The notes beneath the pieces were generated by a model. It searched no databases and had not been told where the DNA came from. It saw only the letters and a list, made by a program, of their open reading frames with translations. Shown here in pieces: positions 1-64,000 of a DNA stretch of 64,000 bases (the stretch's first letter is position 1; each line of letters starts with the position of its first letter). The position numbers were made by a program, and so were the translations under genes. The stretch comes from Candidatus Multivoradales bacterium (GTDB lineage Bacteria; Acidobacteriota; Thermoanaerobaculia; Multivoradales; JAHEKO01). Location: positions 1,440,001 to 1,504,000 of the forward strand of contig CBDCXM010000009.1 in the NCBI GenBank assembly GCA_965223855.1, given 5' to 3'.

Positions 1-591
1 ACGCTCGAGCGCTGGGTCGACGGCCACGACCTGGTCTCGAAGAGGGACCCCGCTTCGATCCTTCGGTTCGCGCCGTCGTTCACCTATCTCGGCGGGCAAC
101 GCTTCGTCCTCTACGGCGTCGCCGATACCGAGCAGCACTTCTTCGTGACCAGGGACGGCGACGGCGACCTCGAGAGCGTCTTCTGGGTGCAGTACGAGGC
201 CTACCTGCCGGGCAAGCGCTACACCTACGACTACGAAGACTCGCCGCTGCGTACGAAGCTGGGAGCGTTCGAGTTCTTCACTGACTTCGAGGTCTTTCAC
301 TTCGACCCCGATCGCAGGCGCAAGCGCGGCACGGACGGCGCGATGGTGCGTGAGTTTCTGGCGGCGCACGGCCTCGCGTACCCCCGAGAGGTCGCCTACT
401 CGCGGCAGGTCTATCTGACCGACGAGACCCGCCAGAAGGAGCTGATGATCATCTTCATGGACGACCTCGCCCGCTACGGGACGACGGCGGATGCACTCGA
501 GGGAGATCCCGGCCGCCTGCGCACCGTCGAGGAGTCGCATCTCGAGAGAGTCGAGGCGAGCCTGACCGTGCTGCCGCTCGACGGCGACTGA
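1..591 (+). CDS. Hypothetical protein, 5'-truncated by the window edge
   Basis: Frame 1 is open from base 1 (TLERWVDGHDLVSKRD...FVLYGVADTEQHFFV) into the tracked ORF 145..591. GC3-rich codon usage. Confidence 0.75.
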   Translation, partial: TLERWVDGHDLVSKRDPASILRFAPSFTYLGGQRFVLYGVADTEQHFFVTRDGDGDLESVFWVQYEAYLPGKRYTYDYEDSPLRTKLGAFEFFTDFEVFHFDPDRRRKRGTDGAMVREFLAAHGLAYPREVAYSRQVYLTDETRQKELMIIFMDDLARYGTTADALEGDPGRLRTVEESHLERVEASLTVLPLDGD

Positions 592-625
592 CGCCTCGGG
601 GCCGGCGCGTCGGACGAGTGGCTCT

Positions 626-662
626 CGGACGGGCGCTTCCGGTCGGGCGCTTTCGGTCGGGC
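626..662. repeat. Short tandem repeat, 14-bp unit, about 2.6 copies (cgg[a/t]cgggcgctt[c/t])
   Basis: cggacgggcgcttc cggtcgggcgcttt cggtcgggc read directly. Confidence 0.6.
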
Positions 663-694
663 CCGATGCGAGCACCGGCTCACGACACCGCCCC

Positions 695-725
695 GGCTCT
701 CTGAGTTCCCGGGCTCTCTGAGTTC
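695..725. repeat. Direct repeat GGCTCTCTGAGTTC x2 (period 17) upstream of the PAP2 gene
   Basis: Exact 14-mers at 695-708 and 712-725. Confidence 0.7.
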
Positions 726-756
726 GCGCGGCGCTCGGTGGTAGCGTCGCCGCATC

Positions 757-1887
757 GTGCAAGAGGAAACCCGGAGAGAGGGGTACGCCGGGCCGCGGTT
801 CACCCTGTGGGGGATCCGGCCCTACGAGCTCTACAGCGCTCTCGCGTTCGTGGCGACCATCGTCTTCCTGCGCTCGCGCGGCATGAGGATGGACTGGAAC
901 ACGATCGACTACACCCTCGGTCCGTTCCTGCCGATGGCGGCGTGGTTGCTCTTCGCCGGAGTCGGCCTTCAGGTGATCTACCACGCGCTCGGCGCGTTGC
1001 GGCGCGGCGAGGGGCTCGGTGGCGGCGTGGTGGCGGTGGGGTCCTATCTGCGCACGGTGGCGACCCCCGGATGGATCGTTCTGTGGCTTCGTCTCTACCT
1101 CGCCTACGCGCTGATGATCTACTGCTACAACTGGCTCAAGGTGACGGTGCCGCTGGTCAATCACCGGCTGTGGGACGCGGAGCTGTTCGATCTCGATCGT
1201 TGGCTCCATCTCGGCATCTCGCCGACGCTCTTCGCCGTCGAGCTGGTCGCCGGCACTCCGTTGGTAGGCCTGATCGACCACTGGTACGCCTTCTGGCTGA
1301 CCACCGTCCTCTACTCGATCACCTTCTTCGTCACCGCGCGCAAGCCGGATCTGCGCTGCGCCTTCCTGCTGTCCTGCGCCTTCCTGTGGACTCTCGGGGC
1401 GCTCATCTACCAGTTGATCCCCGCGCTCGGGCCGATCTACGCCTACGCCGATCACTATCGGGAAGTGCTCCCGGAGCTGCCGAAGGCGGCCCAGGGGCAC
1501 CGGGCCCTGCTCGAGAACTACCAGGTGCTGCTCTCGGGGCGCACCGGCCAGCTCTACCAGTTCAACCCGACCCGCGGTATCGCCGCGATGCCGAGCCTCC
1601 ACGTCGGCGCGCACGTCATGCTGACACTGTGGAGCCGCCGCTTCGTGCGTCCGCTCTACATGCCTTGCGTCGTCGGCACCGGGCTCACCTTCCTCGGTTC
1701 CCTCGTCACCGGTTGGCACTATGCGGTCGACGCCTATGTCGGCACGGCGCTGGCCTTCGGCTGCTATTGGTTCGCCACCTGGCTGGAGGGACTCCAACCG
1801 GCGCCACGGCCGGATGGCCGGGCGGCGGGGTCGGCAGCCGAGGGGAGCCCGTCGAACGAGGGAAGCCCGGACGCTTCCGGTACGTAG
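757..1887 (+). CDS. PAP2-superfamily membrane protein, Aur1/IPC-synthase-like (PAP2_3)
   Basis: Multiple TM segments; motifs AAMPSLHVG and GWHYAVDAYVG; DxxLxxLDRWL segment. Confidence 0.8.
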   Translation: MQEETRREGYAGPRFTLWGIRPYELYSALAFVATIVFLRSRGMRMDWNTIDYTLGPFLPMAAWLLFAGVGLQVIYHALGALRRGEGLGGGVVAVGSYLRTVATPGWIVLWLRLYLAYALMIYCYNWLKVTVPLVNHRLWDAELFDLDRWLHLGISPTLFAVELVAGTPLVGLIDHWYAFWLTTVLYSITFFVTARKPDLRCAFLLSCAFLWTLGALIYQLIPALGPIYAYADHYREVLPELPKAAQGHRALLENYQVLLSGRTGQLYQFNPTRGIAAMPSLHVGAHVMLTLWSRRFVRPLYMPCVVGTGLTFLGSLVTGWHYAVDAYVGTALAFGCYWFATWLEGLQPAPRPDGRAAGSAAEGSPSNEGSPDASGT

Positions 1888-1895
1888 TTCTCTTC

Positions 1896-2057
1896 ATGAA
1901 GAACGAGGAAGGATCTCGCGCCACCGCCGCCGGGTCCGGCATCGCCCTGGGAATCGCGCTCGGTGCCGGCCTCGGTGCCGCGTTCGGCAACGTCGCGGTC
2001 GGTATCGCTGTAGGGGTCGCGCTCGGTCCCGCGCTGGGGCTGGCGCTCCGTCGCTAG
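1896..2057 (+). CDS. Small glycine-zipper membrane protein (53 aa)
   Basis: MKNEEGSRATAAGSGIALGIALGAGLGAAFGNVAVGIAVGVALGPALGLALRR; GxxxG repeats; ATG 8 nt after the PAP2 stop. Confidence 0.7.
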   Translation: MKNEEGSRATAAGSGIALGIALGAGLGAAFGNVAVGIAVGVALGPALGLALRR

Positions 2058-2156
2058 CCAGAACTTCTCCCGCCGCCGCACTCTGCTAGAGGTCACCGAG
2101 CCGACTTCGTTTTCCGGTCCCTATGCTCCTCGGGCCGAGGGAGGTGCAGGTCGTCG

Positions 2157-3854
2157 TCAGGGTGTGCTGCGCTTCGCCACCCAGCTCGTGAACGGCACGC
2201 CGTCGATCAGGAGGGTGACGTCCGCCTCGCTGCCTCGGCAGAGGTAGCGCATCCGCCAGTCCTGGGAGACCTCCGGCTCCTCCGGGATCTGGAAGGTGTT
2301 CGTCTGGCTCCGGCCATCGACCTCGAGGGTGTTGATCATCTCCGCGCGGTACGACTCCTTGCAGATCTCGATCTCTTCGTCGCCGCGCGCCTGCCACCGG
2401 CCGGCGGTCGTGCTCATCATGGTCACTGTCTGCCTCGACGGGCTTCCGCCGACATTGCCTTCGAAGGTCGAGACCTGTTCGCGCTCGTGAATCTGGGCGA
2501 AGGTCCCGTCTGCGCCGAAGGTGAACTTGTTGACTCCCATGTCCTGGCCGGTCCAGCGTTGAGGCGCATCGGGCACGGCGTTGTACTGGCTCGGCAGTGA
2601 GGAGGACTCGGCGACCCAGGTGCCGACCATGCAGTGGCCGGCCGGGATCGGTTGTCGGCAGCAGGGCTCGGCCTCGCCATCGGGAGTGGCGACCGACTCG
2701 GCGTCGGCTCCATCGACGCTGATCGTCGCCATCAGCATCGGCTCGGGCGGGCAGTTCACGTCACGGCCGAAGCTCTCGCCATCCGCCTTGCGACTCCAGG
2801 CTGTGTCGTCCAGGAAGCTCACCCACGGGGTGGCTGTCGCCACCTGGACGTCCCATTCTCCCGGCTCGTACTCCATCTGCAGGCGGGGGATCGACAGCTC
2901 GGGGCCCTGGAGCTCCCACGGTGCCGGCGCCACCTCTCCGACATTCGGATCCGGGATCGCCGGCCTGCCGTCCGGGTAGACGAGTGTTCCACCGAGGTAG
3001 GTCTCGACGAAGTCCTGCCACGCCTCGGGCGGCAGGGACTCTCCGACCGACAGGCCGTTGTCGAGACCCTCCTCTCCCAGGAAGCCGAGGTGAATCGGAT
3101 ACCAGGAGCCGTACGAGTGGTCGGCCCAGAACCAGAAGGCGACGGCAGCGTAGTCGAGGTGGTTCAGCGCCGAGTCGGCGGAGTGAACGTCGAAGTGCCG
3201 GAGGTAGCCGTCGGAGTAGGTCTGGCCGGGCACCACGCGGTTGGCGAACCACTCCGCCGTTCCCTCGACCCACCAGAAGCTCCCGCACTGGCCGACGCCG
3301 GGCCAGATCAGCCACTGAGCGACGTGGTAGACCTCGTGGGCGAAGGTGAAGCGCAGGTTCGAGTCGCTGCCGCCCCACAGGTTGCGGAAGACGTTCATCG
3401 TGCAGTCGAGCCCGGGTCGCGGCCAGGCACCGGAGCCGGTGGAGCAGGAGACCTCAGCCTCGGTTTCGAGGGCGCTCTCCAGGTCGCCAAGCAGGATCTT
3501 GAGGGTCGGCGAGGTCGAGTAGCGGGCCGGGCTCTCCGGATGGGGGAGCTTCGCTTCGGTCTCGCTGAGATGGTGATCGACCTGGGCGATCACGTTCGCC
3601 AGCGTCCCGGCTGCCGTCTCCGATCCCTCCGGCCCGAAGATCGTGGCCGACACTCCGAGGGAGCCGATCTCGACCGTCGCCTGCTCCCGGAGGTAGCCGG
3701 TGACCCACTGATTGCGGACGGCGCGAGTCTCCCGCTCCCAGATCGCCGCCTTGTCGGGATCGCTGTGGTACTTGCAGGAGTTGTAGTCGGCTGTCGCGGG
3801 TAGCGCCAGCGCGAGCATCGTCGTCGCGAGAGTGGCAGGGATCCGTCGTTGCAT
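2157..3854 (-). CDS. Secreted HExxH zinc-metallopeptidase-like protein with Cys-containing C-terminal domain
   Basis: AGGAGG RBS before ATG 3854; signal peptide (MQRRIPATLATTMLALALPATA); FAHEVYH followed by WWVEGTAEW (gluzincin-like). Confidence 0.7.
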   Translation of the reverse strand: MQRRIPATLATTMLALALPATADYNSCKYHSDPDKAAIWERETRAVRNQWVTGYLREQATVEIGSLGVSATIFGPEGSETAAGTLANVIAQVDHHLSETEAKLPHPESPARYSTSPTLKILLGDLESALETEAEVSCSTGSGAWPRPGLDCTMNVFRNLWGGSDSNLRFTFAHEVYHVAQWLIWPGVGQCGSFWWVEGTAEWFANRVVPGQTYSDGYLRHFDVHSADSALNHLDYAAVAFWFWADHSYGSWYPIHLGFLGEEGLDNGLSVGESLPPEAWQDFVETYLGGTLVYPDGRPAIPDPNVGEVAPAPWELQGPELSIPRLQMEYEPGEWDVQVATATPWVSFLDDTAWSRKADGESFGRDVNCPPEPMLMATISVDGADAESVATPDGEAEPCCRQPIPAGHCMVGTWVAESSSLPSQYNAVPDAPQRWTGQDMGVNKFTFGADGTFAQIHEREQVSTFEGNVGGSPSRQTVTMMSTTAGRWQARGDEEIEICKESYRAEMINTLEVDGRSQTNTFQIPEEPEVSQDWRMRYLCRGSEADVTLLIDGVPFTSWVAKRSTP

Positions 3855-3938
3855 GGCCAACCTCCTTGTCCGAAGCGAGTGTCCTCATCCGCGACGGTAC
3901 CGGCCGACCTCCTCGACCGACCTCCTCAGCCCGGGCCG

Positions 3939-4436
3939 TCAGTCCGAGGCCGCCGGCCTCCGGGCGCTGCGATCGAGATCGGCGACGATTCTCCAGGGAC
4001 TTCCGTCGTCGGTGCGGGCGAGCACCAGCACGAACATGCCGCCGTCGGTGGCCGCCGCCTCTTCGCCGTAGCCGTAGGCGCCGACGATGTAGGCAAGCGA
4101 GCCGTCGATCGAGAAGTCGATCCCCCGCAACCGGAGGTCACCTCCGGCGTTGGCGTACTTGTCGCGCATCGCCGCGTGGCCGCGCCGCCAGCCGCTGCGG
4201 CCTGAGACGAAGCCGTCGACGACGAACAGTTCCGCCAGCGCCGCTGCGTCGCCGGCCTCCCAGGCGTCCTCGTAGTCGGTCAGTACGCGCTGGAGCTCCG
4301 GCGGCAACTCGACCGACTCGAGCCGCGGTTCCTGCTCCTGAGCCGTCGCGGGCGCCAGGGCGAGCGCCACGCACAGCGTGACCCACAGCAAAGTGGGAAG
4401 AGTTGGAACGGACGCCTGCCATCGAGATGCAGTCAT
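3939..4436 (-). CDS. Secreted NTF2/SnoaL-like (DUF4440-type) protein
   Basis: Signal peptide; YEDAWEAGDAAALAELF...G.FVLVL...WRIVAD pattern. Confidence 0.75.
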   Translation of the reverse strand: MTASRWQASVPTLPTLLWVTLCVALALAPATAQEQEPRLESVELPPELQRVLTDYEDAWEAGDAAALAELFVVDGFVSGRSGWRRGHAAMRDKYANAGGDLRLRGIDFSIDGSLAYIVGAYGYGEEAAATDGGMFVLVLARTDDGSPWRIVADLDRSARRPAASD

Positions 4437-4532
4437 GCGGCCAGCCTAGCAGCCGCGGCCCGATCGAGCCGTGGCCCCCTTTCCCCGACTTCTGCGGTGA
4501 AGAGAGTAGGAGCCCGAAGGAAGGAGACCAAG

Positions 4533-5696
4533 ATGGTCAAGCGATGGCTGAGTCGACTGGAAACCGTTCACGTGGCGACGACCCGCGAAGAGCTCGAGGC
4601 CGTCTACCGCTTCCGCTACCAGGTCTACTTCGAGGAGTTCGGGCGTGAGCTCGGCGGCCCCGACCACGACCGCAAGTGGGTCACCGACGACGAGGACACC
4701 CGCTCCACTACGACCATCCTCTACACCGGCTCGGTGGACGACGTCACCGGCACCGTGCGACTGCGTCACTGGCCGGCCGGCCGGTGTCCTCGCCACGACG
4801 TCGAGGAGCTGTCGATCGACCGCTTCGAAGGCTACGAGGCGCTCGACACCGCCGAGATCGGCCGTCTCATGGTGCGCAAGTCGCTGCGGGGCAGGCTGAT
4901 CATCGCCTCGCTCCTGCGCGCGAGCTACGAGCTGCTGGTGGGAACCCATCACAGCGACCTTGTCTTCTGCTACTGCTCTCCGGGACTGGTGCGCTACTAC
5001 CAGCAGCTGGCGATGCGGCCGTTCGGAGGCCGGATCGTCCCTGCTCCCGACGGCATGATGGTGCCGCTCGTCTCCGTCCCCTCGGACGAGGCCTACTTCC
5101 GCGAAGTGCGATCGCTCTTCCTGCCGCTGGTGCGCGAGTACTTCGGTCCCGGGAAGCGCGAGCCCCTCGACCTCGCTCCCTACCGGCATCTCTTCGAGCC
5201 TCGGGAGAGCGGTGTGGACACCGATCCGGACCGACTGGCCCGAGCGGTCGCTCGGGCGCTCGAGGCCGCCTCGGCGCAGAGTTTCCTCGCCTCCCAGATC
5301 GACAGACTCGGTGACGAGCTTCTCCGCCAGGCGCTTGCCGTTCGGGTGCCTCGTGGCACGCTGATCACCCGTCGTGGCTTCCGCGAACGGGAGCTGTACG
5401 TCGTCCTGCGGGGGCGGTTCAGGAGCCGGCAGGAACGGGGCTACGCGATCGACGTCGGTCCGGGCGAGGTCTTCGGTGAAGACGCGCTGGTCGATCCGTC
5501 CCAGCGTCGCGTCGCCTCGGTGGAGGCGGTCGAGGAGGGTTGTCTGCTGGTGCTTCGGGGGCGTGCGGTCGAGCGGTTGGTGAAGCGACGACCGGTGGAG
5601 GCACGGCTTCTTCGCGGGGAGCTCGAGGAACTCTTCGCCCAACGCCGGGCCGCGCTCGTCGAGGCGACCGGGCCGATGCTGGCAGCAGCGAGCTAG
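4533..5696 (+). CDS. FeeM/N-acyl-amino-acid-synthase-like GNAT acyltransferase fused to a C-terminal cyclic-nucleotide-binding domain
   Basis: AAGGAG RBS. N-terminal EAVYRFRYQVY...GTVRL...AEIGRLMV...YYQQLAMRPFG. C-terminal LYVVLRG...GPGEVFGEDAL...RVASVEA (cNMP-binding cassette). Confidence 0.75.
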   Translation: MVKRWLSRLETVHVATTREELEAVYRFRYQVYFEEFGRELGGPDHDRKWVTDDEDTRSTTTILYTGSVDDVTGTVRLRHWPAGRCPRHDVEELSIDRFEGYEALDTAEIGRLMVRKSLRGRLIIASLLRASYELLVGTHHSDLVFCYCSPGLVRYYQQLAMRPFGGRIVPAPDGMMVPLVSVPSDEAYFREVRSLFLPLVREYFGPGKREPLDLAPYRHLFEPRESGVDTDPDRLARAVARALEAASAQSFLASQIDRLGDELLRQALAVRVPRGTLITRRGFRERELYVVLRGRFRSRQERGYAIDVGPGEVFGEDALVDPSQRRVASVEAVEEGCLLVLRGRAVERLVKRRPVEARLLRGELEELFAQRRAALVEATGPMLAAAS

Positions 5697-6061
5697 TGTC
5701 GGCCCGGCCGGCGATCGCGCAACCGCAACAGACCGTATGCCACCGCCAGCAGCAGGTACTGGGCGGCGAAGGTCCAACTGCCGATGCCGCTCGCCAGGTG
5801 GGTCCAGATTGCGCCTGCCATGACGACGGCAAGGACCGCCGCTCCGTAGAAGGCGACGGCGGGGACCAGCACCAGCAGGCCGCCGAGGACTTCGAGGACA
5901 CCGATCACGCGGCAGAATCCGGCGCTGTAACCCCACGCCTCGAACCGCTCGACCATGCCCGGATCGGGGTCGATCTTCGGCAGGCCGGACTGCAGGAAAG
6001 CCATCGCCAGGATCACGGCGAGAATCCAGTAGGCGATCTTGTCGGTGCGTCGTCTCGACAT
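5693..6061 (-). CDS. DoxX family membrane protein
   Basis: GAGGAG RBS; FLQSGLPKI...FEAWGY...IGVLEVLGGLLVL...MAGAIWTH. Confidence 0.85.
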   Translation of the reverse strand: MSRRRTDKIAYWILAVILAMAFLQSGLPKIDPDPGMVERFEAWGYSAGFCRVIGVLEVLGGLLVLVPAVAFYGAAVLAVVMAGAIWTHLASGIGSWTFAAQYLLLAVAYGLLRLRDRRPGRH

Positions 6062-6161
6062 CGCGGTCTCCTCAGGCTGTGATGGTGCTCCGAGGATATG
6101 CCATCCGCACGCCAGCCATCGGTTGCGGCGGCAGACGGGCCCGGACGAGGACGGGTGAGTC

Positions 6162-6341
6162 CTACCCCATGAAGAACCCCTTGCGATGGGAGACACCGAG
6201 GATCTTCCTGCAGGACGAACAGAAATAGACGTAGCGGCGGCCGAGGGTGCTGCGAACCGAGCGGACGAGGAGGCGTTGCTGAACCGTTTCGCAGTGCGGG
6301 CACAGCGGGTCGATGGTTTGCGTGGATTCGATCTCGATCAT
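6162..6341 (-). CDS. Small zinc-ribbon protein (59 aa), absent from the ORF track
   Basis: AGGAGAGG RBS; MIEIESTQTIDPLCPHCETVQQRLLVRSVRSTLGRRYVYFCSSCRKILGVSHRKGFFMG; two CxxC pairs. Confidence 0.7.
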   Translation of the reverse strand: MIEIESTQTIDPLCPHCETVQQRLLVRSVRSTLGRRYVYFCSSCRKILGVSHRKGFFMG

Positions 6342-6419
6342 GCCTCTCCTACGAGAGTCGCACGGGGCTCATTCCTGGCGGAACGGATCCTGGCTGCGGC
6401 ACACCGATAGGCTTGTGAC

Positions 6420-7037
6420 GTGGAGGAGACGCTTCTCGGACTTTCCCTCGGCCTTGCCGCCGGAGTCAGTCCCGGTCCGCTGCTGACGATGGTCGTCGAG
6501 GCGACGCTTCGGGGCGGCTTCGCGGCCGGCGCGCGGGTCGCAGCAGCTCCCCTCGTGAGCGATCTGCCGATGATCGCCGTCGCCGTGCTGGCGGTCGATC
6601 GGATCCCGGAGGCTGCCCAGGCCCTGCTGAGCCTGGCCGGCGGTTTCGTCGTGATCTGGATCGCGAGGGGTACCTGGCTTCACTCCGCCGATGTTCCCGC
6701 GCCGGGCGGCGCCGCCGGGCCGGCAGGCGAGCGCTCGAAGCTTCTCGCTGCGGTCGTCGTCAACGGCCTCAACCCCCACGCCTGGCTGTTCTGGGGCACC
6801 GTGGGGGCGCCGCTTCTGCTCGCCGCCTGGCCCGGGCGTCCGGGGGCCGCCGCCGGCTTCCTGATCGCCTTCTTCTCGCTGCTGATCGGAGCGAAGGTCG
6901 CCCTGGCAGGGGCGATCGCGGGCAACCGCCACCGGCTCGGCGAGCAGGGCTACCGCCGGCTGATGCTCGGCTGCAGCGTGCTGCTGCTCGGGCTGGGCGT
7001 CATGCTCGTCGTCCGCGGCGCTCTCGGCCTGGCCTGA
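6420..7037 (+). CDS. LysE family translocator
   Basis: GLSLGLAAGVSPGP; NGLNPHAWLFW; six hydrophobic segments. Confidence 0.85.
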   Translation: MEETLLGLSLGLAAGVSPGPLLTMVVEATLRGGFAAGARVAAAPLVSDLPMIAVAVLAVDRIPEAAQALLSLAGGFVVIWIARGTWLHSADVPAPGGAAGPAGERSKLLAAVVVNGLNPHAWLFWGTVGAPLLLAAWPGRPGAAAGFLIAFFSLLIGAKVALAGAIAGNRHRLGEQGYRRLMLGCSVLLLGLGVMLVVRGALGLA

Positions 7038-7078
7038 AGGGTCTCACGGCTTCGCGCTCGAAGGCCGTTGAGGCTGCA

Positions 7079-7106
7079 GCCCGGCTGACGCCGCCGTCAG
7101 CCGGGC
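7079..7106. terminator. Perfect 12-bp hairpin between the convergent LysE and mtrB-like genes (probable terminator, no U-tract)
   Basis: GCCCGGCTGACG-ccgc-CGTCAGCCGGGC. Confidence 0.55.
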
Positions 7107-7109
7107 AGG

Positions 7110-9368
7110 TCAGAACGAGAAGCTCAGGTTCACGCCCACGACGTTGGCCTCGTAGTTGCCGTTGTCGCCGGCCAGCAGGAAGCTGCCCGGGATGTAGGGC
7201 TCCAGCCCGGCGACGATGAAGCTGTCGATCGTGTAGTCCTCGTAGAGGTAGAAGAGCCCCCACGACGCCTGCTCGGTGATGTCGTGATCGAAACGGAAGT
7301 TCACCGCCAGCAGCTCGATGTCCTCGTAGTTGCCGAAATCGACGGCGCTCGACGGATTGCCCTCCGGCGCCGTCGTGAAGTCGGCTTCGCCGTCCGAGTC
7401 GGACAGTCGAGCCGAGAGGTCCCAGCGGTTCGACCCGCGCTCGCCGCTGATCCCGAGGCCCCAGGTGTCCCAGGTCTCGGTCAGATCGGCGCTCCAGTCG
7501 TCGGCCGGGTTGGTCGACAGGGTGCCACCCGACTGCCGCGCCCGCTGCAGCACGTCACGCTCGGCGACGTGGCCGAAGAAGTAGCAGTTCAGTCCCGCCC
7601 CCGGCGTATACCCCGCCTCGAAGTTGTACTGCACGATCTCGTCGCCGATCAGCCCGAACTCGCTCTCCGGGTACGAGTCGTCACGCCCGCTGACCCCGAA
7701 GGTCAGGCTGACGCCGTCCTTCGGTGCGAGCTGGACGGAGAGATCGTAGTCGTCGTAGTCCCTGGCCGCCTGGGTGAACTTGCGCAGGCCGGGCTGGTTG
7801 TTGATGCCGTGCGGGTCGAGGAAGCTCAGGAGCTGAGCCGCGGTGTCGTAGCCGTCGTTCGAGCGGTCTCCGGTCTCCCAACTCGCCCGCAGGGTGACGG
7901 CCTGGCTCGGGCGGCTGTCGAGGGTTACCTTGACGATGTCCTCGTCGGTGTTCGTCGTCTCGCGGAAGGTCCGATCCCAGGACAGGGTGCGGTAGCTCAG
8001 CCCCAGACTGGTGCTGTCGGACACCTCGAAGTCGAGCTCGACTCCGAGGTCGTCCCGGCTGTAGCTGTAGGGCACCGTGATGCGCGGCACTTCCTCCCAC
8101 ACCGAGTGCATTCTCACGTAGCCGGGGAACTCGACCCTCGCCGACTGGTTGTCGTAGTCGTAGTAGCGATAGCGCAGCGACAGCTCGACACGCTCTCCGA
8201 GGTCGGTGCCGGCGTTGCCTACGAAGCTCGTAACCTCTACCTTGGTGTCCGCGTTGCGGACCGGCAGGGTGGAGGGGTCAGTGGCCGAGAAGGTGGCGCC
8301 CGACTCGAGGTCGACGCCGACGATGGCCGTGTTCAAGGTGTAGGGAAGCAGTGGATCGTCCTGGGTCATCTCGTTGATGTTGAGCGTCCCGTGCATCCAC
8401 CAGCCTCCGACCTTGCCTCTGCCCGAGAGGAAGACCAGGTTGGCCTCGTTGTCGGGGGCGAGGTCGGCGAACCCGCGGCTACCCGTGTCGATCGCCGCGT
8501 TCGGCGCCAGATATGCGCGTGGGCCGGTGCCGTCGACGCCTGCGAAGGGGTTGTCCCACACCATCGTGCTGATCGAGTTCTCGAAGATCGAGCGCCGATA
8601 GCCGAAACGGACGCCTCCGTTGTCACCATTCCACTCACCCGAGATCTCGGCGTCGGTGGTGTCGTAGTCGATCGGCTCGCCGATCTCGGTGACATTGAAG
8701 AAGCCGAAGTTGCCGCCGTAGGGGCGCAGGCCGTTGCGGTTCTCGTGGCGGTACTCGGCGGCCCAGGCCATCCGGGCGAGCCGTCCGAGGTCCCAGGTGA
8801 TGCGGGTACGGTCGCGTTGCAGACCGAGGTCGAGGCTTCCGGCGGCGGCGATGTACGGGCCGATCAGCCCGCGCAGGAAGTCGCCGCTGATGCCGTTCGG
8901 GAACTGCTCGATGATCGCGCCCTGAATCGCGTTCTGCGTACTGTCGGCGATCTCCCATGTCCCGGGTGAGGTCCGCTGCCACATCGAGGTGGCACGGTTC
9001 TGGAAGCGATGCGGGATCTTGTTGTAGTCGAGGCTCACCGCGTAGCTTCCCGCCACGCCGTAGTCGAGGGCGTAGCGAGCATCGGCGCGCCCGACGTCGT
9101 CGGCACGGAACGCGAAGGTACGATCGCCGCCGTCGCCGGCTCCCGAGATGCGCAGGTCGCTCAACCTGAAGCCGCTCTTCAGATCCCGGTACTCGTTGAA
9201 CTTGGCCGACTCGGTGTCGACGTCGGTCTCGAGGACCTCCAGGCGGATGGAGTCCATCTGCATCGCGAAACCCTCCTCTTCGGCAGTCGCGTGTGCGCCG
9301 ATCGAAGCGGCCAGCGCCAGCGCTCCAGCGGTGAGAAGGAACTGTCGGGTGGTCTCTCTTGCCATCAT
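7110..9368 (-). CDS. mtrB: MtrB/PioB family outer-membrane beta-barrel (decaheme-associated porin)
   Basis: Signal peptide; SAKFNEYRDL; EPIDYDTT; LAPDNEAN; C-terminal aromatic beta-signal (LSFSF); 9 nt downstream of the decaheme gene. Confidence 0.9.
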   Translation of the reverse strand: MMARETTRQFLLTAGALALAASIGAHATAEEEGFAMQMDSIRLEVLETDVDTESAKFNEYRDLKSGFRLSDLRISGAGDGGDRTFAFRADDVGRADARYALDYGVAGSYAVSLDYNKIPHRFQNRATSMWQRTSPGTWEIADSTQNAIQGAIIEQFPNGISGDFLRGLIGPYIAAAGSLDLGLQRDRTRITWDLGRLARMAWAAEYRHENRNGLRPYGGNFGFFNVTEIGEPIDYDTTDAEISGEWNGDNGGVRFGYRRSIFENSISTMVWDNPFAGVDGTGPRAYLAPNAAIDTGSRGFADLAPDNEANLVFLSGRGKVGGWWMHGTLNINEMTQDDPLLPYTLNTAIVGVDLESGATFSATDPSTLPVRNADTKVEVTSFVGNAGTDLGERVELSLRYRYYDYDNQSARVEFPGYVRMHSVWEEVPRITVPYSYSRDDLGVELDFEVSDSTSLGLSYRTLSWDRTFRETTNTDEDIVKVTLDSRPSQAVTLRASWETGDRSNDGYDTAAQLLSFLDPHGINNQPGLRKFTQAARDYDDYDLSVQLAPKDGVSLTFGVSGRDDSYPESEFGLIGDEIVQYNFEAGYTPGAGLNCYFFGHVAERDVLQRARQSGGTLSTNPADDWSADLTETWDTWGLGISGERGSNRWDLSARLSDSDGEADFTTAPEGNPSSAVDFGNYEDIELLAVNFRFDHDITEQASWGLFYLYEDYTIDSFIVAGLEPYIPGSFLLAGDNGNYEANVVGVNLSFSF

Positions 9369-9377
9369 CGTCGCCTC

Positions 9378-10277
9378 CTAATGAGCGAGGTAGGGGCTCG
9401 AGGGGTGGTTGCTGCCGTGGACCGCTGCGTGGCAGTTCAGGCAGGCGCGGCTGAAATCACGATTGCTCGGTCTTGTGCCGTCGGCGAGCGTCGTGCGGTC
9501 GTAGAGTGTGCCCGGGTGCCGCGTGTTCGAGTGGCACTGCTGGCACAGATACGGCACCGAGGTGCGCTGAAGCTTGAGGTGGTTCGAGCCGTGCGGGGTG
9601 TGGCAGCTCGAGCAGTCCTCACGCACCGGAGGGTGCTCCCACAGGAAGGGGCCGCGCTTCTCGGTGTGGCAGCTGTAGCACTGGTCGTTGACCGAAGCGG
9701 CAGTGATCATCTTGGCGGTCTGGCTGCCGTGCGGGTTGTGGCAGTCGTTGCACCCCATCTGCCCTTCGCGGATCGGATGGTGCGAGGTCTTCCAGGTTTC
9801 CGCCCGCACGTCGGTGTGGCAGGAGAAACACTGCTGGGTCGCGTTGACGGCGTTGAGCTGCTTCGTCTCGGAGACGAAGGAGTGGACGCTGTGACACGTG
9901 AGGCAGGAGAGCCCCCTGGCCTCGTGCCGACCGCCGTCCCAGAAGAACTGGGTGCCGCCGTCGTGGCAGCTCTGGCACACGGCCGTCTGCTCCTCCGCGG
10001 GAAGGGCCAGGATCAGCGGGCGGTTCTCCTCGATCTCGGGGTCTTCGACGTGAAGGCTCCCCGGGCCGTGGCAGGTCTCACAGCCGTGGGCCGACAGCGC
10101 GGCGAAGCCGCTCTGGCCGTGGGCCGTACCGGCGAGTTGCTCCTCGTACCCGTCGTGGCACTCCAGGCAGAGATCGCTTCCCACGTAGGACGGTGAAGCA
10201 GCGGAAGCCGGAGCGGCCGCAAAGAGGGCGGCGAAGCCCGCCGCCAAGAAGAGCAGGTTCCGGATTCTCTCTCTCAC
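9378..10277 (-). CDS. mtrA: DmsE/MtrA/PioA/MtoA family decaheme c-type cytochrome
   Basis: Ten CxxCH motifs (CLECH, CETCH, CQSCH, CLTCH, CFSCH, CNDCH, CYSCH, CSSCH, CQQCH, CLNCH); EKRGPFLWEHPPV; HGSNHPS; signal peptide; GGAGGTG RBS. Confidence 0.93.
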   Translation of the reverse strand: MRERIRNLLFLAAGFAALFAAAPASAASPSYVGSDLCLECHDGYEEQLAGTAHGQSGFAALSAHGCETCHGPGSLHVEDPEIEENRPLILALPAEEQTAVCQSCHDGGTQFFWDGGRHEARGLSCLTCHSVHSFVSETKQLNAVNATQQCFSCHTDVRAETWKTSHHPIREGQMGCNDCHNPHGSQTAKMITAASVNDQCYSCHTEKRGPFLWEHPPVREDCSSCHTPHGSNHLKLQRTSVPYLCQQCHSNTRHPGTLYDRTTLADGTRPSNRDFSRACLNCHAAVHGSNHPSSPYLAH

Positions 10278-10464
10278 AGTGCACCTCCCTCGGCGTCGGC
10301 CCGAAGCGTCGGTGGGAGAGTGGCTCGGAATCCGTTTCGTCCGGAGCCTCGCCGACCGTGCCGGCCTTGGATCGCCATTGCTGATAACCGCACGCTAGCG
10401 AAGGCGTCCGACCGGCCAACGCCCGCCGGGGTGGTTGTGCGACCCGCCCCCACGGGTAGGTAGG

Positions 10465-10497
10465 GCGCCACCCGGTCACCACCCGACCGGGTGGCGC
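10465..10497. promoter_or_regulatory. Perfect 13-bp inverted repeat in the divergent mtrA / cytochrome c intergenic region
   Basis: GCGCCACCCGGTC-accaccc-GACCGGGTGGCGC. Confidence 0.5.
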
Positions 10498-10556
10498 GGG
10501 GGCCCGAGCGGAGTGCTTACCATCGAGCGAAGTTCTTTCGAGGAAGGAGTCCGCAG

Positions 10557-10979
10557 ATGAGCCAGCTGTGCCGAGTCGCGTCGTTGGGTGTCTTGCTCGT
10601 TTCTCTGCCGATCGCCCTGGCGTTCGCGGAGGAGACGGAGGCGGTCGAAGGGGCCGAGATGCCCGAGGTCTTCGGCGAGTACAAGTGCAGCATGTGCCAC
10701 TCGGTGGCGGGTGCCGGAGTCGTGGCGACCACGAAGCTCGAGAAGATGAAGGGGCCCGATCTCGGCGGCTACACCACCGAGGACCGCGGGGCCTTGTTCG
10801 AGTTCCTGACCCGGGCCGTGGAGGTCGACGGCGACAAGCACAACAAGGAATTCAAGGGCACTCGCGAAGAACTCGACGAGATTCTCGACTGGCTGGCCGA
10901 GCAGGAGCCGGAGAACTCGGGGTCGGAAGACCCGGCGTCTGAGGACCCGGCGCCAGGGAACCCGGAGTCGGGCGACTAG
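10557..10979 (+). CDS. Periplasmic monoheme cytochrome c, MtoD-like
   Basis: AAGGAG RBS; signal peptide; CSMCH; KGPDL; candidate distal His in DGDKH; ILDWL C-terminal helix. Confidence 0.8.
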   Translation: MSQLCRVASLGVLLVSLPIALAFAEETEAVEGAEMPEVFGEYKCSMCHSVAGAGVVATTKLEKMKGPDLGGYTTEDRGALFEFLTRAVEVDGDKHNKEFKGTREELDEILDWLAEQEPENSGSEDPASEDPAPGNPESGD

Positions 10980-10987
10980 GAGGCCGC

Positions 10988-11602
10988 ATGGTCGACTCGA
11001 CCGGCATGGTGGGCGTGGCGGTCATCGTCCTCGCCCTCCTGATCGTCTTCTGGCTGAGTCAGCGTTCGGCCGTCGTCCGAGACCGCGCCGGAATGCTGCA
11101 GGCGCTTCTGGGACTCGTCGCGGTGCCGGTGCTGGTTTCGGCGATCGGTACGCGAGTGCATCTGCAGAAGGCGAAGTCGACCGACTTCTGCCTCTCGTGC
11201 CATGAGATGGAGCCCTACGGCCGAACCCTCCACGCCGACGCCGAGTGGCTGCCCGCAGTCCACCTCCAGAACCGTCGGATCCCTTCCGACAAGGCCTGCT
11301 ACGTCTGCCACACGAGTTACACGATGTTCGGCGATCTCGAAGCGAAGATGAAGGGCGTCCGGCATCTCGCGGTCCACTACTTCGGCGAGATTCCGGAGAC
11401 GATCGAGCTCTACGAGCCCTATCGCAATCGGGAGTGTCTCCACTGCCACGGCGGGGCGCGCTACCTCCTGGAAGACGGGATGCACGATGAGCTCCTGCTG
11501 GCCGAGGACGTCGAGGAGGTCTCGTGCCTCGAGTGCCACGACACGGTCCACGAACTCGACGAGCTCGAGGACACGCCGAGCTGGGAGGCCCCCGATGCCT
11601 GA
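10988..11602 (+). CDS. NapC/NirT/CymA family membrane-anchored tetraheme cytochrome c (quinol dehydrogenase-type)
   Basis: AGGAGG RBS; two N-terminal TM segments; STDFCLSCHEM (CxxCHxM), CYVCH, CLHCH, CLECH. Confidence 0.85.
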   Translation: MVDSTGMVGVAVIVLALLIVFWLSQRSAVVRDRAGMLQALLGLVAVPVLVSAIGTRVHLQKAKSTDFCLSCHEMEPYGRTLHADAEWLPAVHLQNRRIPSDKACYVCHTSYTMFGDLEAKMKGVRHLAVHYFGEIPETIELYEPYRNRECLHCHGGARYLLEDGMHDELLLAEDVEEVSCLECHDTVHELDELEDTPSWEAPDA

Positions 11603-11792
11603 TCGGGCGCGCCGCTCGAGGACGCATGCCGGCGGTTGGATCGCAGCGGGCCTGGCGGTGCAGGCCGTCTCCTTCGTGCTGTCGGGGCCCCCTGCCTTCC
11701 TGATCTTCGCTCTGGTCGGCCTGCCGCTCGTTGCCGTCGGGGTGGTTCGCTACCTCTTCTCGTTGCTCGCCGGTCCGCCGGGCGCCGGCTGA
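11595..11792 (+). CDS. Small two-TM membrane protein overlapping the NapC-like gene
   Basis: GGAGG RBS inside the upstream gene; MPDRARR...WIAAGLAVQAVSFVLSGPPAFLIFALVGLPLVAVGVVRYLF. Confidence 0.65.
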   Translation: MPDRARRSRTHAGGWIAAGLAVQAVSFVLSGPPAFLIFALVGLPLVAVGVVRYLFSLLAGPPGAG

Positions 11793-11848
11793 GCGTTGAC
11801 GGGCCGCGAGAGGTCGAGCGTGCCCACGCGCCGGGAGGGACGTCGCCG

Positions 11849-14800
11849 ATGAGCGCAGCGATCGATCCGATCGAAACCGCGATGCTCGACGGCAACGAGG
11901 CTGTCGCCTCGGTCGCCTATCGCAGCAACGAGGTGATCGCGATCTACCCGATCACGCCCGCGTCGCCGATGGGCGAACACTGCGACGCCTGGGCCGTGCA
12001 AGGGCGGACCAACGTCTGGGGCCAGGTGCCGGACGTCGCCGAGATGCAATCGGAGGGGGGCGCTGCAGGCGCCGTTCATGGAGCGCTCCAGGCGGGAGCT
12101 CTGACGACGACCTTCACCGCGTCGCAGGGCCTGCTGCTGATGGTCCCGAACCTGTACAAGATCGCCGGCGAACTCACTCCGTTCGTCCTCCACGTTGCGG
12201 CGCGCACTCTCGCCACGCATGCGCTGTCGATCTTCGGCGACCACTCGGACGTCATGGCGGCCCGTCAGACCGGCTTCGCCATGCTGGCGTCGAACACGCC
12301 GCAGGAGGCGCACGACTTCGCCCTGATCGCACAGGCGGCGACTCTCGCCTCGCGAATCCCGGTGCTGCACTTCTTCGACGGCTTCCGCACTTCCCACGAG
12401 ATCGGCCGGGTCGAGCTGCTCTCGGACGACGACCTGCGCGCGCTGCTGCCGAACGAGCAGATCGCCGCGCATCGCGAGCGTGCGCTCACCCCGGACCGGC
12501 CGGTGCTGCGCGGCACCGCGCAGAACCCGGACGCCTTCTTCCAGGCACGCGAGGCGTGCAACCCGTTCCACGACGCCTGCCCGGCGATCGTTCAGGCGAC
12601 GATGGATCGCTTCGCCGAGCGCACAGGCCGCAGGTATCGACTGTTCGACTACTACGGCGACCCGGAAGCGGAGCAGGTGGTGGTGCTCATGGGCTCGGGC
12701 GTCGAGACGGTGCGCGAGACGATCGACTGGCTCGGCGCCGGTGGCCGCAGGGTCGGAGTCCTCGCGGTGCGGCTCTACCGGCCCTTCGACCAGGCGGCCC
12801 TGGTGGCTGCGCTGCCGAAGTCGGTGCGTCGGATCGCCGTTCTCGACCGGACGAAGGAGCCGGGTGCCCAGGGCGATCCGCTCTACCTCGACGTCGCTAC
12901 GGCACTCGGAGACGAGCGCCGCGAGAGCGGCTTCGATCCGCTGGTCGTCGCCGGTCGGTACGGTCTGTCGTCGAAGGAGTTCGACCCCGCGTGCGTGAAG
13001 GCGGTCTTCGACCAGCTCGAAGCCGAGACGCCGCGCCACAAGTTCACCGTCGGCATCGTCGACGACGTCACCCACCGGTCGCTGCCGGTCGAGCGACCCC
13101 TCGACATCGAGCCGGAGGGTCGAACCCGGGCCGTCTTCTTCGGCCTCGGCTCGGACGGCACGGTCAGCGCCAACAAGAACTCGATCAGGATCATCGGCGA
13201 GTCGACCGACCTGCACGCCCAGGGCTATTTCGTCTACGACTCCAAGAAGGCGGGCGCCGTGACGGTGTCGCACCTGCGCTTCGGGGATGAGCCGATCCAT
13301 TCGACCTACCTGGTGCAGCAGGCCGATTTCGTCGGCTGCCACCAGTTCGACTTCCTCGAACGCCTCGATGTTCTCGAGACGGCTCGCCCCGGTGCGGTGT
13401 TCCTGCTGAACTCTCCCTGTCCTGCCGAGCGGGTGTGGGACCGCCTGCCAAGAGAGGTGCAGGAGACGGTCCTCGACCGGCAGCTCGCGGTCCACGTGAT
13501 CGACGCCTACGCCGTGGCCAAGCAGGCGGGGCTCGGCGTGCGCATCAACACCATCATGCAGACCTGCTTCTTCGCCCTCTCCGGGGTGCTGCCGCAGGAG
13601 CAGGCGATCGCCTCGATCAAGAAAGCGATCGACGGGAGCTACGGCAAGAGAGGTCCTGTGCTGGTGGAGAAGAACCATCGGGCGGTCGACATGGCGCTCG
13701 CCCACCTGCACACGCTGGAGACGCCGGCGCAGGTCACGGCACGGCATGGGCGGCCGCCGATCGTCCCGGCCGCGGCGCCGGATTTCGTGCAACGGGTGAC
13801 CAGCGTGCTGCTGGCGCAGAAGGGCGACCTGCTGCCGGTGAGCGCGTTTCCACCCGACGGCACGTTCGCGACCGGCACGTCGCAGTGGGAGAAGCGGGCG
13901 ATCGCCACCGAGATCCCGCTGTGGGACTCGGACGTCTGCATCCAGTGCAACCAGTGCACGCTCGTGTGTCCACACGCCGCGATCCGCGCCAAGGTCTACG
14001 ACCGCGACGAGCTGGCAGGTGCGCCCGACGGCTTCCGCTCGACCGAGTATCGGGCACCGGATCTGCGGGGGCTCGAGTACACGCTGCAGGTCGCGCCGGA
14101 GGATTGCACCGGCTGTCATCTGTGCGTCGAGGTCTGTCCGGCGAGGGACAAGGCGCATCCGCGTCGCAAGGCGATCAACATGGAGCCGCTGGCCCCGGTT
14201 CGTGAGAGCGAGAGCGAGGCGTACGCCTTCTTTCTGGACCTTCCCGAGATCGATCGCGACCGGATCGCGCGCCTCGACGCGAAGGGCTCGCAGTTCTTCC
14301 AGCCGCTCTTCGAGTACTCCGGCGCCTGTGCCGGCTGCGGCGAGACCCCGTACCTCAAACTGCTGACCCAGCTCTTCGGTGACCGGCTGCTGATCGCCAA
14401 CGCCACCGGGTGCTCTTCGATCTACGGTGGCAACCTGCCGACGACGCCCTACACGACGAATGTCGACGGTCGCGGGCCGGCCTGGTCGAACTCGCTCTTC
14501 GAGGACAACGCCGAGTTCGGCTTCGGCATGCGGCTGGCCCTGGAGGTTCTCGAGCACCGTGCTCGAGATCTGTTGCGGCGCCTGACAGGTCCCGAAGGCC
14601 CGGTCGAGCCGGTGCTGACCGGGAAGTTGCTCGCCCCCGTCGAGCGCACCGATCGGGGGATCGCGCTGCAGCGAGCACACGTCACTCAGCTCAGACACGA
14701 GCTCGAAGCGATCGAGCACCCCGACGCACGCGAACTCGATGCCCTCGCGGACGCTCTCGTGCCGAAGAGCGTCTGGCTGGTCGGTGGAGACGGTTGGGCC

Positions 14801-15454
14801 TACGACATCGGCTACGGCGGGCTCGACCACGTGCTCGCCAGCCGTCGGAACGTCAACGTCCTGGTGCTCGACACCGAGGTGTACTCCAACACCGGCGGCC
14901 AGCAATCGAAGGCGACACCGCTCGGTGCAGCCGCCAAGTTCGCGTCGGCGGGCAAGGAGGTGGGGAAGAAGGACCTCGGGATGGAGATGATGAGCTACGG
15001 CCACGTCTACGTCGCCCAGATCGCCTTCGGCGCCAGCATGAATCAGACCGTGCAGACCCTTCTGGAGGCGGAGGCTCACGACGGGCCGTCGCTCGTGATC
15101 GCCTTCAGCCCGTGCATCGCCCACGGCTACGACCTGTCGCAGAACGTGGCGCAGCAGAAGCGCATGGTCGAGAGCGGGATCTGGCCGCTCTATCGTTTCG
15201 ATCCGCGACGCAGTGCTGCGGGCGAGCCGCCGCTGGCGCTCGACAGCCGCCCTCCGCGACTCGACGTGGAGAGGGTGCTCGAGGTCGAGACCCGCTATCG
15301 GATGGTCGAGAAGGTCGATCCCGATCGCTACCGCCGCCTGGTCCGGGAACGGCGGCGCGAGGTCGAGGAGCGGTTTTCGATCTACCGGCAGCTCGCCGGG
15401 ATCCGAATCGACGGCGACGGCGTCCCGGAGCGAAGGCCGGGTAGGGAGTCTTGA
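11849..15454 (+). CDS. nifJ: Pyruvate:ferredoxin (flavodoxin) oxidoreductase
   Basis: DGNEAVA; YPITPASPM; EMQSEGGAAG; two ferredoxin motifs (CIQCNQCTLVCP, CTGCHLCVEVCP); GACAGCGE; GGDGWAYDIG; EVYSNTGGQ. Confidence 0.96.
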   Translation: MSAAIDPIETAMLDGNEAVASVAYRSNEVIAIYPITPASPMGEHCDAWAVQGRTNVWGQVPDVAEMQSEGGAAGAVHGALQAGALTTTFTASQGLLLMVPNLYKIAGELTPFVLHVAARTLATHALSIFGDHSDVMAARQTGFAMLASNTPQEAHDFALIAQAATLASRIPVLHFFDGFRTSHEIGRVELLSDDDLRALLPNEQIAAHRERALTPDRPVLRGTAQNPDAFFQAREACNPFHDACPAIVQATMDRFAERTGRRYRLFDYYGDPEAEQVVVLMGSGVETVRETIDWLGAGGRRVGVLAVRLYRPFDQAALVAALPKSVRRIAVLDRTKEPGAQGDPLYLDVATALGDERRESGFDPLVVAGRYGLSSKEFDPACVKAVFDQLEAETPRHKFTVGIVDDVTHRSLPVERPLDIEPEGRTRAVFFGLGSDGTVSANKNSIRIIGESTDLHAQGYFVYDSKKAGAVTVSHLRFGDEPIHSTYLVQQADFVGCHQFDFLERLDVLETARPGAVFLLNSPCPAERVWDRLPREVQETVLDRQLAVHVIDAYAVAKQAGLGVRINTIMQTCFFALSGVLPQEQAIASIKKAIDGSYGKRGPVLVEKNHRAVDMALAHLHTLETPAQVTARHGRPPIVPAAAPDFVQRVTSVLLAQKGDLLPVSAFPPDGTFATGTSQWEKRAIATEIPLWDSDVCIQCNQCTLVCPHAAIRAKVYDRDELAGAPDGFRSTEYRAPDLRGLEYTLQVAPEDCTGCHLCVEVCPARDKAHPRRKAINMEPLAPVRESESEAYAFFLDLPEIDRDRIARLDAKGSQFFQPLFEYSGACAGCGETPYLKLLTQLFGDRLLIANATGCSSIYGGNLPTTPYTTNVDGRGPAWSNSLFEDNAEFGFGMRLALEVLEHRARDLLRRLTGPEGPVEPVLTGKLLAPVERTDRGIALQRAHVTQLRHELEAIEHPDARELDALADALVPKSVWLVGGDGWAYDIGYGGLDHVLASRRNVNVLVLDTEVYSNTGGQQSKATPLGAAAKFASAGKEVGKKDLGMEMMSYGHVYVAQIAFGASMNQTVQTLLEAEAHDGPSLVIAFSPCIAHGYDLSQNVAQQKRMVESGIWPLYRFDPRRSAAGEPPLALDSRPPRLDVERVLEVETRYRMVEKVDPDRYRRLVRERRREVEERFSIYRQLAGIRIDGDGVPERRPGRES

Positions 15455-15456
15455 GC

Positions 15457-16458
15457 ATGGACCTGACCACCCGTTACATGGGCCTCGACCTGGCCCACCC
15501 GATCCTGCCGGGAGCCGGGCCGCTCGCCGACGACGTCGACTCGGCGCGGGCTCTCGAGGACGCAGGGGCGGCCGCCATCGTCCTGCGCTCGCTCTTCGAG
15601 GAGCAGCTCGAGGCGGAGCAGATGGCCACGGTCGGTCACTACCAGCAGATCACCGACGCCTTCGCCGAGACGAACTCCTATCTGCCGGCCCGTGAGGAGT
15701 TCGTGCTCGGCCCGGACGAGTACCTGAATCACCTCCTCGAGGTTCGCGAGGCGGTCGACCTGCCCGTGATCGCCTCGCTCAACGGCACCGTGGGCGGCTA
15801 CTGGCTCGAGTACGCCCAGCTCATCGAGGGCGCCGGAGCGGCCGCTCTCGAGCTCAATGTCTTCGACATCGAGACCGATCCGCGGACCACCGGCGCGGAA
15901 CTCGAGGAGCGTCTGCTGCAGATGGTGCGACGGCTCGCCGCCGAGCTCGAGATCCCGTTCGCGGTCAAGCTCTCTCCCTTCTACTCGGCGATCCTCAACC
16001 TGGCTTCAGAGATCCATCAGCAAGGCGCTGCGGGCGTCGTGCTCTTCAACCGCTTCTTCCAGGCCGATCTGGATCTGGACGCTCTCGAAGTCGAGCGCCG
16101 CCTCCAGCTCTCGACGCCCGCCGAGCTGCCACTGAGACTGAGGTGGCTCGCGATTCTCTCGGGGGCCCTCGACGGCCCCCCCTCGCTGGCAGCGACCGGT
16201 GGCGTTCACACGGCCGAGGACGTCGTCAAGGCGCTCGCCTGCGGCGCTGACGTCGTGCAGGTCGTGTCGCGCCTTCTTCGCGACGGTCCGAGTGCGCTGC
16301 TCGAGCTGCGTCGCGGATTGGAACGATGGCTCGAGGAGTACGAGTACGAGTCGCTCGACCAGCTGCGCGGATCGATGAACCTCGCTCGCTGTCCAGATCC
16401 CGGGATGTACGAGCGGGCGAACTACATCCACCTGCTGCAGGGCTATCGGTGGAGTTGA
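15457..16458 (+). CDS. Dihydroorotate dehydrogenase-like flavoprotein (nifJ-associated type)
   Basis: MDLTTRYMGLDLAHPI; SLFEEQ; PVIASLNG; AVKLSPFYS; VLFNRFFQ; ATGGVH; YERANY; 2 nt after the nifJ stop. Confidence 0.9.
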   Translation: MDLTTRYMGLDLAHPILPGAGPLADDVDSARALEDAGAAAIVLRSLFEEQLEAEQMATVGHYQQITDAFAETNSYLPAREEFVLGPDEYLNHLLEVREAVDLPVIASLNGTVGGYWLEYAQLIEGAGAAALELNVFDIETDPRTTGAELEERLLQMVRRLAAELEIPFAVKLSPFYSAILNLASEIHQQGAAGVVLFNRFFQADLDLDALEVERRLQLSTPAELPLRLRWLAILSGALDGPPSLAATGGVHTAEDVVKALACGADVVQVVSRLLRDGPSALLELRRGLERWLEEYEYESLDQLRGSMNLARCPDPGMYERANYIHLLQGYRWS

Positions 16459-16478
16459 TCGGTTTCGGCGGAGACGAC

Positions 16479-16928
16479 CTATCGGTACCCGTGCTCTCGA
16501 AGGAATCGGGAGACGGCTTCGTGGTTCTCGCCGTAGGCCAGCCATACCGCGGCGCACCAGCGGTCGAGTTCCCGATCGCGATCGCTTCCCGGTGAGGCTG
16601 CGACCACGTCGATGGCGGTGACGTCGCCGCGATCTTCCGGCAGCACGAGCTCAGGCCATCGGAGTCTGCGCCGTCCCTCGTTCTTCCGCCCCAACGCCAT
16701 GTGGGCGCGCTGAACCTGGCGTCCGCTCCAGCCGCGATCGACGTGGAGCAGCAGGCCGACCAGGGCGAAGGTGATGCCGATCGGCCTCGTCGTGGCGTCG
16801 GCGTGCTGAGCGGTCCAGGCGTCCACCGCATGCTGGTGCACGAAGTCCGGGCCGGCGTGCGACCAGGTGTAGGCGGTGAGCTCGTCGTAGGCCGCCTGCT
16901 CTGCGGCCGGGATGGTGGTCGTCGGCAC
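16479..16928 (-). CDS. DUF5946-like protein
   Basis: FVHQHAVDAWTAQH...ITFALVGLLLHV...VQRAH...WCAAVW. Confidence 0.65.
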   Translation of the reverse strand: MPTTTIPAAEQAAYDELTAYTWSHAGPDFVHQHAVDAWTAQHADATTRPIGITFALVGLLLHVDRGWSGRQVQRAHMALGRKNEGRRRLRWPELVLPEDRGDVTAIDVVAASPGSDRDRELDRWCAAVWLAYGENHEAVSRFLREHGYR

Positions 16929-17008
16929 TATCGCTCGATGGTGTCACGCGGCGTCGGGTCGACGAGCCGGCAGCGGTTCGGCAGCGAGGCGGTGCGATAC
17001 TCCTGCGC

Positions 17009-18643
17009 GTGAGGAATCGCCTCGGAGCCGCGAGCGTGGTCGCCGGTCGGCCCTCGACGAGGGTCGGTCTGGTGCTGCTCGCCGCCGTCGTGCTCTCTGT
17101 GCCGGTGCTCCTCGCCGCGGGCTCGCAGACCGCCTCAGCCGCCGACGAGGGGCAACGGATGCGCTTCGCCGCGGTCGCCTCGGCCACCGACTACATGCAC
17201 ATCGGAGCCGCGCTCGCCTTCGCGCTGCTCCATCTGTTGCTCTTCGCGTTCTACCGGCGGGAGCGCGGCAATCTCTACTTCGCCGTCTTCGCGCTCGCCT
17301 ACGCCGGGATGACCTGGGGCGGCTATCAGCTCGACCATCCCGAGCCGGATCCGAATGTCCCGAGACTGGTCGCCCTGCTGCGGTTCACCTTCACCTGCGG
17401 CATCGTGCAGGCGTTCACCCTTCAGCGCTTCGCCCACGTCGAGTTCCTCGAGCGCACACCGCGGCTCTTTCACGTGCTTCTGCTCTGGGGCGCAGGCGTC
17501 ATCCTCTGGGTCTGGACCGTCCCCGCGGAGAGCCTGCGGATTCAGCCGGTGATGTACCTGGCGATCGCGACTACTGCCGAGCTGATGCGCACCGTCATCC
17601 TGGCTGCGCGCGGGCCGCGACGCCCCTCGGCGTGGCTGATCTACGTCGGCCTGGCGGCTCTCGCCTTGGCCGGTCTGGTCCAGAGTCTGCTGGCGCTGGG
17701 CGTCTTCGGCGCCTTCCAGCAGCGGGTCTACGCCTATGGCGTGCTGTTCTTCATGCTGGCGATCTCGATCTATCTGTCGCGCCGCTTCGCCACGATCGCC
17801 CTCGAGCTGGAGCATCAGCTGGAGGAGGTGCAGCGGCTGTCGGTCGTCACCCTGGAACAGGAGCGCGAAGCGCGTCGCCGGGAGGTCGAGAGCAGACTGC
17901 TGGAGGCGGAGAACGACCGGCGCGCCCACGAGCTCGAGGAGGCCCGGCGGCTGCAGCTCTCGATGGTGCCCTCCGAGCCGCCGGCCGTGCCCGGGCTCGA
18001 GATCGCGGTTGCGATGGAGACCGCCACCGAGGTCGGCGGCGACTACTACGACTTCCGGGTGGCGGAGGACGGGGCGCTCACTCTCGCCGTCGGCGATGCC
18101 ACCGGTCACGGCCTCAACGCCGGCCTGGTCGTCGCCTCCACCAAGAGCCTCTTCCAGGGGCTTGATGCCGGACGTTCGCTGCCCGAGTCGATGGAGCGGA
18201 TCGATCGCGGACTGCGTGGAATGCGACTGAAGCGACTGGCGATGAGCCTCGTGCTCGCGCGCTACCGCGAGGGCCGGCTGGAGGTTGCGGCGGCGGGGAT
18301 GCCTCCGCTCCTCGTCTATCGTCGGCGGGAACGCCGAGTGGAGGAATGTCTCCTCGCGGCACCGCCGCTCGGCACGCTCAAGGCCCGTACTTTCGAGTCC
18401 CACGAGCTGCAGGTGGGGGAGGGAGACGCCGTGCTCCTCGCCACCGACGGCCTGGTCGAGTTGCTCGACCCCGAGGACCGGGAATTGGGCTACGAGGAGG
18501 CGGCGAGCACCTTCTCTCGTGTCGGCGCCGCGAGCGCCGGCGACGCCGTGGCCGGTCTTCTCGAGCGTGTCGGCGCTTGGGCCTCCGGTCGGCCGCTCGA
18601 GGACGACCTGACCCTGATGGTGTTGCGCCGGCAGGTGAGGTGA
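17009..18643 (+). CDS. Membrane-bound PP2C/SpoIIE (RsbU-like) serine phosphatase with multi-TM sensor region
   Basis: ELEEARRLQLSM; EVGGDYYDF; VGDATGHG; AAGMPP; LATDGLVE; EDDLTL. Confidence 0.9.
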   Translation: MRNRLGAASVVAGRPSTRVGLVLLAAVVLSVPVLLAAGSQTASAADEGQRMRFAAVASATDYMHIGAALAFALLHLLLFAFYRRERGNLYFAVFALAYAGMTWGGYQLDHPEPDPNVPRLVALLRFTFTCGIVQAFTLQRFAHVEFLERTPRLFHVLLLWGAGVILWVWTVPAESLRIQPVMYLAIATTAELMRTVILAARGPRRPSAWLIYVGLAALALAGLVQSLLALGVFGAFQQRVYAYGVLFFMLAISIYLSRRFATIALELEHQLEEVQRLSVVTLEQEREARRREVESRLLEAENDRRAHELEEARRLQLSMVPSEPPAVPGLEIAVAMETATEVGGDYYDFRVAEDGALTLAVGDATGHGLNAGLVVASTKSLFQGLDAGRSLPESMERIDRGLRGMRLKRLAMSLVLARYREGRLEVAAAGMPPLLVYRRRERRVEECLLAAPPLGTLKARTFESHELQVGEGDAVLLATDGLVELLDPEDRELGYEEAASTFSRVGAASAGDAVAGLLERVGAWASGRPLEDDLTLMVLRRQVR

Positions 18644-18682
18644 CGACGGCCCGCCGGAGCACGGCGGCGTGAGAGGTTCAGG

Positions 18683-20452
18683 CTAGAGCGGCCACAGGAT
18701 CGGCACCACCAGCAGCAGAACGACGAACGCCAGCGCCGACAGCAGTACGCCAGACTTCACGAAGTCGGAGAAGCGGTAGCCCCCCGGGCCGTAGACCAGC
18801 AGGCAGGCCGGCTCGAACGGCGTGATGAAGGACAACGACGCCGACAGCGTCACCAGCACGGCGAAGCTCCGCGGCTCGACGCCGAGCTGGAGCGCCGTCG
18901 AGACGGCGATCGGCAGCACCACGAGCACCGCTGCGGCGTTGGACAGCGGCTGCGTCAGCACCATCGTCAGGACGGCGAGGGTCGCCATCACCGCGTAGAC
19001 GCCGAACGGTAGCACCCAGCTGACGATCAGCCCGGCGACTACCTCCGCCGCCTCGGTCTTCTGCATTGCCACTCCGAAGGAGGTCATGCCGCCGATCAGG
19101 ATCAGGAGCCGCCACTCGATCAGGCCGTAGATCTCGTGCGGCGTGATGCAGCGCCGGATGACCACGGCGAGCGCCGCCGTCAGCAGCGCGATCGACAACG
19201 GCACGAGGTCGAAGGCGGAGACGAGGACCGCGGCACCGAGAGCGGCGGCCGCGAAGGGCCCCTTGCGACGTCGGAAGGGCACGTGCCCGACCTCGTCGAG
19301 CAGTCGAAGGTCGCCGCTCATCTGTAGCGCCTCGAGCGCCTCCTCCCGTCCCTGGAGCAGGAGCACGTCGCCCACCCTGAGCGGCAGCTCACGGATGTCG
19401 CGCGCGACGTTACGGCCGCCGCGGTGCACCGCCAGCACGGAGATGCCGAACCGCTCGCGGAAGGCGAGAGCTCGCAGACTGCGCCCGGCGAAATCCGAGG
19501 AGCCGACGACGAACGCTTCCACGAGCTTGGCACCCTCGGCGACCAGATCGGCGTCGCCCAGAGCCGAGTCTGTTTCCAGGCGCAGGTCGGTGCGGTCCTT
19601 GGTCTCGAGCAGCGCCTCGCGGGTCGCTTCGACGACCAGCAGGTCGCCTTCCTGCAGCCGGGTCTTCGGCCGAGGCACGATCCGCTCTTCGCCTCGCACC
19701 AGCACGGCGACGAGGAAGCCCTGCTTGGAGAGCCCGGCCTCGCGCAGGGTCCGCCCCGCGAGCTCCGATCCCTCGGTGACGAGCACGGTGGACAGGTAGT
19801 CCTCGATCTCGTACTTCTCGCTCAGACTGCCGGGCGCCGCCTTCGGCATCAGGCGCGAGCCGACGAACAACAGGTAGAGGATGCCGAGCACGACGATGAT
19901 CAATCCGATCGGTGTGAACTCGAAGAAGGAGAAGGGCTCGTAGCCGAGCTGCTCGAGAAGGCCGCTGGCGGCCAGGTTGGTGGAGGTGCCGATCAGGGTG
20001 CAGGTGCCGCCCAGGATCGAGGCGAAGGCGAGCGGCATCAGCAGCCGCGACGCGCCGAAGCCCGCCTTCTTCGCCAGTTCGGTCGCCGACGGAACCAGCA
20101 CTGCGGTCGAGTTGGTATTGCTGACGACCGCCGACAGCGCCGCCGACAGGGAGCACAACGTGACGAGGATCCGGCTCTCCGAGCGCCCTGCGATCTTGAG
20201 GATCGCCTGCGCCAGCCACCCCATGACGCCGGTCTTGACCAGCGCCGCCGACAGCACGAACACCGACGCCAGCACGATGATGATCTCGTTGGCGAAGCCG
20301 GCGAACGCCTCGTCGGGGGTGAGGATGCCGGCCAGCACCAGCACGACGAGGACGAGCAGGGTGACGACGTCGATCGCCAGCCACTCGAAGGTGAAACAGG
20401 CCATCGCCGCGACCAGCAGGCCGAGGACGAGGGCGATCTCGAAGGTGATCAC
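18683..20452 (-). CDS. SLC13 family permease with two TrkA-C domains
   Basis: SAVVSNT; LMPLAFASILGGTCTLIGTSTNL; TQPLSNAAA; GPGGYRFSDF; GTG start supported by TATCCT 6 nt upstream. Confidence 0.9.
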   Translation of the reverse strand: MITFEIALVLGLLVAAMACFTFEWLAIDVVTLLVLVVLVLAGILTPDEAFAGFANEIIIVLASVFVLSAALVKTGVMGWLAQAILKIAGRSESRILVTLCSLSAALSAVVSNTNSTAVLVPSATELAKKAGFGASRLLMPLAFASILGGTCTLIGTSTNLAASGLLEQLGYEPFSFFEFTPIGLIIVVLGILYLLFVGSRLMPKAAPGSLSEKYEIEDYLSTVLVTEGSELAGRTLREAGLSKQGFLVAVLVRGEERIVPRPKTRLQEGDLLVVEATREALLETKDRTDLRLETDSALGDADLVAEGAKLVEAFVVGSSDFAGRSLRALAFRERFGISVLAVHRGGRNVARDIRELPLRVGDVLLLQGREEALEALQMSGDLRLLDEVGHVPFRRRKGPFAAAALGAAVLVSAFDLVPLSIALLTAALAVVIRRCITPHEIYGLIEWRLLILIGGMTSFGVAMQKTEAAEVVAGLIVSWVLPFGVYAVMATLAVLTMVLTQPLSNAAAVLVVLPIAVSTALQLGVEPRSFAVLVTLSASLSFITPFEPACLLVYGPGGYRFSDFVKSGVLLSALAFVVLLLVVPILWPL

Positions 20453-20538
20453 CGCGGCAGGATAGCTGACCGGCACGCGAGGATGGTCGAGATGCGGGCT
20501 GTCGCAGGTCGTCGTTCGCGACCGGTATGCTCCGTGCC

Positions 20539-20973
20539 GTGTACATCCTCACGCGCAACGTCGGGCAGTCGGTCCGGATCAGCGACGACCCATTGGAGGA
20601 TCCGGCCCGCGACGACGACCTGGTGGTGGCCGTCGAAGGTATCGACGGCAGTCGGGTGCGGCTGTCGGCCTCCAGCGTCGCGCCGCTGGCTCTCTACCTG
20701 GAGGAAGAGAGGGGTCGAGCCTTCTCCAGCGGCGAGTCACCGGTTCCGCTGCCGGTCGGCGCCGACGGCCGGGTGTCCTTCGAGCGCCGGGTCGGCGAGG
20801 GGTTCTACCTCGACGACGACAACGACACCGGCCTTTTCGTCCTCGGCATCAGAGACGGGGAGATCAGAATGGGCATGACCGGCTTCGACCGGCGCCGGTT
20901 CCTGGCACAGGAGGCCTGGGAGCGGTCGCGCGATGCCCGGGCGAAGGCGCGCGGGGAACGCGCCGCGGACTGA
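20539..20973 (+). CDS. Tandem (two-domain) CsrA/RsmA-like protein
   Basis: GTG start gives MYILTRNVGQSVRI...VVAVEGIDGSRVRL; second copy SFERRVGEGFYL...LFVLGIRDGEIRMG; compare CsrA [33 protein letters not shown]. Confidence 0.65.
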   Translation: MYILTRNVGQSVRISDDPLEDPARDDDLVVAVEGIDGSRVRLSASSVAPLALYLEEERGRAFSSGESPVPLPVGADGRVSFERRVGEGFYLDDDNDTGLFVLGIRDGEIRMGMTGFDRRRFLAQEAWERSRDARAKARGERAAD

Positions 20974-20991
20974 GTTTCACCGCCTGCGCGG

Positions 20992-22155
20992 TCAGGGGCA
21001 GATTTCGACGACTGTCTCCCGGGCGCCACAATCCCAACGGACCTTGAACTCGTGCTCCCCGGGCTCGAGGCCGGGGAAGGCGACGCGGGCTCGGCCGTTC
21101 GGCTTGAGAATGCCGCTCTGGGTCCGGCTGTCATCGACGGTCACGGTGAAGCGCGCGCGAGCCTCCCCTCCCTTGAGGTGCACGACGCCGAGCCCGTTGG
21201 GCCGGCACAGCGTCCTCGCGACCGTCTCCGTGTCCCGGCACTCGCCCGGCTTGCGACGCTCGAGCAGGTAGTCCACCCAGTCGTTCCTGAACCGGGCGTT
21301 GATCGCCGGCACGTGCCCCGATCCGTCGAGCGTCCAGAGCTCGACCGAGCCTCCGGGCCGGCAGCGCCTCTCGTAGCGTTCGATCGTCGTCTCCGGCCCC
21401 GGTACGGCGGCATCGAGGTTGACGTTGCGGGGGTCCGTTTCCGGCATCAGTGAGCACTGGTTGCGCCGCGCCAGCAACCGGGCCGTCCTTCGTGCTCCGG
21501 GGTACTTCGGCAGTCCGAAGATCCTCCCGCCGTTGTAGAAAATGATGTCGTCCGCCGTGCCGTGGATCTGCAGCACGTAGACCGGCTCCGAGGGGCGGCA
21601 GGCAGGCCCGCGGTCGAAGGTGGTCCCGGCGAGGCTGGCGATCGCCGCCACCTTGTCGGTGTGCTCGCACGCCATGCGGTGCGACATGAAGCCCCCGTTC
21701 GACAGCCCGCCGAAGTAGATCCGTCGCGGATCGATGTTGCACTGCGCCTCGAACGCCTCCACGAGGGTGCGAAGATAGGTCGCATCATCGACACCGGAGC
21801 CGAAGATGTCGCAGCAGGCGTCGGTGGCGTTCCAGAACCTCTCGCCGCGTGAGTTTCGCGTCCCGTCCGGGTAGGCGACGATGAAGCCCTTCAGCTCGGA
21901 CTGCTGCTCGATTCCCATGTACTGGGCGTGAAGCGCGCCGCTGCTGTTGAACGGGTGGAGCAGCACGATCAGCGGTGTCGGCCGCAGCGGGTCGTAGTCG
22001 GCGGGGACGTTGAAGCCGACCGGGCCGCGGCCGAGGTCGATCGATGCGCGACAGTCGGCGGCCGTCTGGGCGAAGCCGGCGGCGGTCGCGACGAGAAGGA
22101 GAAGAGCCGCAGCGGCGAGCGGCAGGGGAGCGGACGGGAGGGTTCTGAAGCTCAT
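20992..22155 (-). CDS. Secreted PHB-depolymerase/LpqC-like alpha/beta-hydrolase esterase with C-terminal extra domain
   Basis: Signal peptide; PLIVLLH; YPDG; WNATDACC; GLSNGGFM nucleophile elbow; IHGTADD; GSGH. Confidence 0.85.
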   Translation of the reverse strand: MSFRTLPSAPLPLAAAALLLLVATAAGFAQTAADCRASIDLGRGPVGFNVPADYDPLRPTPLIVLLHPFNSSGALHAQYMGIEQQSELKGFIVAYPDGTRNSRGERFWNATDACCDIFGSGVDDATYLRTLVEAFEAQCNIDPRRIYFGGLSNGGFMSHRMACEHTDKVAAIASLAGTTFDRGPACRPSEPVYVLQIHGTADDIIFYNGGRIFGLPKYPGARRTARLLARRNQCSLMPETDPRNVNLDAAVPGPETTIERYERRCRPGGSVELWTLDGSGHVPAINARFRNDWVDYLLERRKPGECRDTETVARTLCRPNGLGVVHLKGGEARARFTVTVDDSRTQSGILKPNGRARVAFPGLEPGEHEFKVRWDCGARETVVEICP

Positions 22156-22337
22156 GGCGGCGCGAGCTTACACGGAAGGTGCTGTCCGCTTCGAGTCTCG
22201 AGCTACCGGCTCTGCAAAGCAAAAAGTCAGATTTCATCGACAGTTACCGGTGGGCGAAACTTGGTCGGGCGACGAAAGAGGCCGAAAAGGGGGCACAATG
22301 GTGCGGGCGCGGCCCAGGCACCGGGCTCCGGAGACTC

Positions 22338-23546
22338 GTGATCGCAGGCGACGACACAGCAGCGAGCGCCGCCCCTCGCCGCCCGACGGGGGCGCTCGAG
22401 AGACCGGGAGTCCATGTCCGGGAGCTGACCTTCGCCATCCGACCGATCTCGGGGGCTCCGACCTCGGTCGCCGGTTTCGTCGGCCAGGCCGTGCGTGGCC
22501 CGGTAGACCCGCGAGTGGTCGATAGTCCGGGTGAGTTCGAGCGCCTCTACGGCGGTACGACCGACGCCTCGTTCCTCGCACAGGCGGTGCGCGGCTTCTT
22601 CGAGAACGGTGGCCGCCGCTGCCATGTGGCCCGCGTCGAGGGAGCGGCGGGAAAGGAGGCGAGCGCCGACGACTACATCGGCGACCGCTCGCTGCCGCCG
22701 GGCGGGCGCACCGGCCTGGCGGCGCTCGAGGGGATCGACGAGATCTCTCTGCTCTGCGCACCGGACGAGGTGCGGCGAGCGCCCAACGACCTCTCTCGGG
22801 TCACCGCTGCGGTCGTCGAACAGTGCGAGCGCCGTCGCGACCGGATGGGCATCCTCGCGATGACGGCAGGGCAGGGCGATCCGCGTAACCTTCCGCCGCT
22901 TCCGAACACCTCCTGGGCGGCGCTCTATCACCCGTGGATCGAAGTTCCCGGCCTGCCGCGACGCACGTCTCGCGAACTCGTGCCCGCGAGCGGCCACGTG
23001 GCGGGCGTCTTCGCGCGTGTCGCCGAGCACCGTGGAGTGCACAAGGCGCCGGCCGGCGAGGAGCTGCGCGGTGTGACGGCGCTCGAGCTCGATGTCACCG
23101 ACGCGGTCCAGGCCGAGCTCAACCCGCTCGGGATCAACTGCCTTCGGGACTTCCGCACCAGTGGTCGCGGCATCGTCGTCTGGGGAGCGCGAACGCTCGC
23201 TCCGGCGTCCGAGTGGCGGTTCGTCAACGTTCGACGGCTGTCCATCTTCATCGAGGAGTCGATCGAGGAGGGGCTGGAATGGGTGGTGTTCGAGCCCAAC
23301 GAGCAGCGCACCTGGGACCGGATCGTCGCTTCGGTGGAGGCGTTCCTGCTCGCGCTGTGGCGCGACGGGGCCCTGCTCGGGTCCTCCGCGGACGCCGCCT
23401 TCTTCGTTCGCTGCGACCGGTCGACGACTACGCAGGCCGATCTCGACCGCGGGCTGTGCGTCGTCGAGGTCGGTTTCGCGCCGCTGAGACCGGCCGAGTT
23501 CCTCGTGCTGACCCTGGTCACGAAGACCCTCGCCGCCGGCGACTGA
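22338..23546 (+). CDS. Contractile phage-tail sheath family protein (eCIS/Afp-type), orphan
   Basis: PGVHVRE...PTSVAGFVG...RGP; FFENGG; LYHPWI; PASGHVAGV; GVHKAPA; LNPLGINCLR; VWGARTL; VNVRRL; WVVFEPN; AFFVRCD; APLRPAEF. Start uncertain (GTG 22338 after GGAG). Confidence 0.9.
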   Translation: MIAGDDTAASAAPRRPTGALERPGVHVRELTFAIRPISGAPTSVAGFVGQAVRGPVDPRVVDSPGEFERLYGGTTDASFLAQAVRGFFENGGRRCHVARVEGAAGKEASADDYIGDRSLPPGGRTGLAALEGIDEISLLCAPDEVRRAPNDLSRVTAAVVEQCERRRDRMGILAMTAGQGDPRNLPPLPNTSWAALYHPWIEVPGLPRRTSRELVPASGHVAGVFARVAEHRGVHKAPAGEELRGVTALELDVTDAVQAELNPLGINCLRDFRTSGRGIVVWGARTLAPASEWRFVNVRRLSIFIEESIEEGLEWVVFEPNEQRTWDRIVASVEAFLLALWRDGALLGSSADAAFFVRCDRSTTTQADLDRGLCVVEVGFAPLRPAEFLVLTLVTKTLAAGD

Positions 23547-23581
23547 GCCGGCGGATCCTCCGACAGCGGACGGGTCGTGCG

Positions 23582-23611
23582 TTGACGCGCAGAACCCGCC
23601 GGCAGCAGAAT
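23582..23611 (+). promoter_or_regulatory. Candidate sigma70 promoter of the TonB-dependent receptor gene
   Basis: TTGACG-18 nt-CAGAAT, then an A-rich leader and GGAGGT RBS. Confidence 0.4.
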
Positions 23612-23644
23612 GCGTACAAACAAGTAACAACCTGGGAGGTCGCC

Positions 23645-26263
23645 ATGAATCGCCGGATCGCTCTTGCCCTTTCGTTCGCCCTCTGCCTGCTGCTCGCGGG
23701 CGTGCCGCTCACGGCGCAGGAAGAAGGTGCCGCCGACGAAGAGGAAAGCACCGAAGAATCCACCGACTCCGGATTCTCGGACGAGATCGTCGTCACCGGA
23801 ACCCGCAAGGCGGGCCTCGTGCCGACCGAGACGCTTTCGCCGGTCGATGTCGTGACGGCCGAGACGATCGCCGAGCAGGCGAGCTTCGATCTCACCGACG
23901 GCATCAGCCGGATCGCGCCGTCATTCAACACCCAGCGCTTTCCGATCGCCGACGGCACCGCCTTCATCCGCCCGGTGACGCTGCGCAATCTCTCGCCCGA
24001 CCACACCCTGGTGCTGGTCAACGGCACCCGGCGCCACCGCTCGGCGCTCGTCAACCTCCAGCTCGCGCCGCTCGGCACCGTCAACCAGGGCTCGCAGGCG
24101 GTCGACTTCTCGACCCTGCCGGCGGCGGCGATCGAGCGCATCGAGGTGCTGCGCGACGGCGCCTCGGCGCAGTACGGCTCCGACGCCATCGCCGGCGTGC
24201 TCAACGTCATCCTCAAAAGCAACTCCGAGGGCTACTCGTTCTCGATCCAGACCGGCGAGTACTTCGAGGGCGACGGCGGCCGCACGACCTACAGCGGCAA
24301 CGCCGGCTTCAGCCTCGGTGACGACGGCTTCTTGAGCGCGTCGTTCGAGCACTCGAGCTCGGACAAGACCTCACGCGGCGTGGCGCGGCCGGACGCGGCG
24401 TTCGTCGCCAGCGTCGTCGGTGTCGAGAACACGCCGCTGGGCGGGCTCGGTCAGCGCTGGGGCGACCCCGAGGTCGAGGTCACCAAGGCGTTCCTCAACC
24501 TCGGCAAGGAGTTCGGCGAGAACTCGGAGTTCTTCTCCCACTTGAGCTACGCCGAGAACGAGACGATCTCCGACTTCTTCTATCGCGGCCCGGTGCTCGA
24601 CCCGAGTCAGATGTTCAATGCGCGCACCACGCTGCAGCAGGATCTCGACGGCGACTTCCGTCCCGACCCGGCACCGCAGGCGTTGATCGACGAGATCCTC
24701 GCCCAGGGGCTCGACCCGGCCGACTATCTGGTAGCCGATCCGACCAGCCCTTCCGGCTTCGTGCTGCGCAACCCGGCGTTCGCGCTCTTCCCGGGCGGCT
24801 ACAACCCCAACTTCGGCGCCGACCTCACCGACTTCGCCCTCGTGGCGGGGGTGCGTGGCGTAGCGGCGAGCGGCTTCTCCTGGGACGTGCGAGCCCGCAC
24901 CGCCGAGAACGAGGCCGACTACGTGATCTCGGAGACGATCAACCCGAGCCTCGGCGCGCTGTCGCCGACGACCTTCCGGCCGGGGACCCTCACTCAGGAA
25001 GAGACGAGCCTCAACGCCGATTTCGTCCAGACCTTCGACGTCGGCAACCTCGCGTCGCCGCTCAACGTCGGTTTCGGCGTCGAGCTGCGCGACGAGACCT
25101 ACAAGATCGGCGCCGGCGATCAGGCGTCGATCGAGGCGGGTCCGACAGCGGCGATCTTCGGTGTCGGTTCCGACGGTTTCCAGGGATTCCCCCGCGAGTC
25201 GGCGGGCAGCTTCGGCAGCGAGAGCGTCGCCGCTTACGTCGATCTCGAGGCCGACCTCACCGATCGCCTTTCGGGCGGTGTGGCGGTGCGCTTCGAGGAC
25301 TACGACCTCTTCGGCTCGACCTTCGACTGGAAGCTCTCGGGACGGCTCGACGTCAACGACAAGTTCGCGCTGCGGGCGACCGCCAACACCGGCTTCCGCG
25401 TGCCGACGCCCGGTCAGGTCAATACCCTCAACGTGACGACGAGCGCCGATGCGAGCGGCAATCTGATTCCGAGCGGCGTCTATCCGGTCGACAATCCGGT
25501 GGCGATCGCACTGGGCTCGGCACCGCTGACTCCCGAGGAATCGACCAGCTTCACGGTCGGCTTCGTGGCGTCGCCGTCGCCGACCACGAGCGTGACGCTC
25601 GACTACTACGACATCTCGATCGAGGACCGGCTGGCGCTTCAGAACAACACCGTCAGCGCGGCCGACGTGCCGGCGCTCCAGGCAGCCGGGGTCGCCAACG
25701 CCGAGCTTCTGGTCAACAGCATCGCCAACTTCTTCAGCAACGCCTTCGACTCCGACATCAGCGGCATCGACCTCGCGTTCGTCAAGAACTGGGCGGTCGG
25801 CAGCGGTCTGCTCGGTTTCGATCTGCGCCACAATCACAACGAGCAGGAGGTGTCGAACGTCAAGCCCGGCACCATCAACGCTTCGCGGGTCTTCGACCTC
25901 GAGAATCAGGTGCCGGAGGACCGCACCCAGGTCTCGCTCAACTACGACGGCGGCGAGAGCTGGTTCAGCGGCTATCTGCGGGCCAACCACTACGGCAGCT
26001 GGCAGACGACCGGCGGCCTCTTCAGCCCCGGTGACGCGAGCGACGCTTCGTCCTACGGTGGCGAGACGCTGGTCGATCTGGAGGCGCAGTTCCGCCTGGG
26101 CGACAACTACACGATCGCCATCGGTGGCGAGAACGTCTTCGACACCCTGCCGGACGACGAGCTCGACCCGGTGCTGCAGTTCCTCGGCGTCACCAGCTCG
26201 ATCACCTCACCGTTCGGCTTCAACGGCGGGCTCTGGTACGTGCGCCTGTCGGTCGACTTCTAG
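23645..26263 (+). CDS. TonB-dependent receptor
   Basis: Signal peptide; TonB box DEIVVTGTR; plug LVLVNGTRRH...IERIEVLRDGASAQYGSDAIAGVLN; C-terminal SPFGFNGG...VDF. Confidence 0.93.
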   Translation: MNRRIALALSFALCLLLAGVPLTAQEEGAADEEESTEESTDSGFSDEIVVTGTRKAGLVPTETLSPVDVVTAETIAEQASFDLTDGISRIAPSFNTQRFPIADGTAFIRPVTLRNLSPDHTLVLVNGTRRHRSALVNLQLAPLGTVNQGSQAVDFSTLPAAAIERIEVLRDGASAQYGSDAIAGVLNVILKSNSEGYSFSIQTGEYFEGDGGRTTYSGNAGFSLGDDGFLSASFEHSSSDKTSRGVARPDAAFVASVVGVENTPLGGLGQRWGDPEVEVTKAFLNLGKEFGENSEFFSHLSYAENETISDFFYRGPVLDPSQMFNARTTLQQDLDGDFRPDPAPQALIDEILAQGLDPADYLVADPTSPSGFVLRNPAFALFPGGYNPNFGADLTDFALVAGVRGVAASGFSWDVRARTAENEADYVISETINPSLGALSPTTFRPGTLTQEETSLNADFVQTFDVGNLASPLNVGFGVELRDETYKIGAGDQASIEAGPTAAIFGVGSDGFQGFPRESAGSFGSESVAAYVDLEADLTDRLSGGVAVRFEDYDLFGSTFDWKLSGRLDVNDKFALRATANTGFRVPTPGQVNTLNVTTSADASGNLIPSGVYPVDNPVAIALGSAPLTPEESTSFTVGFVASPSPTTSVTLDYYDISIEDRLALQNNTVSAADVPALQAAGVANAELLVNSIANFFSNAFDSDISGIDLAFVKNWAVGSGLLGFDLRHNHNEQEVSNVKPGTINASRVFDLENQVPEDRTQVSLNYDGGESWFSGYLRANHYGSWQTTGGLFSPGDASDASSYGGETLVDLEAQFRLGDNYTIAIGGENVFDTLPDDELDPVLQFLGVTSSITSPFGFNGGLWYVRLSVDF

Positions 26264-26679
26264 TCGGACGACCCGCAGGGAGGCCGAAAGTCGGTGTCGA
26301 GCACCGCGAGAGCGCGTAACCGGTGATGAGCTCGCTCCAGGTGGCACCCCAGTTGGTGTTGCAGTCGCGCTCGCAGCTCCCGGCCTCCCCCGGCCGAAGG
26401 TGTACATCGTCGAAGGGTTCTCGCTCGGATCGCGTAGGTGCACGAGCAGGTCCAACCGCCCGGTTGGCTCGCGTCGGGCTCACAGGGAGCGTCGAGGCAG
26501 AACGCCCATCCCTTGCCGTTCGTCGTCAGCTCCGCCGCGGTGCAGCCCCACGCCATCGACGGTGTGCCGACCTCGGGATCGATGTTCTCGAGCGAGTAGG
26601 TCGAGGTCTCTCCCCGGAGCGCACAGGGGGAGTTGGCAGGCAGCCTGGGGTAGCAGTGCCCTGGTGTCAGAAGTCCAGG
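26263..26679 (-). pseudogene. Decayed fragment of a Cys-rich protein gene (at least two frameshifts)
   Basis: Coding-like pieces in three frames: STYSLENI...WAFCLDAPCEPD...WTCSCTY / DPSENPSTMYTFG / GEAGSCERDCNTNWGATWSELITGY; no 5' end. Confidence 0.4.
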
Positions 26680-26922
26680 CTAGGACTCGCCCCTCTCCTC
26701 CCGCTCCCTCTCCTCCATCTTCTTGCGCAGGCTCAGCGGACGCATGTCGGTCCACACCTCTTCGATGTGGTCGAGACACTCCTGCTTGGAGCCGAAGAAG
26801 CCGTCCCACTTCCACCCCGGTGGAACCTCGCGATCCTCGAACCAGATCGAGTACTGCTCCTCGTGATTGATGACGACGCCGTAGCGCCGGTCGTCCTCTT
26901 CGTCCCACCAGTTGTCGCTCAT
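26680..26922 (-). CDS. mbtH: MbtH-like protein (NRPS adenylation-domain activator), orphan
   Basis: [12 protein letters not shown]...PPGW...[18 protein letters not shown] signature; GGAG RBS; TAGAAT -10 upstream. Confidence 0.93.
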
Positions 26923-27085
26923 CGAGTCGTCTCCATGTGTTGAGTTATGGCTGCATTCTAGCGGTGGAAGTGAGGTTGTCCCCGAGTCAGGTCATGCGGT
27001 GTGCGTGTCGGGCTTTCCATCGCTTCCCTGCAACCGGGAGCGTGTCGACGTCGAAGGAGGTCGTGATCTTCGATGGAGGTGCTCG

Positions 27086-28405
27086 ATGCGAGCCGCTGCA
27101 GCTGTCCTCGCCAGAAGGCTGTCCCTGGCCCCGTTCCCGGCCCTGTTCCTTGCGCTGGTCCCCGCGTGGGCCATGGCACAGCCCGCCCCGGCCCATCTCG
27201 CCCCGGCTGAGCCCGGTAGCGCCTCGACACCCACGACCGATTCGTGGAACCAGTGGCGAGGCCCGAACCGCGACGGCACGATCGCCGGCCCCGAGTGGCC
27301 GCAGGCACTCGACGGGCTCGAGCGGCTGTGGCGGGTCGAGCTCGGCGAGGGGTACTCGGGAGCGATCGTCTCGACTGACAGGGTGTTCGTCGTCGAGTCG
27401 ATCGACAACCGCGAAGAGGCGGTCCGGGCGCTCGATCGCAGGTCGGGCGCCGAGTTATGGAGCGTTTCCTGGGAGGCGACGGGGAGCGTGCCGTTCTTCG
27501 CCCGGCGCAACGGCGACTGGGTGCGCGCCACGCCGGTCTACGACGGCGAGGCGCTCTACGTCGGCGGGATGGAGGAGGTTCTCGTCAAGCTGGACGCCGC
27601 TACCGGACGCGAGCTGTGGCGGGTGGACTTCCCGCAGCGCTTCGGCACGCGGACGCCGGACTTCGGCTTCGCCAGTTCGCCACTTCTCCACGGCGAGGCT
27701 CTCTACGTCCAGGCGGCCAATTCGCTGGTGAAGCTCGACCTCGGGACGGGAGAGACGCTCTGGCGCTCGCTCGAGAGCGCCGGCGACATGATGGACAGCG
27801 GCGCCTTCTCGTCGCCGGTCGTCGCGACGCTCGGTGGACTTCCACAGCTCGTCGTCGGCTCCCGTCACCGCCTCCACGGCGTGACGCTCGACAGCGGGGA
27901 AGTCCTGTGGTCGCACGATGTGCCCAACTTCCGAGGCATGAACATCCTGACGCCGCTCGTTCACGGCGACTCTGTCTTCACCAGCTCGCATCGCAATGGC
28001 AGCTACCGTTACGACATCTCGGAGAGCGAGGACGGCTTCGTGGTGGTGGAGGCGTGGCGCAACAAGGTGCAGGGGTACATGTCGTCGCCGGTCGTCGTCG
28101 ATGGCCACGTCTACCTCCACCTCGGCAACGGGCGCCTCGCCTGCCTCGATCTCGCCAGCGGTCGGGAGACCTGGATCTCGAAGCCGTTCGGCGACTACTG
28201 GAGTCTGATCGCCCAGGGAGACTCCATCCTGGCTCTCGACGCGGACGGCGAACTGCATCTTCTGCGGGCCAACCCGGAGGCGCTCGAGCTGCTCGACTCG
28301 AGATCGGTGGCCGCCGAGCCGACCTGGGGGCACCTCGCCGTGAGCGGGCGTGAGCTGTTCGTCCGAGAGCTCAACGCCGTCACGGCCTATCGCTGGATTC
28401 CGTGA
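27086..28405 (+). CDS. Secreted PQQ-like (BamB-type) beta-propeller protein
   Basis: GGAGGT RBS; WNQWRGPNRDG; repeated ALD..TG..LW / SSP blades; TWGHLA. Confidence 0.85.
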   Translation: MRAAAAVLARRLSLAPFPALFLALVPAWAMAQPAPAHLAPAEPGSASTPTTDSWNQWRGPNRDGTIAGPEWPQALDGLERLWRVELGEGYSGAIVSTDRVFVVESIDNREEAVRALDRRSGAELWSVSWEATGSVPFFARRNGDWVRATPVYDGEALYVGGMEEVLVKLDAATGRELWRVDFPQRFGTRTPDFGFASSPLLHGEALYVQAANSLVKLDLGTGETLWRSLESAGDMMDSGAFSSPVVATLGGLPQLVVGSRHRLHGVTLDSGEVLWSHDVPNFRGMNILTPLVHGDSVFTSSHRNGSYRYDISESEDGFVVVEAWRNKVQGYMSSPVVVDGHVYLHLGNGRLACLDLASGRETWISKPFGDYWSLIAQGDSILALDADGELHLLRANPEALELLDSRSVAAEPTWGHLAVSGRELFVRELNAVTAYRWIP

Positions 28406-28513
28406 TCCGACGCTGAACCCGGCGCAGGAGCGCGACGGCCGATCGGTCGGCCCACCTTGTGCTCGGGTGATACCGTCTCGCGGTTTCCACTCACCTGCCC
28501 TGGAGGTCTGCGA

Positions 28514-29785
28514 ATGTCGCGACGTTGTCTGGCCGGACTCTTTTTCTCGCTGCTACCTGCGGTCCTCGCTGCCGAGACGCTCGCCGTCCGCGCTGCGAGC
28601 TACCTCGATGTCGACAGCGGGCGGCTCGTAAGCCCCGCCGTCGTGGTCGTCGAGGACGGCGCGATCACTTCGATCAACGGTCCGATTCCCGATGGTGTCG
28701 AGATCGTCGAACTCGGCGACCGCGTGCTGTTGCCGGGACTGATGGACGCCCATGTTCATCTCGCCATCGACTCGGCCGGTTTCGGCGGCCGGGTCCTTTC
28801 GCTGAGCGGTGCCGACGCCACCGTGATCGGGGTCGAGTCGGCCCGCAAGACGCTCCTGGCGGGCTTCACCACCGTGCGCGACCTCGCCCAGGTACACCCG
28901 GCGCTCGATCTCGTAGTAGTGGCGCTCGCCCGCGGGGTCGCCGAGGGGCGAATCGTCGGACCGGAGATCCTCGCCTCCGGCCACGCGCTGAGCATCTCGG
29001 GGGGCCACATCGATCCGGCGATGTTCATGCAGGCGAGCGAGGGGACCCTCGACCTCGGTCCCGAGCACGGCGTAGCTGACGGGGTCGATGAGGTGCTCAA
29101 GGCGACCCGCTACCAGATCAAGCACGGAGCCCGGGTGATCAAGATCTCCGCCACCGCCGGGGTCATGTCGCTCGAGCCGAGCGTGGGTGCACAGCAGTAC
29201 ACGATCGAAGAGATGCGAACCGCGGTCGAGGAAGCCGGTCGGCACGAGATCCGCGTGGCCGCCCACGCCCACGGCACCGACGGCATCAACGCCGCCCTCG
29301 AGGCGGGCGTTGCCTCGATCGAGCACGGCAGTCTGCTCGACGAACGCAGTCTCGAGCTCTTTCTCGATACCGGCGCCTATCTCGTGCCGACGACCGGTCT
29401 CGTCGACGTCATCGACACCGCCGGATTGCCGGAGCTGATCCGCCGCAAGGCCGAGTCCGTCCTGCCGCAGGCTCGAGCCGGCGTCTCCCGTGCCATCGAG
29501 GCCGGGATCAACATCGCCGTCGGCTCCGACGCGCCTCTCATCCCTCACGGGGAGAACGCCCGGGAGATTCTCGCACTGTCCGAGCGCGGGATGAGCGCCG
29601 CCGATGCGATCCGCGCGGCGACCGTCGCCACCGCCGACCTCTTCGGCCTCGACGACCGGGGCCGGATCGCAGTAGGGCTGCGAGCCGACCTGATCGCGGT
29701 CCCGGCAAACCCGTTGGACGATCTCGAGAGCCTGCTCGCCGTCGACTTCGTGATGAAGGACGGGGAAGTGTTCCGGAGGCCCTGA
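28514..29785 (+). CDS. Secreted metal-dependent amidohydrolase (Xaa-Pro dipeptidase-like subgroup)
   Basis: LLPGLMDAHVH; GFTTVRD; IKISATAGV; AAHAHG; SIEHG; GSDA; ADLIAV. Confidence 0.9.
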   Translation: MSRRCLAGLFFSLLPAVLAAETLAVRAASYLDVDSGRLVSPAVVVVEDGAITSINGPIPDGVEIVELGDRVLLPGLMDAHVHLAIDSAGFGGRVLSLSGADATVIGVESARKTLLAGFTTVRDLAQVHPALDLVVVALARGVAEGRIVGPEILASGHALSISGGHIDPAMFMQASEGTLDLGPEHGVADGVDEVLKATRYQIKHGARVIKISATAGVMSLEPSVGAQQYTIEEMRTAVEEAGRHEIRVAAHAHGTDGINAALEAGVASIEHGSLLDERSLELFLDTGAYLVPTTGLVDVIDTAGLPELIRRKAESVLPQARAGVSRAIEAGINIAVGSDAPLIPHGENAREILALSERGMSAADAIRAATVATADLFGLDDRGRIAVGLRADLIAVPANPLDDLESLLAVDFVMKDGEVFRRP

Positions 29786-29821
29786 AGGAAAGCTGCGCTC
29801 CTCCCGCCTGCCTCCAGAGGT

Positions 29822-30271
29822 CTATCTCCAGTAGAGCCGCGCTTCCCGCTCGGTCGGCAGGGCGATCTGCACGTCCTGCTCGAGTCCGAGCCGTTGCCGC
29901 CCCTGTCTGAGCTCGTCCAGCACATCGACGACCGCACCGTAGGCCGATTCGCCGCCCGGCTTGACGATCACCGGCTTGAGCGGATTGGCCGCGAGCTTCG
30001 GACCCAGCTCGGCAAGGAGCTCCCCGAGCACGATCGGGCGCCCGTCGAGCTCCAGACGCCCTTCTCCGAGGACCGCGACGAGGACCGCTTCGACGGGGTC
30101 GATCTCCGCCGCCTGCTCCTGCTCGACCGGGAACTCGAGGTCGAGACCCCTCGTAGCGGCGAAGGTCGCCGTCACCATGAAGAAAATGATCAGCAGGAAG
30201 GCGATGTCGGCCATCGACGAGGTCGGGATCTCATCGCTCACCGGAAGACGGCGGAGTGTGTCCTTCTTCAT
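29822..30271 (-). CDS. exbD: ExbD/TolR family biopolymer transport protein, orphan
   Basis: EIPTSSMADIAFLLIIFFMVT; YGAVVDVLDEL. Confidence 0.85.
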   Translation of the reverse strand: MKKDTLRRLPVSDEIPTSSMADIAFLLIIFFMVTATFAATRGLDLEFPVEQEQAAEIDPVEAVLVAVLGEGRLELDGRPIVLGELLAELGPKLAANPLKPVIVKPGGESAYGAVVDVLDELRQGRQRLGLEQDVQIALPTEREARLYWR

Positions 30272-30342
30272 GCTGACTGAGACTGAGACGGGGCGGTAGG
30301 ACCACGGTTCCCGGGACCGGGCCTCGTCTGGCCGACCTCGTC

Positions 30343-30864
30343 TCAACCGGGCTCGAGTTCGAGAGCCCGTTCGGCCCAGTGCCGCACCGTCTCGTGGTGG
30401 GCGGCCCAGACAGCCCACATCTGCTCCGCCCACTGCCGCACGAGGTCACGATGCCGCTGCGTCGAGCCTGCGCGGGCGACGTCCGCCGCTGTCAGCGGGC
30501 CGAGCCCGGCCGGAGGCTCGAGCCAGTGGAAGGTGCTCTTGTGGCGCGCCGCCGCCCTCATTACGGCGTCGGTCCTCTCCGGTGGGAAGCCTCGCTCGAA
30601 GATCAGGTACAGCCGGATGAGGTGGACACCGGCCGACTGGATCGTCTGAGGACTCGGCCGCCCCGGATGCTGTACCGCGTAGGCATCGACGGTCAGCTTG
30701 TGCACTCCCATCAGCTCGAAGTCGGAATACTCGCGGGCGAGGACCTCGCCGTAGACCGCCCAGCACGAAGGACTCGACTCGAGATACCGGTGGGTGGGGC
30801 CCTCGACCGCCGTGAGCTCTGCGCCGCAGCCGACGCAGCGTTCGGTCAGCACTCCGGACTCCAC
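30343..30864 (-). CDS. DUF5946-like protein with N-terminal CxxC
   Basis: CVGCGAEL...SSPSCWAVYGEV...HKLTVDAYAVQHPG...WAEQMW; start uncertain (GTG 30864 or 30852). Confidence 0.7.
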   Translation of the reverse strand: MESGVLTERCVGCGAELTAVEGPTHRYLESSPSCWAVYGEVLAREYSDFELMGVHKLTVDAYAVQHPGRPSPQTIQSAGVHLIRLYLIFERGFPPERTDAVMRAAARHKSTFHWLEPPAGLGPLTAADVARAGSTQRHRDLVRQWAEQMWAVWAAHHETVRHWAERALELEPG

Positions 30865-31002
30865 GGCAACTGCGACGCCGCTCCTCGGCCGATCGTCCTG
30901 GTGGAGTAGCGGCGGGATCTGCGGAGTCTGCCCGAAACGAGGTCGCATAGGATCACGGTGCCGGGGGCCGGTTCCCTCGGCGGACCTGGAAGGGGACCCG
31001 AC

Positions 31003-31446
31003 ATGACCGACACCGCCCGGCGGCTCCACACGGCTTTCCTGGCTGCTCTCTGTTGCATCGTTCTGGCTCCGAGCCTCGCATGGAGCGACGATCACACCGC
31101 TCATAGCGCCACGATGAGCTTCAAGGGCAGTGACGAGGAACTCGCCGCCTTCTCCTGGAGCGGCACGCCGCGACCGCTCGCTCCCGGCATTATGTTCGAG
31201 ACGCTGATGGACCGCCCCGCGGGGGACGGCGACTTCGTCGTCGCCGTGAACGCCTCCTCCTGCGAGACTCTCGGCGAGCAGGTCGGCGAGGGCGCCGGCC
31301 AGATGGAGATCCGCTTCTTCGACAAGGCCCGCCAACTCGGCCTGCTGGCGCGGGGATCGGCATCGATCGAGGCAGCCGACTGCGAGGGCGGCCCGCGCAC
31401 GGTGACCGTCAAGCCGGGCAGCGGCTTCTCTTTCCAGCAACCCTGA
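31003..31446 (+). CDS. Secreted hypothetical protein
   Basis: Signal peptide MTDTARRLHTAFLAALCCIVLAPSLA; GC3-rich codons. Confidence 0.65.
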   Translation: MTDTARRLHTAFLAALCCIVLAPSLAWSDDHTAHSATMSFKGSDEELAAFSWSGTPRPLAPGIMFETLMDRPAGDGDFVVAVNASSCETLGEQVGEGAGQMEIRFFDKARQLGLLARGSASIEAADCEGGPRTVTVKPGSGFSFQQP

Positions 31447-31474
31447 TCGCGAACGCGGTCGGCCTGAGGCGCAC

Positions 31475-31765
31475 GTGCCGGAATCACCCGACGACGTCGA
31501 CGGTCCTGACGACGACTACGTACCCGATGTCGGCTTCGACCCGGAGGATCTGCCCCGCCTGCTCGAATGGGAGATGCCCTTCGGCCGCTACCAGGGCCGC
31601 ACGCTGATCGATCTGCCCGAGGAGTACCTGTTGTGGTTCGAACGGCGTGGCTTCCCCGCCAGCGACCTCGGCCGCCTGATGGAACTGACGCTCGGGATCA
31701 AGCGCCACGGCGCCGAGCCGGCGATGCGCCAGCTGGCGCGGCGCTTGATCGCGCTTCGGAGGTAG
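31475..31765 (+). CDS. DUF3820 family protein
   Basis: MPFGRYQGRTLIDLPEEYLLWF...GFP...LGRLM...IKRHG. Confidence 0.85.
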   Translation: MPESPDDVDGPDDDYVPDVGFDPEDLPRLLEWEMPFGRYQGRTLIDLPEEYLLWFERRGFPASDLGRLMELTLGIKRHGAEPAMRQLARRLIALRR

Positions 31766-31802
31766 GTCGGCGCGGGCGCTGATGGCCGGACAAACTACCG
31801 GC

Positions 31803-32090
31803 TCAGATCGCCGCCACGAAGAAGCCGATGACCACGAGGCCGAAGAGGGTGAGGACGACCCCCACGGCCCACTGCAGCGCCCGCAACAGCGTCTGGAAGT
31901 GCCTGCGCCTGGACGCCGATTCCGTCTCGGCGATCACCTCCCGCAGCAGTCGGAAGTCCCGATGGTGATCGACGAACCAGCTGACCTCCTTGCCCTCGCG
32001 GCGCAGGTCGAACTTGGCTTTGAACCACAGCGCGTTGGCGACGACGACCGCGATCGTCACGACCGACATCAGGAGAGGGTGATAGGCCAT
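31803..32090 (-). CDS. Small two-TM hypothetical membrane protein
   Basis: Two hydrophobic segments; follows the upstream gene after 14 nt. Confidence 0.6.
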   Translation of the reverse strand: MAYHPLLMSVVTIAVVVANALWFKAKFDLRREGKEVSWFVDHHRDFRLLREVIAETESASRRRHFQTLLRALQWAVGVVLTLFGLVVIGFFVAAI

Positions 32091-32104
32091 CGACAGTCCG
32101 GAGT

Positions 32105-32524
32105 TCAGGCAGCCTCTTCTGCCGCCTCGCCGCTACCGACGAACAGCTCCTTCACCGAATCCCTCACGAGCACCAGGATCGTCAACACACCGAGCACCGT
32201 GCCGAAGGGGACGAACATGCAAGCCACCCCGGCAATCACCAGGCAGAAGGTGTAGCGCTTCCGCTGCGCCAGCGAACGCCCAGCGACGAACAGGCAGGCG
32301 GCGAACGCGAGGCCGGCGAGGATGAAGACGCCGGCGAAGGTGGCGAAGAGCCAGCCTACGGTGCGCGCCATGGGATCGTCTCCCTCGAGCGAGCCGGTCG
32401 CCAGACCGATACCGATCACGAGGTGAAGCACGGGCAGGAACGAGAACAGCGCCACCAGTCCGGCGACAACGTAGTGCCCGATCGAGAGCAGATGCAGGTG
32501 GTCGAGATCCTGTTGGCGGGTCAT
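32105..32524 (-). CDS. Hypothetical membrane protein
   Basis: GAGGAGG RBS; DHLHLLSIGHYV...FVPFGTVLGVLTILVL.RDSVKELF. Confidence 0.75.
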   Translation of the reverse strand: MTRQQDLDHLHLLSIGHYVVAGLVALFSFLPVLHLVIGIGLATGSLEGDDPMARTVGWLFATFAGVFILAGLAFAACLFVAGRSLAQRKRYTFCLVIAGVACMFVPFGTVLGVLTILVLVRDSVKELFVGSGEAAEEAA

Positions 32525-32643
32525 GAGAGCCTCCTCTCGCCTTCTACGGCGAGCCGCCACGGTGCATTCCCGCCCGGTCAGCGGTAGGGAAGCGAGCTGC
32601 CCGTCGGGCGAACGGCGGGTCGACGCCTCCGAACTCGGGCTCT

Positions 32644-34299
32644 TCAGGGCTCGATGCCGTAGAGCTCCTTCCACTCCTCCTCGAACTCGTGGCCGGCAAC
32701 CCAACGGGGCGCCGTCTCTTCGGTGGCGGCCTTGAGCGCCGTGGCGAAGAGGACCTTCATGTCACGCTCGATGCCCGCGAGGTCCCATTCGGGCAGGATC
32801 TCGTCGGAGACCTGGTGGTAGTTCTCGAGCCGTAGCGCCTCGGGATCGAAGTCGAGCTCTGCGACGAAGTCGGTGCCGCGCTGCAGGTAGAGCGCCGGGA
32901 TACCCGCCTTGGCGAAGTTCAACTGGTCGGATCGGTAGAAGCTGCCGGCGTTGGGATTCGGATCGCCTTTCGCGGTGAGCCCTTCCGCCGCCGCGATCTC
33001 GGCGAACCAGCGCCCGAGATCGCTCATCTCGAGCCCGATCGCGCCGACGTCGTGCGTCAGGCCGAACGACTGCGGCGAGTCGATGTTGATGTTGGCGACG
33101 ATCTGCCGGAGCGGCACGGGCGGGTTGCGTGCAAAGGCAGCGCCCCCCAGCAGGCCGCCCTCTTCCGCGGTAGTGGCGAGGAAGATCATCGAGCGCCGCG
33201 GTTCGGCCGCCGTCGCCGCCTCGGCCGCAGCCATCATCGCCGCCACGCCGAGGGCGTTGTCGAGCGCGCCGTTGAAGATCTTGTCGTCGCCCTCGAGCTC
33301 GGGCTTGACCCCCATGTGGTCGTAATGGGCGCTGAAGAGGACGTACTCGTCGGCGAGTTCCGGGTCGCTGCCGCGCACCATACCGGCGACGTTCGAGTCT
33401 TCGACCCGCTCGATCGACGTCTCGAGGTGGGCGCTCAGCCGGTAGCCGGTGTCGACCGGCTCGAAGTCGCGCCGGTTGGCCATCTCGAAGAGCCCCGGCA
33501 CCGTCGTCCCCATCGCCGAGACGATCTCGGCGGATACGTTCTCGTCCGCCCACGCCAGGAAGTCGAGCTGGTACGTGCGCTGCCAGATCCGTCGCGCGCC
33601 ACTGCTGCCGATGACGCTGAACGGATAGCTCGCCGACTCGAGCGTGTGCACCACGATCGCTCCGGCCGCGCCGATCTTGTCCGCCTGCTCGAACTTGTAG
33701 GTCCAGCGCCCGTAGTAGGTGCGCGCCTCACCGCCGAAGAGCGCTTGGCCGTCCTCTTCGACCGCCGGGTCGTTGTTGAGGAACAGCAGCACCTTGCCGG
33801 CGAGGTCGGCCCCCTTGAAGTCGTCCCACTCGTGCTCCGGCGCCTCGACCCCGTAGCCGACGAAGACGATCGGCACGTCGTCGAGATCGACCACCGGCTT
33901 CTCGGCCGTCGACCAGTAGGTGAACGTCTCGTCGTTCACCAGCTCCACCGCGCCGCCCGGTCCCTCGATCTCGACCGAGGAGGCGTCGCCGTCCTTCGTC
34001 ATGCCGACCAGCTCGACGGGGAGCAGATAGCTCTCACCCGGGCCTCCCACCGGCTCGAGGCCGATCTGCTCATAGCGCTCGGCCAGATAGGTGGCCGCCT
34101 TCGCCGCTCCCGCCGTGCCGGCCAGGCGCCCCTCCATGTCGTCGTCGGAAAGCACTTCGACGTCGGCGAGGATCGCTTCGGCCCGGATGCGAGCCGCCGG
34201 GTCCTCGTCGGTCGTCGGTGCGGCCGACTCATGCGTGCCGGCGGTGCAGGCCGTCAGGGCGACGGCGAGGAGAAGTAGAGGAATCGAGGGCGAGGTCAT
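32644..34299 (-). CDS. M28 family metallopeptidase lipoprotein with PA domain
   Basis: Lipobox LTAC; LSDDDMEGR; FVGYGV; TYYGRWTYKFE; SAHYDH; NGALDNALG; TAEEGGLLG; RSDQ; YHQVSD. Confidence 0.92.
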   Translation of the reverse strand: MTSPSIPLLLLAVALTACTAGTHESAAPTTDEDPAARIRAEAILADVEVLSDDDMEGRLAGTAGAAKAATYLAERYEQIGLEPVGGPGESYLLPVELVGMTKDGDASSVEIEGPGGAVELVNDETFTYWSTAEKPVVDLDDVPIVFVGYGVEAPEHEWDDFKGADLAGKVLLFLNNDPAVEEDGQALFGGEARTYYGRWTYKFEQADKIGAAGAIVVHTLESASYPFSVIGSSGARRIWQRTYQLDFLAWADENVSAEIVSAMGTTVPGLFEMANRRDFEPVDTGYRLSAHLETSIERVEDSNVAGMVRGSDPELADEYVLFSAHYDHMGVKPELEGDDKIFNGALDNALGVAAMMAAAEAATAAEPRRSMIFLATTAEEGGLLGGAAFARNPPVPLRQIVANINIDSPQSFGLTHDVGAIGLEMSDLGRWFAEIAAAEGLTAKGDPNPNAGSFYRSDQLNFAKAGIPALYLQRGTDFVAELDFDPEALRLENYHQVSDEILPEWDLAGIERDMKVLFATALKAATEETAPRWVAGHEFEEEWKELYGIEP

Positions 34300-34414
34300 G
34301 TCGGATCTCCTGCGGGTTCGAAGAGCGTGATCGCGGAGTCTACCCGTCTGCTCGGCGGCACGATCGCCGGCGGCGGAAGCCGGGACGGGGAGAAACAGGA
34401 GTACTCTGTCTCGG

Positions 34415-35293
34415 ATGAAGCTCCAGGATGTCGAGGACCGCTCGCCTGATGCGTCGATGCTGCGGCGCGTCCACGGGATTGGCGGAGCCCTCACGATCGT
34501 CGCCTTCCTGGCTTCAGGCGCGTACCTCCGCTGGTTTGCGGGAGAGGTCGATCCCGAGCGCCATCTCCTCTTTCTCTCGCGTCACATCTACATGCTCGGG
34601 CCGGGCCTGGTGCTTCTGACTCTCGCCGCCTACGGGCGCCCCGTCGCGTACGGAAGGATTCCGGTGCTGCAGTGGTCCGGCACGGTCCTGCTGCTGGTGG
34701 CGGCGCTGCTGCTCGTCGCAGCGTTCGTCGGCGAGCCGGTTCTCGATCGCGGGAGGACGGACGTCAGTGCGCTGGGGTTGTTCTCGCTGTGGGCCGGCGC
34801 CTTCCTCCACGTGCTGGCACCGGTGCTCGGCCGAGGGGCCGACCGCCGGAGGAAGCGGCAGCCGAGGGCTGAAGCGGAGGCGTCCTTGCGTCCGCAGAAG
34901 CGTCCCGCCGAAAAGGTCGGCCTGGAACAGGAGTTCGCCGCGATCGAGCACTACTGGACGCAGAAGGTACTGGGCGAGGCCAACGGCACACTGATCAAGA
35001 TCGCCAGGGGCGTCGGCGAAATCGAGTGGCACAGGCACGAAGACCAGGACGAGGTCTTTCTCGTGCACAAGGGGCGGATCGAAATCCGTCTGCGCGATCG
35101 GACCGTCGACCTCGGCCCGGGCGAGCTGTTCATCGTTCCGCGAGGGGTCGAGCATGCACCTCGAGCCGAGAGCGACGTCGAGCTGATCGTTCTCGGGGTC
35201 GACGTCACATCGAACGCCGCGGGTGGAAAACCCGAGTGGAGCTACGACCGGAAAGTGGGCGAGATGCCCGAAGACGGCCTCGACCGGCAGTGA
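34415..35293 (+). CDS. Four-TM membrane domain fused to a C-terminal cupin domain
   Basis: TM region with VHG, SRHIY and FLH histidines; cupin WHRHEDQDEVFLV...GELFIVPRGVEHAP. Confidence 0.75.
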   Translation: MKLQDVEDRSPDASMLRRVHGIGGALTIVAFLASGAYLRWFAGEVDPERHLLFLSRHIYMLGPGLVLLTLAAYGRPVAYGRIPVLQWSGTVLLLVAALLLVAAFVGEPVLDRGRTDVSALGLFSLWAGAFLHVLAPVLGRGADRRRKRQPRAEAEASLRPQKRPAEKVGLEQEFAAIEHYWTQKVLGEANGTLIKIARGVGEIEWHRHEDQDEVFLVHKGRIEIRLRDRTVDLGPGELFIVPRGVEHAPRAESDVELIVLGVDVTSNAAGGKPEWSYDRKVGEMPEDGLDRQ

Positions 35294-35344
35294 TGCCTGC
35301 TCGCCCGATCTGAGGGCGACGGCAGGCCGGCCGCCGCGGCGCCG

Positions 35345-36409
35345 TCAGTCTCGGTCGTCCTTCTGGGAAGCCGCGTTCTCCATCCGCCGGGCGATCCACA
35401 GCCACTCCTCTTCGGACCGCACCCGGATGTTGTTCGGCCGGTAGCCCTCGTCGATCCTCCCGGAATCGAGCAACCGCTCGAAGATCGCGTCCGCCGCGAT
35501 CCGATGGGCGATCTCGCTCGGATGGGGATCGAGCACCGGCACCGCCGACATCCGCACCGGAAGGGTGTGGCGAAACGCCTCCCGGAGATCGAGGTAGTCG
35601 AGCCCTTCGGCGTCGAGCACGTCGTGAATCGCCTCGTGCACGAAGTCGAGAGGGTAGGCGTCACCGGTCGCGGCGAGGCCGGGAAAGATCACGGGCAGGA
35701 ACTCGGCATCGACGAGCTCCGACATCCGCCGGAACACCCCGATCGCCTCTACGAACGCCTGATAGCCGCCGTACTCGGGGTGGTAGATGTAGTTGTAGTA
35801 GTCGATCGTCGCCTGCGCGGAGCGGCGGTTCTCGAGCCGCTGGTACATCCAGCCGAGGAGCGCCGACCGGCGCAAGATCGCCCGCTGCCACCCCTCCGGC
35901 ACCCGCGGCAGGATCGCCTCGCGAACCGCGCGCATCTTCTCGTCGGTCTGGATCTCGGTGTCGTTGAGGAAGATCCCGAGGATGAAGACGTCCGGCTCCC
36001 AGTCGGCGATCGCCTGCACATGCCGCAGTTGCGCACGCGTAGAGGCCCCCGCGTTCGCCCAGACCCACACCGCCGCCGGGCGCTGACCGGCGTTGAGGTT
36101 CAGAAGCCTCTCCAGCCTTGCCGGGTAGGCGTCGTACTGGTGGTTGCTCTCACCGACGGTGAACGAGTCACCGACCACGGCGACCTTCAGCACGTCGTCG
36201 TGCCCGGCCGCCCACGGATTGCGTCGCTCGAGGTCGGCGGTGAAGTAGTCGAGCGGGCGGTCGAAGTAGGGTCCGAGTTCGACCGGTTGGCCGTATCCGA
36301 GGGCGCGGATCAGCAGCTCGCAGACGAGCAGGGCGAGAAGGGTGGAACCCAGGAGAAGGGCCAGGCGCGCGGCAACGGAGGCCGCGGGCCGCTCGGAAGA
36401 ACGAGCCAT
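35345..36409 (-). CDS. SGNH/GDSL hydrolase family membrane-anchored protein
   Basis: N-terminal TM; VVGDSFT; FLND; DPHPS. Confidence 0.85.
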   Translation of the reverse strand: MARSSERPAASVAARLALLLGSTLLALLVCELLIRALGYGQPVELGPYFDRPLDYFTADLERRNPWAAGHDDVLKVAVVGDSFTVGESNHQYDAYPARLERLLNLNAGQRPAAVWVWANAGASTRAQLRHVQAIADWEPDVFILGIFLNDTEIQTDEKMRAVREAILPRVPEGWQRAILRRSALLGWMYQRLENRRSAQATIDYYNYIYHPEYGGYQAFVEAIGVFRRMSELVDAEFLPVIFPGLAATGDAYPLDFVHEAIHDVLDAEGLDYLDLREAFRHTLPVRMSAVPVLDPHPSEIAHRIAADAIFERLLDSGRIDEGYRPNNIRVRSEEEWLWIARRMENAASQKDDRD

Positions 36410-36519
36410 TGCGGAAGTATAAGCACGCAAGGTGCTCCCTCGGGCCGGGAGTCGGAGCGGCTGGGCGCGGAGGCGATCACGGCGCTGCACGCTGATACGC
36501 TCACTTGCAAACCTGCGCT

Positions 36520-38484
36520 ATGAATCTCAAGCTCCGCCCGCTCGTCTTCGCGGGGGCCGCCTTCGCCCTCGGCGCGGCGACTCACGCTCAGACGGATCCA
36601 GCCGCCGCGCGCGGTTCTACCCGCTTCCGCCTGCCGCAGGATGTGATCGCTTCCCAGCAGTTCGATCCGAAGCAGTCCGGTGGCCTGTTCGTCGGCGTGC
36701 GCAAGTTCGACTACGGTCTCGCCGAGATCCCCTACGCGGTCGACGACGCGATCGATCTGGCGCATCTTTTTGCACTGGAGCTGGGACTGCTCGACCCCTC
36801 ACTGGTGACGCTGGCGCTTGCCGGCGAAGCGCAGAAGGCGGAGTCGCGACAGCGGCTTGCCGCCCTCAAGGAAGCAGGGGCGAGACAGGTCGATCCGACC
36901 GCCACACTGAGCGCCCTCCTGCTGACGCTGCCGGATACCACCGGCGCCGACGGACTCTTCGTCGCCAGCTTCGCGACGCACGGCTTCGACGAGGACGGGA
37001 TCCAACTGCTCGCCCATCGGCAGTCTCATCCCGAGGACCTGGCGGCCACCGGCATCCGCATGAACAAGGTGTTCGACTGGATCGCCCGCGCCAAGGCGCC
37101 GCGTCGCATCGTGCTCGTGGACGCCTGCCGCGAGCGTCTCGTTCAGAGCCGCTCCGCCGTGGCGAGCAGTGAGACCGTCATGAGTGAGGCGTTCGCCGAC
37201 GCCATGTCGGCGGCGGAGGGGCAGGTCGTGCTCTCGGCCACCAGCCTGGGCGGCTACTCGTACGACGATCCCGAGGTCGGCAATGGTGTCTTCACCTCGG
37301 CGGTGCTCGACGGCCTGCGCGGTCATGCCCCGGCGAACGACGAGGCGCTGATTACCGCCCAGGACCTCGCCACCTACGTCAACGAGCACGTCCGGGACTG
37401 GGTCGCCGACCACCGTCCGGACCATGCAAAGGTCAGCAACGGCATCCACAGTCAGTTCGGTGGCCTTGCCGCCTCTATGCCGCTGGCGGTCGATCCGGAT
37501 CGGCTGGCGGCGCGCTCCGTCAGAGCGTCGCGTATCCAGGCGGCGCTGGCACGGCTGAAGGCCGGATTCCTAGAGCAGGACTCGATCCTCACCGCCGCCC
37601 ACTTCGAGCAGGCTCGCCGCCTGCTCGAATCGCCGACCGAGCACTTCGACACGGTGCTCGACTACGTCGAAGCGCTCGACGGCAGCGCTCACGCCGCGAA
37701 CACGCTGGTGTTCTATCTCGACTCGCTGGTAGCGGAGCAGCAGCCTCCGGTGCCCGGGCCGCAGCGAATCGTCTCCATCACCAGCTCCGAGCTACGCGGG
37801 CTTGCCGCCCGCGTCGGCGGCCGCCTCCGAGTGAGGTTCACCGCCAACGATTGCCGGCGTGGCCTCACCGGACCGATGAAGTTTCTCGACTATGGTGTGC
37901 GCTGGACCTACTGCCGCTTCCGCAGGTTCATCAACCTGCACACTCTCGAGGCCCTCTCAGGCGTGCCGGTGTTTCTCCGGGGGCCACATGTCGGCCCGGA
38001 CCCCGACTTCGACTCCGAGGACTTCGGCTACTACAACCGTGCCTTCGTCGAGTGGGCGATCGGCATGCTGCCACCTCCCGGCGACACCGGCGCCGTGGCC
38101 ATGGTGCTGGCCAGGGTCTACGCAGAGCACCTGCGCGAACCCGCTCGGACCTATCTGGCGGCCCACGACTGGGTGATGTACGACTCCGAGAAGCTGGTCG
38201 CCCTCGGCTTCGGCGTTCCGGATTCTTCTCCTCAGTTCCCGGAGCAGGCCAGAATCACGGTCCTCACTCCCGAGCTCCTGCAGAGGCGTTCCGTGTTCCT
38301 GGCAGGCATCTCAGGCCGGCTCCAGGAAACCGGCTTCGACTACTGGCTCGCAGAGTCGGCGCCGGGCTTCTGGCTCCGCCGTTACCAGGACGGCACCAAC
38401 GACCTCTTCTACGACCTACTGCTGAAGCTCATGCGGGCCTTTGACGCCGACTACCTGGAGAACTGGAGTCTCGGGATCGGTTGA
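36520..38484 (+). CDS. Secreted caspase-like (peptidase C14) protein with unassigned C-terminal domain
   Basis: Signal peptide; LFVGVRKF; AVDDA; FATHG and DACR dyad; GNGVFTSAVLDGL. Confidence 0.8.
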   Translation: MNLKLRPLVFAGAAFALGAATHAQTDPAAARGSTRFRLPQDVIASQQFDPKQSGGLFVGVRKFDYGLAEIPYAVDDAIDLAHLFALELGLLDPSLVTLALAGEAQKAESRQRLAALKEAGARQVDPTATLSALLLTLPDTTGADGLFVASFATHGFDEDGIQLLAHRQSHPEDLAATGIRMNKVFDWIARAKAPRRIVLVDACRERLVQSRSAVASSETVMSEAFADAMSAAEGQVVLSATSLGGYSYDDPEVGNGVFTSAVLDGLRGHAPANDEALITAQDLATYVNEHVRDWVADHRPDHAKVSNGIHSQFGGLAASMPLAVDPDRLAARSVRASRIQAALARLKAGFLEQDSILTAAHFEQARRLLESPTEHFDTVLDYVEALDGSAHAANTLVFYLDSLVAEQQPPVPGPQRIVSITSSELRGLAARVGGRLRVRFTANDCRRGLTGPMKFLDYGVRWTYCRFRRFINLHTLEALSGVPVFLRGPHVGPDPDFDSEDFGYYNRAFVEWAIGMLPPPGDTGAVAMVLARVYAEHLREPARTYLAAHDWVMYDSEKLVALGFGVPDSSPQFPEQARITVLTPELLQRRSVFLAGISGRLQETGFDYWLAESAPGFWLRRYQDGTNDLFYDLLLKLMRAFDADYLENWSLGIG

Positions 38485-38660
38485 CGGCGGGCCGGTGGTG
38501 TCGACCGGGTCCGGTGATTCTCCTCGAGTGTGGGGTGATCGAGCACCGCGAGGAGGAAGAGGCGCTCGGAGAACCCGAACCGCGCTTCGCTCACGCGGTC
38601 GGCAGCTCGGTGGACGTTCCCGGTGGAAGGCGAGCGGCAGTCGAGCTGTCCGGGCGACGC

Positions 38661-40328
38661 TTACTCTCCGATGGCTGCTCGAAGTGCCTCCAGTCCTGCG
38701 TTCTGGTCCGCCTCCAGCCCGGTTCGGATGCCGTCGAACATCGCCTTGTAGGCCTCGAAGTCGGACTGACCGTCGAAAGGTGCCGTGGCTGCCGTGGGCC
38801 AGGCGCACGAGAAGGCGTGGAGTGTCCCGGTCGAGCCGGGCGTGATCCCCAACGATCCGTTCTCTACCGTCGTCACGCTGTACTTCGTATAGATCAGCCA
38901 GTTCGCCGGACTCATCGTGCTGTCCGGTGACCACTGCCAGGTCGCCTTCGTACTCTGCAGCGCCGTCACTTCGAAGATCTGCGGGCTCGGAACCGTCACG
39001 CAGACCTGATCGCTCCCCGACCCGACGCAGATCTGGTCGTTGTTCGGCCCTGCCAGACCCTTGCCGAAGAGGTTCGCGAGATCGACACCGATGGGGGCGC
39101 CGTTGCCGCCGTCCGGGGTGTAGAGGCTGGTGACGTTGTCGAAGGCGACGATGTCGAAGCCGTCGCCCTTGCCGTTGGCCTGCAGGAAGTTGACGAGATG
39201 GGCGACGCCGGTGTTGTCGGCGTAACCGCCGTCGGCGAGGCGGACGAAGTCGGCGTCGGCCAGCTCCTGGACCGTGAGGTCGGCCGCTGACTGGAGGCTG
39301 ATCGGTGGGGTGAGTGAGAACGGTAGCGCGAGGTCCGAGAGCTCGTAGGCGATCTGCCAGGCGAAGTCGTAGCCGTTGTCTTCGACGACGGTGTGGCTGG
39401 CGGCGGCGCCGGCAGCAGCACTCGAGGCCGCCGCGGCGACCATGACGGGGACCTGCTCGGTGGCGAGCGGGTTGTCGATCGAAGCGTCCGCCTTGGAGGG
39501 GTCGAAGATGGCGTTCTCGGTGTAGTGCAGATCGAAGCCGCCGGCGGAAAGGAAGTCGGGCGCCGTGAGGCCGCTCGCGACACTCGCGAACGCCAGCGGA
39601 GTGACGGTGGTCTGGGTCGGGCCGGTGGTGGTGCGTTGGGCGTCGTAGTAGAGCTTGTCGAGAAAGTCGTTCTCGTTCAGGACGGCCTGGTCGGTGAGCA
39701 TGGTGGCGGCCATGACGAGCGACTTTCCGTCCGCCCAGGAGTTGCGCTTGCCGCTCAGGAGCCGCCCGTCGAGCTCGGTCGCCATGCCGAACGGCTCGAA
39801 GACGACGTCCTGGACGATGTCGTTCCACACCGGCAGGTCGTGGTCGGTGAGGCCCGCGAGGCGGCAGTAGAAGCGCAGGAAGGTGTCGTCCTTGGGGATG
39901 ACCGTGCAGTCGCTGCTCTTCGGGATCTTCTCCAGGAGCTTCTCCTGCAGACCGAGGTAGCCGGTCGTGGGGTAGTTCTCGAACGCGTCCGCGCCTTCGA
40001 TCGACTTCTGGAAGGCGTCGGAGTAGGCGAGCATGGTGAGGAACCAGCTGCCGCCGGAGTTGGAGCCGAGTGCGTCGACGTTTCCGAAGACGTCGTCGAG
40101 GGTGTACTTGCCGCCTTCGAGCAGGCTCATGATCCATGCGGCGTGGGCGGTGTGGGCTCGCCAGCCGCCGCCGGCGAAGGCGACTTGGACGGTCTGAGCG
40201 CTCGGAGTCGGTTCGGCGCCCGGCTCGGCGCCCGGGTCGGCTGGTGGGGCTTCGCCGCCGTCACCGGTCGGTGAGGCGCAGGCGGCCAGCAGGCACAGCG
40301 CTGGAATCAGGATGAATGCGTTTCTCAT
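38661..40328 (-). CDS. cPLA2/patatin-like phospholipase lipoprotein
   Basis: AGGAG RBS; lipobox LAAC; AGGGWRA oxyanion motif; SNSGGSW nucleophile; LADGGYADN. Confidence 0.7.
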   Translation of the reverse strand: MRNAFILIPALCLLAACASPTGDGGEAPPADPGAEPGAEPTPSAQTVQVAFAGGGWRAHTAHAAWIMSLLEGGKYTLDDVFGNVDALGSNSGGSWFLTMLAYSDAFQKSIEGADAFENYPTTGYLGLQEKLLEKIPKSSDCTVIPKDDTFLRFYCRLAGLTDHDLPVWNDIVQDVVFEPFGMATELDGRLLSGKRNSWADGKSLVMAATMLTDQAVLNENDFLDKLYYDAQRTTTGPTQTTVTPLAFASVASGLTAPDFLSAGGFDLHYTENAIFDPSKADASIDNPLATEQVPVMVAAAASSAAAGAAASHTVVEDNGYDFAWQIAYELSDLALPFSLTPPISLQSAADLTVQELADADFVRLADGGYADNTGVAHLVNFLQANGKGDGFDIVAFDNVTSLYTPDGGNGAPIGVDLANLFGKGLAGPNNDQICVGSGSDQVCVTVPSPQIFEVTALQSTKATWQWSPDSTMSPANWLIYTKYSVTTVENGSLGITPGSTGTLHAFSCAWPTAATAPFDGQSDFEAYKAMFDGIRTGLEADQNAGLEALRAAIGE

Positions 40329-40503
40329 CGGCTCTCTCCTCCTCGGTCGTGCCGTCTGTGACTCCCGGCACTTCCCGCCGTTCCGGAGCGTCCTGCTGCG
40401 GTTCCGCACCGGGATCGCAGGGTTTTCAAGGGTGAATGTCTGCATGCAAGGTAGCACACAGATCCCCGGAGCGACTGCGCTGCCAGCCGCCCCGGCATGC
40501 TGG

Positions 40504-41820
40504 CTACCTGGGCGTCGGCACCCCGTTGGCGGCGGCGTAGCGCCACAGCCAGCGGTGAAAGCTCTCCTCCAGCGCCGCCGGCTCCGTGTCGAGCTGGCGC
40601 CACAGTTCGGCTCCGGCGGTCGACCCGCCGGCGACGAGTCCGGCGAGATAGCGCCGCAGTCTGTCGCCCGACTCCTCGCCTTCGCCGTCGAGCAGGTAGC
40701 GGACGAGAAAGCCGGACTGGCCGTAGTAGAACTGCCGGTACCCCGGCTGCACGAAGCCGACCCATGGCAGGTCGACCAGCAGCTCGACCGACGGCCTGGC
40801 CGCGCTGTTCCACTCGTGAAGCAGCCAGGCCAGAGACGCATGTGGCGTGGCGCCGAAGGGATTGTTGATCGCCTGGCGGGGCGACTGCATCTTGAGGACG
40901 CCTCGGGCTCCGCGGGTGACGGTGGTGATCGTCATCCCCTGCCGGCCGAGGGTGCCGAGTCGCAGTCCACCCTCGGCGTCGGCGGCGCTGAACGACAGGT
41001 CTTCGGCCATTCCCTCCTCGAGCCACGGTGCCACCTGCCGGCCGAGCGCGCGGGCGTTGAGCAGGTGGACGAGTTCGTGGAGCAGCAACTGCCGCACCGC
41101 GTCTTTGTGACGCCCACCGGTGAACATCACCGACAGCCCTGCCGTCGTGTGGCCGAGCGTCCCGAGGCCGGCGATCGCTGGCTCGTCCGCCTCGTAGCGA
41201 CGGTAGTCCTTCTCGCGCTCGAAGAGCACGAGCGCCTCGCCGCCGTCGAGCTCCGGCTCGAGCCCGTAACGCTCACTGTAGGCGCGGACGACATCGGCCG
41301 CCGCTCCCCTCAACAGTTCGAGCAGCGCTCCGTCGTCGACGTCGGTGTAGAGGCGGAACGGACCGAGCACGCCGGCGCTCTCGCGGTCGCCGAGGATTTG
41401 GCGTGCGCGGCGGAGACGCTCCTCGTCGGGGCGGGCGACCGGCAGCGCCAGCACCGGCGTCGCCTCGACAGGCAGGTCGCCGTCGGTCCACACCCAGGCG
41501 ACCCAGCTCTCGTGCCGGATCTTCGCCCACGAGCCGTGCTCCTCGAGAACGACGGCGCGCGACGTGGAAGCCAGCACGTCGAGGACTCGCGAGCGCGCGT
41601 CGGGATACTGGAAGAGCCGGCTGCCGGCCGGCAGATCGAGGCCGTCCTCGCTCGTCGCTCCGAAGTCGAACGCCGCGCTCCGCCCGTGGGTCGCCGTTTC
41701 CTCCTGCGATGGGGCGTCCGACACCGCCTCCTCCTGGGCGGGAAGAGCGGGAGTCGGAATCAGCAGGCACAAAGCGGCGAGCAGGCTCCCTGCCGACTGC
41801 GACAGTCGCGGCTCTTTCAT
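40504..41820 (-). CDS. Secreted SH3-like + HExxH (DUF1570-like) putative metallopeptidase
   Basis: Signal peptide; GSWAKIRHESWVAWV (SH3-like); LLHELVH...WLEEGMAE; YYGQS...VRYLL. Confidence 0.7.
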   Translation of the reverse strand: MKEPRLSQSAGSLLAALCLLIPTPALPAQEEAVSDAPSQEETATHGRSAAFDFGATSEDGLDLPAGSRLFQYPDARSRVLDVLASTSRAVVLEEHGSWAKIRHESWVAWVWTDGDLPVEATPVLALPVARPDEERLRRARQILGDRESAGVLGPFRLYTDVDDGALLELLRGAAADVVRAYSERYGLEPELDGGEALVLFEREKDYRRYEADEPAIAGLGTLGHTTAGLSVMFTGGRHKDAVRQLLLHELVHLLNARALGRQVAPWLEEGMAEDLSFSAADAEGGLRLGTLGRQGMTITTVTRGARGVLKMQSPRQAINNPFGATPHASLAWLLHEWNSAARPSVELLVDLPWVGFVQPGYRQFYYGQSGFLVRYLLDGEGEESGDRLRRYLAGLVAGGSTAGAELWRQLDTEPAALEESFHRWLWRYAAANGVPTPR

Positions 41821-43157
41821 CTCGAGCCCGCGAGTATGCCGGCCGGCCGTATCCGGTCGTCGGCGCCGTCGAGCGAGAGGAGGTGCGGCAGATGCCTGCC
41901 CACCAGCCAGACGATCCGTTGCCGGTCCAGTTCCCGGAAGAGCCGGCGATTCGCCGCCTGGAGCTTCGCGTAGCTTCCGGCGGCGACCGACTCGCCCCAG
42001 CCCGGGGCGATCTCGGTCTCGTCGCCGAGCCGCCAGACGAAGAGGGGAACGTGCAGGGACTCCAGGTAGCGGCGGGCCATCGACGGCTCGATCGAGCTGT
42101 CGTCGCGGTCCGAGCCCGAGAGCAGCAGCAGGACGCCGCGGCGGTGGTTCGAGGCCGCTACGGTGACGCCCGCGACGGCGACGGCGTCGGCCAGCCGCGA
42201 GGCACCGTCCCCTTCCGGCGGCAGGACGCCGAACAGCAGTTGGGGCATCGCCGCCTCTTCACCCAGGAATCTCTGGGAGTGCGGGAAGAGATCGAACGAG
42301 GCGCCCGACGGGCCGGTGCGCTCGGGAACCGGATAGAGGAACTCGATGCGCCGGTCGAGATCGGTCCGCACGGACGATTCCCTCAACTCCGGACGGACCG
42401 CGTTGGGTGCGGCGATCGCGGTCACCTCTCGTGGAGCACGCCGGTAGATCTCGGCGAGCGCTTCCCTGGCTCCCATGTCCGGGACGACGACGAGATCGAG
42501 GGGGCCGCGATCGACCGCCGCGACCTCGAGAGCCCGGCCGCCAACCGTGATCCGGCCGGCGAGCTCGTCTGCGGTGGGGGACTTGCGCCTCGATTCGACC
42601 GTCACCGGCAGGGCCGTCATTTCGCTCTCGACCTTGTCGGCGAAGGAGCCTCCGAACACCAGTTCCGCCGTCGAGACCAACCCCTCGCCGAACACGACCT
42701 CGGCGCGGAGGAAGTGGAGCTGCTCGAGCTCGAGGGGCGGCAGGGCGATGGTCGAGACATCTTCGACCGCCAGCGGCAGGCCGTCGAGTGCCACCGCGAT
42801 CGACTGCGGTTCGCGCCCGGCGACCACGGCCCAGTCCAGGCGGACCGCCGTCGGCACTCCGTCGCCGTCTTCGATCAGGGACAGACTGAGCTCCGTCGGC
42901 TCGCGGGGCAGGTTGATCCACTGGCGGATCCGGCCGACCTCTCCTCCGAGGCCGTCCCGGGCGATGGCCATCAACTCGTGCGGCAGCAGCTCGGAACCGA
43001 AGTCGCAGACTGCCCGCCAGGGAGGTTCCATGACGAGGCCGAACCTCTCGCCGTCGAGCAGGAACTCGACCTCGGCGACCTCGCCGCCGACGGCGACCTC
43101 CACCGGATGCGCACCGAGGGTGAGGCCGAGAAAGAGGCTGGCGAAACTCAGAGACAC
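41817..43157 (-). CDS. Ig-like + degenerate VWA-like hypothetical protein
   Basis: VEFLLDG...PPW...HEL.AIARD (Ig-like); LADAVAVAG...RRGVLLLL...YLESLHVPLFVW (VWA-like); ATGA overlap with the downstream gene. Confidence 0.6.
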   Translation of the reverse strand: MSLSFASLFLGLTLGAHPVEVAVGGEVAEVEFLLDGERFGLVMEPPWRAVCDFGSELLPHELMAIARDGLGGEVGRIRQWINLPREPTELSLSLIEDGDGVPTAVRLDWAVVAGREPQSIAVALDGLPLAVEDVSTIALPPLELEQLHFLRAEVVFGEGLVSTAELVFGGSFADKVESEMTALPVTVESRRKSPTADELAGRITVGGRALEVAAVDRGPLDLVVVPDMGAREALAEIYRRAPREVTAIAAPNAVRPELRESSVRTDLDRRIEFLYPVPERTGPSGASFDLFPHSQRFLGEEAAMPQLLFGVLPPEGDGASRLADAVAVAGVTVAASNHRRGVLLLLSGSDRDDSSIEPSMARRYLESLHVPLFVWRLGDETEIAPGWGESVAAGSYAKLQAANRRLFRELDRQRIVWLVGRHLPHLLSLDGADDRIRPAGILAGSR

Positions 43158-43203
43158 TCCGGATCTCCCATGGCGAAGCTCAGCTCGGGTCCTCGGCCGC
43201 CGC

Positions 43204-43263
43204 CTAGGGGACGGTGTTGGACCAGGATGTGGTGTCGCCGCTCTCGAAGCCGTCCTCGAAGAC
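43204..43263 (-). other. C-terminal 19-aa DGFE tag, copy 1
   Basis: VFEDGFESGDTTSWSNTVP-stop. Confidence 0.75.
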
Positions 43264-44235
43264 GAGGTTGCTGGCGTTCAGGATCTCACTCCTGATTTCT
43301 CCGTTGGGGAAGGCCGCAGAGTGAATGTTGACGTAGAGCTCACCGCCGAAGAGGTCGTCGATCAGGTCCGTGAGATCGACCGCCGGCACGAAGATCGGAC
43401 TCGTCGGGTCACCGAGGTCCCTCACGATCGGCCCGTTCATCCCCGGTGCCCCTCTGTGGATGTGTGCCCCCGTCGGATTGGCCACGTCGTGATCGATCTC
43501 GACCCAGAAGATGAGACCGCCGGGCACGTTCGGCCCGAGCCGAACCGTGCCGTGCGCCGCAGTATTCACCGGCGGCACCTCCTGACTGCCGTCCGCCATG
43601 CCGCCGTGGGGGGAGACCTGAAGCCCGGTTCGCAGAGCTCTCAGCGCCGGCGCGCCGTTGCGGCAGTCCTCGTCCGGATTGTCCGGTGGATCGCCCTTCC
43701 AGCACGGGTTGATGGCCGTGCCCGCGCTCTCGTCGGTGCCGAGGAACTGCCCCGGGGTCTGACTCCCGTCGAGGATCGTGCAGGCCGATGTGATCTGGAC
43801 GGCGTCCAGGCCGACCGAGAAGCGCCCCGAAGCCTGCAGGACCGTCGTCACCCATCTGCGGGAGGCTGGGAAGTTCGGGACGTTCTGGACGACGTCCTGC
43901 GTCGGGCCGGCCACGATCGCGTTCGGCTTCATCGGCCCGGCACCGATGAGCGCTCGACGAACCTGGGCGGTGATCGGCATCGTCGAAGCGCCGGTCGTCT
44001 CGGTCGCCTCGATCTGCACGGCGTTGATGAAGTAGTTGCCGCCGTCGAGACAGACCGGCGGCACGACGATCTCCGAGCAGTACTCGACGACGGAGCCGGG
44101 CTGCGCACCCAGACCGTTCTCGTTTGTGCCGTCGAACGGCATGAGGGTGCATGGATCCTGAGCCGCCGCGGGACCGGCCAGGGTGGCCAGCAGCGCAAGG
44201 GTCGGCGACCAGTGGATGCGGGAGTCGTGCGTCAT
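43204..44235 (-). CDS. Secreted CHRD-domain protein with C-terminal DGFE tag
   Basis: Signal peptide; CHRD GSQEVPPV...AHIHRGAPGMNGPIV...LYVNIHSAAFPNGEIR; ends VFEDGFESGDTTSWSNTVP. Confidence 0.85.
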   Translation of the reverse strand: MTHDSRIHWSPTLALLATLAGPAAAQDPCTLMPFDGTNENGLGAQPGSVVEYCSEIVVPPVCLDGGNYFINAVQIEATETTGASTMPITAQVRRALIGAGPMKPNAIVAGPTQDVVQNVPNFPASRRWVTTVLQASGRFSVGLDAVQITSACTILDGSQTPGQFLGTDESAGTAINPCWKGDPPDNPDEDCRNGAPALRALRTGLQVSPHGGMADGSQEVPPVNTAAHGTVRLGPNVPGGLIFWVEIDHDVANPTGAHIHRGAPGMNGPIVRDLGDPTSPIFVPAVDLTDLIDDLFGGELYVNIHSAAFPNGEIRSEILNASNLVFEDGFESGDTTSWSNTVP

Positions 44236-44388
44236 GGGACTCGCTCCTGATGGGCTTCTTTGGGATCGAGCCCTGATCGTACCAAGTGCTCGATGGACTG
44301 GCGGTGCCTCGGTGGGCGCAGCCCGTTGCAGGGGAGTGCGGGCAGGCACTCCAACGCCGCTCATCCACCGGCTGCGGAGGCCCGTGGG

Positions 44389-46404
44389 TCAGCTCTGGCC
44401 GTCGTCGACCATCGGCTCGAGTCCCACGCGATCGCCTCCAGTGCGCAGGCTCACCACGAGCCATCGCTCGTCGGCCTCGCCGGCGCGGAAGGGCACTGCG
44501 GCCGAGCCGACGATCTCGAGACCATGGCCCTCGACCCATGCTTCGGCACCCCTGCGGCCGCCGGTGAAGGCCTCGGCATGGAGGACGAGGGTGCCAAAGC
44601 CGCGCGCCCGGAGTTCGGCCGGCTTCGCCGTCGTCTCGATCAGCACCACCTTGCGGCTGCCGTAGGGGCGCCACAGTGAAGCGCGGGCCTCTCGCGCAAC
44701 TCCCATGACAGCGACTTCGCGCTCCGCAGGGTCGAGGAAGGCTCGCACCGGCGCCAGCGCATCGCGACGGCTGCGGTGTGCCTGGTAGACGCGGCGGGCG
44801 CGTTCGACCGCAGGCGATGTCGGCAGGCGATCGAGGACCGGCTCGACCGGCAGCAGCGGTCGCGCCGGGTGGACGAAAAGCACGGGCAGAATGGACAGAG
44901 CGCACAGCGCGGCCGCGGCCCGCCACCAGCGGGCGCGAATCAGGCGCCGATGGCCGGCCGGCAGTAGCAGGAAGGCGACTCCCAGCGGGTAGTAGGGAGC
45001 CAGCAGGCGGGCGGTCGCCTCGCTGCCCATACGTGTCATGTAGACGAGGAGAGCGACGGCGCCACCGGCAAGGATCGCCGCCGTGTGGCTTCGGGACGGC
45101 CTCGGCGCGGGAGAGCTCCCTCGAAAAGGAAGCTGGGAGCGTGGAAGTGGCGGTGCGGAGGCTCTTTCCCGGAACCACACGCCCGAGATCGCCGAGACCA
45201 CCAGCAGTGCCGCCAGTGGCAGCCCCAGTCCGCGATCGCCGGCGCCGGGGAGCTCGGCGACTCGCAGGCTGAACCGGGGGAATTTGCGATCGAGCCAGCT
45301 CACAACCGATGAGGGCAGGGCCTTCTCTACGACCCGGTTCCAGCTCGTCGCCCCGGGAAGCACCGTAGGCGAGAAGTTGGCGTTCGCCAGTTGGAGAGAG
45401 TTGCCGATCACGCCCGCGAGCGGGCTCTCGAGCTGCAGTTCCTTCGCGTTGCCCGGGTCGCCGGAGTAGTGGCCGGTCTCGGCGTGGTTGATCGCCGCAT
45501 TCGGAGCGGCCGAGCAGAGAAGACCGAGAACGAGGCCGACCGCCGTGGCGGGCAACCCGCGCCGCAGAGGGTTCAGGGCCGGCAGCAGCGCGATCGCCAG
45601 TGGCAGCAACAGGGGTACGTTGGAAAGCTTGAAGGAGGTCGCCAAGGCTGCCGCCAGAATCGCGAGCACCACGAAGGCGGGCTGGTGCGTCCGGCGGGCG
45701 CGGAGGGCGAAGACCAGAGACGCGAGCAGGAAGGTCGCGGCGACGGCGTCGTTGCCGACGTCGGCGGCCTGCATCGCGTAGACGACGCCGGTCGGCAGCA
45801 GCCACATCCACGACCAGGCGACCCTGGGACTCACGCCGAGCAGTGTGAAGGCCTGGAAGACGAGGCCGGGCAGCAGGAGGAAGCCGATGAAGTTGAAGAG
45901 GAAGAACAGGCGGTCGGTGCCGAACAGCACGAAGGGCACCGCCAGCATCCACTCGAGGCCGCTGGCGGCGATGTTGATGAGCGGCTCGCGCGCGCCCTCG
46001 ATCCACTGCCACTCTCCCTCCCATGCCCAGTGGAAGAGGCGTGGCAGGCGGTAGGTCAGGGCGTCCGCCTGGGAGGTGGTGTAGAGACTGCCTGCGAGAA
46101 AGGTTGTCGCTGCCACCAGGAAGTAGGCTCGAGGCAGCCAGCGTCGAGACCGCCGGCGCGCTCGCTGCAGACCTCTCCGGCACCGATGCAGGACGCTCCC
46201 GGGTCGCGGCCGACCGACGAACCAGAACCCTGCCGCGAGCAGGGGAAGGGTGGTCAGATAGCCGGTGACCGTCAGCGCCCCGGCCGCGGAAAGGAGCCAG
46301 CCGGCCGTCTGACACCAGGCGGCGAGAACGACCCAGCACGCGGCTTCGGCCCCGGGAAAGCACTGGGGGCGTGCGGCAGCAGCGGTTGGGACCTCGTGAG
46401 CGAT
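44389..46404 (-). CDS. Multi-TM GT-C-like (ArnT/PMT-type) membrane glycosyltransferase; probable ATC start
   Basis: DALTYRLPRLFHW; GND...; FKLSN. The frame stays open upstream of GTG 46116 to a stop at 46414-46416 and encodes further TM helices (CWVVLAAWCQTAGWLLS...GYLTTLPLLAAGFWFV). Confidence 0.65.
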   Translation of the reverse strand: MAHEVPTAAAARPQCFPGAEAACWVVLAAWCQTAGWLLSAAGALTVTGYLTTLPLLAAGFWFVGRPRPGSVLHRCRRGLQRARRRSRRWLPRAYFLVAATTFLAGSLYTTSQADALTYRLPRLFHWAWEGEWQWIEGAREPLINIAASGLEWMLAVPFVLFGTDRLFFLFNFIGFLLLPGLVFQAFTLLGVSPRVAWSWMWLLPTGVVYAMQAADVGNDAVAATFLLASLVFALRARRTHQPAFVVLAILAAALATSFKLSNVPLLLPLAIALLPALNPLRRGLPATAVGLVLGLLCSAAPNAAINHAETGHYSGDPGNAKELQLESPLAGVIGNSLQLANANFSPTVLPGATSWNRVVEKALPSSVVSWLDRKFPRFSLRVAELPGAGDRGLGLPLAALLVVSAISGVWFRERASAPPLPRSQLPFRGSSPAPRPSRSHTAAILAGGAVALLVYMTRMGSEATARLLAPYYPLGVAFLLLPAGHRRLIRARWWRAAAALCALSILPVLFVHPARPLLPVEPVLDRLPTSPAVERARRVYQAHRSRRDALAPVRAFLDPAEREVAVMGVAREARASLWRPYGSRKVVLIETTAKPAELRARGFGTLVLHAEAFTGGRRGAEAWVEGHGLEIVGSAAVPFRAGEADERWLVVSLRTGGDRVGLEPMVDDGQS

Positions 46405-46506
46405 GGAGCGAGTCTAGCCCGCCTACTTCGGGGGTCGTGCCGGCTTCAGTCGGCCCGGTGCAACCGAAACGCATGCGCGAGCGGACTGAAGTTGTAGGAG
46501 GTCCTG

Positions 46507-46899
46507 ATGCACAGATTCGCTCTCGCTACTCTCGTGTTCGTCTCTGCCCTTGCCGCGCTACCGGTCGAAGGTCAGGAGCCGTCCCCGCCGTCGACGGAAG
46601 CTCTCGCCGGCACCTGGACGGTCGACCTGCGCCCCACCCCGGACTCCGAGCCCTACTTTCAGGAGTTCACGCTCGAGTGGGGCGACGAGGGTCCGGTCGG
46701 CACGTTCTACGGCACGTCGATCGAGGAGGTCCGCACCAACACCGCGTGGGGGGTGATCTGGATCGCCTTCGTCACCCGCGACGGATCGGGGGCGTACCAC
46801 ACGACGGCGAAGCTCGTTGGCGATCGCCTGGAGGGGACGACCCACTCCCTCGGCCGCGGCTTCCTGTCGCCCTGGACGGCTGTTCGTTCGATCCCCTGA
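46507..46899 (+). CDS. Secreted small beta-rich hypothetical protein
   Basis: AGGAGG RBS; signal peptide; LAGTWTVDLRP...GTFYG...LEGTTHS..R.FL..W. Confidence 0.75.
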   Translation: MHRFALATLVFVSALAALPVEGQEPSPPSTEALAGTWTVDLRPTPDSEPYFQEFTLEWGDEGPVGTFYGTSIEEVRTNTAWGVIWIAFVTRDGSGAYHTTAKLVGDRLEGTTHSLGRGFLSPWTAVRSIP

Positions 46900-46968
46900 G
46901 TGGAGATCTCTCCGCCTGATCGAACGCGGTCGATGGATCTCAGCTTCAGCGGTGGGCCGACGACTCTC

Positions 46969-48741
46969 TCAGGGGGGGCGCGCCACCCGGAATCCGTTGC
47001 CGTCGAACCGCTCGCTCGGGTCCATCCCGAAGCGGTACGGCGTGCCGGAGCCGCGTGGTGCGTTGCCCCAGCCGCCACCTCGCAGAGTGCGTCTCCCGCC
47101 TTCGTCGATGACGGGATCGACGGCGCCCCCGGGATAGCGGGCGTAGGCGTCTTCGAGGAAGGAGTCTCGGCACCATTCCCAGGCGTTGCCGAAGAGGTCG
47201 TGGAAGCCCCAGGCGTTGGGCCGGAACGAACCCACCGGCGAGCTGACGACGAAGCCGTCGTCCCATGAGAAGGCGTCCCAGTCCATCGCCGGCACGGTCG
47301 CCTTCGCCGCCTCGTTGAAGCCGTTGCCCCACCCCCGTCCGGCGTCGGGATCCTCCCCCCATGGATAGCGGGTCTTCGTCCCGGCGCGGGCCGCGTACTC
47401 CCACTCCGCCTCGGTCGGCAGACGAAAGCCGAAGTGGCTGGCGAAGGCGGCAGCGTCCTCCCAGGAGACGTCGACCGCGGGCATGGTCTCCGCGTCCAAA
47501 GTCAGATCTTCGGCGCGGTAGAAGGTCCCGCTCGCATGGTCGGGGCGGAAGCGGCGCATCTGCTCGTTGGTGACTTCATACCGGCCGAGATAGAACGCCC
47601 GGGTCAACTGAACGCGATGCCGGGGACGTTCGTTGGCGCGGTCGAAATGGTCTCCGGCGCCGGCCCCCCGCGCATAGTCTCCCGGTGCCACGAGCAGCAA
47701 TTCGACACCCGAGGTGGCGTGTTCGATCCGCCACGGCAGGCCGGTGGCGAGGAGCGCCCGGCGTTCAGACTCGGAGGCGATCACACCGGGGTCGGGCTCC
47801 CATTCGAGCACGTGTGCCCAGTCGGGCGCCTCGAGTCGGGCGGTCAGATACTTGCCGCGAACGAGCGTTCGTTCCTCTCCGTCTTCGAGCGACACGCTGA
47901 CGATCGCCGGCATGCGCGGCGCCTGCTCCGCGAAATCTGTGCGGGTGAAAGTGACCGCTCTGTCGTCCGGCGAGACGTGAGGGTCGAGCACGGCGTAGCC
48001 GTTGCCCGCGGCCAACGTCCGCTCCCCGCCGGTGGCGAGATCGTGGAGCACGAGCGAGAACACACCCTCGGTGACCCGGACGAACACGAGCCGGCTGCCG
48101 TCGCTCGACCAGTCCGGGTGGAACTCGTCGGACTCCGGAGTGCGGGTGACCTGCGTCCGCTCGCCGCTGATCGGGTGGATCGTCCAGATGTCTCCCGCCT
48201 CGTCGTCGCCCGACCGCCCGACGAAGGCGACCTCGCTGCCGTCCGGCGACCAGCGCGGGCTCGTTTCCTGAAAGCCGGTGGTCGAGGTCAGCGGCTCGAT
48301 GGCGCCTGACTCGGGGTCCATCAGCATCAGGTCGCGGGCGTCCGGCCGGTCGACGTGGAAGACGAGACGACTGCCGTCTGGCGAGTAATCAGGATCGCCG
48401 CCCGCCATCTCCCGGCTCGACAGTGCCTGCAGATCGGTCCCGTCTGCCGCGACTCGCATCAGTAGCGGACTGCCGTCGATGTTGGCGGTGAAAACGAGGT
48501 GCGAGCCGTCCGGAGACCACTCCGGGCGATAGTCGCGATGACGTCGAACCACCAGCGGACGTGAGTTCGATCCGTCAGGGTCGGCGAGATAGATGTGCTC
48601 GGGACCGCCGATGAAGCTGAAGGCGATGCGGGTTCCGTCCGGGGACCACGCGGCAGCGTCGGTCGAGCCGGCGACGAACCAGCCGGATACCGCCAGAAGA
48701 CTGGTGGCCGTGAGGAGGTTCCAGCGGGCAGGGGTGCGCAT
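46969..48741 (-). CDS. TolB-like PD40 beta-propeller fused to an FGE-sulfatase (SUMF1-like) domain
   Basis: Repeated P.WSPDG blades; YEVTNEQ; RLPTEAEWEYAARAG; PNAWGFHDLFGNAWEW; RGGGW; GFRVAR. Confidence 0.85.
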   Translation of the reverse strand: MRTPARWNLLTATSLLAVSGWFVAGSTDAAAWSPDGTRIAFSFIGGPEHIYLADPDGSNSRPLVVRRHRDYRPEWSPDGSHLVFTANIDGSPLLMRVAADGTDLQALSSREMAGGDPDYSPDGSRLVFHVDRPDARDLMLMDPESGAIEPLTSTTGFQETSPRWSPDGSEVAFVGRSGDDEAGDIWTIHPISGERTQVTRTPESDEFHPDWSSDGSRLVFVRVTEGVFSLVLHDLATGGERTLAAGNGYAVLDPHVSPDDRAVTFTRTDFAEQAPRMPAIVSVSLEDGEERTLVRGKYLTARLEAPDWAHVLEWEPDPGVIASESERRALLATGLPWRIEHATSGVELLLVAPGDYARGAGAGDHFDRANERPRHRVQLTRAFYLGRYEVTNEQMRRFRPDHASGTFYRAEDLTLDAETMPAVDVSWEDAAAFASHFGFRLPTEAEWEYAARAGTKTRYPWGEDPDAGRGWGNGFNEAAKATVPAMDWDAFSWDDGFVVSSPVGSFRPNAWGFHDLFGNAWEWCRDSFLEDAYARYPGGAVDPVIDEGGRRTLRGGGWGNAPRGSGTPYRFGMDPSERFDGNGFRVARPP

Positions 48742-48907
48742 CCGTGGAGTCTAGGTGGAGTGCTCGGCTCGGTCGGACCTTGCGCAGCGAGAGTGCCCGA
48801 GGATGCAGGGAGCTGCAGACCCGGGCCGGGTCGGGACCACGCAGGAGGGCGCCTCCCGGTGGTCGGGGCGGCTACAATCGAGCGACTGATCCCCTGGAGG
48901 AAGAACG

Positions 48908-50155
48908 ATGGAGTGCACCCTGTCGATCCGGCCGGCTCGTGCCGTGGCCGTGGTTCTGATCGTCCTGACGAGCTCCGGCTGCGCCATCTGTAGCCGGCCT
49001 CCGTCCTCGCCCGTATCGCCGGCAGCCGACGAAGCGGTCGCGTCGCCTGAGCGGTCGGACTGCCGGTTCCTCTTCGACGCCGGCAGCAGCGGCAGCCGGC
49101 TCTACCTCTACGAGCACACGGATGCCGGCTGGGTGGAGCATCGCGGCAACGGCGATCTTCCCGCGCTGGCCGATCCGGTGCGCGAGATCCGGGGCATGAC
49201 GTGGGACGACATCGATCGCGTGGTCGCCGAGATCGTCGGCGCGCTCCCGGCGATGGTCGAAGACGGGCCGCTCGACGACGGCGAGCCGGCCTGGACGGGC
49301 TTCGACTGGCGGACGCACTGCAACGTGCTTTCGGCGGGCATCTACGCCACCGCGGGTATGCGGATCGCCGAGCAGACGCACCGTGCCCGAGCGGCCGAGT
49401 TGTGGCCGCTGCTCGAGCGCGGACTGGCGGCGACGCTCGGGGACGGGGTCGCGGTGAGCGCGCGGACTCTGAGCGGCTTCGAGGAGGGGCTCTTCACTTG
49501 GCTCGCGCTCCGGGAGACGGCGGGCTCGAACGACTTCGGGATCGCCGAGATGGGTGGCGCCTCGACCCAGGTCGCCTACCCGTGCCCCCAGTGCGCCGAG
49601 GACGCCGAGGACGTCCGCACCGTGATCGTCGATGGCGAGCCGCTGCGATTGTTCAGCTACTCGTTCCTGGGGCTCGGCGTCGACGAGGCTTCGAAGAGCC
49701 TCGGCTTCCCGATGTCGTGCCGCTACGGGATCGGTGAGCTCAACCCGGGGTGGCAGGAGGAGCATTGCGCCTCGCGAATCGACTTCAGCGGCGCGAGCGG
49801 CGGCATCTACGACCCCTACAACTTCGGCGACGGCAGATACGGCATCGACACCGACCTTCCGACCGCCGACGCGACGGTGTCGAAGTGGTACCTCAACGAC
49901 GTCTTCTCCTACATGAGCGCCGACGACCTCGACCGCTGCTGCCGCACCAGCGGCGAGTGCTACCAGGCGGAGACCGCCTGCTTCCGGGCGGTCTACCTGC
50001 GCAAGTACCTCGCGGCGCTCGGCCTCGAGGACGGCACGCCGACCCGGGAGCGGTGGACGAAGGGCGCCAACCTCTGTCTGGCGGAGGACTGTCTCTCGGC
50101 GGCGAAACCGGCTCCGATCTGCCGTTGGGCGGAGGAGGGGTGCCTGGGAGAGTAG
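48908..50155 (+). CDS. GDA1/CD39 family nucleoside triphosphate diphosphohydrolase (apyrase), probable lipoprotein
   Basis: Apyrase conserved regions: FDAGSSGSRL, YATAGMR, LSGFEEG..TW, EMGGASTQ, WTKGA; lipobox-like SSGC. Confidence 0.88.
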   Translation: MECTLSIRPARAVAVVLIVLTSSGCAICSRPPSSPVSPAADEAVASPERSDCRFLFDAGSSGSRLYLYEHTDAGWVEHRGNGDLPALADPVREIRGMTWDDIDRVVAEIVGALPAMVEDGPLDDGEPAWTGFDWRTHCNVLSAGIYATAGMRIAEQTHRARAAELWPLLERGLAATLGDGVAVSARTLSGFEEGLFTWLALRETAGSNDFGIAEMGGASTQVAYPCPQCAEDAEDVRTVIVDGEPLRLFSYSFLGLGVDEASKSLGFPMSCRYGIGELNPGWQEEHCASRIDFSGASGGIYDPYNFGDGRYGIDTDLPTADATVSKWYLNDVFSYMSADDLDRCCRTSGECYQAETACFRAVYLRKYLAALGLEDGTPTRERWTKGANLCLAEDCLSAAKPAPICRWAEEGCLGE

Positions 50156-50214
50156 GCCGTTCCTGGCCCGCACGGCGCGGAGAATCCGTTGCATTGGAGG
50201 AAGGGAGACAAAGA

Positions 50215-51657
50215 ATGAAGGCTCGTGGCAGTTGGATCTCCAGACTCGCAGGGCTGGGCCTGCTGGCGGTATCGACCGCCACCCCCCTGGGCGCTGCTCC
50301 GTGGGGGTCCGAGAGGGAGTCCCATCAACGTCTGTACGACCGGAGCGACGCACTCCTGATCGGAGTCAGCGACTACACCGACGGCTGGGAGGACCTGCCG
50401 AGCATCCCGCGCGAGCTCGACGACATCCAGACCGCGCTCCAGGCCCACGACTTCCAGGTGTGGAGGCTCGACGATCCCACCAGCGCGGAGCTCAACCAAG
50501 CCCTCGTCGACTTCGTTCGTGAGCGCGGTATCGGCTCCTACAACAAGAGGCTCCTCATCTTCTTCGCCGGGCATGGTGAGACGCTCGAGCTCGTCGACGC
50601 GCGCACCCGCGGCTACATCGTGCCCGCAGACGCGCCGCTGCCGTCGCGCGACCCCGAAGGCTTCAAGCGGATGGCGATCAGCATGGACACGATCGAGCAT
50701 CTGGCGGGGGAGATCGAAGCCAAGCACGCCCTCTTCGTGTTCGACAGCTGTTTCTCGGGCAGTCTGATCAAGGTCCGCTCGTCAGGTGCGCGACCGCCGC
50801 TTCACATCACGTCGGTGACCGACCGGCCGGTGCGGCAGTTCATCACGGCGGGAACCGACGGCCAGAAGGTGCCGGGAAAGAGCATCTTCAGCCCGCTCTT
50901 CGTGCGCGCCCTCGCCGGCGGAGCCGACAGGAACGACGACGGCTACGTCACCGGCACCGAGCTCGGCTCCTACCTCCACGAGGAGGTCGTCGATCGCTCA
51001 CACAACCTTCAGACTCCCCAGCGGGGCAAGATCCGCGACGTCGATCTCGACGAAGGGGACTTCGTGTTCGCCGTCGGCGGCGGGGTTCCCGCTCCGGAGC
51101 TGGGCGATCTGGACTACGACGCGGGCAGTCGGCGCGACGACGGCCGCTCGACCCTGACGAACCTTGCGCTCGGTCGCCCGGTGGCCGTGGATCCGGAGAG
51201 TCGGGAGGCCCATGCGGCGCACCGCCGGCTGGGATCGGAACCCCGATCCGCCTGGCAGCCGGGCGTGGAGCAACTTGCCGTCGACGGCAATCCGGGCACG
51301 GTGTGGAACGCCGGCCGATTTCCCGGGAGAACGCGCCATGGCACTTTGGCTCCAGCGTGGATCGAGATCGACCTCGGAGGGCCTCGCCAGGTGAGCGCGG
51401 TCGTCCTGACGCCTGCCTACAGCTCGGCGACGAAGAACGCCGTGCACCTCGTCTGGGGTTACCTGGCGAGCGGCACACGCAGGTTTCTCGGCGAGATTCG
51501 CGGTGAATCGCGAACCGCAGCCCCTGTGGAGATCGCGGTGGAGCCCCATCAGGGGGATGGCTTGGTCAGCGTGCGTGTCGAGACCCAGAACGTGATGTCG
51601 TGGGAGGGAGAGACCGAGTGGGTGGCGTGGTACGAGATCGAGGTGCGAGGCCGGTAG
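50215..51657 (+). CDS. Secreted caspase-like (peptidase C14) protein with C-terminal discoidin/F5-8-type domain
   Basis: Signal peptide; ALLIGVSDY; FFAGHG and FDSCFSG dyad; DGYVTGTELG; NLALGRPV...AVDGN..T.W...WIEIDLG...EIEV. Confidence 0.85.
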   Translation: MKARGSWISRLAGLGLLAVSTATPLGAAPWGSERESHQRLYDRSDALLIGVSDYTDGWEDLPSIPRELDDIQTALQAHDFQVWRLDDPTSAELNQALVDFVRERGIGSYNKRLLIFFAGHGETLELVDARTRGYIVPADAPLPSRDPEGFKRMAISMDTIEHLAGEIEAKHALFVFDSCFSGSLIKVRSSGARPPLHITSVTDRPVRQFITAGTDGQKVPGKSIFSPLFVRALAGGADRNDDGYVTGTELGSYLHEEVVDRSHNLQTPQRGKIRDVDLDEGDFVFAVGGGVPAPELGDLDYDAGSRRDDGRSTLTNLALGRPVAVDPESREAHAAHRRLGSEPRSAWQPGVEQLAVDGNPGTVWNAGRFPGRTRHGTLAPAWIEIDLGGPRQVSAVVLTPAYSSATKNAVHLVWGYLASGTRRFLGEIRGESRTAAPVEIAVEPHQGDGLVSVRVETQNVMSWEGETEWVAWYEIEVRGR

Positions 51658-51662
51658 GTCCA

Positions 51663-52127
51663 CTAGCGTCGATCGACGCGCAGCCGCGCCTCTCGCTGGC
51701 GGGCGCAAGTATCGAGCCACGCGCGCGAGCGGGGTCGTAGCAGGAGCGTGGCGATCGCGGTCATCAGCAGCATCAGCAGGGCTGCGTGGAGGTTCCATGG
51801 CCCGCGCAGCACGATCAGAAGCGCTCGCGCTGCCAGGAAGCCGAGAACGATGTGCGCGGCGAGGCGATAGCCGCGCCGCAGGAAAACGCGGGCGCCGATC
51901 AGCACCGGCAGGAGCGCCATCGAGAGGACGGGGTTGCCCAGCCCGCCGGGGATTCGCGGTCGTCCTCGAAGCCAGAGACCCCACGGATCGCCGCCGCCGG
52001 TCCCGTCGAGCGCCGGCAAGTAGTCCAGAAGGCTCGAGCCGATCAGATACAGCCGATAGAGGATCAGAACGGCGATCAGGGCGAGGGCGGTGCGCACCGC
52101 CGGCGGGGGAGCGGGTCTGGACATCAT
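51663..52127 (-). CDS. Hypothetical four-TM membrane protein
   Basis: PPPAVRTA...; LLLRPRSRAW; TAGACT 5 nt upstream of ATG. Confidence 0.65.
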   Translation of the reverse strand: MMSRPAPPPAVRTALALIAVLILYRLYLIGSSLLDYLPALDGTGGGDPWGLWLRGRPRIPGGLGNPVLSMALLPVLIGARVFLRRGYRLAAHIVLGFLAARALLIVLRGPWNLHAALLMLLMTAIATLLLRPRSRAWLDTCARQREARLRVDRR

Positions 52128-52296
52128 GGTCGAGTCTACGAACACCTCGAGAGACGGTTTCACCGGCTGTCCGAAGCCGAAGCTTGGAGTGAGACCCTCC
52201 TACCCGGAAGGGTGGAGCCCCTACTCCCTGAGGCTCTAGACTGCGGGCACAACTGATCCGAGACAGGGCACGGCCGCAGGTGGCCGCGTTGCCCCA

Positions 52297-53994
52297 ATGG
52301 CGTCGTCCGCAACCACATCGCTGGCCCTCTGGCCCCTCATCGTCGGTCTCTTCGGCGGCCTGGCGCTGTTCCTCTACGGGATGGACAAGATGGCCGAGGC
52401 GCTCAAGGCGGTCGCCGGCGAGCGGATGCGTTCGATCCTCGGACGTCTGACGAGCCACCGCATCGCGGGAGCTTTGACCGGCGCCTTCGTGACCGCGATT
52501 CTGCAGTCGTCGTCGGTGACGACGGTGATGGTCGTCGGCTTCATCACCGCCAACCTGCTGACCTTCGCGCAGTCGATCGGCATCATCATGGGTGCCAACA
52601 TCGGCACGACGATCACGGCCCAGCTCCTCGCCTTCAAGACCACGGGACTCGGCCTCGTGCTGGTCGCCCTCGGCTTCGCCCTCTCTTTGCTGGGGAGAGG
52701 GGAGCGCGCCCGCCAGTACGGCGCCGGACTCATGGGCCTCGGCCTCGTCTTCTTCGGCATGACGATCATGGGCGAAGCGATGGCGCCGCTGCGCAGCTAC
52801 CCGCCCTTCATCGAGGCGATGCAGCGCATGGCGTCGCCGGCGCTCGGCATCCTCGCCGGTGCGCTTTTCACCGCAGTCGTCCAGTCGAGCTCGGCGACCA
52901 CGGCGGTCGTGATCGTCATGGCGAGCCAGGGCCTCATCTCCCTGCCCGCGGGAATCGCCCTGATCTTCGGCGCCAACGTCGGCACCTGCGTGACCGCCCT
53001 GCTGGCGACGATCGGCAAGCCGCGCGAAGCGACCAGGGCGGCGATCGCTCACGTGCTCTTCAACGTCGCAGGCGTCGTGATCTGGCTACCCTTCATCGGG
53101 CCGCTGGCCGAACTCGTCGTCGCCGTCTCTCCCGCATCGCCGCACCTCGAGGGAGCGGCGCGCCTCGCGGCCGACACGCCGCGACAGATCGCGAACGCGC
53201 ACACCGTCTTCAACGTCGGCAACACCCTGCTGCTGATCGGTTTCGTGCCGCAGCTCGCCTGGCTGATCTGCCGGCTGGTGCCCGATCGCGCGACGGTTCC
53301 CGACGAGCGCTCCCGTGCCCGCTACCTGGACGAAGAGCTGTTGGGCACCCCGGCCCTGGCTCTCGAAAGGGTGCGTTTGGAGACCCTCGGCATGGGAGAA
53401 CAGGTCGGCGAGATGCTGCGCCGGATTCTCCCCGCGGTGCTCGACGGAGATCGCCAGGATCTGCTCGAGGTCCGCGACATGGACGACGTGGTCGATGAGC
53501 TCCACGGCCAGGTCGTCACCTACCTCGGCAAGGTGAGTCAGATGGCTCTCACCGAGGCCCAGACGAGAGAGGTGCTCGACCTGATGGAGGTGGTCAACGA
53601 TCTCGAGAACATCGGCGACATCGTCGAGATGAACCTCGTGGGGCTCGGCCTCGAGCGGCTCTCACACCAGATCTCGGTGAGTCCCAGCACCCGGGAGCTG
53701 CTGACCGGGTTCCACGATGCGGTCTGCGATGCGGTCGAGGGAGCGACCCAGGCGGTGACCTTGCGCAGCGCCGAGGCGGCGGAGAACGTGACTCGGAGGA
53801 AGGGTGAGATCAATCGCCTCGCGGAAGCCGCCGCGACGCATCAGGTCGATCGTCTGGTCGCCGAAGAGCCGAACCGGCTGCCGGCCTTCAAGATCGAGAG
53901 CGACCTGCTGCAGAACCTCAAGCGGATCTACTACTTCGCGAAGCGCATGGCCCGCGCCTCGACGCGAGCGGACTCAGGGACCGCTGGAGACTGA
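52297..53994 (+). CDS. Na+/Pi cotransporter family protein with PhoU-like C-terminal domain
   Basis: GGLALFLYGM; two QSSS repeats; GANIGTT / GANVGT; IANAHTVFN; DLENIGD. Confidence 0.92.
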   Translation: MASSATTSLALWPLIVGLFGGLALFLYGMDKMAEALKAVAGERMRSILGRLTSHRIAGALTGAFVTAILQSSSVTTVMVVGFITANLLTFAQSIGIIMGANIGTTITAQLLAFKTTGLGLVLVALGFALSLLGRGERARQYGAGLMGLGLVFFGMTIMGEAMAPLRSYPPFIEAMQRMASPALGILAGALFTAVVQSSSATTAVVIVMASQGLISLPAGIALIFGANVGTCVTALLATIGKPREATRAAIAHVLFNVAGVVIWLPFIGPLAELVVAVSPASPHLEGAARLAADTPRQIANAHTVFNVGNTLLLIGFVPQLAWLICRLVPDRATVPDERSRARYLDEELLGTPALALERVRLETLGMGEQVGEMLRRILPAVLDGDRQDLLEVRDMDDVVDELHGQVVTYLGKVSQMALTEAQTREVLDLMEVVNDLENIGDIVEMNLVGLGLERLSHQISVSPSTRELLTGFHDAVCDAVEGATQAVTLRSAEAAENVTRRKGEINRLAEAAATHQVDRLVAEEPNRLPAFKIESDLLQNLKRIYYFAKRMARASTRADSGTAGD

Positions 53995-54005
53995 GGGAGA
54001 TCGTC

Positions 54006-55109
54006 ATGGCGAAGAAGCGACAGCGCACACGCCAGCCAAGTTGGAAGCGGATGGGCCTGACGCCGCGCATCCGCAAGTCGGTGGCGGAGTTCGTAGAGAA
54101 GCTGCCGGTCGATGAACCGGCGGAAGCGGCGCGTTCGGCCCGCCGGCAGCTCACCGGCAAGCAGGCGAAGAAGATCGTCCAGAGCGCCCTCGAGCGCTTC
54201 TTCGAGAAGCAGGAGCTGGCGCCCTACCAGGCCGAGTTGATCAAGATGCACCGGCATCTGGAGGCGCGCGGTCGCAAGCTCATCGTCCTTTTCGACGGCA
54301 GAGACGCCTCGGGGAAGGGAGGGACGATCCGGCGGGTGGTGCGCTATCTGAACGAGAAGCAGTATCGCGTCGTTGCGCTCGGCAAGCCGACCGAGGAGCA
54401 GAAGACCGAGCTCCACATGAAGCGCTACATCGAGTGCCTTCCGCACGCGGGCGAGATCGTGCTCTTTGATCGCAGTTGGTACAACCGCGCCATGATCGAG
54501 CCGGTGATGGGCTTCTGCACCGAGCCGCAGTATCGCGAGTTCATGAAGCGGGTCGTCGGCTACGAGGAGCGGATGCTGGCCGATCGCACCACGACCCTCA
54601 TCAAGCTCTACTTCTCGGTGTCGAAAGAGGAGCAGAAGCGGCGATTCGACCGCCGTCGCGACGACCCGCTTCGACAGTGGAAGCTCAGCGAGGTCGACCT
54701 CCAGGCGCAGGCGCTGTGGGACGAGTTCACGGAACGCAAGTACCACCTGCTACGCAAGACCCACACCGACAAGACGCCCTGGTACGTGATTCGCTCGGAC
54801 GACAAGCGGATTGCCCGCCGCGAGACCATCAAGCTGATCCTGAAACTCAACTCCTATCGCGGCCGCAGTCGCTCCCTGAACTTCGACCTCGACCCGGAAG
54901 TGGTGCTCACGGGGGACGAGGAGCTGCGGCTCATGCAGCGTCAGCGCCGCAGGCTTGGCCGTTTTGCGTGCGTTGATCCGGAGCGGACGCTAGCCCGCCT
55001 GCTCTACGGGATCGTCGAGCTCCAGTTCGAGGTGTCGCCGGTCTCGAACCCGTCGAGGAAGATCGTTGCACCGAAGCAGACCGAGTTGACGCAGGTGGAG
55101 AGCGAGTAG
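54006..55109 (+). CDS. ppk2: Polyphosphate kinase 2
   Basis: DGRDASGKGG; FDRSWYNRA; WKLSEVD; PWYVIRSDDK; 3' end overlaps the convergent gene. Confidence 0.93.
   Translation: MAKKRQRTRQPSWKRMGLTPRIRKSVAEFVEKLPVDEPAEAARSARRQLTGKQAKKIVQSALERFFEKQELAPYQAELIKMHRHLEARGRKLIVLFDGRDASGKGGTIRRVVRYLNEKQYRVVALGKPTEEQKTELHMKRYIECLPHAGEIVLFDRSWYNRAMIEPVMGFCTEPQYREFMKRVVGYEERMLADRTTTLIKLYFSVSKEEQKRRFDRRRDDPLRQWKLSEVDLQAQALWDEFTERKYHLLRKTHTDKTPWYVIRSDDKRIARRETIKLILKLNSYRGRSRSLNFDLDPEVVLTGDEELRLMQRQRRRLGRFACVDPERTLARLLYGIVELQFEVSPVSNPSRKIVAPKQTELTQVESE
55004..55063 (-). other. C-terminal 19-aa DGFE tag, copy 2
   Basis: IFLDGFETGDTSNWSSTIP-stop. Confidence 0.75.
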
Positions 55110-55858
55110 AAGTAGGTCTGGCCCGGCGCCAGGACGCGGCGCTGCTGAAAGCCGGCCGTGAAGTCACCGGGTCCGAAGGGGGTGCCGGTGCCGGTGAAGT
55201 CGTCGAGCGCGTTGTCGTTGAGGGCGTCGCGCACGGCCGGCCACGCCTCGACCCGATAGCCGATCCCCGGCGACGCACTGAGCCACGCCTCGGAGGTCTC
55301 GCTGGCGATCACCGTGTCCGGAGAGAACCTGATGGCGGAGTCGCCGCCGGCGCTTCCGTCGACGTCCATGTCCGCGTACGGAAAGACGGTGAGGTCGAGA
55401 TTCGAGCCGGAGATATTCGTCACGGTAAGGGCGGTGCCCAGAAACCCGCCCGAGCCGCTGACGCTGACGAAGAAGAACATCTGAGCGTCGAAGAGGCCGC
55501 GACCGTCGACGTCCGACCAGGTCAGAGTCGCCGTGTCCCCGCTGTAGCTCTCGCTGTCGGGCGGCGGCATGATCGTCTCCGCCGTGTCCCCGGCGACGCG
55601 GTACCAGAACCAGCGCGCGAACTCGTGGTCGGTGCCGATCGGCACCTCGAAGTCGGTGACGATGCCTTCCGGACCGAAGCCAGGCTGAACCCTCCAGAGG
55701 TTGGTCCCGTCGGTGATCTCCCCTCCTAAGACGACGCCCTGGGTGACCTCGCTTCGGGGGACATCACGGCGGGCGGAGAGCTCCTTGTCCTTCCCCCGGA
55801 CCGGAGCGGATACCAGCAGGATGCCGACCGTCATCGCCGTGCAGGACAGCTTCTTCAT
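55004..55858 (-). CDS. Secreted beta-rich protein with C-terminal DGFE tag
   Basis: GGAGGG RBS; signal peptide; DHEFARWFWYRV; YADMDVDG; ends IFLDGFETGDTSNWSSTIP. Confidence 0.8.
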   Translation of the reverse strand: MKKLSCTAMTVGILLVSAPVRGKDKELSARRDVPRSEVTQGVVLGGEITDGTNLWRVQPGFGPEGIVTDFEVPIGTDHEFARWFWYRVAGDTAETIMPPPDSESYSGDTATLTWSDVDGRGLFDAQMFFFVSVSGSGGFLGTALTVTNISGSNLDLTVFPYADMDVDGSAGGDSAIRFSPDTVIASETSEAWLSASPGIGYRVEAWPAVRDALNDNALDDFTGTGTPFGPGDFTAGFQQRRVLAPGQTYFYSLSTCVNSVCFGATIFLDGFETGDTSNWSSTIP

Positions 55859-56169
55859 GACTCCCTCCCGACCTCGCGGTCGTCGTTTCGGGCTGCCTGC
55901 CGGCTGCCCGTGTGGGCTCTTCGAGTGCAGGATCTCGGAGAAGGTAGCACGCCTCCGAGTGCAGTGATTTCGGCCATCCGGACGTGCTCAAGCGCCATGC
56001 ATGCACACCGGGGCAGATCATCGTTGCTCGGCTCGCGCATCGTCGTCATCACGACCCTCTACCCGAAGGAACGCGGAGCTCGAAGCTCCGGGGCCACTGT
56101 CATCGTCCCGATGTCGTCTGGGATAGTGGCGTCGGGGCCTCCGAGTGCCGGGAGGTAGCCTGGGAAAGA

Positions 56170-56598
56170 TCAGAGCCGAACGAGGTGCTCCGAGTGGGCC
56201 GCGGGTACGGCGTCGATGGGGATCGCACGATCGAATGTGACGAGTCGTCCGTCATGTCTCACCGCAAGCGCCAGGAGGTAGGCGTCGGTCACCTGGCGAG
56301 GGCCGTGGAGGCGCTCGGGTTCCAGCAGCGAGCGGTCCAGGAGACTCAGGTCGCACGGCCAGAACTCGTGGTGGTCAGTGTCCGTTGCGGTTCTCAGGCG
56401 AGCTGCCGCCTGGCTTGGAGACACCGGGCTCGGGTAGCGGGGTTGGCTGAGAACGCGCACGAAGCCGTTCTCCGTCAGGGCGCACGATGCCCAGCCGTGG
56501 GCGATCTCACCGGCGAGCCAGGTGCGCGCCGTTCGATGATCGATGTGATCGGCATCAAGCAGCGCCAGCAGGACATTGATGTCGAGCAGGGCGCGCAC
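56170..56598 (-). CDS. vapC: VapC PIN-domain toxin
   Basis: LLDINVLLAL...H..H...TENGFVR...QVTDAYLLALA...LVTFD. Confidence 0.9.
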   Translation of the reverse strand: MRALLDINVLLALLDADHIDHRTARTWLAGEIAHGWASCALTENGFVRVLSQPRYPSPVSPSQAAARLRTATDTDHHEFWPCDLSLLDRSLLEPERLHGPRQVTDAYLLALAVRHDGRLVTFDRAIPIDAVPAAHSEHLVRL

Positions 56599-56840
56599 TA
56601 CTCCGGCTCTTCTTCGAGCAGGCGATCGATCAGGTCGTTGGAGACGGCACTCCCGCGCCTCGGCAGCGGCTCGAAACCGTAGAAACCTTGCGGTTCGGCG
56701 ACCTCGCCTGCCGTGCGCTCGCCGATCAGGCCTTTGCGGGCCATCTCCGAAAGCACCTCCCCCGCCGAGCGACCCTCGCGACGGGCTCGTTCCCTCACAG
56801 CGTGAAGGACGTCATCGGCGATGTTCAGTGTGGTGCGCAC
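56598..56840 (-). CDS. vapB: VapB/CopG-type RHH antitoxin
   Basis: MRTTLNIADDVL...SAGEVLSEMARKGL...VSNDLIDRL; stop/start overlap with vapC. Confidence 0.88.
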   Translation of the reverse strand: MRTTLNIADDVLHAVRERARREGRSAGEVLSEMARKGLIGERTAGEVAEPQGFYGFEPLPRRGSAVSNDLIDRLLEEEPE

Positions 56841-56860
56841 GCATCAGATGCTATCGCATC
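56841..56860 (-). promoter_or_regulatory. vapBC -10 box (TAGCAT) with overlapping GCATC/GATGC palindromic operator
   Basis: + strand GCATC-A-GATGC-TATC-GCATC; -10 at 56848-56853, 7 nt before GTG. Confidence 0.6.
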
Positions 56861-58236
56861 ACGTCCTGGCTGTCTGGGCTTCGCCTTGCTTCGTCCCAAC
56901 TGCCGTCGCGCTGCCGGACCGCGAGCCCGACGATCTGTCCCTCCGAGTTCCGCTCGAAGCGCACCAGGGCGCCCGGGACGCGCGGTAGCTCGAACTCTTC
57001 GTTTCCGAGCGGGCGGAGCACGAGCTTCGGGGCGACTCTTCTGGTTCCGCTGCCCGGCTGCCGGGAGTCCGCTACGTCGATCCGTTGAAGATGGAGCTCG
57101 CCGCCGTCCAGAGTGATCCGGCGATTGCCGTAGAGGCCGACGTAGTCCTCGGCGCCTTCGAGCGGCGGTGGCGCCTCCCGCTCGACACCGAGCTCCGCGA
57201 GGGCGCGATCGAGTGCGCCCTCGGCGCTCACCTCCAGGTGGGGCGTCACTCCCGTGCCTTCCCAATCGAGGCCGGTGTGGGGATCGAACGTGCGCCCGAC
57301 GGGGAGGAAGACCTCGAAGCGTCCGCCGCCGAAGCTCTCGACTCCGCCGTAGTGACCGGCGCCGCCGGTCGCGGTTCCGACCAGGGTGGCTCGCCCGCTC
57401 GCCTTGAGCGCCAACGCCAGGTGCTCGCAGGCGGAGCCGGTACCGCCGGTGAGCACATAGACCGGCGTGGCGGTCCACGGGCCCTCCGGGTCCTGCGGGT
57501 CGGCCCAGTGGAAGCGACGCACCAACCCGTCCGGGGCCGGCTCGCGAGTCAGCGTCGCAGACTCGGAGAACACCGCGCCGCTGCTGCGCTCGGCCTCGGC
57601 GCGGGTGTCCATCGTGACGAGGTGAGTGCGCTGTCCGTAGAGGCGCGAGAAGAGGACGTCCATCACCGGCAGCGTGCCGCCGGGACAGGCGCGCAGGTCG
57701 AGGATCAGCGCCCGGGCGCCCTCGTACTCGGCGAGAAAGTCGGCCATCGCCTGCTGGCTGGCTTCGTCCCCCGGGAGCAGGTTGACGGCCACATAGGCGA
57801 CGTCGTCCGCGATCCACCGGGCACCCGAGAGCGCCTGGCCCGCCGGCATCCCGAGCGGACGTCGGCGCCGGGGCGCCTCACGCTGGTCGCCGATAGCGGT
57901 GACGCGAAGATGGGCATCCTCGTGCACTCCGTTGAGTTCGGCTTCGAACGCCGCGGCGAGCTCGGCCGGGTCGGTCATCGCGTCGTAGGCACCACCGGCG
58001 ACGCGTTCGCGCAGATGCGCCGAGTACCGGGCGCCCACTTCGGGGAAGACGTAGTTCTCCTCCAGCAGCTCCGCAAGCTCGGTCGCGCTGTTCCGGATGT
58101 CGGCGGGGTCGAGTCCGCCTGTGGGCTCCGTTGCGCCACGGCTTGGCACAGCCGCGCTGCCGACGAGCAGAAGGACGAGCAGGAGGATCCTGACCGGGCT
58201 GGGAGTGGGCGAAACGTTGGTGTCTGCAGGGGGCAT
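56851..58236 (-). CDS. S41 family peptidase (secreted)
   Basis: AAGGAG RBS; signal peptide; ENYVFPE; D.HLRV; LILDLR.CPGG; TGSACE; GTATGG; WEGTGVTP. Confidence 0.88.
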   Translation of the reverse strand: MPPADTNVSPTPSPVRILLLVLLLVGSAAVPSRGATEPTGGLDPADIRNSATELAELLEENYVFPEVGARYSAHLRERVAGGAYDAMTDPAELAAAFEAELNGVHEDAHLRVTAIGDQREAPRRRRPLGMPAGQALSGARWIADDVAYVAVNLLPGDEASQQAMADFLAEYEGARALILDLRACPGGTLPVMDVLFSRLYGQRTHLVTMDTRAEAERSSGAVFSESATLTREPAPDGLVRRFHWADPQDPEGPWTATPVYVLTGGTGSACEHLALALKASGRATLVGTATGGAGHYGGVESFGGGRFEVFLPVGRTFDPHTGLDWEGTGVTPHLEVSAEGALDRALAELGVEREAPPPLEGAEDYVGLYGNRRITLDGGELHLQRIDVADSRQPGSGTRRVAPKLVLRPLGNEEFELPRVPGALVRFERNSEGQIVGLAVRQRDGSWDEARRSPDSQDVMR

Positions 58237-58354
58237 GCACAGCTCCTTTCGACCGAGGTGCTCTCGGTGTGTCGGCTTCCACTCCTAGCAACGCCGCTGC
58301 ACCGGAAGCGTTCCCGTCGAGGTCGCTGGCGGGCCTGTCCGGCGAAGGCTGTCT

Positions 58355-58719
58355 CTATGGGTCTTCGGGCGGTTCCCAGAGTTCGATCTTGTTGCCCTCG
58401 GGGTCGTAGACCCAGGCGAACCTGCCGTACTCCTCGTCCTGTCGCTCATTGTCGATCGAGACGCCGGCCGCGGCGAGCCGCTCGAGGAGTCCGTCGAGAT
58501 CCCGCACTCGAAGGTTGACCATGAACTGCTGCTCGTCGCGGCCGAAGTAGTCGGTGTTGCGAGCGAACGGCGCGAAGACGGTGGCGCCCGCCTCTTGAGT
58601 CCACACGCCGCCCTGGCTGCCCTGGGCGATGCCGAAGTGCTCCTCGTACCAGCCGCAAGGCCGCTCGGATCGTCCGCGCGGAAGAACAGCCCTCCGATGC
58701 CGAGCACGTGAGAGGTCAT
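58355..58719 (-). pseudogene. VOC/glyoxalase family gene with a 1-nt frameshift near 58652
   Basis: MTSHVLGIGGLFFRADDP in one frame, WYEEHFG...MVNLRV.DLD...YGRFAWVYDPEGNKIELWEP in another; span 365 nt. Confidence 0.8.
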
Positions 58720-58738
58720 GGGGGAGTTATAGCAGGGT

Positions 58739-59644
58739 CTATCGCGAGGCCCGGTCGCAGCGAAAACTCGTCCCGTCGCGTTCGAAGGACTCCTCGCCGG
58801 TCGGCGGCCGCAGCGCGCCGCGCCAGTCGCGGTACCAGGTCTCGGGATCTTCGTCGCTGCGATAGTCGGCCGAGAACGAACTCCAGTCGGCGGCGAAGTC
58901 GAGCACGATGTCGCCCTCGCCGTCGTCATCGAACCAGCGGCCGGTGAAGCGGTGCCCGTCGAGAGTACCGGCAATGCGGCCCGCCACGTTGCGGGGGGCG
59001 ATCGAGTAGTACCCCGTCAGCTGGGCAAGAGAGCCGTGGGCAGGAGAGCTCAGTTCGCCGGCGAACCGCAGGTCGAATTCGCCGTGAGGCGTGCAGTAGC
59101 GCAAGATCCGCGCGGCGGGCTCCGCTGCCGGCCGGCGCCGGGTGGGTGTCCGGCCTACGACGGTCCACGTCCGGCCTTCGTCCCCGGACCGCTCGTCGAG
59201 CACCACGAACGAGTCCGGGCCGATCTCGGTGGCCCGCAGTCGCTTGCGCTCCGCGCCCTCGTCCCCGAGCCGCTCGAAGAGCACGTCCTCGCCGTCGGCG
59301 CGCCAGCGGTAGCGGGCGCTGCCGCCGTGACTGAAGAGCAGGGTCTCGTGCAGCTCACCCGATCCGGGATCGATCGCTGCCAGCGAGACGAAGCCGAGGC
59401 TCCCGTCCGCGCTCTCGAAGCGCTGGCTCACACCGCAGCCGCCGGCGACGGGTACGACGACGAGGGTGCCGAGTGTCTCCTCTTCCTCGGCTCCCTGGAA
59501 CTCGGTCCAGGTGCCGATGAACGGCCGGGTGAGCGCGCCGACGGTGTCCTCGCAGCCGGTCTCGGCGAGCGCCTCCGCAGCTGCGGGGCCGAGACCGGCG
59601 ACGACCAGCCAGGCGAGACAGAGCGTGCTCGGGCGCTTTCTCAT
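58739..59644 (-). CDS. Secreted two-domain beta-rich hypothetical protein
   Basis: Signal peptide; FIGTW...; SGDEGRTW; second domain G.W.DDDGEG. Confidence 0.65.
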   Translation of the reverse strand: MRKRPSTLCLAWLVVAGLGPAAAEALAETGCEDTVGALTRPFIGTWTEFQGAEEEETLGTLVVVPVAGGCGVSQRFESADGSLGFVSLAAIDPGSGELHETLLFSHGGSARYRWRADGEDVLFERLGDEGAERKRLRATEIGPDSFVVLDERSGDEGRTWTVVGRTPTRRRPAAEPAARILRYCTPHGEFDLRFAGELSSPAHGSLAQLTGYYSIAPRNVAGRIAGTLDGHRFTGRWFDDDGEGDIVLDFAADWSSFSADYRSDEDPETWYRDWRGALRPPTGEESFERDGTSFRCDRASR

Positions 59645-59662
59645 CTTCCGGAGAAATCCCGG

Positions 59663-61933
59663 CTAGCGACCGCTCGTGGAAGCGAAGCTCGACATCGGCC
59701 TCGGGGCTGTTCGTTGCGGCAGGGCACGACCGGCCGGCACCACCCGGACCGGTGTGCGGACCATCTCGGCCAGCACTTCACCGGGCCGCGGATCGTCGTC
59801 GGAGAGAGCGGTCTGGCCGCCGAGAACGTAGACGTGACCGTCGTCGAACCAGGTGACCGCTCCGATGAGCGGGCGGGGCAGCGCGACGTCGAGCACCCGC
59901 CACCGGTCGGTCTCGATGTCGTAGAGCTGGATCGCCGCCGTCGTGGCACTGCCATGTCCTGCGCCGCCCAGGAGCAGCAGGTGGCGCTCGTCGATCGCGA
60001 CGATCTGATGGCCGACGTGATGGACGGCGATCGGCAGGTCGGCGAGCCGGCTCCAGCGGTCGCTCTCGAAGTCGTAGCGGTGGGCGTAGGGGTGGGCGAT
60101 GTAGGCACCGGGCGCAGCGTCCTCGTCCTCCTCGGCCGCCGTCGCCGCATGGCCGTGCTCACCGCCCACCAGGTAGAGCGAGAGCCCGAGTGGGCCGCGG
60201 AGAGTGACGGAGCCGAAATGATCGCTGGCGACAGGCCTGTCGCGGTGGCGACGCCAGCCGCCGGATCCGCCCGACTCGAGGATCCAGTGCTCGCGGCACG
60301 GCGTCTTGCGGTCCTCGAGGTCGCCGGGGAAGAGGTGGAGTTGCCCACGCCAGTAGGCGAGCGCTCCGCAGTAGCGCGGCACCGGCAGGTCCGGAAGCCG
60401 CGACCACGTGTCGGTGGTGGCGGAGAGCATCCAGCACGATCGCAGTGCACGAGCGTAGCGGGGGCCGCGCTGTCCGGCCACCAGGTAGACGTTGCCCGAG
60501 TCGTCGTGGCAGATCCCGCCGTGAGAGCGGGCGATCTCGGCATCGGTCCCATCCGGGAAGGGCGGTCCCGGGCTCCAGTCGAGGTTGTCCAGGTCGAGCC
60601 ATACGGGCGGCCCGGTGTTGACGTCCCAATAGGTCTGGCCGAAGCCGCCGAAGAGCAGCAACCGTCGGCCCACCCGGCAGGCGTGAGCCTCGATGTGAGG
60701 TGCCGGGGAGCCCTTGCCGGTCCGTTCCCACTTGCCGATCTCGACTACCGGTCGCTTCCTCACGCGCTCGAGGACCTCGAGCCACTCCCTCGCCTGGCGG
60801 CGTTCGGTGAAGCTGCGACGGACCCGCCGCAGCCCCGCCTCGCCGAACGACCGCGCCAGCTCGGGGTGGCTCCGCAGATAGTCCATCTGGTCGACCACGG
60901 TAGCGAGGTCCTCCGTCCCGTGAAGCCAGCCGGTCACGCGATGGAGGACGATCTCGACCGTGCCGCCGAGGTCGGTGCCTAGGACCGGCAGGCCGTAGGC
61001 CATCGCCTCGATCGACACCCGGCCGAACGCTTCACCCGGCGGGAGGGAGTGCACCACGAGAAGGTCGGCCGCCGCATAGTGATCACCGACTTCAGCCGTC
61101 GGTGGCTCGAAGTGAACCAGCTCCCGCCGACGCTCCGGCCACGCTTCGAGGTCGGAGCGGATCGTCGCCGCCTCGCCGACGTCGTGGGCGCCGACGAGCA
61201 CCAGATGGGGAGGGGAGGGCTCGTCCTCTCCCAGACGCTCGAGCCATCGTCCGAAAGCCCGGGTGACGAGGCGACTCCCCTTGTGCGGCAGCACGCCCAC
61301 GACCAGCACCACGAAGGCGTCGCGGGGGATGCCGAGTCGGGTACGGGTGCGGCGACGCGGCGCTCCGGCGCGAACCCGAGGCTCGAGGCTCGACTCCTGA
61401 GCTCGGGCATCGACCGCCGCGCTGAGGAAGTCGTCGGTGAGACCGGGGTGGATCACCTCCCATGCGGAGTCGAGGGGACGGTCGTGGGGCGTCCACGCTT
61501 CGCGGCAGACGTGCGAATCGAAGACCGCTTGCCCGGCCCGCAGCACCTTAGCCCGAGCCTCCGGCGAGACGTACGGTGCTCCCGCTTCGTGCAGCCAGAA
61601 GATCGTCCGGGCGGCCAGCCGGCGGGCCAGCGCATCGCCGGGCGCGATCAACTCCTCGAACCAGGGACGGGGCAACGAGGTGTTGACCACGATCACGTCG
61701 TAGCCCTCGTCGATCGCCCGCCGGTCCGACGGATCGGGTAGCTCCAGTCGCTCGATCCCGTGTCGGGCGAAGAACGCCCCGAAATGGGGATGCTCGTCGA
61801 TCCCCTCGTAGGCGGCGAGCGACACCCGCCATCCTTCGCGGCGCCACAGAGCCGCGACCTCGGCACACAGCAGTGGCGCACCGGAGAGAGACAGATCGTG
61901 GCTGATCAGCAGGACGCGCAGCGGATCGGGCAT
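59663..61933 (-). CDS. GT4 glycosyltransferase fused to a Kelch-repeat beta-propeller
   Basis: LLISHDLSLSGAP; GEAFGRVSIEAMAYGLPVLGTDLGGTVEIV; Kelch blades LLLFGG, VYLVAGQ, W..LPDLP, LYLVGG, LLLLGG, VYVLGG. Confidence 0.85.
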   Translation of the reverse strand: MPDPLRVLLISHDLSLSGAPLLCAEVAALWRREGWRVSLAAYEGIDEHPHFGAFFARHGIERLELPDPSDRRAIDEGYDVIVVNTSLPRPWFEELIAPGDALARRLAARTIFWLHEAGAPYVSPEARAKVLRAGQAVFDSHVCREAWTPHDRPLDSAWEVIHPGLTDDFLSAAVDARAQESSLEPRVRAGAPRRRTRTRLGIPRDAFVVLVVGVLPHKGSRLVTRAFGRWLERLGEDEPSPPHLVLVGAHDVGEAATIRSDLEAWPERRRELVHFEPPTAEVGDHYAAADLLVVHSLPPGEAFGRVSIEAMAYGLPVLGTDLGGTVEIVLHRVTGWLHGTEDLATVVDQMDYLRSHPELARSFGEAGLRRVRRSFTERRQAREWLEVLERVRKRPVVEIGKWERTGKGSPAPHIEAHACRVGRRLLLFGGFGQTYWDVNTGPPVWLDLDNLDWSPGPPFPDGTDAEIARSHGGICHDDSGNVYLVAGQRGPRYARALRSCWMLSATTDTWSRLPDLPVPRYCGALAYWRGQLHLFPGDLEDRKTPCREHWILESGGSGGWRRHRDRPVASDHFGSVTLRGPLGLSLYLVGGEHGHAATAAEEDEDAAPGAYIAHPYAHRYDFESDRWSRLADLPIAVHHVGHQIVAIDERHLLLLGGAGHGSATTAAIQLYDIETDRWRVLDVALPRPLIGAVTWFDDGHVYVLGGQTALSDDDPRPGEVLAEMVRTPVRVVPAGRALPQRTAPRPMSSFASTSGR

Positions 61934-62136
61934 TCGCGGCCCATTCTTGCGCAGCGCGAGCCGCCCGGCATCGACTGGGTGTGGATCGGCACTGCCGGTC
62001 CGGCCTTTCGAGCTCCACAGCCCACGCTGGATCCCCGGGATGCCCCCCAACGCGGGGAAGTCGAGCGACGTCGGGTCTCGCGGTGCGACGAGGCGGGCGA
62101 ACCGTCGTATCCTCTGCTCCGTCCTGAGGTGCCACG

Positions 62137-63333
62137 ATGGACGCCCGCGGAGATCTCATCATGCCTGCGAAGCCGTCACCAGTCAGTGCCAGACCGCCCA
62201 GTGCCAGACCGCCCAGTGACAGACTGGCCAGTGACAGACTGGCCAGTGACAGACTGGCCAGTGCCAGCGCCGTGAGCACACTGGTGCTCGTTTCCTTTCT
62301 CGCGGTCACGGGAGTTTCCGCGCAGGGCAATGCCTATGGCATCAACGTCCACGCGCCGGCGGGCTCCCAGCTCAACTTCCTCTTCGACAAGGTCGAGGCC
62401 GCCGGCATCGGCTGGGTGCGGATCGACCTGGTCTGGGCGAACGTCGAGGCACAGGAGGACGTCTACAACTGGGCGCTCTACGACGCGCTGGTCGCAGCAG
62501 CCCAGGCTCGCGGTCTCAAGATCCTGGCGATCGTCGCCTACACACCCGGCTGGGCGACCGACGGTCCGCCCGTCGCCGGAGTGCCGCGCGACGTCACCGA
62601 CTGGGAGGAGTTCTGCTTCCTGGCGGCGGATCGCTACGCCGACACGATCCATGCCTGGGAGATCTGGAACGAGCCCAACCTCGACCACTTCTGGGACGGC
62701 ACCCGCAGTGAGTACATCAACCTGATCCTGCGGCCCGGCACCGACGCCATCCGCGCGGCCGATCCCGACGCCCAGGTCGGCGGCCCCGGCCTGGCGCACC
62801 TCGTCTCCGGCGACCAGGACTGGTATCGCTGGTTGCTGGAGATCCTGCAGCAGGCCGGGGACAGGTTCGACTTCGCCACCCATCACGCCTACGACAACGA
62901 CGGTCGAGTGGACGTCACCGAGAAGCTGAACGAGGACACCCTGTTCGGCGACGACCCCGATCTGTGGGACCTCGTGCCGCCGTCGACTCGTGAGGTGCTG
63001 ATCGAGGCCGGTTGGTTTCCGCGCCCGGTCTGGCTGACCGAGACCGGCTGGGCGACCGACCAGGTCACCGAGGCACAGCAGGCTGTCTACTACGGCGACT
63101 TCCTGTCCCGGTGGTTCGTCGGCGACCCCGGCCACGACTGGATCGACAGGATCTTCTTCTACGTGATCCAGGACTTCACGACTCCCGGGATCCCGCAGTG
63201 GGGGGTGCTGCGCACCGACGGCAGCGAGAAGCCCGCCTACGTCGTCTACCGCGACTTCATCGGCGGCGACACGATCTTCCAGGACGGCTTCGAGTCCGGC
63301 AACACGGCGGCCTGGTCGGCGACGGTGCCTTAG
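62137..63333 (+). CDS. Secreted clan GH-A glycoside hydrolase (GH5/GH39-like) with C-terminal DGFE tag
   Basis: YGINVH; GIGWVRID; WEIWNEPN (acid/base); WLTETGW (nucleophile); KPAY; ends IFQDGFESGNTAAWSATVP; start may be 62161. Confidence 0.85.
   Translation: MDARGDLIMPAKPSPVSARPPSARPPSDRLASDRLASDRLASASAVSTLVLVSFLAVTGVSAQGNAYGINVHAPAGSQLNFLFDKVEAAGIGWVRIDLVWANVEAQEDVYNWALYDALVAAAQARGLKILAIVAYTPGWATDGPPVAGVPRDVTDWEEFCFLAADRYADTIHAWEIWNEPNLDHFWDGTRSEYINLILRPGTDAIRAADPDAQVGGPGLAHLVSGDQDWYRWLLEILQQAGDRFDFATHHAYDNDGRVDVTEKLNEDTLFGDDPDLWDLVPPSTREVLIEAGWFPRPVWLTETGWATDQVTEAQQAVYYGDFLSRWFVGDPGHDWIDRIFFYVIQDFTTPGIPQWGVLRTDGSEKPAYVVYRDFIGGDTIFQDGFESGNTAAWSATVP
62184..62267. repeat. In-frame 15-bp tandem repeat, about 5.6 copies
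   Basis: cagtgccagaccgcc x2, cagtgacagactggc x3, partial cagtgccag. Confidence 0.9.
63274..63333 (+). other. C-terminal 19-aa DGFE tag, copy 3
   Basis: IFQDGFESGNTAAWSATVP-stop. Confidence 0.75.
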
Positions 63334-63383
63334 CGGCGGCTGCCTTTCTCACCCTGAATCCCTGGGATGCCATCAGGCGAACG

Positions 63384-64000
63384 TCAGCCTGCGAGCCACT
63401 CCCGGCAGCGCGACTGCTGGGAGTCCTCACCCTCGGCGGGGTAGCCGTCGCACGCTGAGCTCACCAGTTGTCGCACGCTCTCGACGACGGCGTCGTGTTC
63501 GCCGTCCTCGTTCCACGCCCCGAAGGCGCGCTCGAGCTGCCCGAGCCGCAGGCTGTTGCCCAGGGCGAAGGCGTCGCCGTGGGTCAGGAGCTCTCCCAAT
63601 ACCTCGCGCGCCGCCGCCTCGATCGTCTCCGGGCGCTCGGGAGTGAGCTCCATGAGTTGCCGCAGATAGTTGGATCCCCACCGGAATCGGGTGTAGCGGC
63701 CGTTGGCCCCCTCCCACGCCTGGCGGTAGAGGTCGATCGCTTCGTCGTTCTCGCCGGCCTCCTTCTTGAGGCTCGCCAGCCAGGACATGAAGTAGTACGG
63801 GGCTTCGGTGCCGGCGAGGTTGTCGGCGAGGAGTTGCTGTGCCTCCTCCGGGAGGCCCGCATCGTCGAGCACCGCTGCCGCCGTGTTGAGGAGCGTCTGC
63901 ATCTCGCCGCCGTCCTTGGACGCACCGACGGCCCAGGCGACCCGTTCCCGCACGTGGTCGACCAGCGCCGCGGGCAGCGGTGAGTCCTCTTCCTCCGCTG
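63384..64000 (-). CDS. C-terminal part of a helical TPR-like protein (gene starts beyond the window)
   Basis: Open frame; YYFMSWLA...AIDLYRQAW...TRFRWGSNY; terminal Cys pair. Confidence 0.6.
   Translation of the reverse strand, partial: AEEEDSPLPAALVDHVRERVAWAVGASKDGGEMQTLLNTAAAVLDDAGLPEEAQQLLADNLAGTEAPYYFMSWLASLKKEAGENDEAIDLYRQAWEGANGRYTRFRWGSNYLRQLMELTPERPETIEAAAREVLGELLTHGDAFALGNSLRLGQLERAFGAWNEDGEHDAVVESVRQLVSSACDGYPAEGEDSQQSRCREWLAG

Follow-up and report, generated by a model that had tools for sequence, protein, structure and literature searches.

A putative MtrAB-kind electron conduit beside a pyruvate:ferredoxin oxidoreductase gene pair in Candidatus Multivoradales

In this study, we analyzed a 64,000-nucleotide stretch of DNA from a Candidatus Multivoradales bacterium (hereafter the window), in which seven genes at positions 7110-16458 had been described as an extracellular electron conduit joined to pyruvate:ferredoxin oxidoreductase (PFOR). 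The reading that we prefer, with moderate confidence, is that two separate modules stand side by side: a lineage-typical conduit and a PFOR pair, possibly co-transcribed, with outward electron flow favoured. Module 1 (7110-11792) would be a self-contained, envelope-spanning porin-cytochrome conduit of the MtrAB/MtoAB kind. Its NapC/NirT tetraheme cytochrome, anchored in the inner membrane through two helices of its own and a dedicated 65-aa two-helix partner, would pass electrons to or from the quinone pool; a small monoheme cytochrome with a probably bis-His heme would ferry them through the periplasm, and a decaheme cytochrome threaded in an MtrB-type porin would carry them over the outer membrane. 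We infer this order of transfer by analogy with the Mtr system of Shewanella and the Mto system of Sideroxydans. Module 2 (11849-16458), consisting of nifJ and a DHOD-like gene, would interconvert pyruvate and acetyl-CoA with ferredoxin; it lies directly behind module 1 and may receive read-through, with no dedicated electron path between the two in cis.

Gene layout of the region

ORF calls combined with Pfam and NCBIfam profiles located all seven genes as follows, with coordinates, strands and spacings in agreement with the preliminary description:

7110-9368, minus strand: MtrB/PioB porin, 752 aa (PF11854 MtrB_PioB, 319.7 bits; cut-off 23)
9378-10277, minus strand: DmsE/MtrA/MtoA-family decaheme c-type cytochrome, 299 aa (ten CXXCH; TIGR03508, 251.7 bits; cut-off 192.2)
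10278-10556, no strand: divergent intergenic region; inverted repeat with perfect 13-bp arms at 10465-10497
10557-10979, plus strand: monoheme cytochrome c, 140 aa (one CXXCH; PF00034, 23.0 bits; cut-off 21.3)
10988-11602, plus strand: NapC/NirT tetraheme cytochrome, 204 aa (four CXXCH; PF03264, 46.2 bits; cut-off 24.1)
11595-11792, plus strand: 65-aa hydrophobic two-helix membrane protein, no family match
11793-11848, plus strand: spacer of 56 nt upstream of nifJ; GGGAGG ribosome site present, no terminator
11849-15454, plus strand: nifJ (PFOR), 1201 aa (TIGR02176, 1716 bits; cut-off 911)
15451-16458, plus strand: DHOD-like FMN TIM-barrel protein, 335 aa (NF005741, 399.7 bits; cut-off 303)

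The porin start follows the decaheme stop by 9 nt. On the opposite strand, the monoheme gene and napC are 8 nt apart, napC and the small ORF overlap by 8 nt, the small ORF and nifJ are separated by 56 nt, and the nifJ/DHOD-like junction is either a 4-nt overlap with a TTG start or a 2-nt gap with an ATG at 15457. The family matches are strong and fall in ORFs high in GC3, which are not chance ORFs. In a six-frame scan of the whole 64 kb, CXXCH turned up in just four ORFs, namely the three cytochromes and nifJ, whose single motif falls inside its Fe-S domain; no further c-type cytochrome was detected, and an MtrC/OmcA-type gene is therefore absent from the window, as previously described. Homologue matches and the decaheme tree placed the nearest relatives of the window in Thermoanaerobaculia/Acidobacteriota, which agrees with the initial assignment to a probable acidobacterium.

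Components of the conduit

The porin, by its sequence an outer-membrane beta-barrel of the MtrB/PioB family, terminates in ...SFSF and scored 228.9 bits against TIGR03509, slightly below the cut-off of 240.05. The decaheme cytochrome is assigned, likewise from its sequence, as periplasmic/porin-inserted. Both proteins have relatives in the MtrCAB-CymA system of Shewanella: the decaheme cytochrome matched PDB chain 6r2q_A at 212.5 bits (E 7.5e-62), and the porin matched 6r2q_B at 46.6 bits (E 1.3e-11). We take 6R2Q to be the Shewanella baltica MtrCAB complex; the structure table labels the chains otherwise. In the tree, the decaheme cytochrome grouped with those of three related loci, L001, L002 and L003 (SH-aLRT 100), in an Acidobacteriota clade, with the rows from Gallionellaceae and Chromatiaceae placed elsewhere.

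In the divergent region, the perfect 13-bp inverted repeat (GCGCCACCCGGTC-N7-GACCGGGTGGCGC) is unique in the window (0.02 matches expected), and folding as RNA gave z = -2.5 on the plus strand and z = -2.0 on the minus strand. A related 9-bp inverted repeat occupies the equivalent position in L001. The monoheme cytochrome ORF opens at 10491, and its start is set at 10557 by a signal peptide together with a GGAAGGAG ribosome site. Its family comprises 453 cluster representatives at E<=1e-3, with C44, C47, H48 and H95 invariant in all 62 aligned sequences. The AlphaFold2 model (mean pLDDT 81) adopts a class I-like fold in the fold comparison, which returned no specific PDB match. The protein is assigned as periplasmic, and its heme is probably bis-His. 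The label "MtoD-type" was left unproven, since the sequence alone had no match in the PDB at E<=10, the family profile reached MtoD (4xxl) only at E=0.0049, and MtoD ranked 10 in the fold comparison with E=0.76.

The NapC-type protein has two N-terminal hydrophobic helices followed by a PF03264 match over residues 39-185, and fell under every cut-off of the NCBIfam NapC/NrfH/TorC equivalogs. Its 230 homologues carry NapC/NirT names and come from Thermoanaerobaculia, Vicinamibacteria and Acidobacteriota, and its CXXCHxM motif with M74 was invariant (42/42 sequences). It is a divergent member of the family and the putative quinol/quinone oxidoreductase. The 65-aa protein follows this NapC subfamily in all four sources (the window, L002, L003 and a further locus, L016). 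It matched no known family in Pfam, NCBIfam and further searches, and its own HMM matched only the four sources with the same NapC subfamily, at E<=1.8e-29, whereas the next best match had E=2. Models of the complex with NapC scored 0.64, 0.59 and 0.67 in three runs, with contact agreement of at least 93% and partner pLDDT of at least 78, whereas the best of 3 controls reached 0.01. In the calibration of the modelling tool, 116 of 157 solved complexes attained this mark, versus 2 of 215 mismatched pairs, counts that are only roughly valid with the alignments built for the present analysis. The 65-aa protein is therefore predicted to be the partner of the NapC-type cytochrome; it belongs with NapC and not with nifJ, because the conduit unit in relatives ends with NapC and the small protein.

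The nifJ pair and its junction with the conduit

The nifJ product contains POR_N, PFOR_II, POR, EKR, 2x[4Fe-4S] and TPP_enzyme_C domains and is, by this architecture, a single-chain pyruvate:ferredoxin (flavodoxin) oxidoreductase. The nearest solved structures to the DHOD-like protein are class 1B PyrD (47 bits) and dihydropyrimidine dehydrogenase (39 bits). The pair forms a module of its own that recurs in other settings without cytochromes. In L001 it recurs with the same 4-nt overlap. On two alphaproteobacterial plasmids, pHY1 of Methylovirgula and one of Phenylobacterium zucineum (2 of the 7 plasmid loci examined among 10 matches), it forms a GltD-like-nifJ-DHOD-like triad, and in Propionibacterium the PFOR gene is reported to share a transcript with GltD-like and DHOD-like genes on its flanks (PMC7650540). 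The NF005741 gene directly follows nifJ in the triad as in the window, whereas the PRK12771-type NAD(P)-binding Fe-S flavoprotein (752.8 bits) that precedes nifJ in the triad is absent from the whole window, where the NapC-small protein pair holds its place.

Adjacency alone could also mean a functional unit, in which conduit and PFOR are co-transcribed, kept close by selection and used to shed pyruvate electrons outside in place of H2 or reduced fermentation products, by way of ferredoxin, an unlinked ferredoxin:quinone step and the quinone pool. We regard this as rather unlikely. In its favour, the genes lie on the same strand, with the GGGAGG site before nifJ. No terminator-like site was found in the 56-nt gap, whose fold is less stable than those of 198 of 200 shuffled versions (z = +2.08), so that one transcript is quite possible. 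No nifJ promoter was identified, the count of sigma-70-like sites being 0 under a consensus that may not hold in this phylum. L002 and L003 carry mtrB-mtrA and, divergently, the cytochrome c, NapC and small protein genes, followed by unrelated opposite-strand genes (peptidase M23/OmpA; metallo-beta-lactamase/patatin), and in L016 the order is cyt c-NapC-small-mtrA-mtrB, all co-oriented, with the NapC-small pair before mtrAB. The napC-nifJ junction is thus missing from all three relatives that keep the same NapC, an absence that, by the terms of the preliminary description itself, partly counts against the joining. However, among 80 loci, two have nifJ no more than 10 kb from mtrAB, where chance would give 0.12-0.41; this is a small and post hoc statistic (Poisson P 0.007-0.065, varying with the assumed genome size and nifJ prevalence). 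In the closest relative, L001, nifJ with its DHOD-like partner lies 4 kb past mtrB in convergent orientation, and in L042, a Vicinamibacterales MAG with a different MtrA clade, nifJ is 7.5 kb from mtrAB. Beyond mtrAB-cyt c and nifJ-DHOD-like, no other window gene tested had a match in L001, so the nearness could reflect selection; yet neither locus has nifJ in the conduit operon, the gene being on the opposite side or strand, and the arrangements differ.

Also in favour of a functional unit, the co-oriented conduit operon of L016 is immediately preceded by a gene for a GNAT-fused, ADP-forming acyl-CoA synthetase-like protein, but this protein is ambiguous, with a Pat-like architecture and 526 bits against an acetate-CoA ligase cut-off of 567. 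No ferredoxin, Rnf, hydrogenase or GltD-like gene was found in the 64 kb, and no window gene supplies a ferredoxin-to-quinone bridge. Hence, of the proposed joining of conduit and PFOR, the physical adjacency stood, while the electronic link has no gene in the window.

Comparison with known conduits and direction of electron flow

As the preliminary description had proposed, the layout is Mto-like, with a porin, a decaheme, a periplasmic monoheme and a NapC/NirT-type inner-membrane cytochrome and no MtrC in cis. The Mto pathway of Sideroxydans lithotrophicus ES-1 is described as comprising MtoA, MtoB, MtoD, PmcA and ImoA/"CymA-ES1" (PMC13390432). It shares with the window a porin-decaheme pair, small periplasmic monoheme cytochrome(s) and a NapC/NirT tetraheme in one cluster without MtrC, and the window monoheme cytochrome is, like MtoD, probably bis-His. 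The window differs from ES-1 in several respects: its decaheme cytochrome falls in a separate clade of Acidobacteriota, its monoheme cytochrome cannot be shown to be an MtoD homologue, its NapC-type protein carries one more helix at the N-terminus and comes with a 65-aa partner dedicated to it, and its gene order is divergent. The NapC-type protein scores 46 bits against PF03264, versus 205-257 for the NapC-family genes that neighbour mtoAB-like genes at loci from Pseudomonadota. ImoA of ES-1 is described as having PmcA (His-Met, -143 mV) for its partner and not MtoD (+155 mV) (PMC13390432).

With Shewanella MtrCAB-CymA the window shares the logic of quinol dehydrogenase, periplasmic shuttle and porin-cytochrome, but it has no MtrC/OmcA, its shuttle is a monoheme cytochrome instead of tetraheme STC/FccA, and its NapC-type protein is distant from canonical members. 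Table 1 of a 2018 survey lists 0 CymA homologues in Acidobacteria (PMC6295460). The "Group 5" MtrCAB clusters of Acidobacteriia (Baker et al. 2022, PMC8805035) are likewise Acidobacteriota Mtr-type conduits with lineage-specific accessory cytochromes. As described there, they have MtrC and a tetraheme periplasmic cytochrome after mtrB and no inner-membrane quinone oxidoreductase nearby, whereas the window lacks MtrC but has a NapC-type inner-membrane module.

Ferredoxin has a potential near -500 mV, and its reduction from quinol requires energy-driven reverse electron flow. This weighs against an inward, Mto/Pio-like reading, in which electrons from Fe(II) or a cathode would pass through MtrAB, cytochrome c and NapC to the quinone pool and ultimately feed PFOR as a pyruvate synthase for reductive carboxylation of acetyl-CoA; no gene for such reverse flow, terminal oxidase or carbon fixation is present in the window. 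The MtrC-less set of monoheme and NapC-type cytochromes resembling the Sideroxydans mto cluster, the invariant second His of the monoheme cytochrome, MtoD being bis-His, and the reportedly possible bidirectionality of the NapC-type ImoA (PMC13390432) would suit this reading, but with a decaheme cytochrome outside the Gallionellaceae/Chromatiaceae part of the tree, marginal MtoD similarity and a cultured relative described as an anaerobic iron reducer (PMC9671151, PMC5900883), we consider it very improbable.

As noted at the outset of the work, direction cannot be read from sequence. The MtrC-less layout is that of proposed Fe(II) oxidisers and counts against an outward reading. The outward direction leans on one cultured relative, Thermoanaerobaculum aquaticum, reported as an anaerobic iron reducer, with a MAG carrying MtrC and two MtrA (PMC9671151, PMC5900883). 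Within our preferred reading of two adjacent modules, outward flow is favoured from lineage only, by which respiratory or fermentative electrons would be passed onto Fe(III), Mn(IV) or humics. Module 2 may be read through from module 1, and both modules may therefore be on together under anoxia.

Gene content of the locus and family of the decaheme cytochrome and porin

Seven genes occupy positions 7110-16458, and the open reading frames, analysed with Pfam and NCBIfam, proved to be exactly those named in the preliminary description.

Genes of the region 7110-16458 (window coordinates)
7110-9368, minus strand: porin, 752 aa; PF11854 (MtrB_PioB) 319.7 bits, TIGR03509 228.9 bits (cut-off 240.05), PDB 6r2q_B 46.6 bits
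9378-10277, minus strand: decaheme cytochrome, 299 aa, ten CXXCH; TIGR03508 (DmsE family) 251.7 bits (cut-off 192.2), PDB 6r2q_A 212.5 bits, E 7.5e-62
10557-10979, plus strand: monoheme cytochrome c, start placed by a GGAAGGAG ribosome site and a signal peptide
10988-11602, plus strand: four-heme NapC/NirT cytochrome; PF03264 46.2 bits (cut-off 24.1)
11595-11792, plus strand: hydrophobic protein, 65 aa, without family match
11849-15454, plus strand: nifJ, pyruvate:ferredoxin oxidoreductase (PFOR); TIGR02176 1716 bits (cut-off 911.35)
15451-16458, plus strand: DHOD-like flavoprotein; NF005741 399.7 bits (cut-off 303)

The spacings on the plus strand were likewise confirmed: 8 nt, an 8-nt overlap, 56 nt and, between nifJ and the DHOD-like gene, a 4-nt overlap or a 2-nt gap. 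A six-frame scan of the 64 kb found CXXCH in four ORFs only, the fourth being nifJ with its internal Fe-S motif, which bore out the reported absence of an MtrC/OmcA gene from the window. The GC content was even over the region (0.66-0.69), and the neighbouring genes (LysE, DoxX, DUF5946, SpoIIE phosphatase, transporters and peptidases) were unrelated to the conduit. An Rfam scan of the whole window gave no matches. Two further places in the window were recorded. At 22179-23546 lies an ORF with phage tail sheath domains (PF04984, PF17482). The adjacent gene encodes a TonB-dependent receptor, and its longest ORF overlaps the tail sheath ORF; the find may point to a prophage remnant or to a contractile injection system. 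At 4497-5696 a protein with N-acyl amino acid synthase (FeeM/GNAT) and cyclic-nucleotide-binding domains is encoded, and the longer ORF on the opposite strand (4446-5936), which has no family match, is probably spurious.

The decaheme cytochrome, with a hydrophobic N-terminus ending ...ASAAS, belongs to the TIGR03508 family by its ten CXXCH motifs within 299 aa, its score above the cut-off and the adjoining MtrB/PioB porin gene, which starts 9 nt after its stop. The PF11854 match to the porin is full-length (profile positions 3-635 of 635), and the stricter porin model TIGR03509 was narrowly missed. The matched PDB entry, 6R2Q, is presumably the Shewanella MtrCAB complex, the chains of which are labelled otherwise in the PDB table. 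At least 7976 relatives of the decaheme cytochrome were found at E<=0.001 (7976 of 8000 scored candidates); in the protein search the best non-self match was 79% identical, and the named matches came from Thermoanaerobaculia MAGs and one 'Deltaproteobacteria bacterium' MAG. A scan with one genome per species yielded 574 relatives with a top identity of 71%, the best 80 of which (L001-L080) were taken as loci for comparison; an MtrB match accompanied MtrA in 72 of these 80.

The MtrA tree comprised 80 rows, namely the window and 79 loci, with L004 left out (only 8 CXXCH, broken frames). The window clustered with L001, L002 and L003 (SH-aLRT 100), all three from Acidobacteriota/Thermoanaerobaculia; the next nearest rows were of the Aminicenantes type, and the group stood apart from the Gallionellaceae row (L064) and the Chromatiaceae rows. 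Because the tree was built without Shewanella, Rhodopseudomonas and Sideroxydans references, it cannot place the decaheme cytochrome among named MtrA, PioA, MtoA and DmsE proteins, and the direction of electron flow is something no tree would give. In L004 (8128-11292) the MtrA homologue with its 8 CXXCH is split across overlapping frames and the MtrB match covers just 432 aa, which may reflect a long-read frameshift error or a decayed copy.

The conduit unit and its inner-membrane module

All window proteins were compared with the 80 loci by tblastn, and the neighbouring genes were analysed with Pfam. In L002 and L003 the arrangement was divergent as in the window, with mtrB-mtrA on one side and the genes for cytochrome c, NapC and the small protein on the other, while L016 carried them in the order cytochrome c-NapC-small protein-mtrA-mtrB on a single strand. 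At the level of sequence, the family membership of every part is demonstrated, as is a conserved unit composed of mtrAB, cytochrome c, NapC and the small protein. The next genes in L002 (peptidase M23/SH3, OmpA) and L003 (a metallo-beta-lactamase-fold protein, patatin) lie on the opposite strand and are unrelated.

Several features of individual relatives were also observed. In L001 (4235-9255, minus strand), the closest relative, the NapC-small protein pair is replaced by a 995-aa cytochrome with 21 CXXCH and a C-terminal membrane helix and by a cytochrome with 11 CXXCH, a start at 6241 and a signal peptide. In L016 the fourth heme motif of NapC is CxxxxCH, not CXXCH, and nrfA-nrfH (13227-15138) follow mtrB convergently. 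Directly before the co-oriented L016 conduit operon lies a gene (5615-8302) for a GNAT-fused, ADP-forming acyl-CoA synthetase-like protein of Pat-like architecture; it was considered as an acetate-forming enzyme and rejected, being GNAT-fused and scoring below the acetate-CoA ligase cut-off.

The window NapC has four CXXCH motifs and scores above the PF03264 cut-off, which assigns it to the NapC/NirT family. It fits no named subfamily (NrfH 45 vs 134.2 bits, NapC/NirT 33.5 vs 310.6, TorC 28.9 vs 478.2) and gave no match in the PDB at E<0.4. Canonical NapC/NirT proteins have one N-terminal membrane helix, whereas in the window NapC two hydrophobic segments (residues ~7-24 and 36-53) precede heme 1 and the Pfam match starts at residue 39, so that there is an extra hydrophobic helix before the canonical one. 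The motif CXXCHxM at heme 1 is invariant in the subfamily, and 230 homologues named NapC/NirT were found in Thermoanaerobaculia, Vicinamibacteria and Acidobacteriota. On PF03264 this subfamily scores 35-48 bits, as against 205-257 bits for the NapC-family neighbours of mtrAB-like genes in Pseudomonadota loci. By these scores the subfamily is divergent; its window member is a putative quinol/quinone oxidoreductase.

The 65-aa protein, a two-helix membrane protein, has no named family and is conserved: ten of its positions do not vary across the four sequences. Its HMM matches were confined to the four sources holding this NapC subfamily (E<=1.8e-29; next best E=2); a word-based protein search retrieved nothing beyond the query (1 of 7 candidates), and in the Atlas unnamed 67-68-aa Acidobacteriota clusters were reached at 0.87, below the lead threshold of 0.9. 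Three runs of complex modelling for NapC with the 65-aa protein gave scores of 0.64, 0.59 and 0.67 (best of three controls, 0.01), with a contact agreement of at least 93% and a partner pLDDT of at least 78. Of 157 solved complexes, 116 attained the mark applied to such models, as did 2 of 215 mismatched pairs; with our own alignments these counts are only rough. The modelled interface comprises NapC residues 2-71 and small-protein residues 6-54. From the co-occurrence with NapC, the adjacency of the two genes in relatives and the complex model, we conclude that the 65-aa protein is the predicted membrane partner of NapC and that its gene is the last of the conduit unit.

The monoheme cytochrome represents a family with 453 cluster representatives at E<=1e-3. 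C44, C47, H48 and H95 are invariant in 62 of 62 aligned members, and the Met after the motif is merely the majority residue; bis-His ligation of the heme is therefore likely from the alignment. For the label 'MtoD-type' used in the preliminary description, comparison of sequences, profiles and folds did not establish kinship to MtoD. The single sequence had no PDB match at E<=10; the 62-sequence profile matched MtoD (4xxl_A, E=0.0049, 19.6 bits, positions 9-119), and most of the PDB matches listed for this profile covered the heme-motif region only. An AlphaFold2 model (pLDDT 81) retrieved nothing by Foldseek at E<=1e-3, with 4xxl at rank 10 (E=0.76). Monoheme cytochromes of proteobacterial Mto clusters in L071 and L080 were tried as relatives and aligned by hhalign over only 39 and 64 columns, namely the heme-motif region (L071) and the heme-motif region plus the C-terminal helix (L080), so the apparent kinship is that of class I cytochromes generally and of no specific family. 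The gene position and the signal peptide suggest a periplasmic shuttle. For Sideroxydans, the available part of a 2026 study (PMC13390432) describes MtoD as bis-His ligated (+155 mV) and its cluster neighbour PmcA as His-Met ligated (-143 mV), and names PmcA, not MtoD, as the protein that partners the NapC-type ImoA and also MtoA.

nifJ and its junction with the conduit genes

The adjacency of PFOR and conduit, proposed earlier as a physical joining, holds in the window, but the wiring of one to the other stands as a weak lead only. Among the three relatives that keep this NapC, none has nifJ after the NapC-small protein pair, which speaks against a meaningful junction. nifJ matches occurred in only two of the 80 loci (52 with at least 6 kb upstream of mtrA, 51 with at least 8 kb downstream): L001, where nifJ and the DHOD-like gene lie 4 kb past mtrB and convergent with it, and L042, a Vicinamibacterales MAG of another MtrA clade, where nifJ, encoded on the opposite strand, is separated by 7.5 kb from the second mtrA and lies past feoB and the second mtrAB pair. 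These two cases count in favour of the junction: for the 1.24 Mb that the loci comprise, the chance expectation of nifJ proximity was 0.12-0.41 and the Poisson P for two or more was 0.007-0.065; the same test on the 16 Acidobacteriota loci only, a post hoc choice, gave P of ~0.001-0.003. None of the other window genes tested was common to L001. The L042 locus (5972-15297) contains two tandem mtrA-mtrB pairs, followed by feoB and a NosL-like gene.

The 56-nt gap before nifJ contains no terminator-like site, and its folding is weaker than that of 198 of 200 shuffles (z = +2.08), making read-through from the conduit genes into nifJ plausible from the sequence. Scans of 9900-17100, uninformative for an acidobacterium, gave no promoter-like sites and one terminator-like site, located within the small ORF, against 2.4 expected from shuffles. 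A shared operator between the gap upstream of nifJ and the divergent intergenic region was sought and rejected, with just two 8-mers in common. The divergent region itself contains a perfect 13-bp inverted repeat (10465-10497, arms separated by 7 nt), unique in the window and located 60 nt before the monoheme start, which may be an operator or a 5' hairpin. At the equivalent place L001 has a related 9-bp inverted repeat (CGGGTGGCG/CGCCACCCG), and L002, L003 and L016 have no such repeat.

nifJ encodes a full-length PFOR with all domains (TIGR02176 model positions 3-1166 of 1167), and the DHOD-like gene directly follows with a 4-nt overlap, just as a DHOD-like gene comes next to nifJ in the triad of GltD-like, nifJ and DHOD-like genes. 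L001 has nifJ (69% identity) and then the DHOD-like gene (53% identity; NF005741 426 bits) with the same overlap. Ten plasmid records held a DHOD-like homologue; of seven inspected, two (Methylovirgula pHY1 and a Phenylobacterium zucineum plasmid) carried the whole triad in one orientation, beginning with the gene for the NAD(P)-binding protein, and five had the DHOD-like gene without nifJ, the PLSDB gene tables being incomplete. The comparisons show, at the sequence level, that nifJ and the DHOD-like gene form a conserved module of their own.

In L001 the same strand continues after this pair (13134-16115, minus strand) with a 441-aa membrane protein (weak COX1/NnrS matches), DUF302 and a tandem universal stress protein, and the nifJ-DHOD-like run ends convergent with mtrB. 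The nifJ-less DHOD-like genes on plasmids of Stanieria (L086; L-lactate dehydrogenase, PEP synthase) and Acaryochloris (L082; phosphofructokinase, hypD, alcohol dehydrogenase) still lie amid fermentative or glycolytic genes.

The first gene of the triad encodes a GltD-like Fe-S flavoprotein (PF14691, PF07992, a dicluster domain; NF009410 752.8 bits). According to the accessible part of PMC7650540, PFOR of Propionibacterium is co-transcribed with such flanking genes, and a quinol-linked bifurcating complex is postulated. No GltD-like gene (PRK12771-type NAD(P)-binding Fe-S flavoprotein) was found before nifJ or anywhere in the 64 kb; unlike in the triad, its position is held in the window by the NapC-small protein pair. 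The DHOD-like protein resembles class 1B PyrD (47 bits) and dihydropyrimidine dehydrogenase (39 bits); its barrel begins at the very start without an N-terminal extension, and it has only two cysteines. The part of a PFOR diversity review available to us (PMC13768988) mentions neither dihydroorotate, cytochrome, neighbourhood nor Acidobacteria, and PMC12221290, considered as background, was set aside since its topic is PyrK/NfnA and not PyrD-like proteins.

Proposed electron path and its implications

If the Mtr and Mto systems (PMC8805035 and PMC13390432, each in the part available) are taken as models, electrons would pass, in either direction, between the quinone pool, NapC and the small protein, the monoheme cytochrome, the decaheme cytochrome in its porin, and the outside. 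PFOR and the DHOD-like protein are cytoplasmic and the cytochromes periplasmic, and ferredoxin and the quinone pool are the only possible link; no gene for ferredoxin, Rnf, hydrogenase or a GltD-like protein was found in the window. As had been stated before, the sequence itself does not decide between inward and outward flow. Ferredoxin reduction from quinol requires reverse electron transport. For this reason, and because the cultured member of the lineage is described as an anaerobic iron reducer (PMC9671151 and PMC5900883, in the parts available), outward flow is favoured.

In one further reading, which we regard as improbable, the nifJ-DHOD-like module, after losing the GltD-like NAD(P)-binding protein usually paired with it, serves as a pyruvate-to-menaquinone route, the DHOD-like protein passing PFOR-derived electrons to the quinone pool at a four-helix anchor formed by NapC and the small protein.

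Thermoanaerobaculia and their relatives within the Acidobacteriota occur widely in soils and sediments, and it is routine to count their MtrA-type genes as markers of iron cycling. The conduit itself is of an already known kind. Its inner-membrane module, which combines a divergent two-helix NapC, the 65-aa partner and its own monoheme family, is a variant that we did not find described; a literature search of limited coverage returned nothing on this combination. Table 1 of a 2018 survey (PMC6295460) gives no CymA homologues in Acidobacteria, and the available part of PMC8805035 reports MtrCAB clusters of Acidobacteriia without a quinone oxidoreductase nearby and does not contain the word pyruvate. 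The locus offers a concrete candidate for the connection of the conduit to the inner membrane, in which a divergent NapC/NirT cytochrome with two helices would act together with its dedicated 65-aa partner and a monoheme shuttle of its own. If PFOR were wired to the conduit, fermentation would be linked directly to mineral reduction. Should the improbable pyruvate-to-menaquinone reading be true, a single operon would take electrons the whole way from pyruvate to an acceptor outside the cell; it would be a fermentation-to-mineral electron vent whose inner-membrane module has not been described before.

Follow-up and report, generated by a model that had tools for sequence, protein, structure and literature searches.

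The open reading frame at positions 20539-20973 on the plus strand of the window, by which the whole stretch of 64,000 nucleotides analysed here is meant, is a real gene, and the alignments described below document that both halves of its product are CsrA-like, i.e., that the gene carries a double CsrA ancestry. Taken together, the evidence tips slightly towards the view that this product is a degenerate single-chain CsrA pseudo-dimer which has lost both of its RNA faces and which, if it acts at all, would do so via a new surface.

The CsrA-like open reading frame

20539-20973, plus strand: CsrA-like open reading frame, 144 codons translated from GTG, with a TGA stop at 20971-20973
20527-20538, plus strand: candidate four-codon N-terminal extension, starting at an upstream ATG (148-residue form, P0002)

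The GTG at 20539 is located 7 nt downstream of TATGCT, and translation from there to the TGA yields the very same 144 residues that were quoted in the original prediction. An in-frame ATG at 20527 would extend the protein by four residues, and it is this ATG, not the GTG, at which the public gene call (P0002, 148 aa) starts; using the GTG, residues 2-6 were found to be in register with the CsrA N-terminus in the MAFFT alignments. Inspection of the local sequence identified neither a Shine-Dalgarno-like nor a promoter-like site for either of the two starts, and both GTG and ATG are retained as candidate starts. Likewise, a simple scan of positions 20300-21200 revealed no promoter-like site, no sigma-70-like site and no terminator-like site, and the window was found to contain no Rfam family and no tRNA gene.

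The G+C content of the window is 68% and long spurious open reading frames are abundant in it, and as a consequence the intact frame alone is to be considered weak evidence. The G+C content by codon position was determined to be 0.73/0.49/0.88 (GC3 0.876), a pattern that is also found in the neighbouring genes (GC3 0.83-0.92) and that is absent from the two shifted frames of the same stretch, thus identifying the frame as the coding one and its codon usage as native. The contigs of four DNA runs (X1-X4) carry the stretch without any indel and the interior of the open reading frame without any change; these runs derive from two samples of one study and may be the source of the assembly, for which reason they do not count as independent support. 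Among the public runs, no RNA run carrying the stretch is listed.

Two CsrA-derived modules in one chain

20539-20706, plus strand: half 1 (residues 1-56), strands b1-b5, as defined by the alignment to 14 CsrAs, the structure model and its overlay with 1vpz_A
20707-20769, plus strand: helix and linker between the halves (residues 57-77), gapless as compared to the linker of the relative P0003 (see below), pLDDT 89-91
20770-20922, plus strand: half 2 (residues 78-128), strands b1'-b4' plus a segment in the b5 columns, as defined by the alignment, hhalign (E 2e-4) and the model

As reference, 14 single CsrAs were used, namely the canonical CsrA P0004, 12 sequences of the phylum and one sequence contributed by a family relative. 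Each half was aligned separately to these 14 sequences using MAFFT; a joint alignment of tandem and single sequences was found to be misaligned and was left out. Both halves align column for column with CsrA, which bears out the earlier claim of two tandem CsrA-like copies; unlike the homodimer formed by canonical CsrA chains of roughly 60 residues, the protein is a single chain of 144 residues with two modules.

Profile searches returned a more graded picture. The Pfam CsrA model (PF02599) matches the whole protein in two stretches with 26.8 bits (E 5e-6) and hence does not reach its cut-off of 27, while the NCBIfam CsrA models (TIGR00202, NF002469), also matching in two stretches, score 25.9-29.5 bits and stay far below their cut-offs of 70.1-73. 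It had been proposed to search each half on its own: half 1 is recognized by the Pfam model with 20.3 bits, but half 2 alone yields no Pfam match, so that this check gave scores below the cut-off for the first half and for the whole chain and none for the second half. A phmmer search of the PDB placed residues 1-60 on RsmE (2jpp) and residues 82-129 on the CsrA of three species (1vpz, 2bti, 1y00), with E values of 0.14-0.8 for both halves. Comparing half 2 to a profile built from half 1 and the 14 CsrAs by hhalign gave E 2e-4 in the same register, and the direct comparison of both halves is weak (E 0.074, 23% identity). The nearest clusters in the ESM Atlas are of the CsrA type, but score only 0.77-0.80 and were taken as a lead only.

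The RNA faces and the acidic core

CsrA obligately forms a homodimer, which uses its two identical faces to bridge two RNA sites. According to one report (PMC7652899), each of these faces combines b1 of one subunit with b5 of its partner, with L4 and R44 being particularly critical and the R44A exchange abolishing both binding and regulation. According to a second report (PMC6692469), the alanine mutants of E. coli CsrA with the strongest RNA-binding phenotypes are those of R44, V42, L2, I47, V40, L4, R6 and R7, and the R6-E46 salt bridge is described there as indispensable for the CsrA structure. The residues found in the corresponding columns are the following.

CsrA L2 column: Y2 in half 1, V79 in half 2
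CsrA L4 column: L4 in half 1, F81 in half 2
CsrA R6 column: R6 in half 1, R83 in half 2
CsrA R7 column: N7 in half 1, R84 in half 2
CsrA V40 column: L50 in half 1, R119 in half 2
CsrA V42 column: L52 in half 1, F121 in half 2
CsrA R44 column: L54 in half 1, A123 in half 2
CsrA E46 column: E56 in half 1, E125 in half 2
CsrA I47 column: unaligned for half 1 in the alignment to the 14 CsrAs (E57 in another alignment), A126 in half 2
20698-20700, plus strand: codon in the Arg44 column of half 1, CTG, Leu54 (Arg in 14 of 14 aligned CsrAs)
20905-20907, plus strand: codon in the Arg44 column of half 2, GCA, Ala123 (Arg in 14 of 14 aligned CsrAs)
20584-20613, plus strand: acidic insertion of ten residues (16-25) in the b2-b3 loop of half 1, a gap in 14 of 14 CsrAs and in P0003, pLDDT 65-70

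In the MAFFT alignments, the motifs LYLEE (half 1) and FLAQE (half 2) fall on VHREE of the canonical CsrA P0004, and the replacement of Arg44 by Leu and Ala, which had originally been read from an alignment by eye, was thus reproduced against a column that is Arg in all 14 single CsrAs and in both halves of P0003. Also the acidic insertion noted for copy 1 between strands 2 and 3 was recovered, precisely as residues 16-25, which none of the 14 CsrAs possesses; the insertion in half 2 comprises two residues in the same kind of alignment. Counted over the eight critical residues, each composite face retains two unchanged, these being L4 and R6 on the one and R83 and R84 on the other. In the L2 and L4 columns the hydrophobic character is retained, with identity only at L4, and neither half has conserved the A36-P37 columns of the b4-b5 loop. 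The columns R6 and E46 are invariant, with both halves included (R6/E56 and R83/E125), and the Arg6-Glu46 salt bridge would hence be kept in both cross-pairs. Together with the core glycines and the hydrophobic residues, these pairs constitute the fold-keeping residues that have been retained; the equivalents of R31 are kept in both halves, too (R41, R110).

The charge of the protein was found to differ markedly from that of the canonical family member. Residues 1-128, i.e., the core, carry a net charge of -10.5 (pI 4.46), as compared to +1.6 (pI 9.7) for residues 1-55 of the canonical CsrA P0004, while P0003 is nearly neutral (-1.4) and the C-terminal tail of the protein (residues 129-144) is positive (+2.8). 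Considering that Arg44 is replaced on both faces, that further face residues are changed and that the core is strongly acidic, binding of canonical GGA sites is unlikely, and its loss in this protein, as anticipated by the original prediction, is regarded as probable from these sequence features.

Predicted structure

20890-20970, plus strand: predicted long C-terminal helix (residues 118-144; helix 118-143 in the model, pLDDT about 75)

Given the sequence alone, AlphaFold returned a best model with a pLDDT of 69, the remaining four models ranging from 39 to 48. Adding P0003 as second alignment row raised the best pLDDT to 81.9 (pTM 0.72; five models, 77.9-81.9), with this better model thus resting on an alignment of two rows, i.e., the protein and P0003. 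In the better model, half 1 is predicted to possess all five strands (b1-b5: 2-7, 11-14, 28-36, 39-46, 52-54), followed by a helix formed by residues 55-64, and half 2 to possess strands b1'-b4' (78-84, 88-91, 97-105, 108-114) and no b5' strand. The place of the expected b5' is taken by the predicted C-terminal helix, which starts with RRR (R118-R120) and ends in the basic tail.

Structural comparison of the better model with 48,161 chains using VIA-align revealed that residues 1-65 overlay with the P. aeruginosa CsrA 1vpz_A (Z 5.0, rmsd 1.8 Å, 55 of 57 residues, 33% identity), in a result in which generic beta-sandwich and FHA rows (Z 5-7.3) outrank CsrA. The near-complete overlay with 1vpz_A is nevertheless taken to be telling, as the shape of that CsrA chain only makes sense inside the interdigitated dimer. 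With the weaker model obtained earlier, no CsrA was present among the 50 rows listed by VIA-align. Foldseek identified no match for either model in the PDB at E <= 0.001; there, CsrA is seemingly deposited only as separate short chains, such as the CsrA of 5Z38, which appears as a chain of 71 residues, and as a single-chain pseudo-dimer would seemingly lack a single-chain target, this blank says little. In the BFVD, eight of the best ten Foldseek rows are phage proteins of 85-177 residues, aligned over 113-144 columns with a probability of 0.99-1.00, for which the TM score normalised by target is 0.35-0.73 and E is 0.013-0.095, hence none <= 0.001; one of these phage matches is named carbon storage regulator (A0A6J5RUQ1, 114 aa). 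Prediction of a complex between half 1 and half 2, each with the 14 CsrAs as alignment, scored 0.25 and 0.28 and stayed below the mark of 0.32.

On the basis of these models, the protein is likely to adopt an intrachain CsrA-type fold with a remodelled second b5. The structure prediction that had been put forward as a check for an intramolecular CsrA dimer thus agrees for half 1, which shows CsrA topology and superimposes on 1vpz_A at 1.8 Å, but not for the b5' segment of half 2, which is predicted to be helical.

A rare tandem-CsrA lineage

An exhaustive HMMER search of 1.84 billion representative proteins identified one single relative, P0003 (E 1.1e-5), a metagenomic protein of 121 residues with the source label 'carbon storage regulator', which is known from contigs of at most 1,056 bp only. 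Compared pairwise, both proteins match over residues 3-129 with E 1e-16 and 31-34% identity. P0003 possesses two clean CsrA domains (105.3 bits) and has in common with the 144-residue protein that two CsrA-homologous modules are encoded by one open reading frame and are joined by the same linker. This linker is of the same length and aligns without a gap, R60, A61, P68, D76 and G77 being identical, followed by R78 and V79; moreover, both proteins have half-specific residues in common, namely Y53 in half 1 and Q124 in half 2. The gapless linker with its common residues and the common half-specific residues point to one fusion event. As for a b5 arginine on at least one face, P0003 carries it in both halves, whereas the 144-residue protein carries it in neither. 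The latter is therefore regarded as the more degenerate copy and P0003 as the better-preserved member of a rare tandem-CsrA lineage, and the homologue survey that had been proposed supports tandem-CsrA ancestry by this one relative.

Further searches did not enlarge the lineage. Word-index protein searches recovered, apart from the protein itself, just P0003 and an ordinary CsrA of 73 residues, and a pattern search with the two-row alignment identified no relative among 137 matches in genome contigs and 96 in viral contigs. When metagenome contigs were searched with a degenerate DNA pattern of the junction motif, none of the 120 matches listed was CsrA-like. Searching plasmids and phages by tblastn with the 144-residue protein gave no match, and with P0003 as query 85 phage records were hit; for the 30 rows listed, a single stretch of about 150-240 bp accounts for both halves of P0003, identifying those phage genes as single CsrAs. 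No homologue of the 144-residue protein was found in 40 relatives (four congeners, 20 genomes from the family and 16 from the order), and the tandem profile found no CsrA-like gene in 400 genomes of the class. Four weak matches at class level (22-24 bits) were rejected, as they are located in open frames of 126-895 residues, three of them with at least 517 residues, which are not CsrA-like.

Genomic context

18683-20476, minus strand: CitMHS/TrkA_C transporter gene, divergent, upstream of the CsrA-like gene
20477-20538, no strand assigned: spacer of 62 bp to the divergent transporter gene, without a sigma-70-like site by simple scan
20992-22155, convergent: PHB-esterase-like gene, downstream of the CsrA-like gene

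The CsrA-like gene stands alone on the plus strand. Two further genes of the surroundings were recorded as observations in their own right. Positions 22179-23543 (plus strand) hold a lone phage-tail-sheath-like gene (Phage_sheath_1 53.9 bits, Phage_sheath_1C 50.4 bits), which is flanked by the esterase-like gene on one side and by a TonB-dependent receptor on the other; according to the list of open reading frames, its neighbours include no further tail genes and no injection-system genes. The listed start of this gene is probably too far upstream. Positions 17009-18640 (plus strand) encode a membrane sensor phosphatase combining 7TMR-DISM_7TM (46.4 bits) with a SpoIIE-type PP2C domain (115.5 bits), and this gene ends 43 bp from the 3' end of the convergent transporter gene.

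In the host genome, which is 92% complete, the gene is the sole CsrA-family match; a FliW match was not found in it, and the one flagellin match is sub-threshold (21.3 bits). Among the 40 relatives, Pfam CsrA matched once (L003, G023:C243, positions 832-1035, minus strand, 71.7 bits), and as the contig in question is very short (1,741 bp), this CsrA could be a binning contaminant or part of a mobile element. In 400 other genomes of the phylum, the tandem profile matched in 59, the matches listed comprising one CsrA unit each, except for ten that run across a stop codon. Five of these ten were examined, and each turned out to be a single csrA behind another gene; in both loci tested (L126 and L127 of genomes G285 and G265), this preceding gene is fliW (117.6 and 120.4 bits), which ends one stop codon ahead of the csrA start. 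CsrA of this phylum, where present, is of the flagellar type, for which a fliW gene, usually adjacent to csrA, is characteristic; the 59 matching genomes of the phylum contrast with the 400 of the class, where nothing CsrA-like was found.

In the congeners G003 and G002, the transporter orthologues have other genes upstream, and the side of the transporter that faces the CsrA-like gene is a synteny break-point. In G003, a gene rich in CxxCH haem motifs (L144, C12, positions 1-417) precedes the transporter orthologue (70% identity) on the same strand. Within 2.5 kb of 80 transporter loci from named genomes, no CsrA-like gene was found, the nearest of these genomes being MAGs labelled Thermoanaerobaculia and Acidobacteriota. 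Within a lineage that lacks a Csr system, the gene is hence a singleton at species level; that it arrived very recently is disfavoured by its native codon usage.

Proposed model and alternative explanations

The model suggested here assumes that two CsrA modules of one chain, connected via a short helix and a linker of roughly 13 residues, would fold onto each other so as to mimic the interdigitation of two CsrA subunits, resulting in a monomeric pseudo-dimer. The protein would descend from the rare tandem-CsrA lineage of which P0003 is the better-preserved member, and in the course of this descent both faces would have lost Arg44 and most of the other face residues, the core would have turned strongly acidic and the second b5 strand would have become part of the predicted long helix. 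Such a protein would no longer repress translation by clamping GGA motifs. Instead, the leucine-lined b5/b1' face together with the acidic loops may form a new surface that binds a protein or a basic ligand, and the protein might serve as a species-specific accessory protein in a lineage lacking the Csr system. That a new binding surface has arisen and the protein works as a small acidic binding module is a serious possibility, albeit one falling somewhat short of an even chance; the stricter version, namely that the CsrA fold was exapted as an acidic protein- or ligand-binding module and RNA binding was abandoned on both faces, in a bacterial class (relatives labelled Thermoanaerobaculia) devoid of any Csr system, appears rather doubtful. 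If this exaptation holds true, the protein would be the first member of the CsrA family with a function unrelated to RNA.

Two further explanations have to be weighed against this model of a degenerate pseudo-dimer. The CsrA fold retained in the model, the kept R31 equivalents (R41, R110), R83/R84 in b1', R118-R120, of which R119 (V40 column) resides on the side of A123, and the Arg-rich C-terminal helix with its tail of +2.8 would all be in line with an RNA-binding regulator of altered specificity, which, via its relocated arginines, would recognize non-GGA or structured RNA, possibly by one face only. This is considered unlikely, as Arg44 is gone from both faces, both halves deviate from CsrA in the A36-P37 columns, no b5' strand is present in the model and the core, unlike the basic core of canonical CsrA, carries a net charge of -10.5. 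Quite unlikely, too, is that the gene constitutes a relic, i.e., a horizontally acquired tandem CsrA which became functionless in a host lacking Csr targets, which is drifting and whose frame is open only since stops are rare in high-GC DNA. A relic would fit an orphan with one relative among 1.84 billion representatives, its absence from the 40 relatives (including four species of the same genus) and from 400 class genomes, the non-conserved neighbourhood (G003, G002 and the 80 transporter loci), the loss of key residues on both faces and the frequency of long spurious open reading frames in this DNA. However, the residues determining the fold, both R6-E46 pairs among them, are preserved, AlphaFold folds the protein with confidence, the G+C content by codon position is that of a native, translated gene and not of a recent arrival, and no frameshifts occur in two samples, albeit these are not independent.

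The original prediction had also considered a decoy for FliW-like partners of CsrA, or a dominant-negative protein, which would poison the CsrA of the cell. CsrA faces do bind protein antagonists, and in PMC5864733 the patch bound by CesT is reported to overlap with the RNA site; the residues contacted by CesT, as given there, include R44, which is absent here. As the 92%-complete genome contains neither a FliW match nor a second CsrA, the flagellin match stays at 21.3 bits and none of the 400 class genomes sampled holds a CsrA-like gene by the tandem profile, neither a partner to be titrated nor a CsrA to be poisoned was found, and a covalently fused pseudo-dimer would moreover be badly placed to poison another dimer. 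This idea is thus rendered highly improbable.

The degenerate pseudo-dimer, as favoured here, would be a natural extreme case with which to examine the capabilities of a CsrA fold that has lost its RNA site. The gene and P0003 show that natural CsrA fusion occurs, and after fusion each face is free to diverge on its own, the key arginine having been lost on both in the present case. The weight of this is limited by the protein being an orphan without orthologues among the genomes searched and without a testable host.

Comparison with known systems

RsmN/RsmF of Pseudomonas aeruginosa belongs to the CsrA family and, despite a rearranged order of secondary-structure elements, still has the family fold; it forms homodimers, carries the conserved arginine and binds GGA, whereas the protein described here is a fused pair without this arginine. 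To the canonical proteins CsrA, RsmA and RsmE (PF02599; 1vpz, 2jpp, 1y00, 2bti) the likeness is that each half aligns over b1-b5 and that the R6 and E46 columns are kept. They differ in that canonical CsrA is a homodimer with Arg44, while here one chain of 144 residues is found, with acidic insertions and an acidic core and with the second b5 predicted to be helical. P0003 shares the two-module architecture and the linker length, but possesses both arginines and lacks the acidic insertion. The likeness to the BFVD phage proteins of 85-118 residues is one at the level of models, extending over 113-144 columns, with no sequence relation detected.

A search of the full-text literature found no paper on natural fused CsrAs, and covalently fused, asymmetric CsrAs are to date known from descriptions of engineered tools only. 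The respective protein, Re-CsrA (Ye et al. 2018, PMC5864733; 5Z38), is an engineered covalent fusion of two CsrA units via a short linker, precisely CsrA 1-44, a ten-residue Gly/Ser linker and full CsrA, with wild-type faces; it is reported to fold, to bind RNA and to bind CesT as a defined one-site protein. As compared to Re-CsrA, the 144-residue protein is natural, it has kept the first helix within its linker, and neither of its faces is intact.
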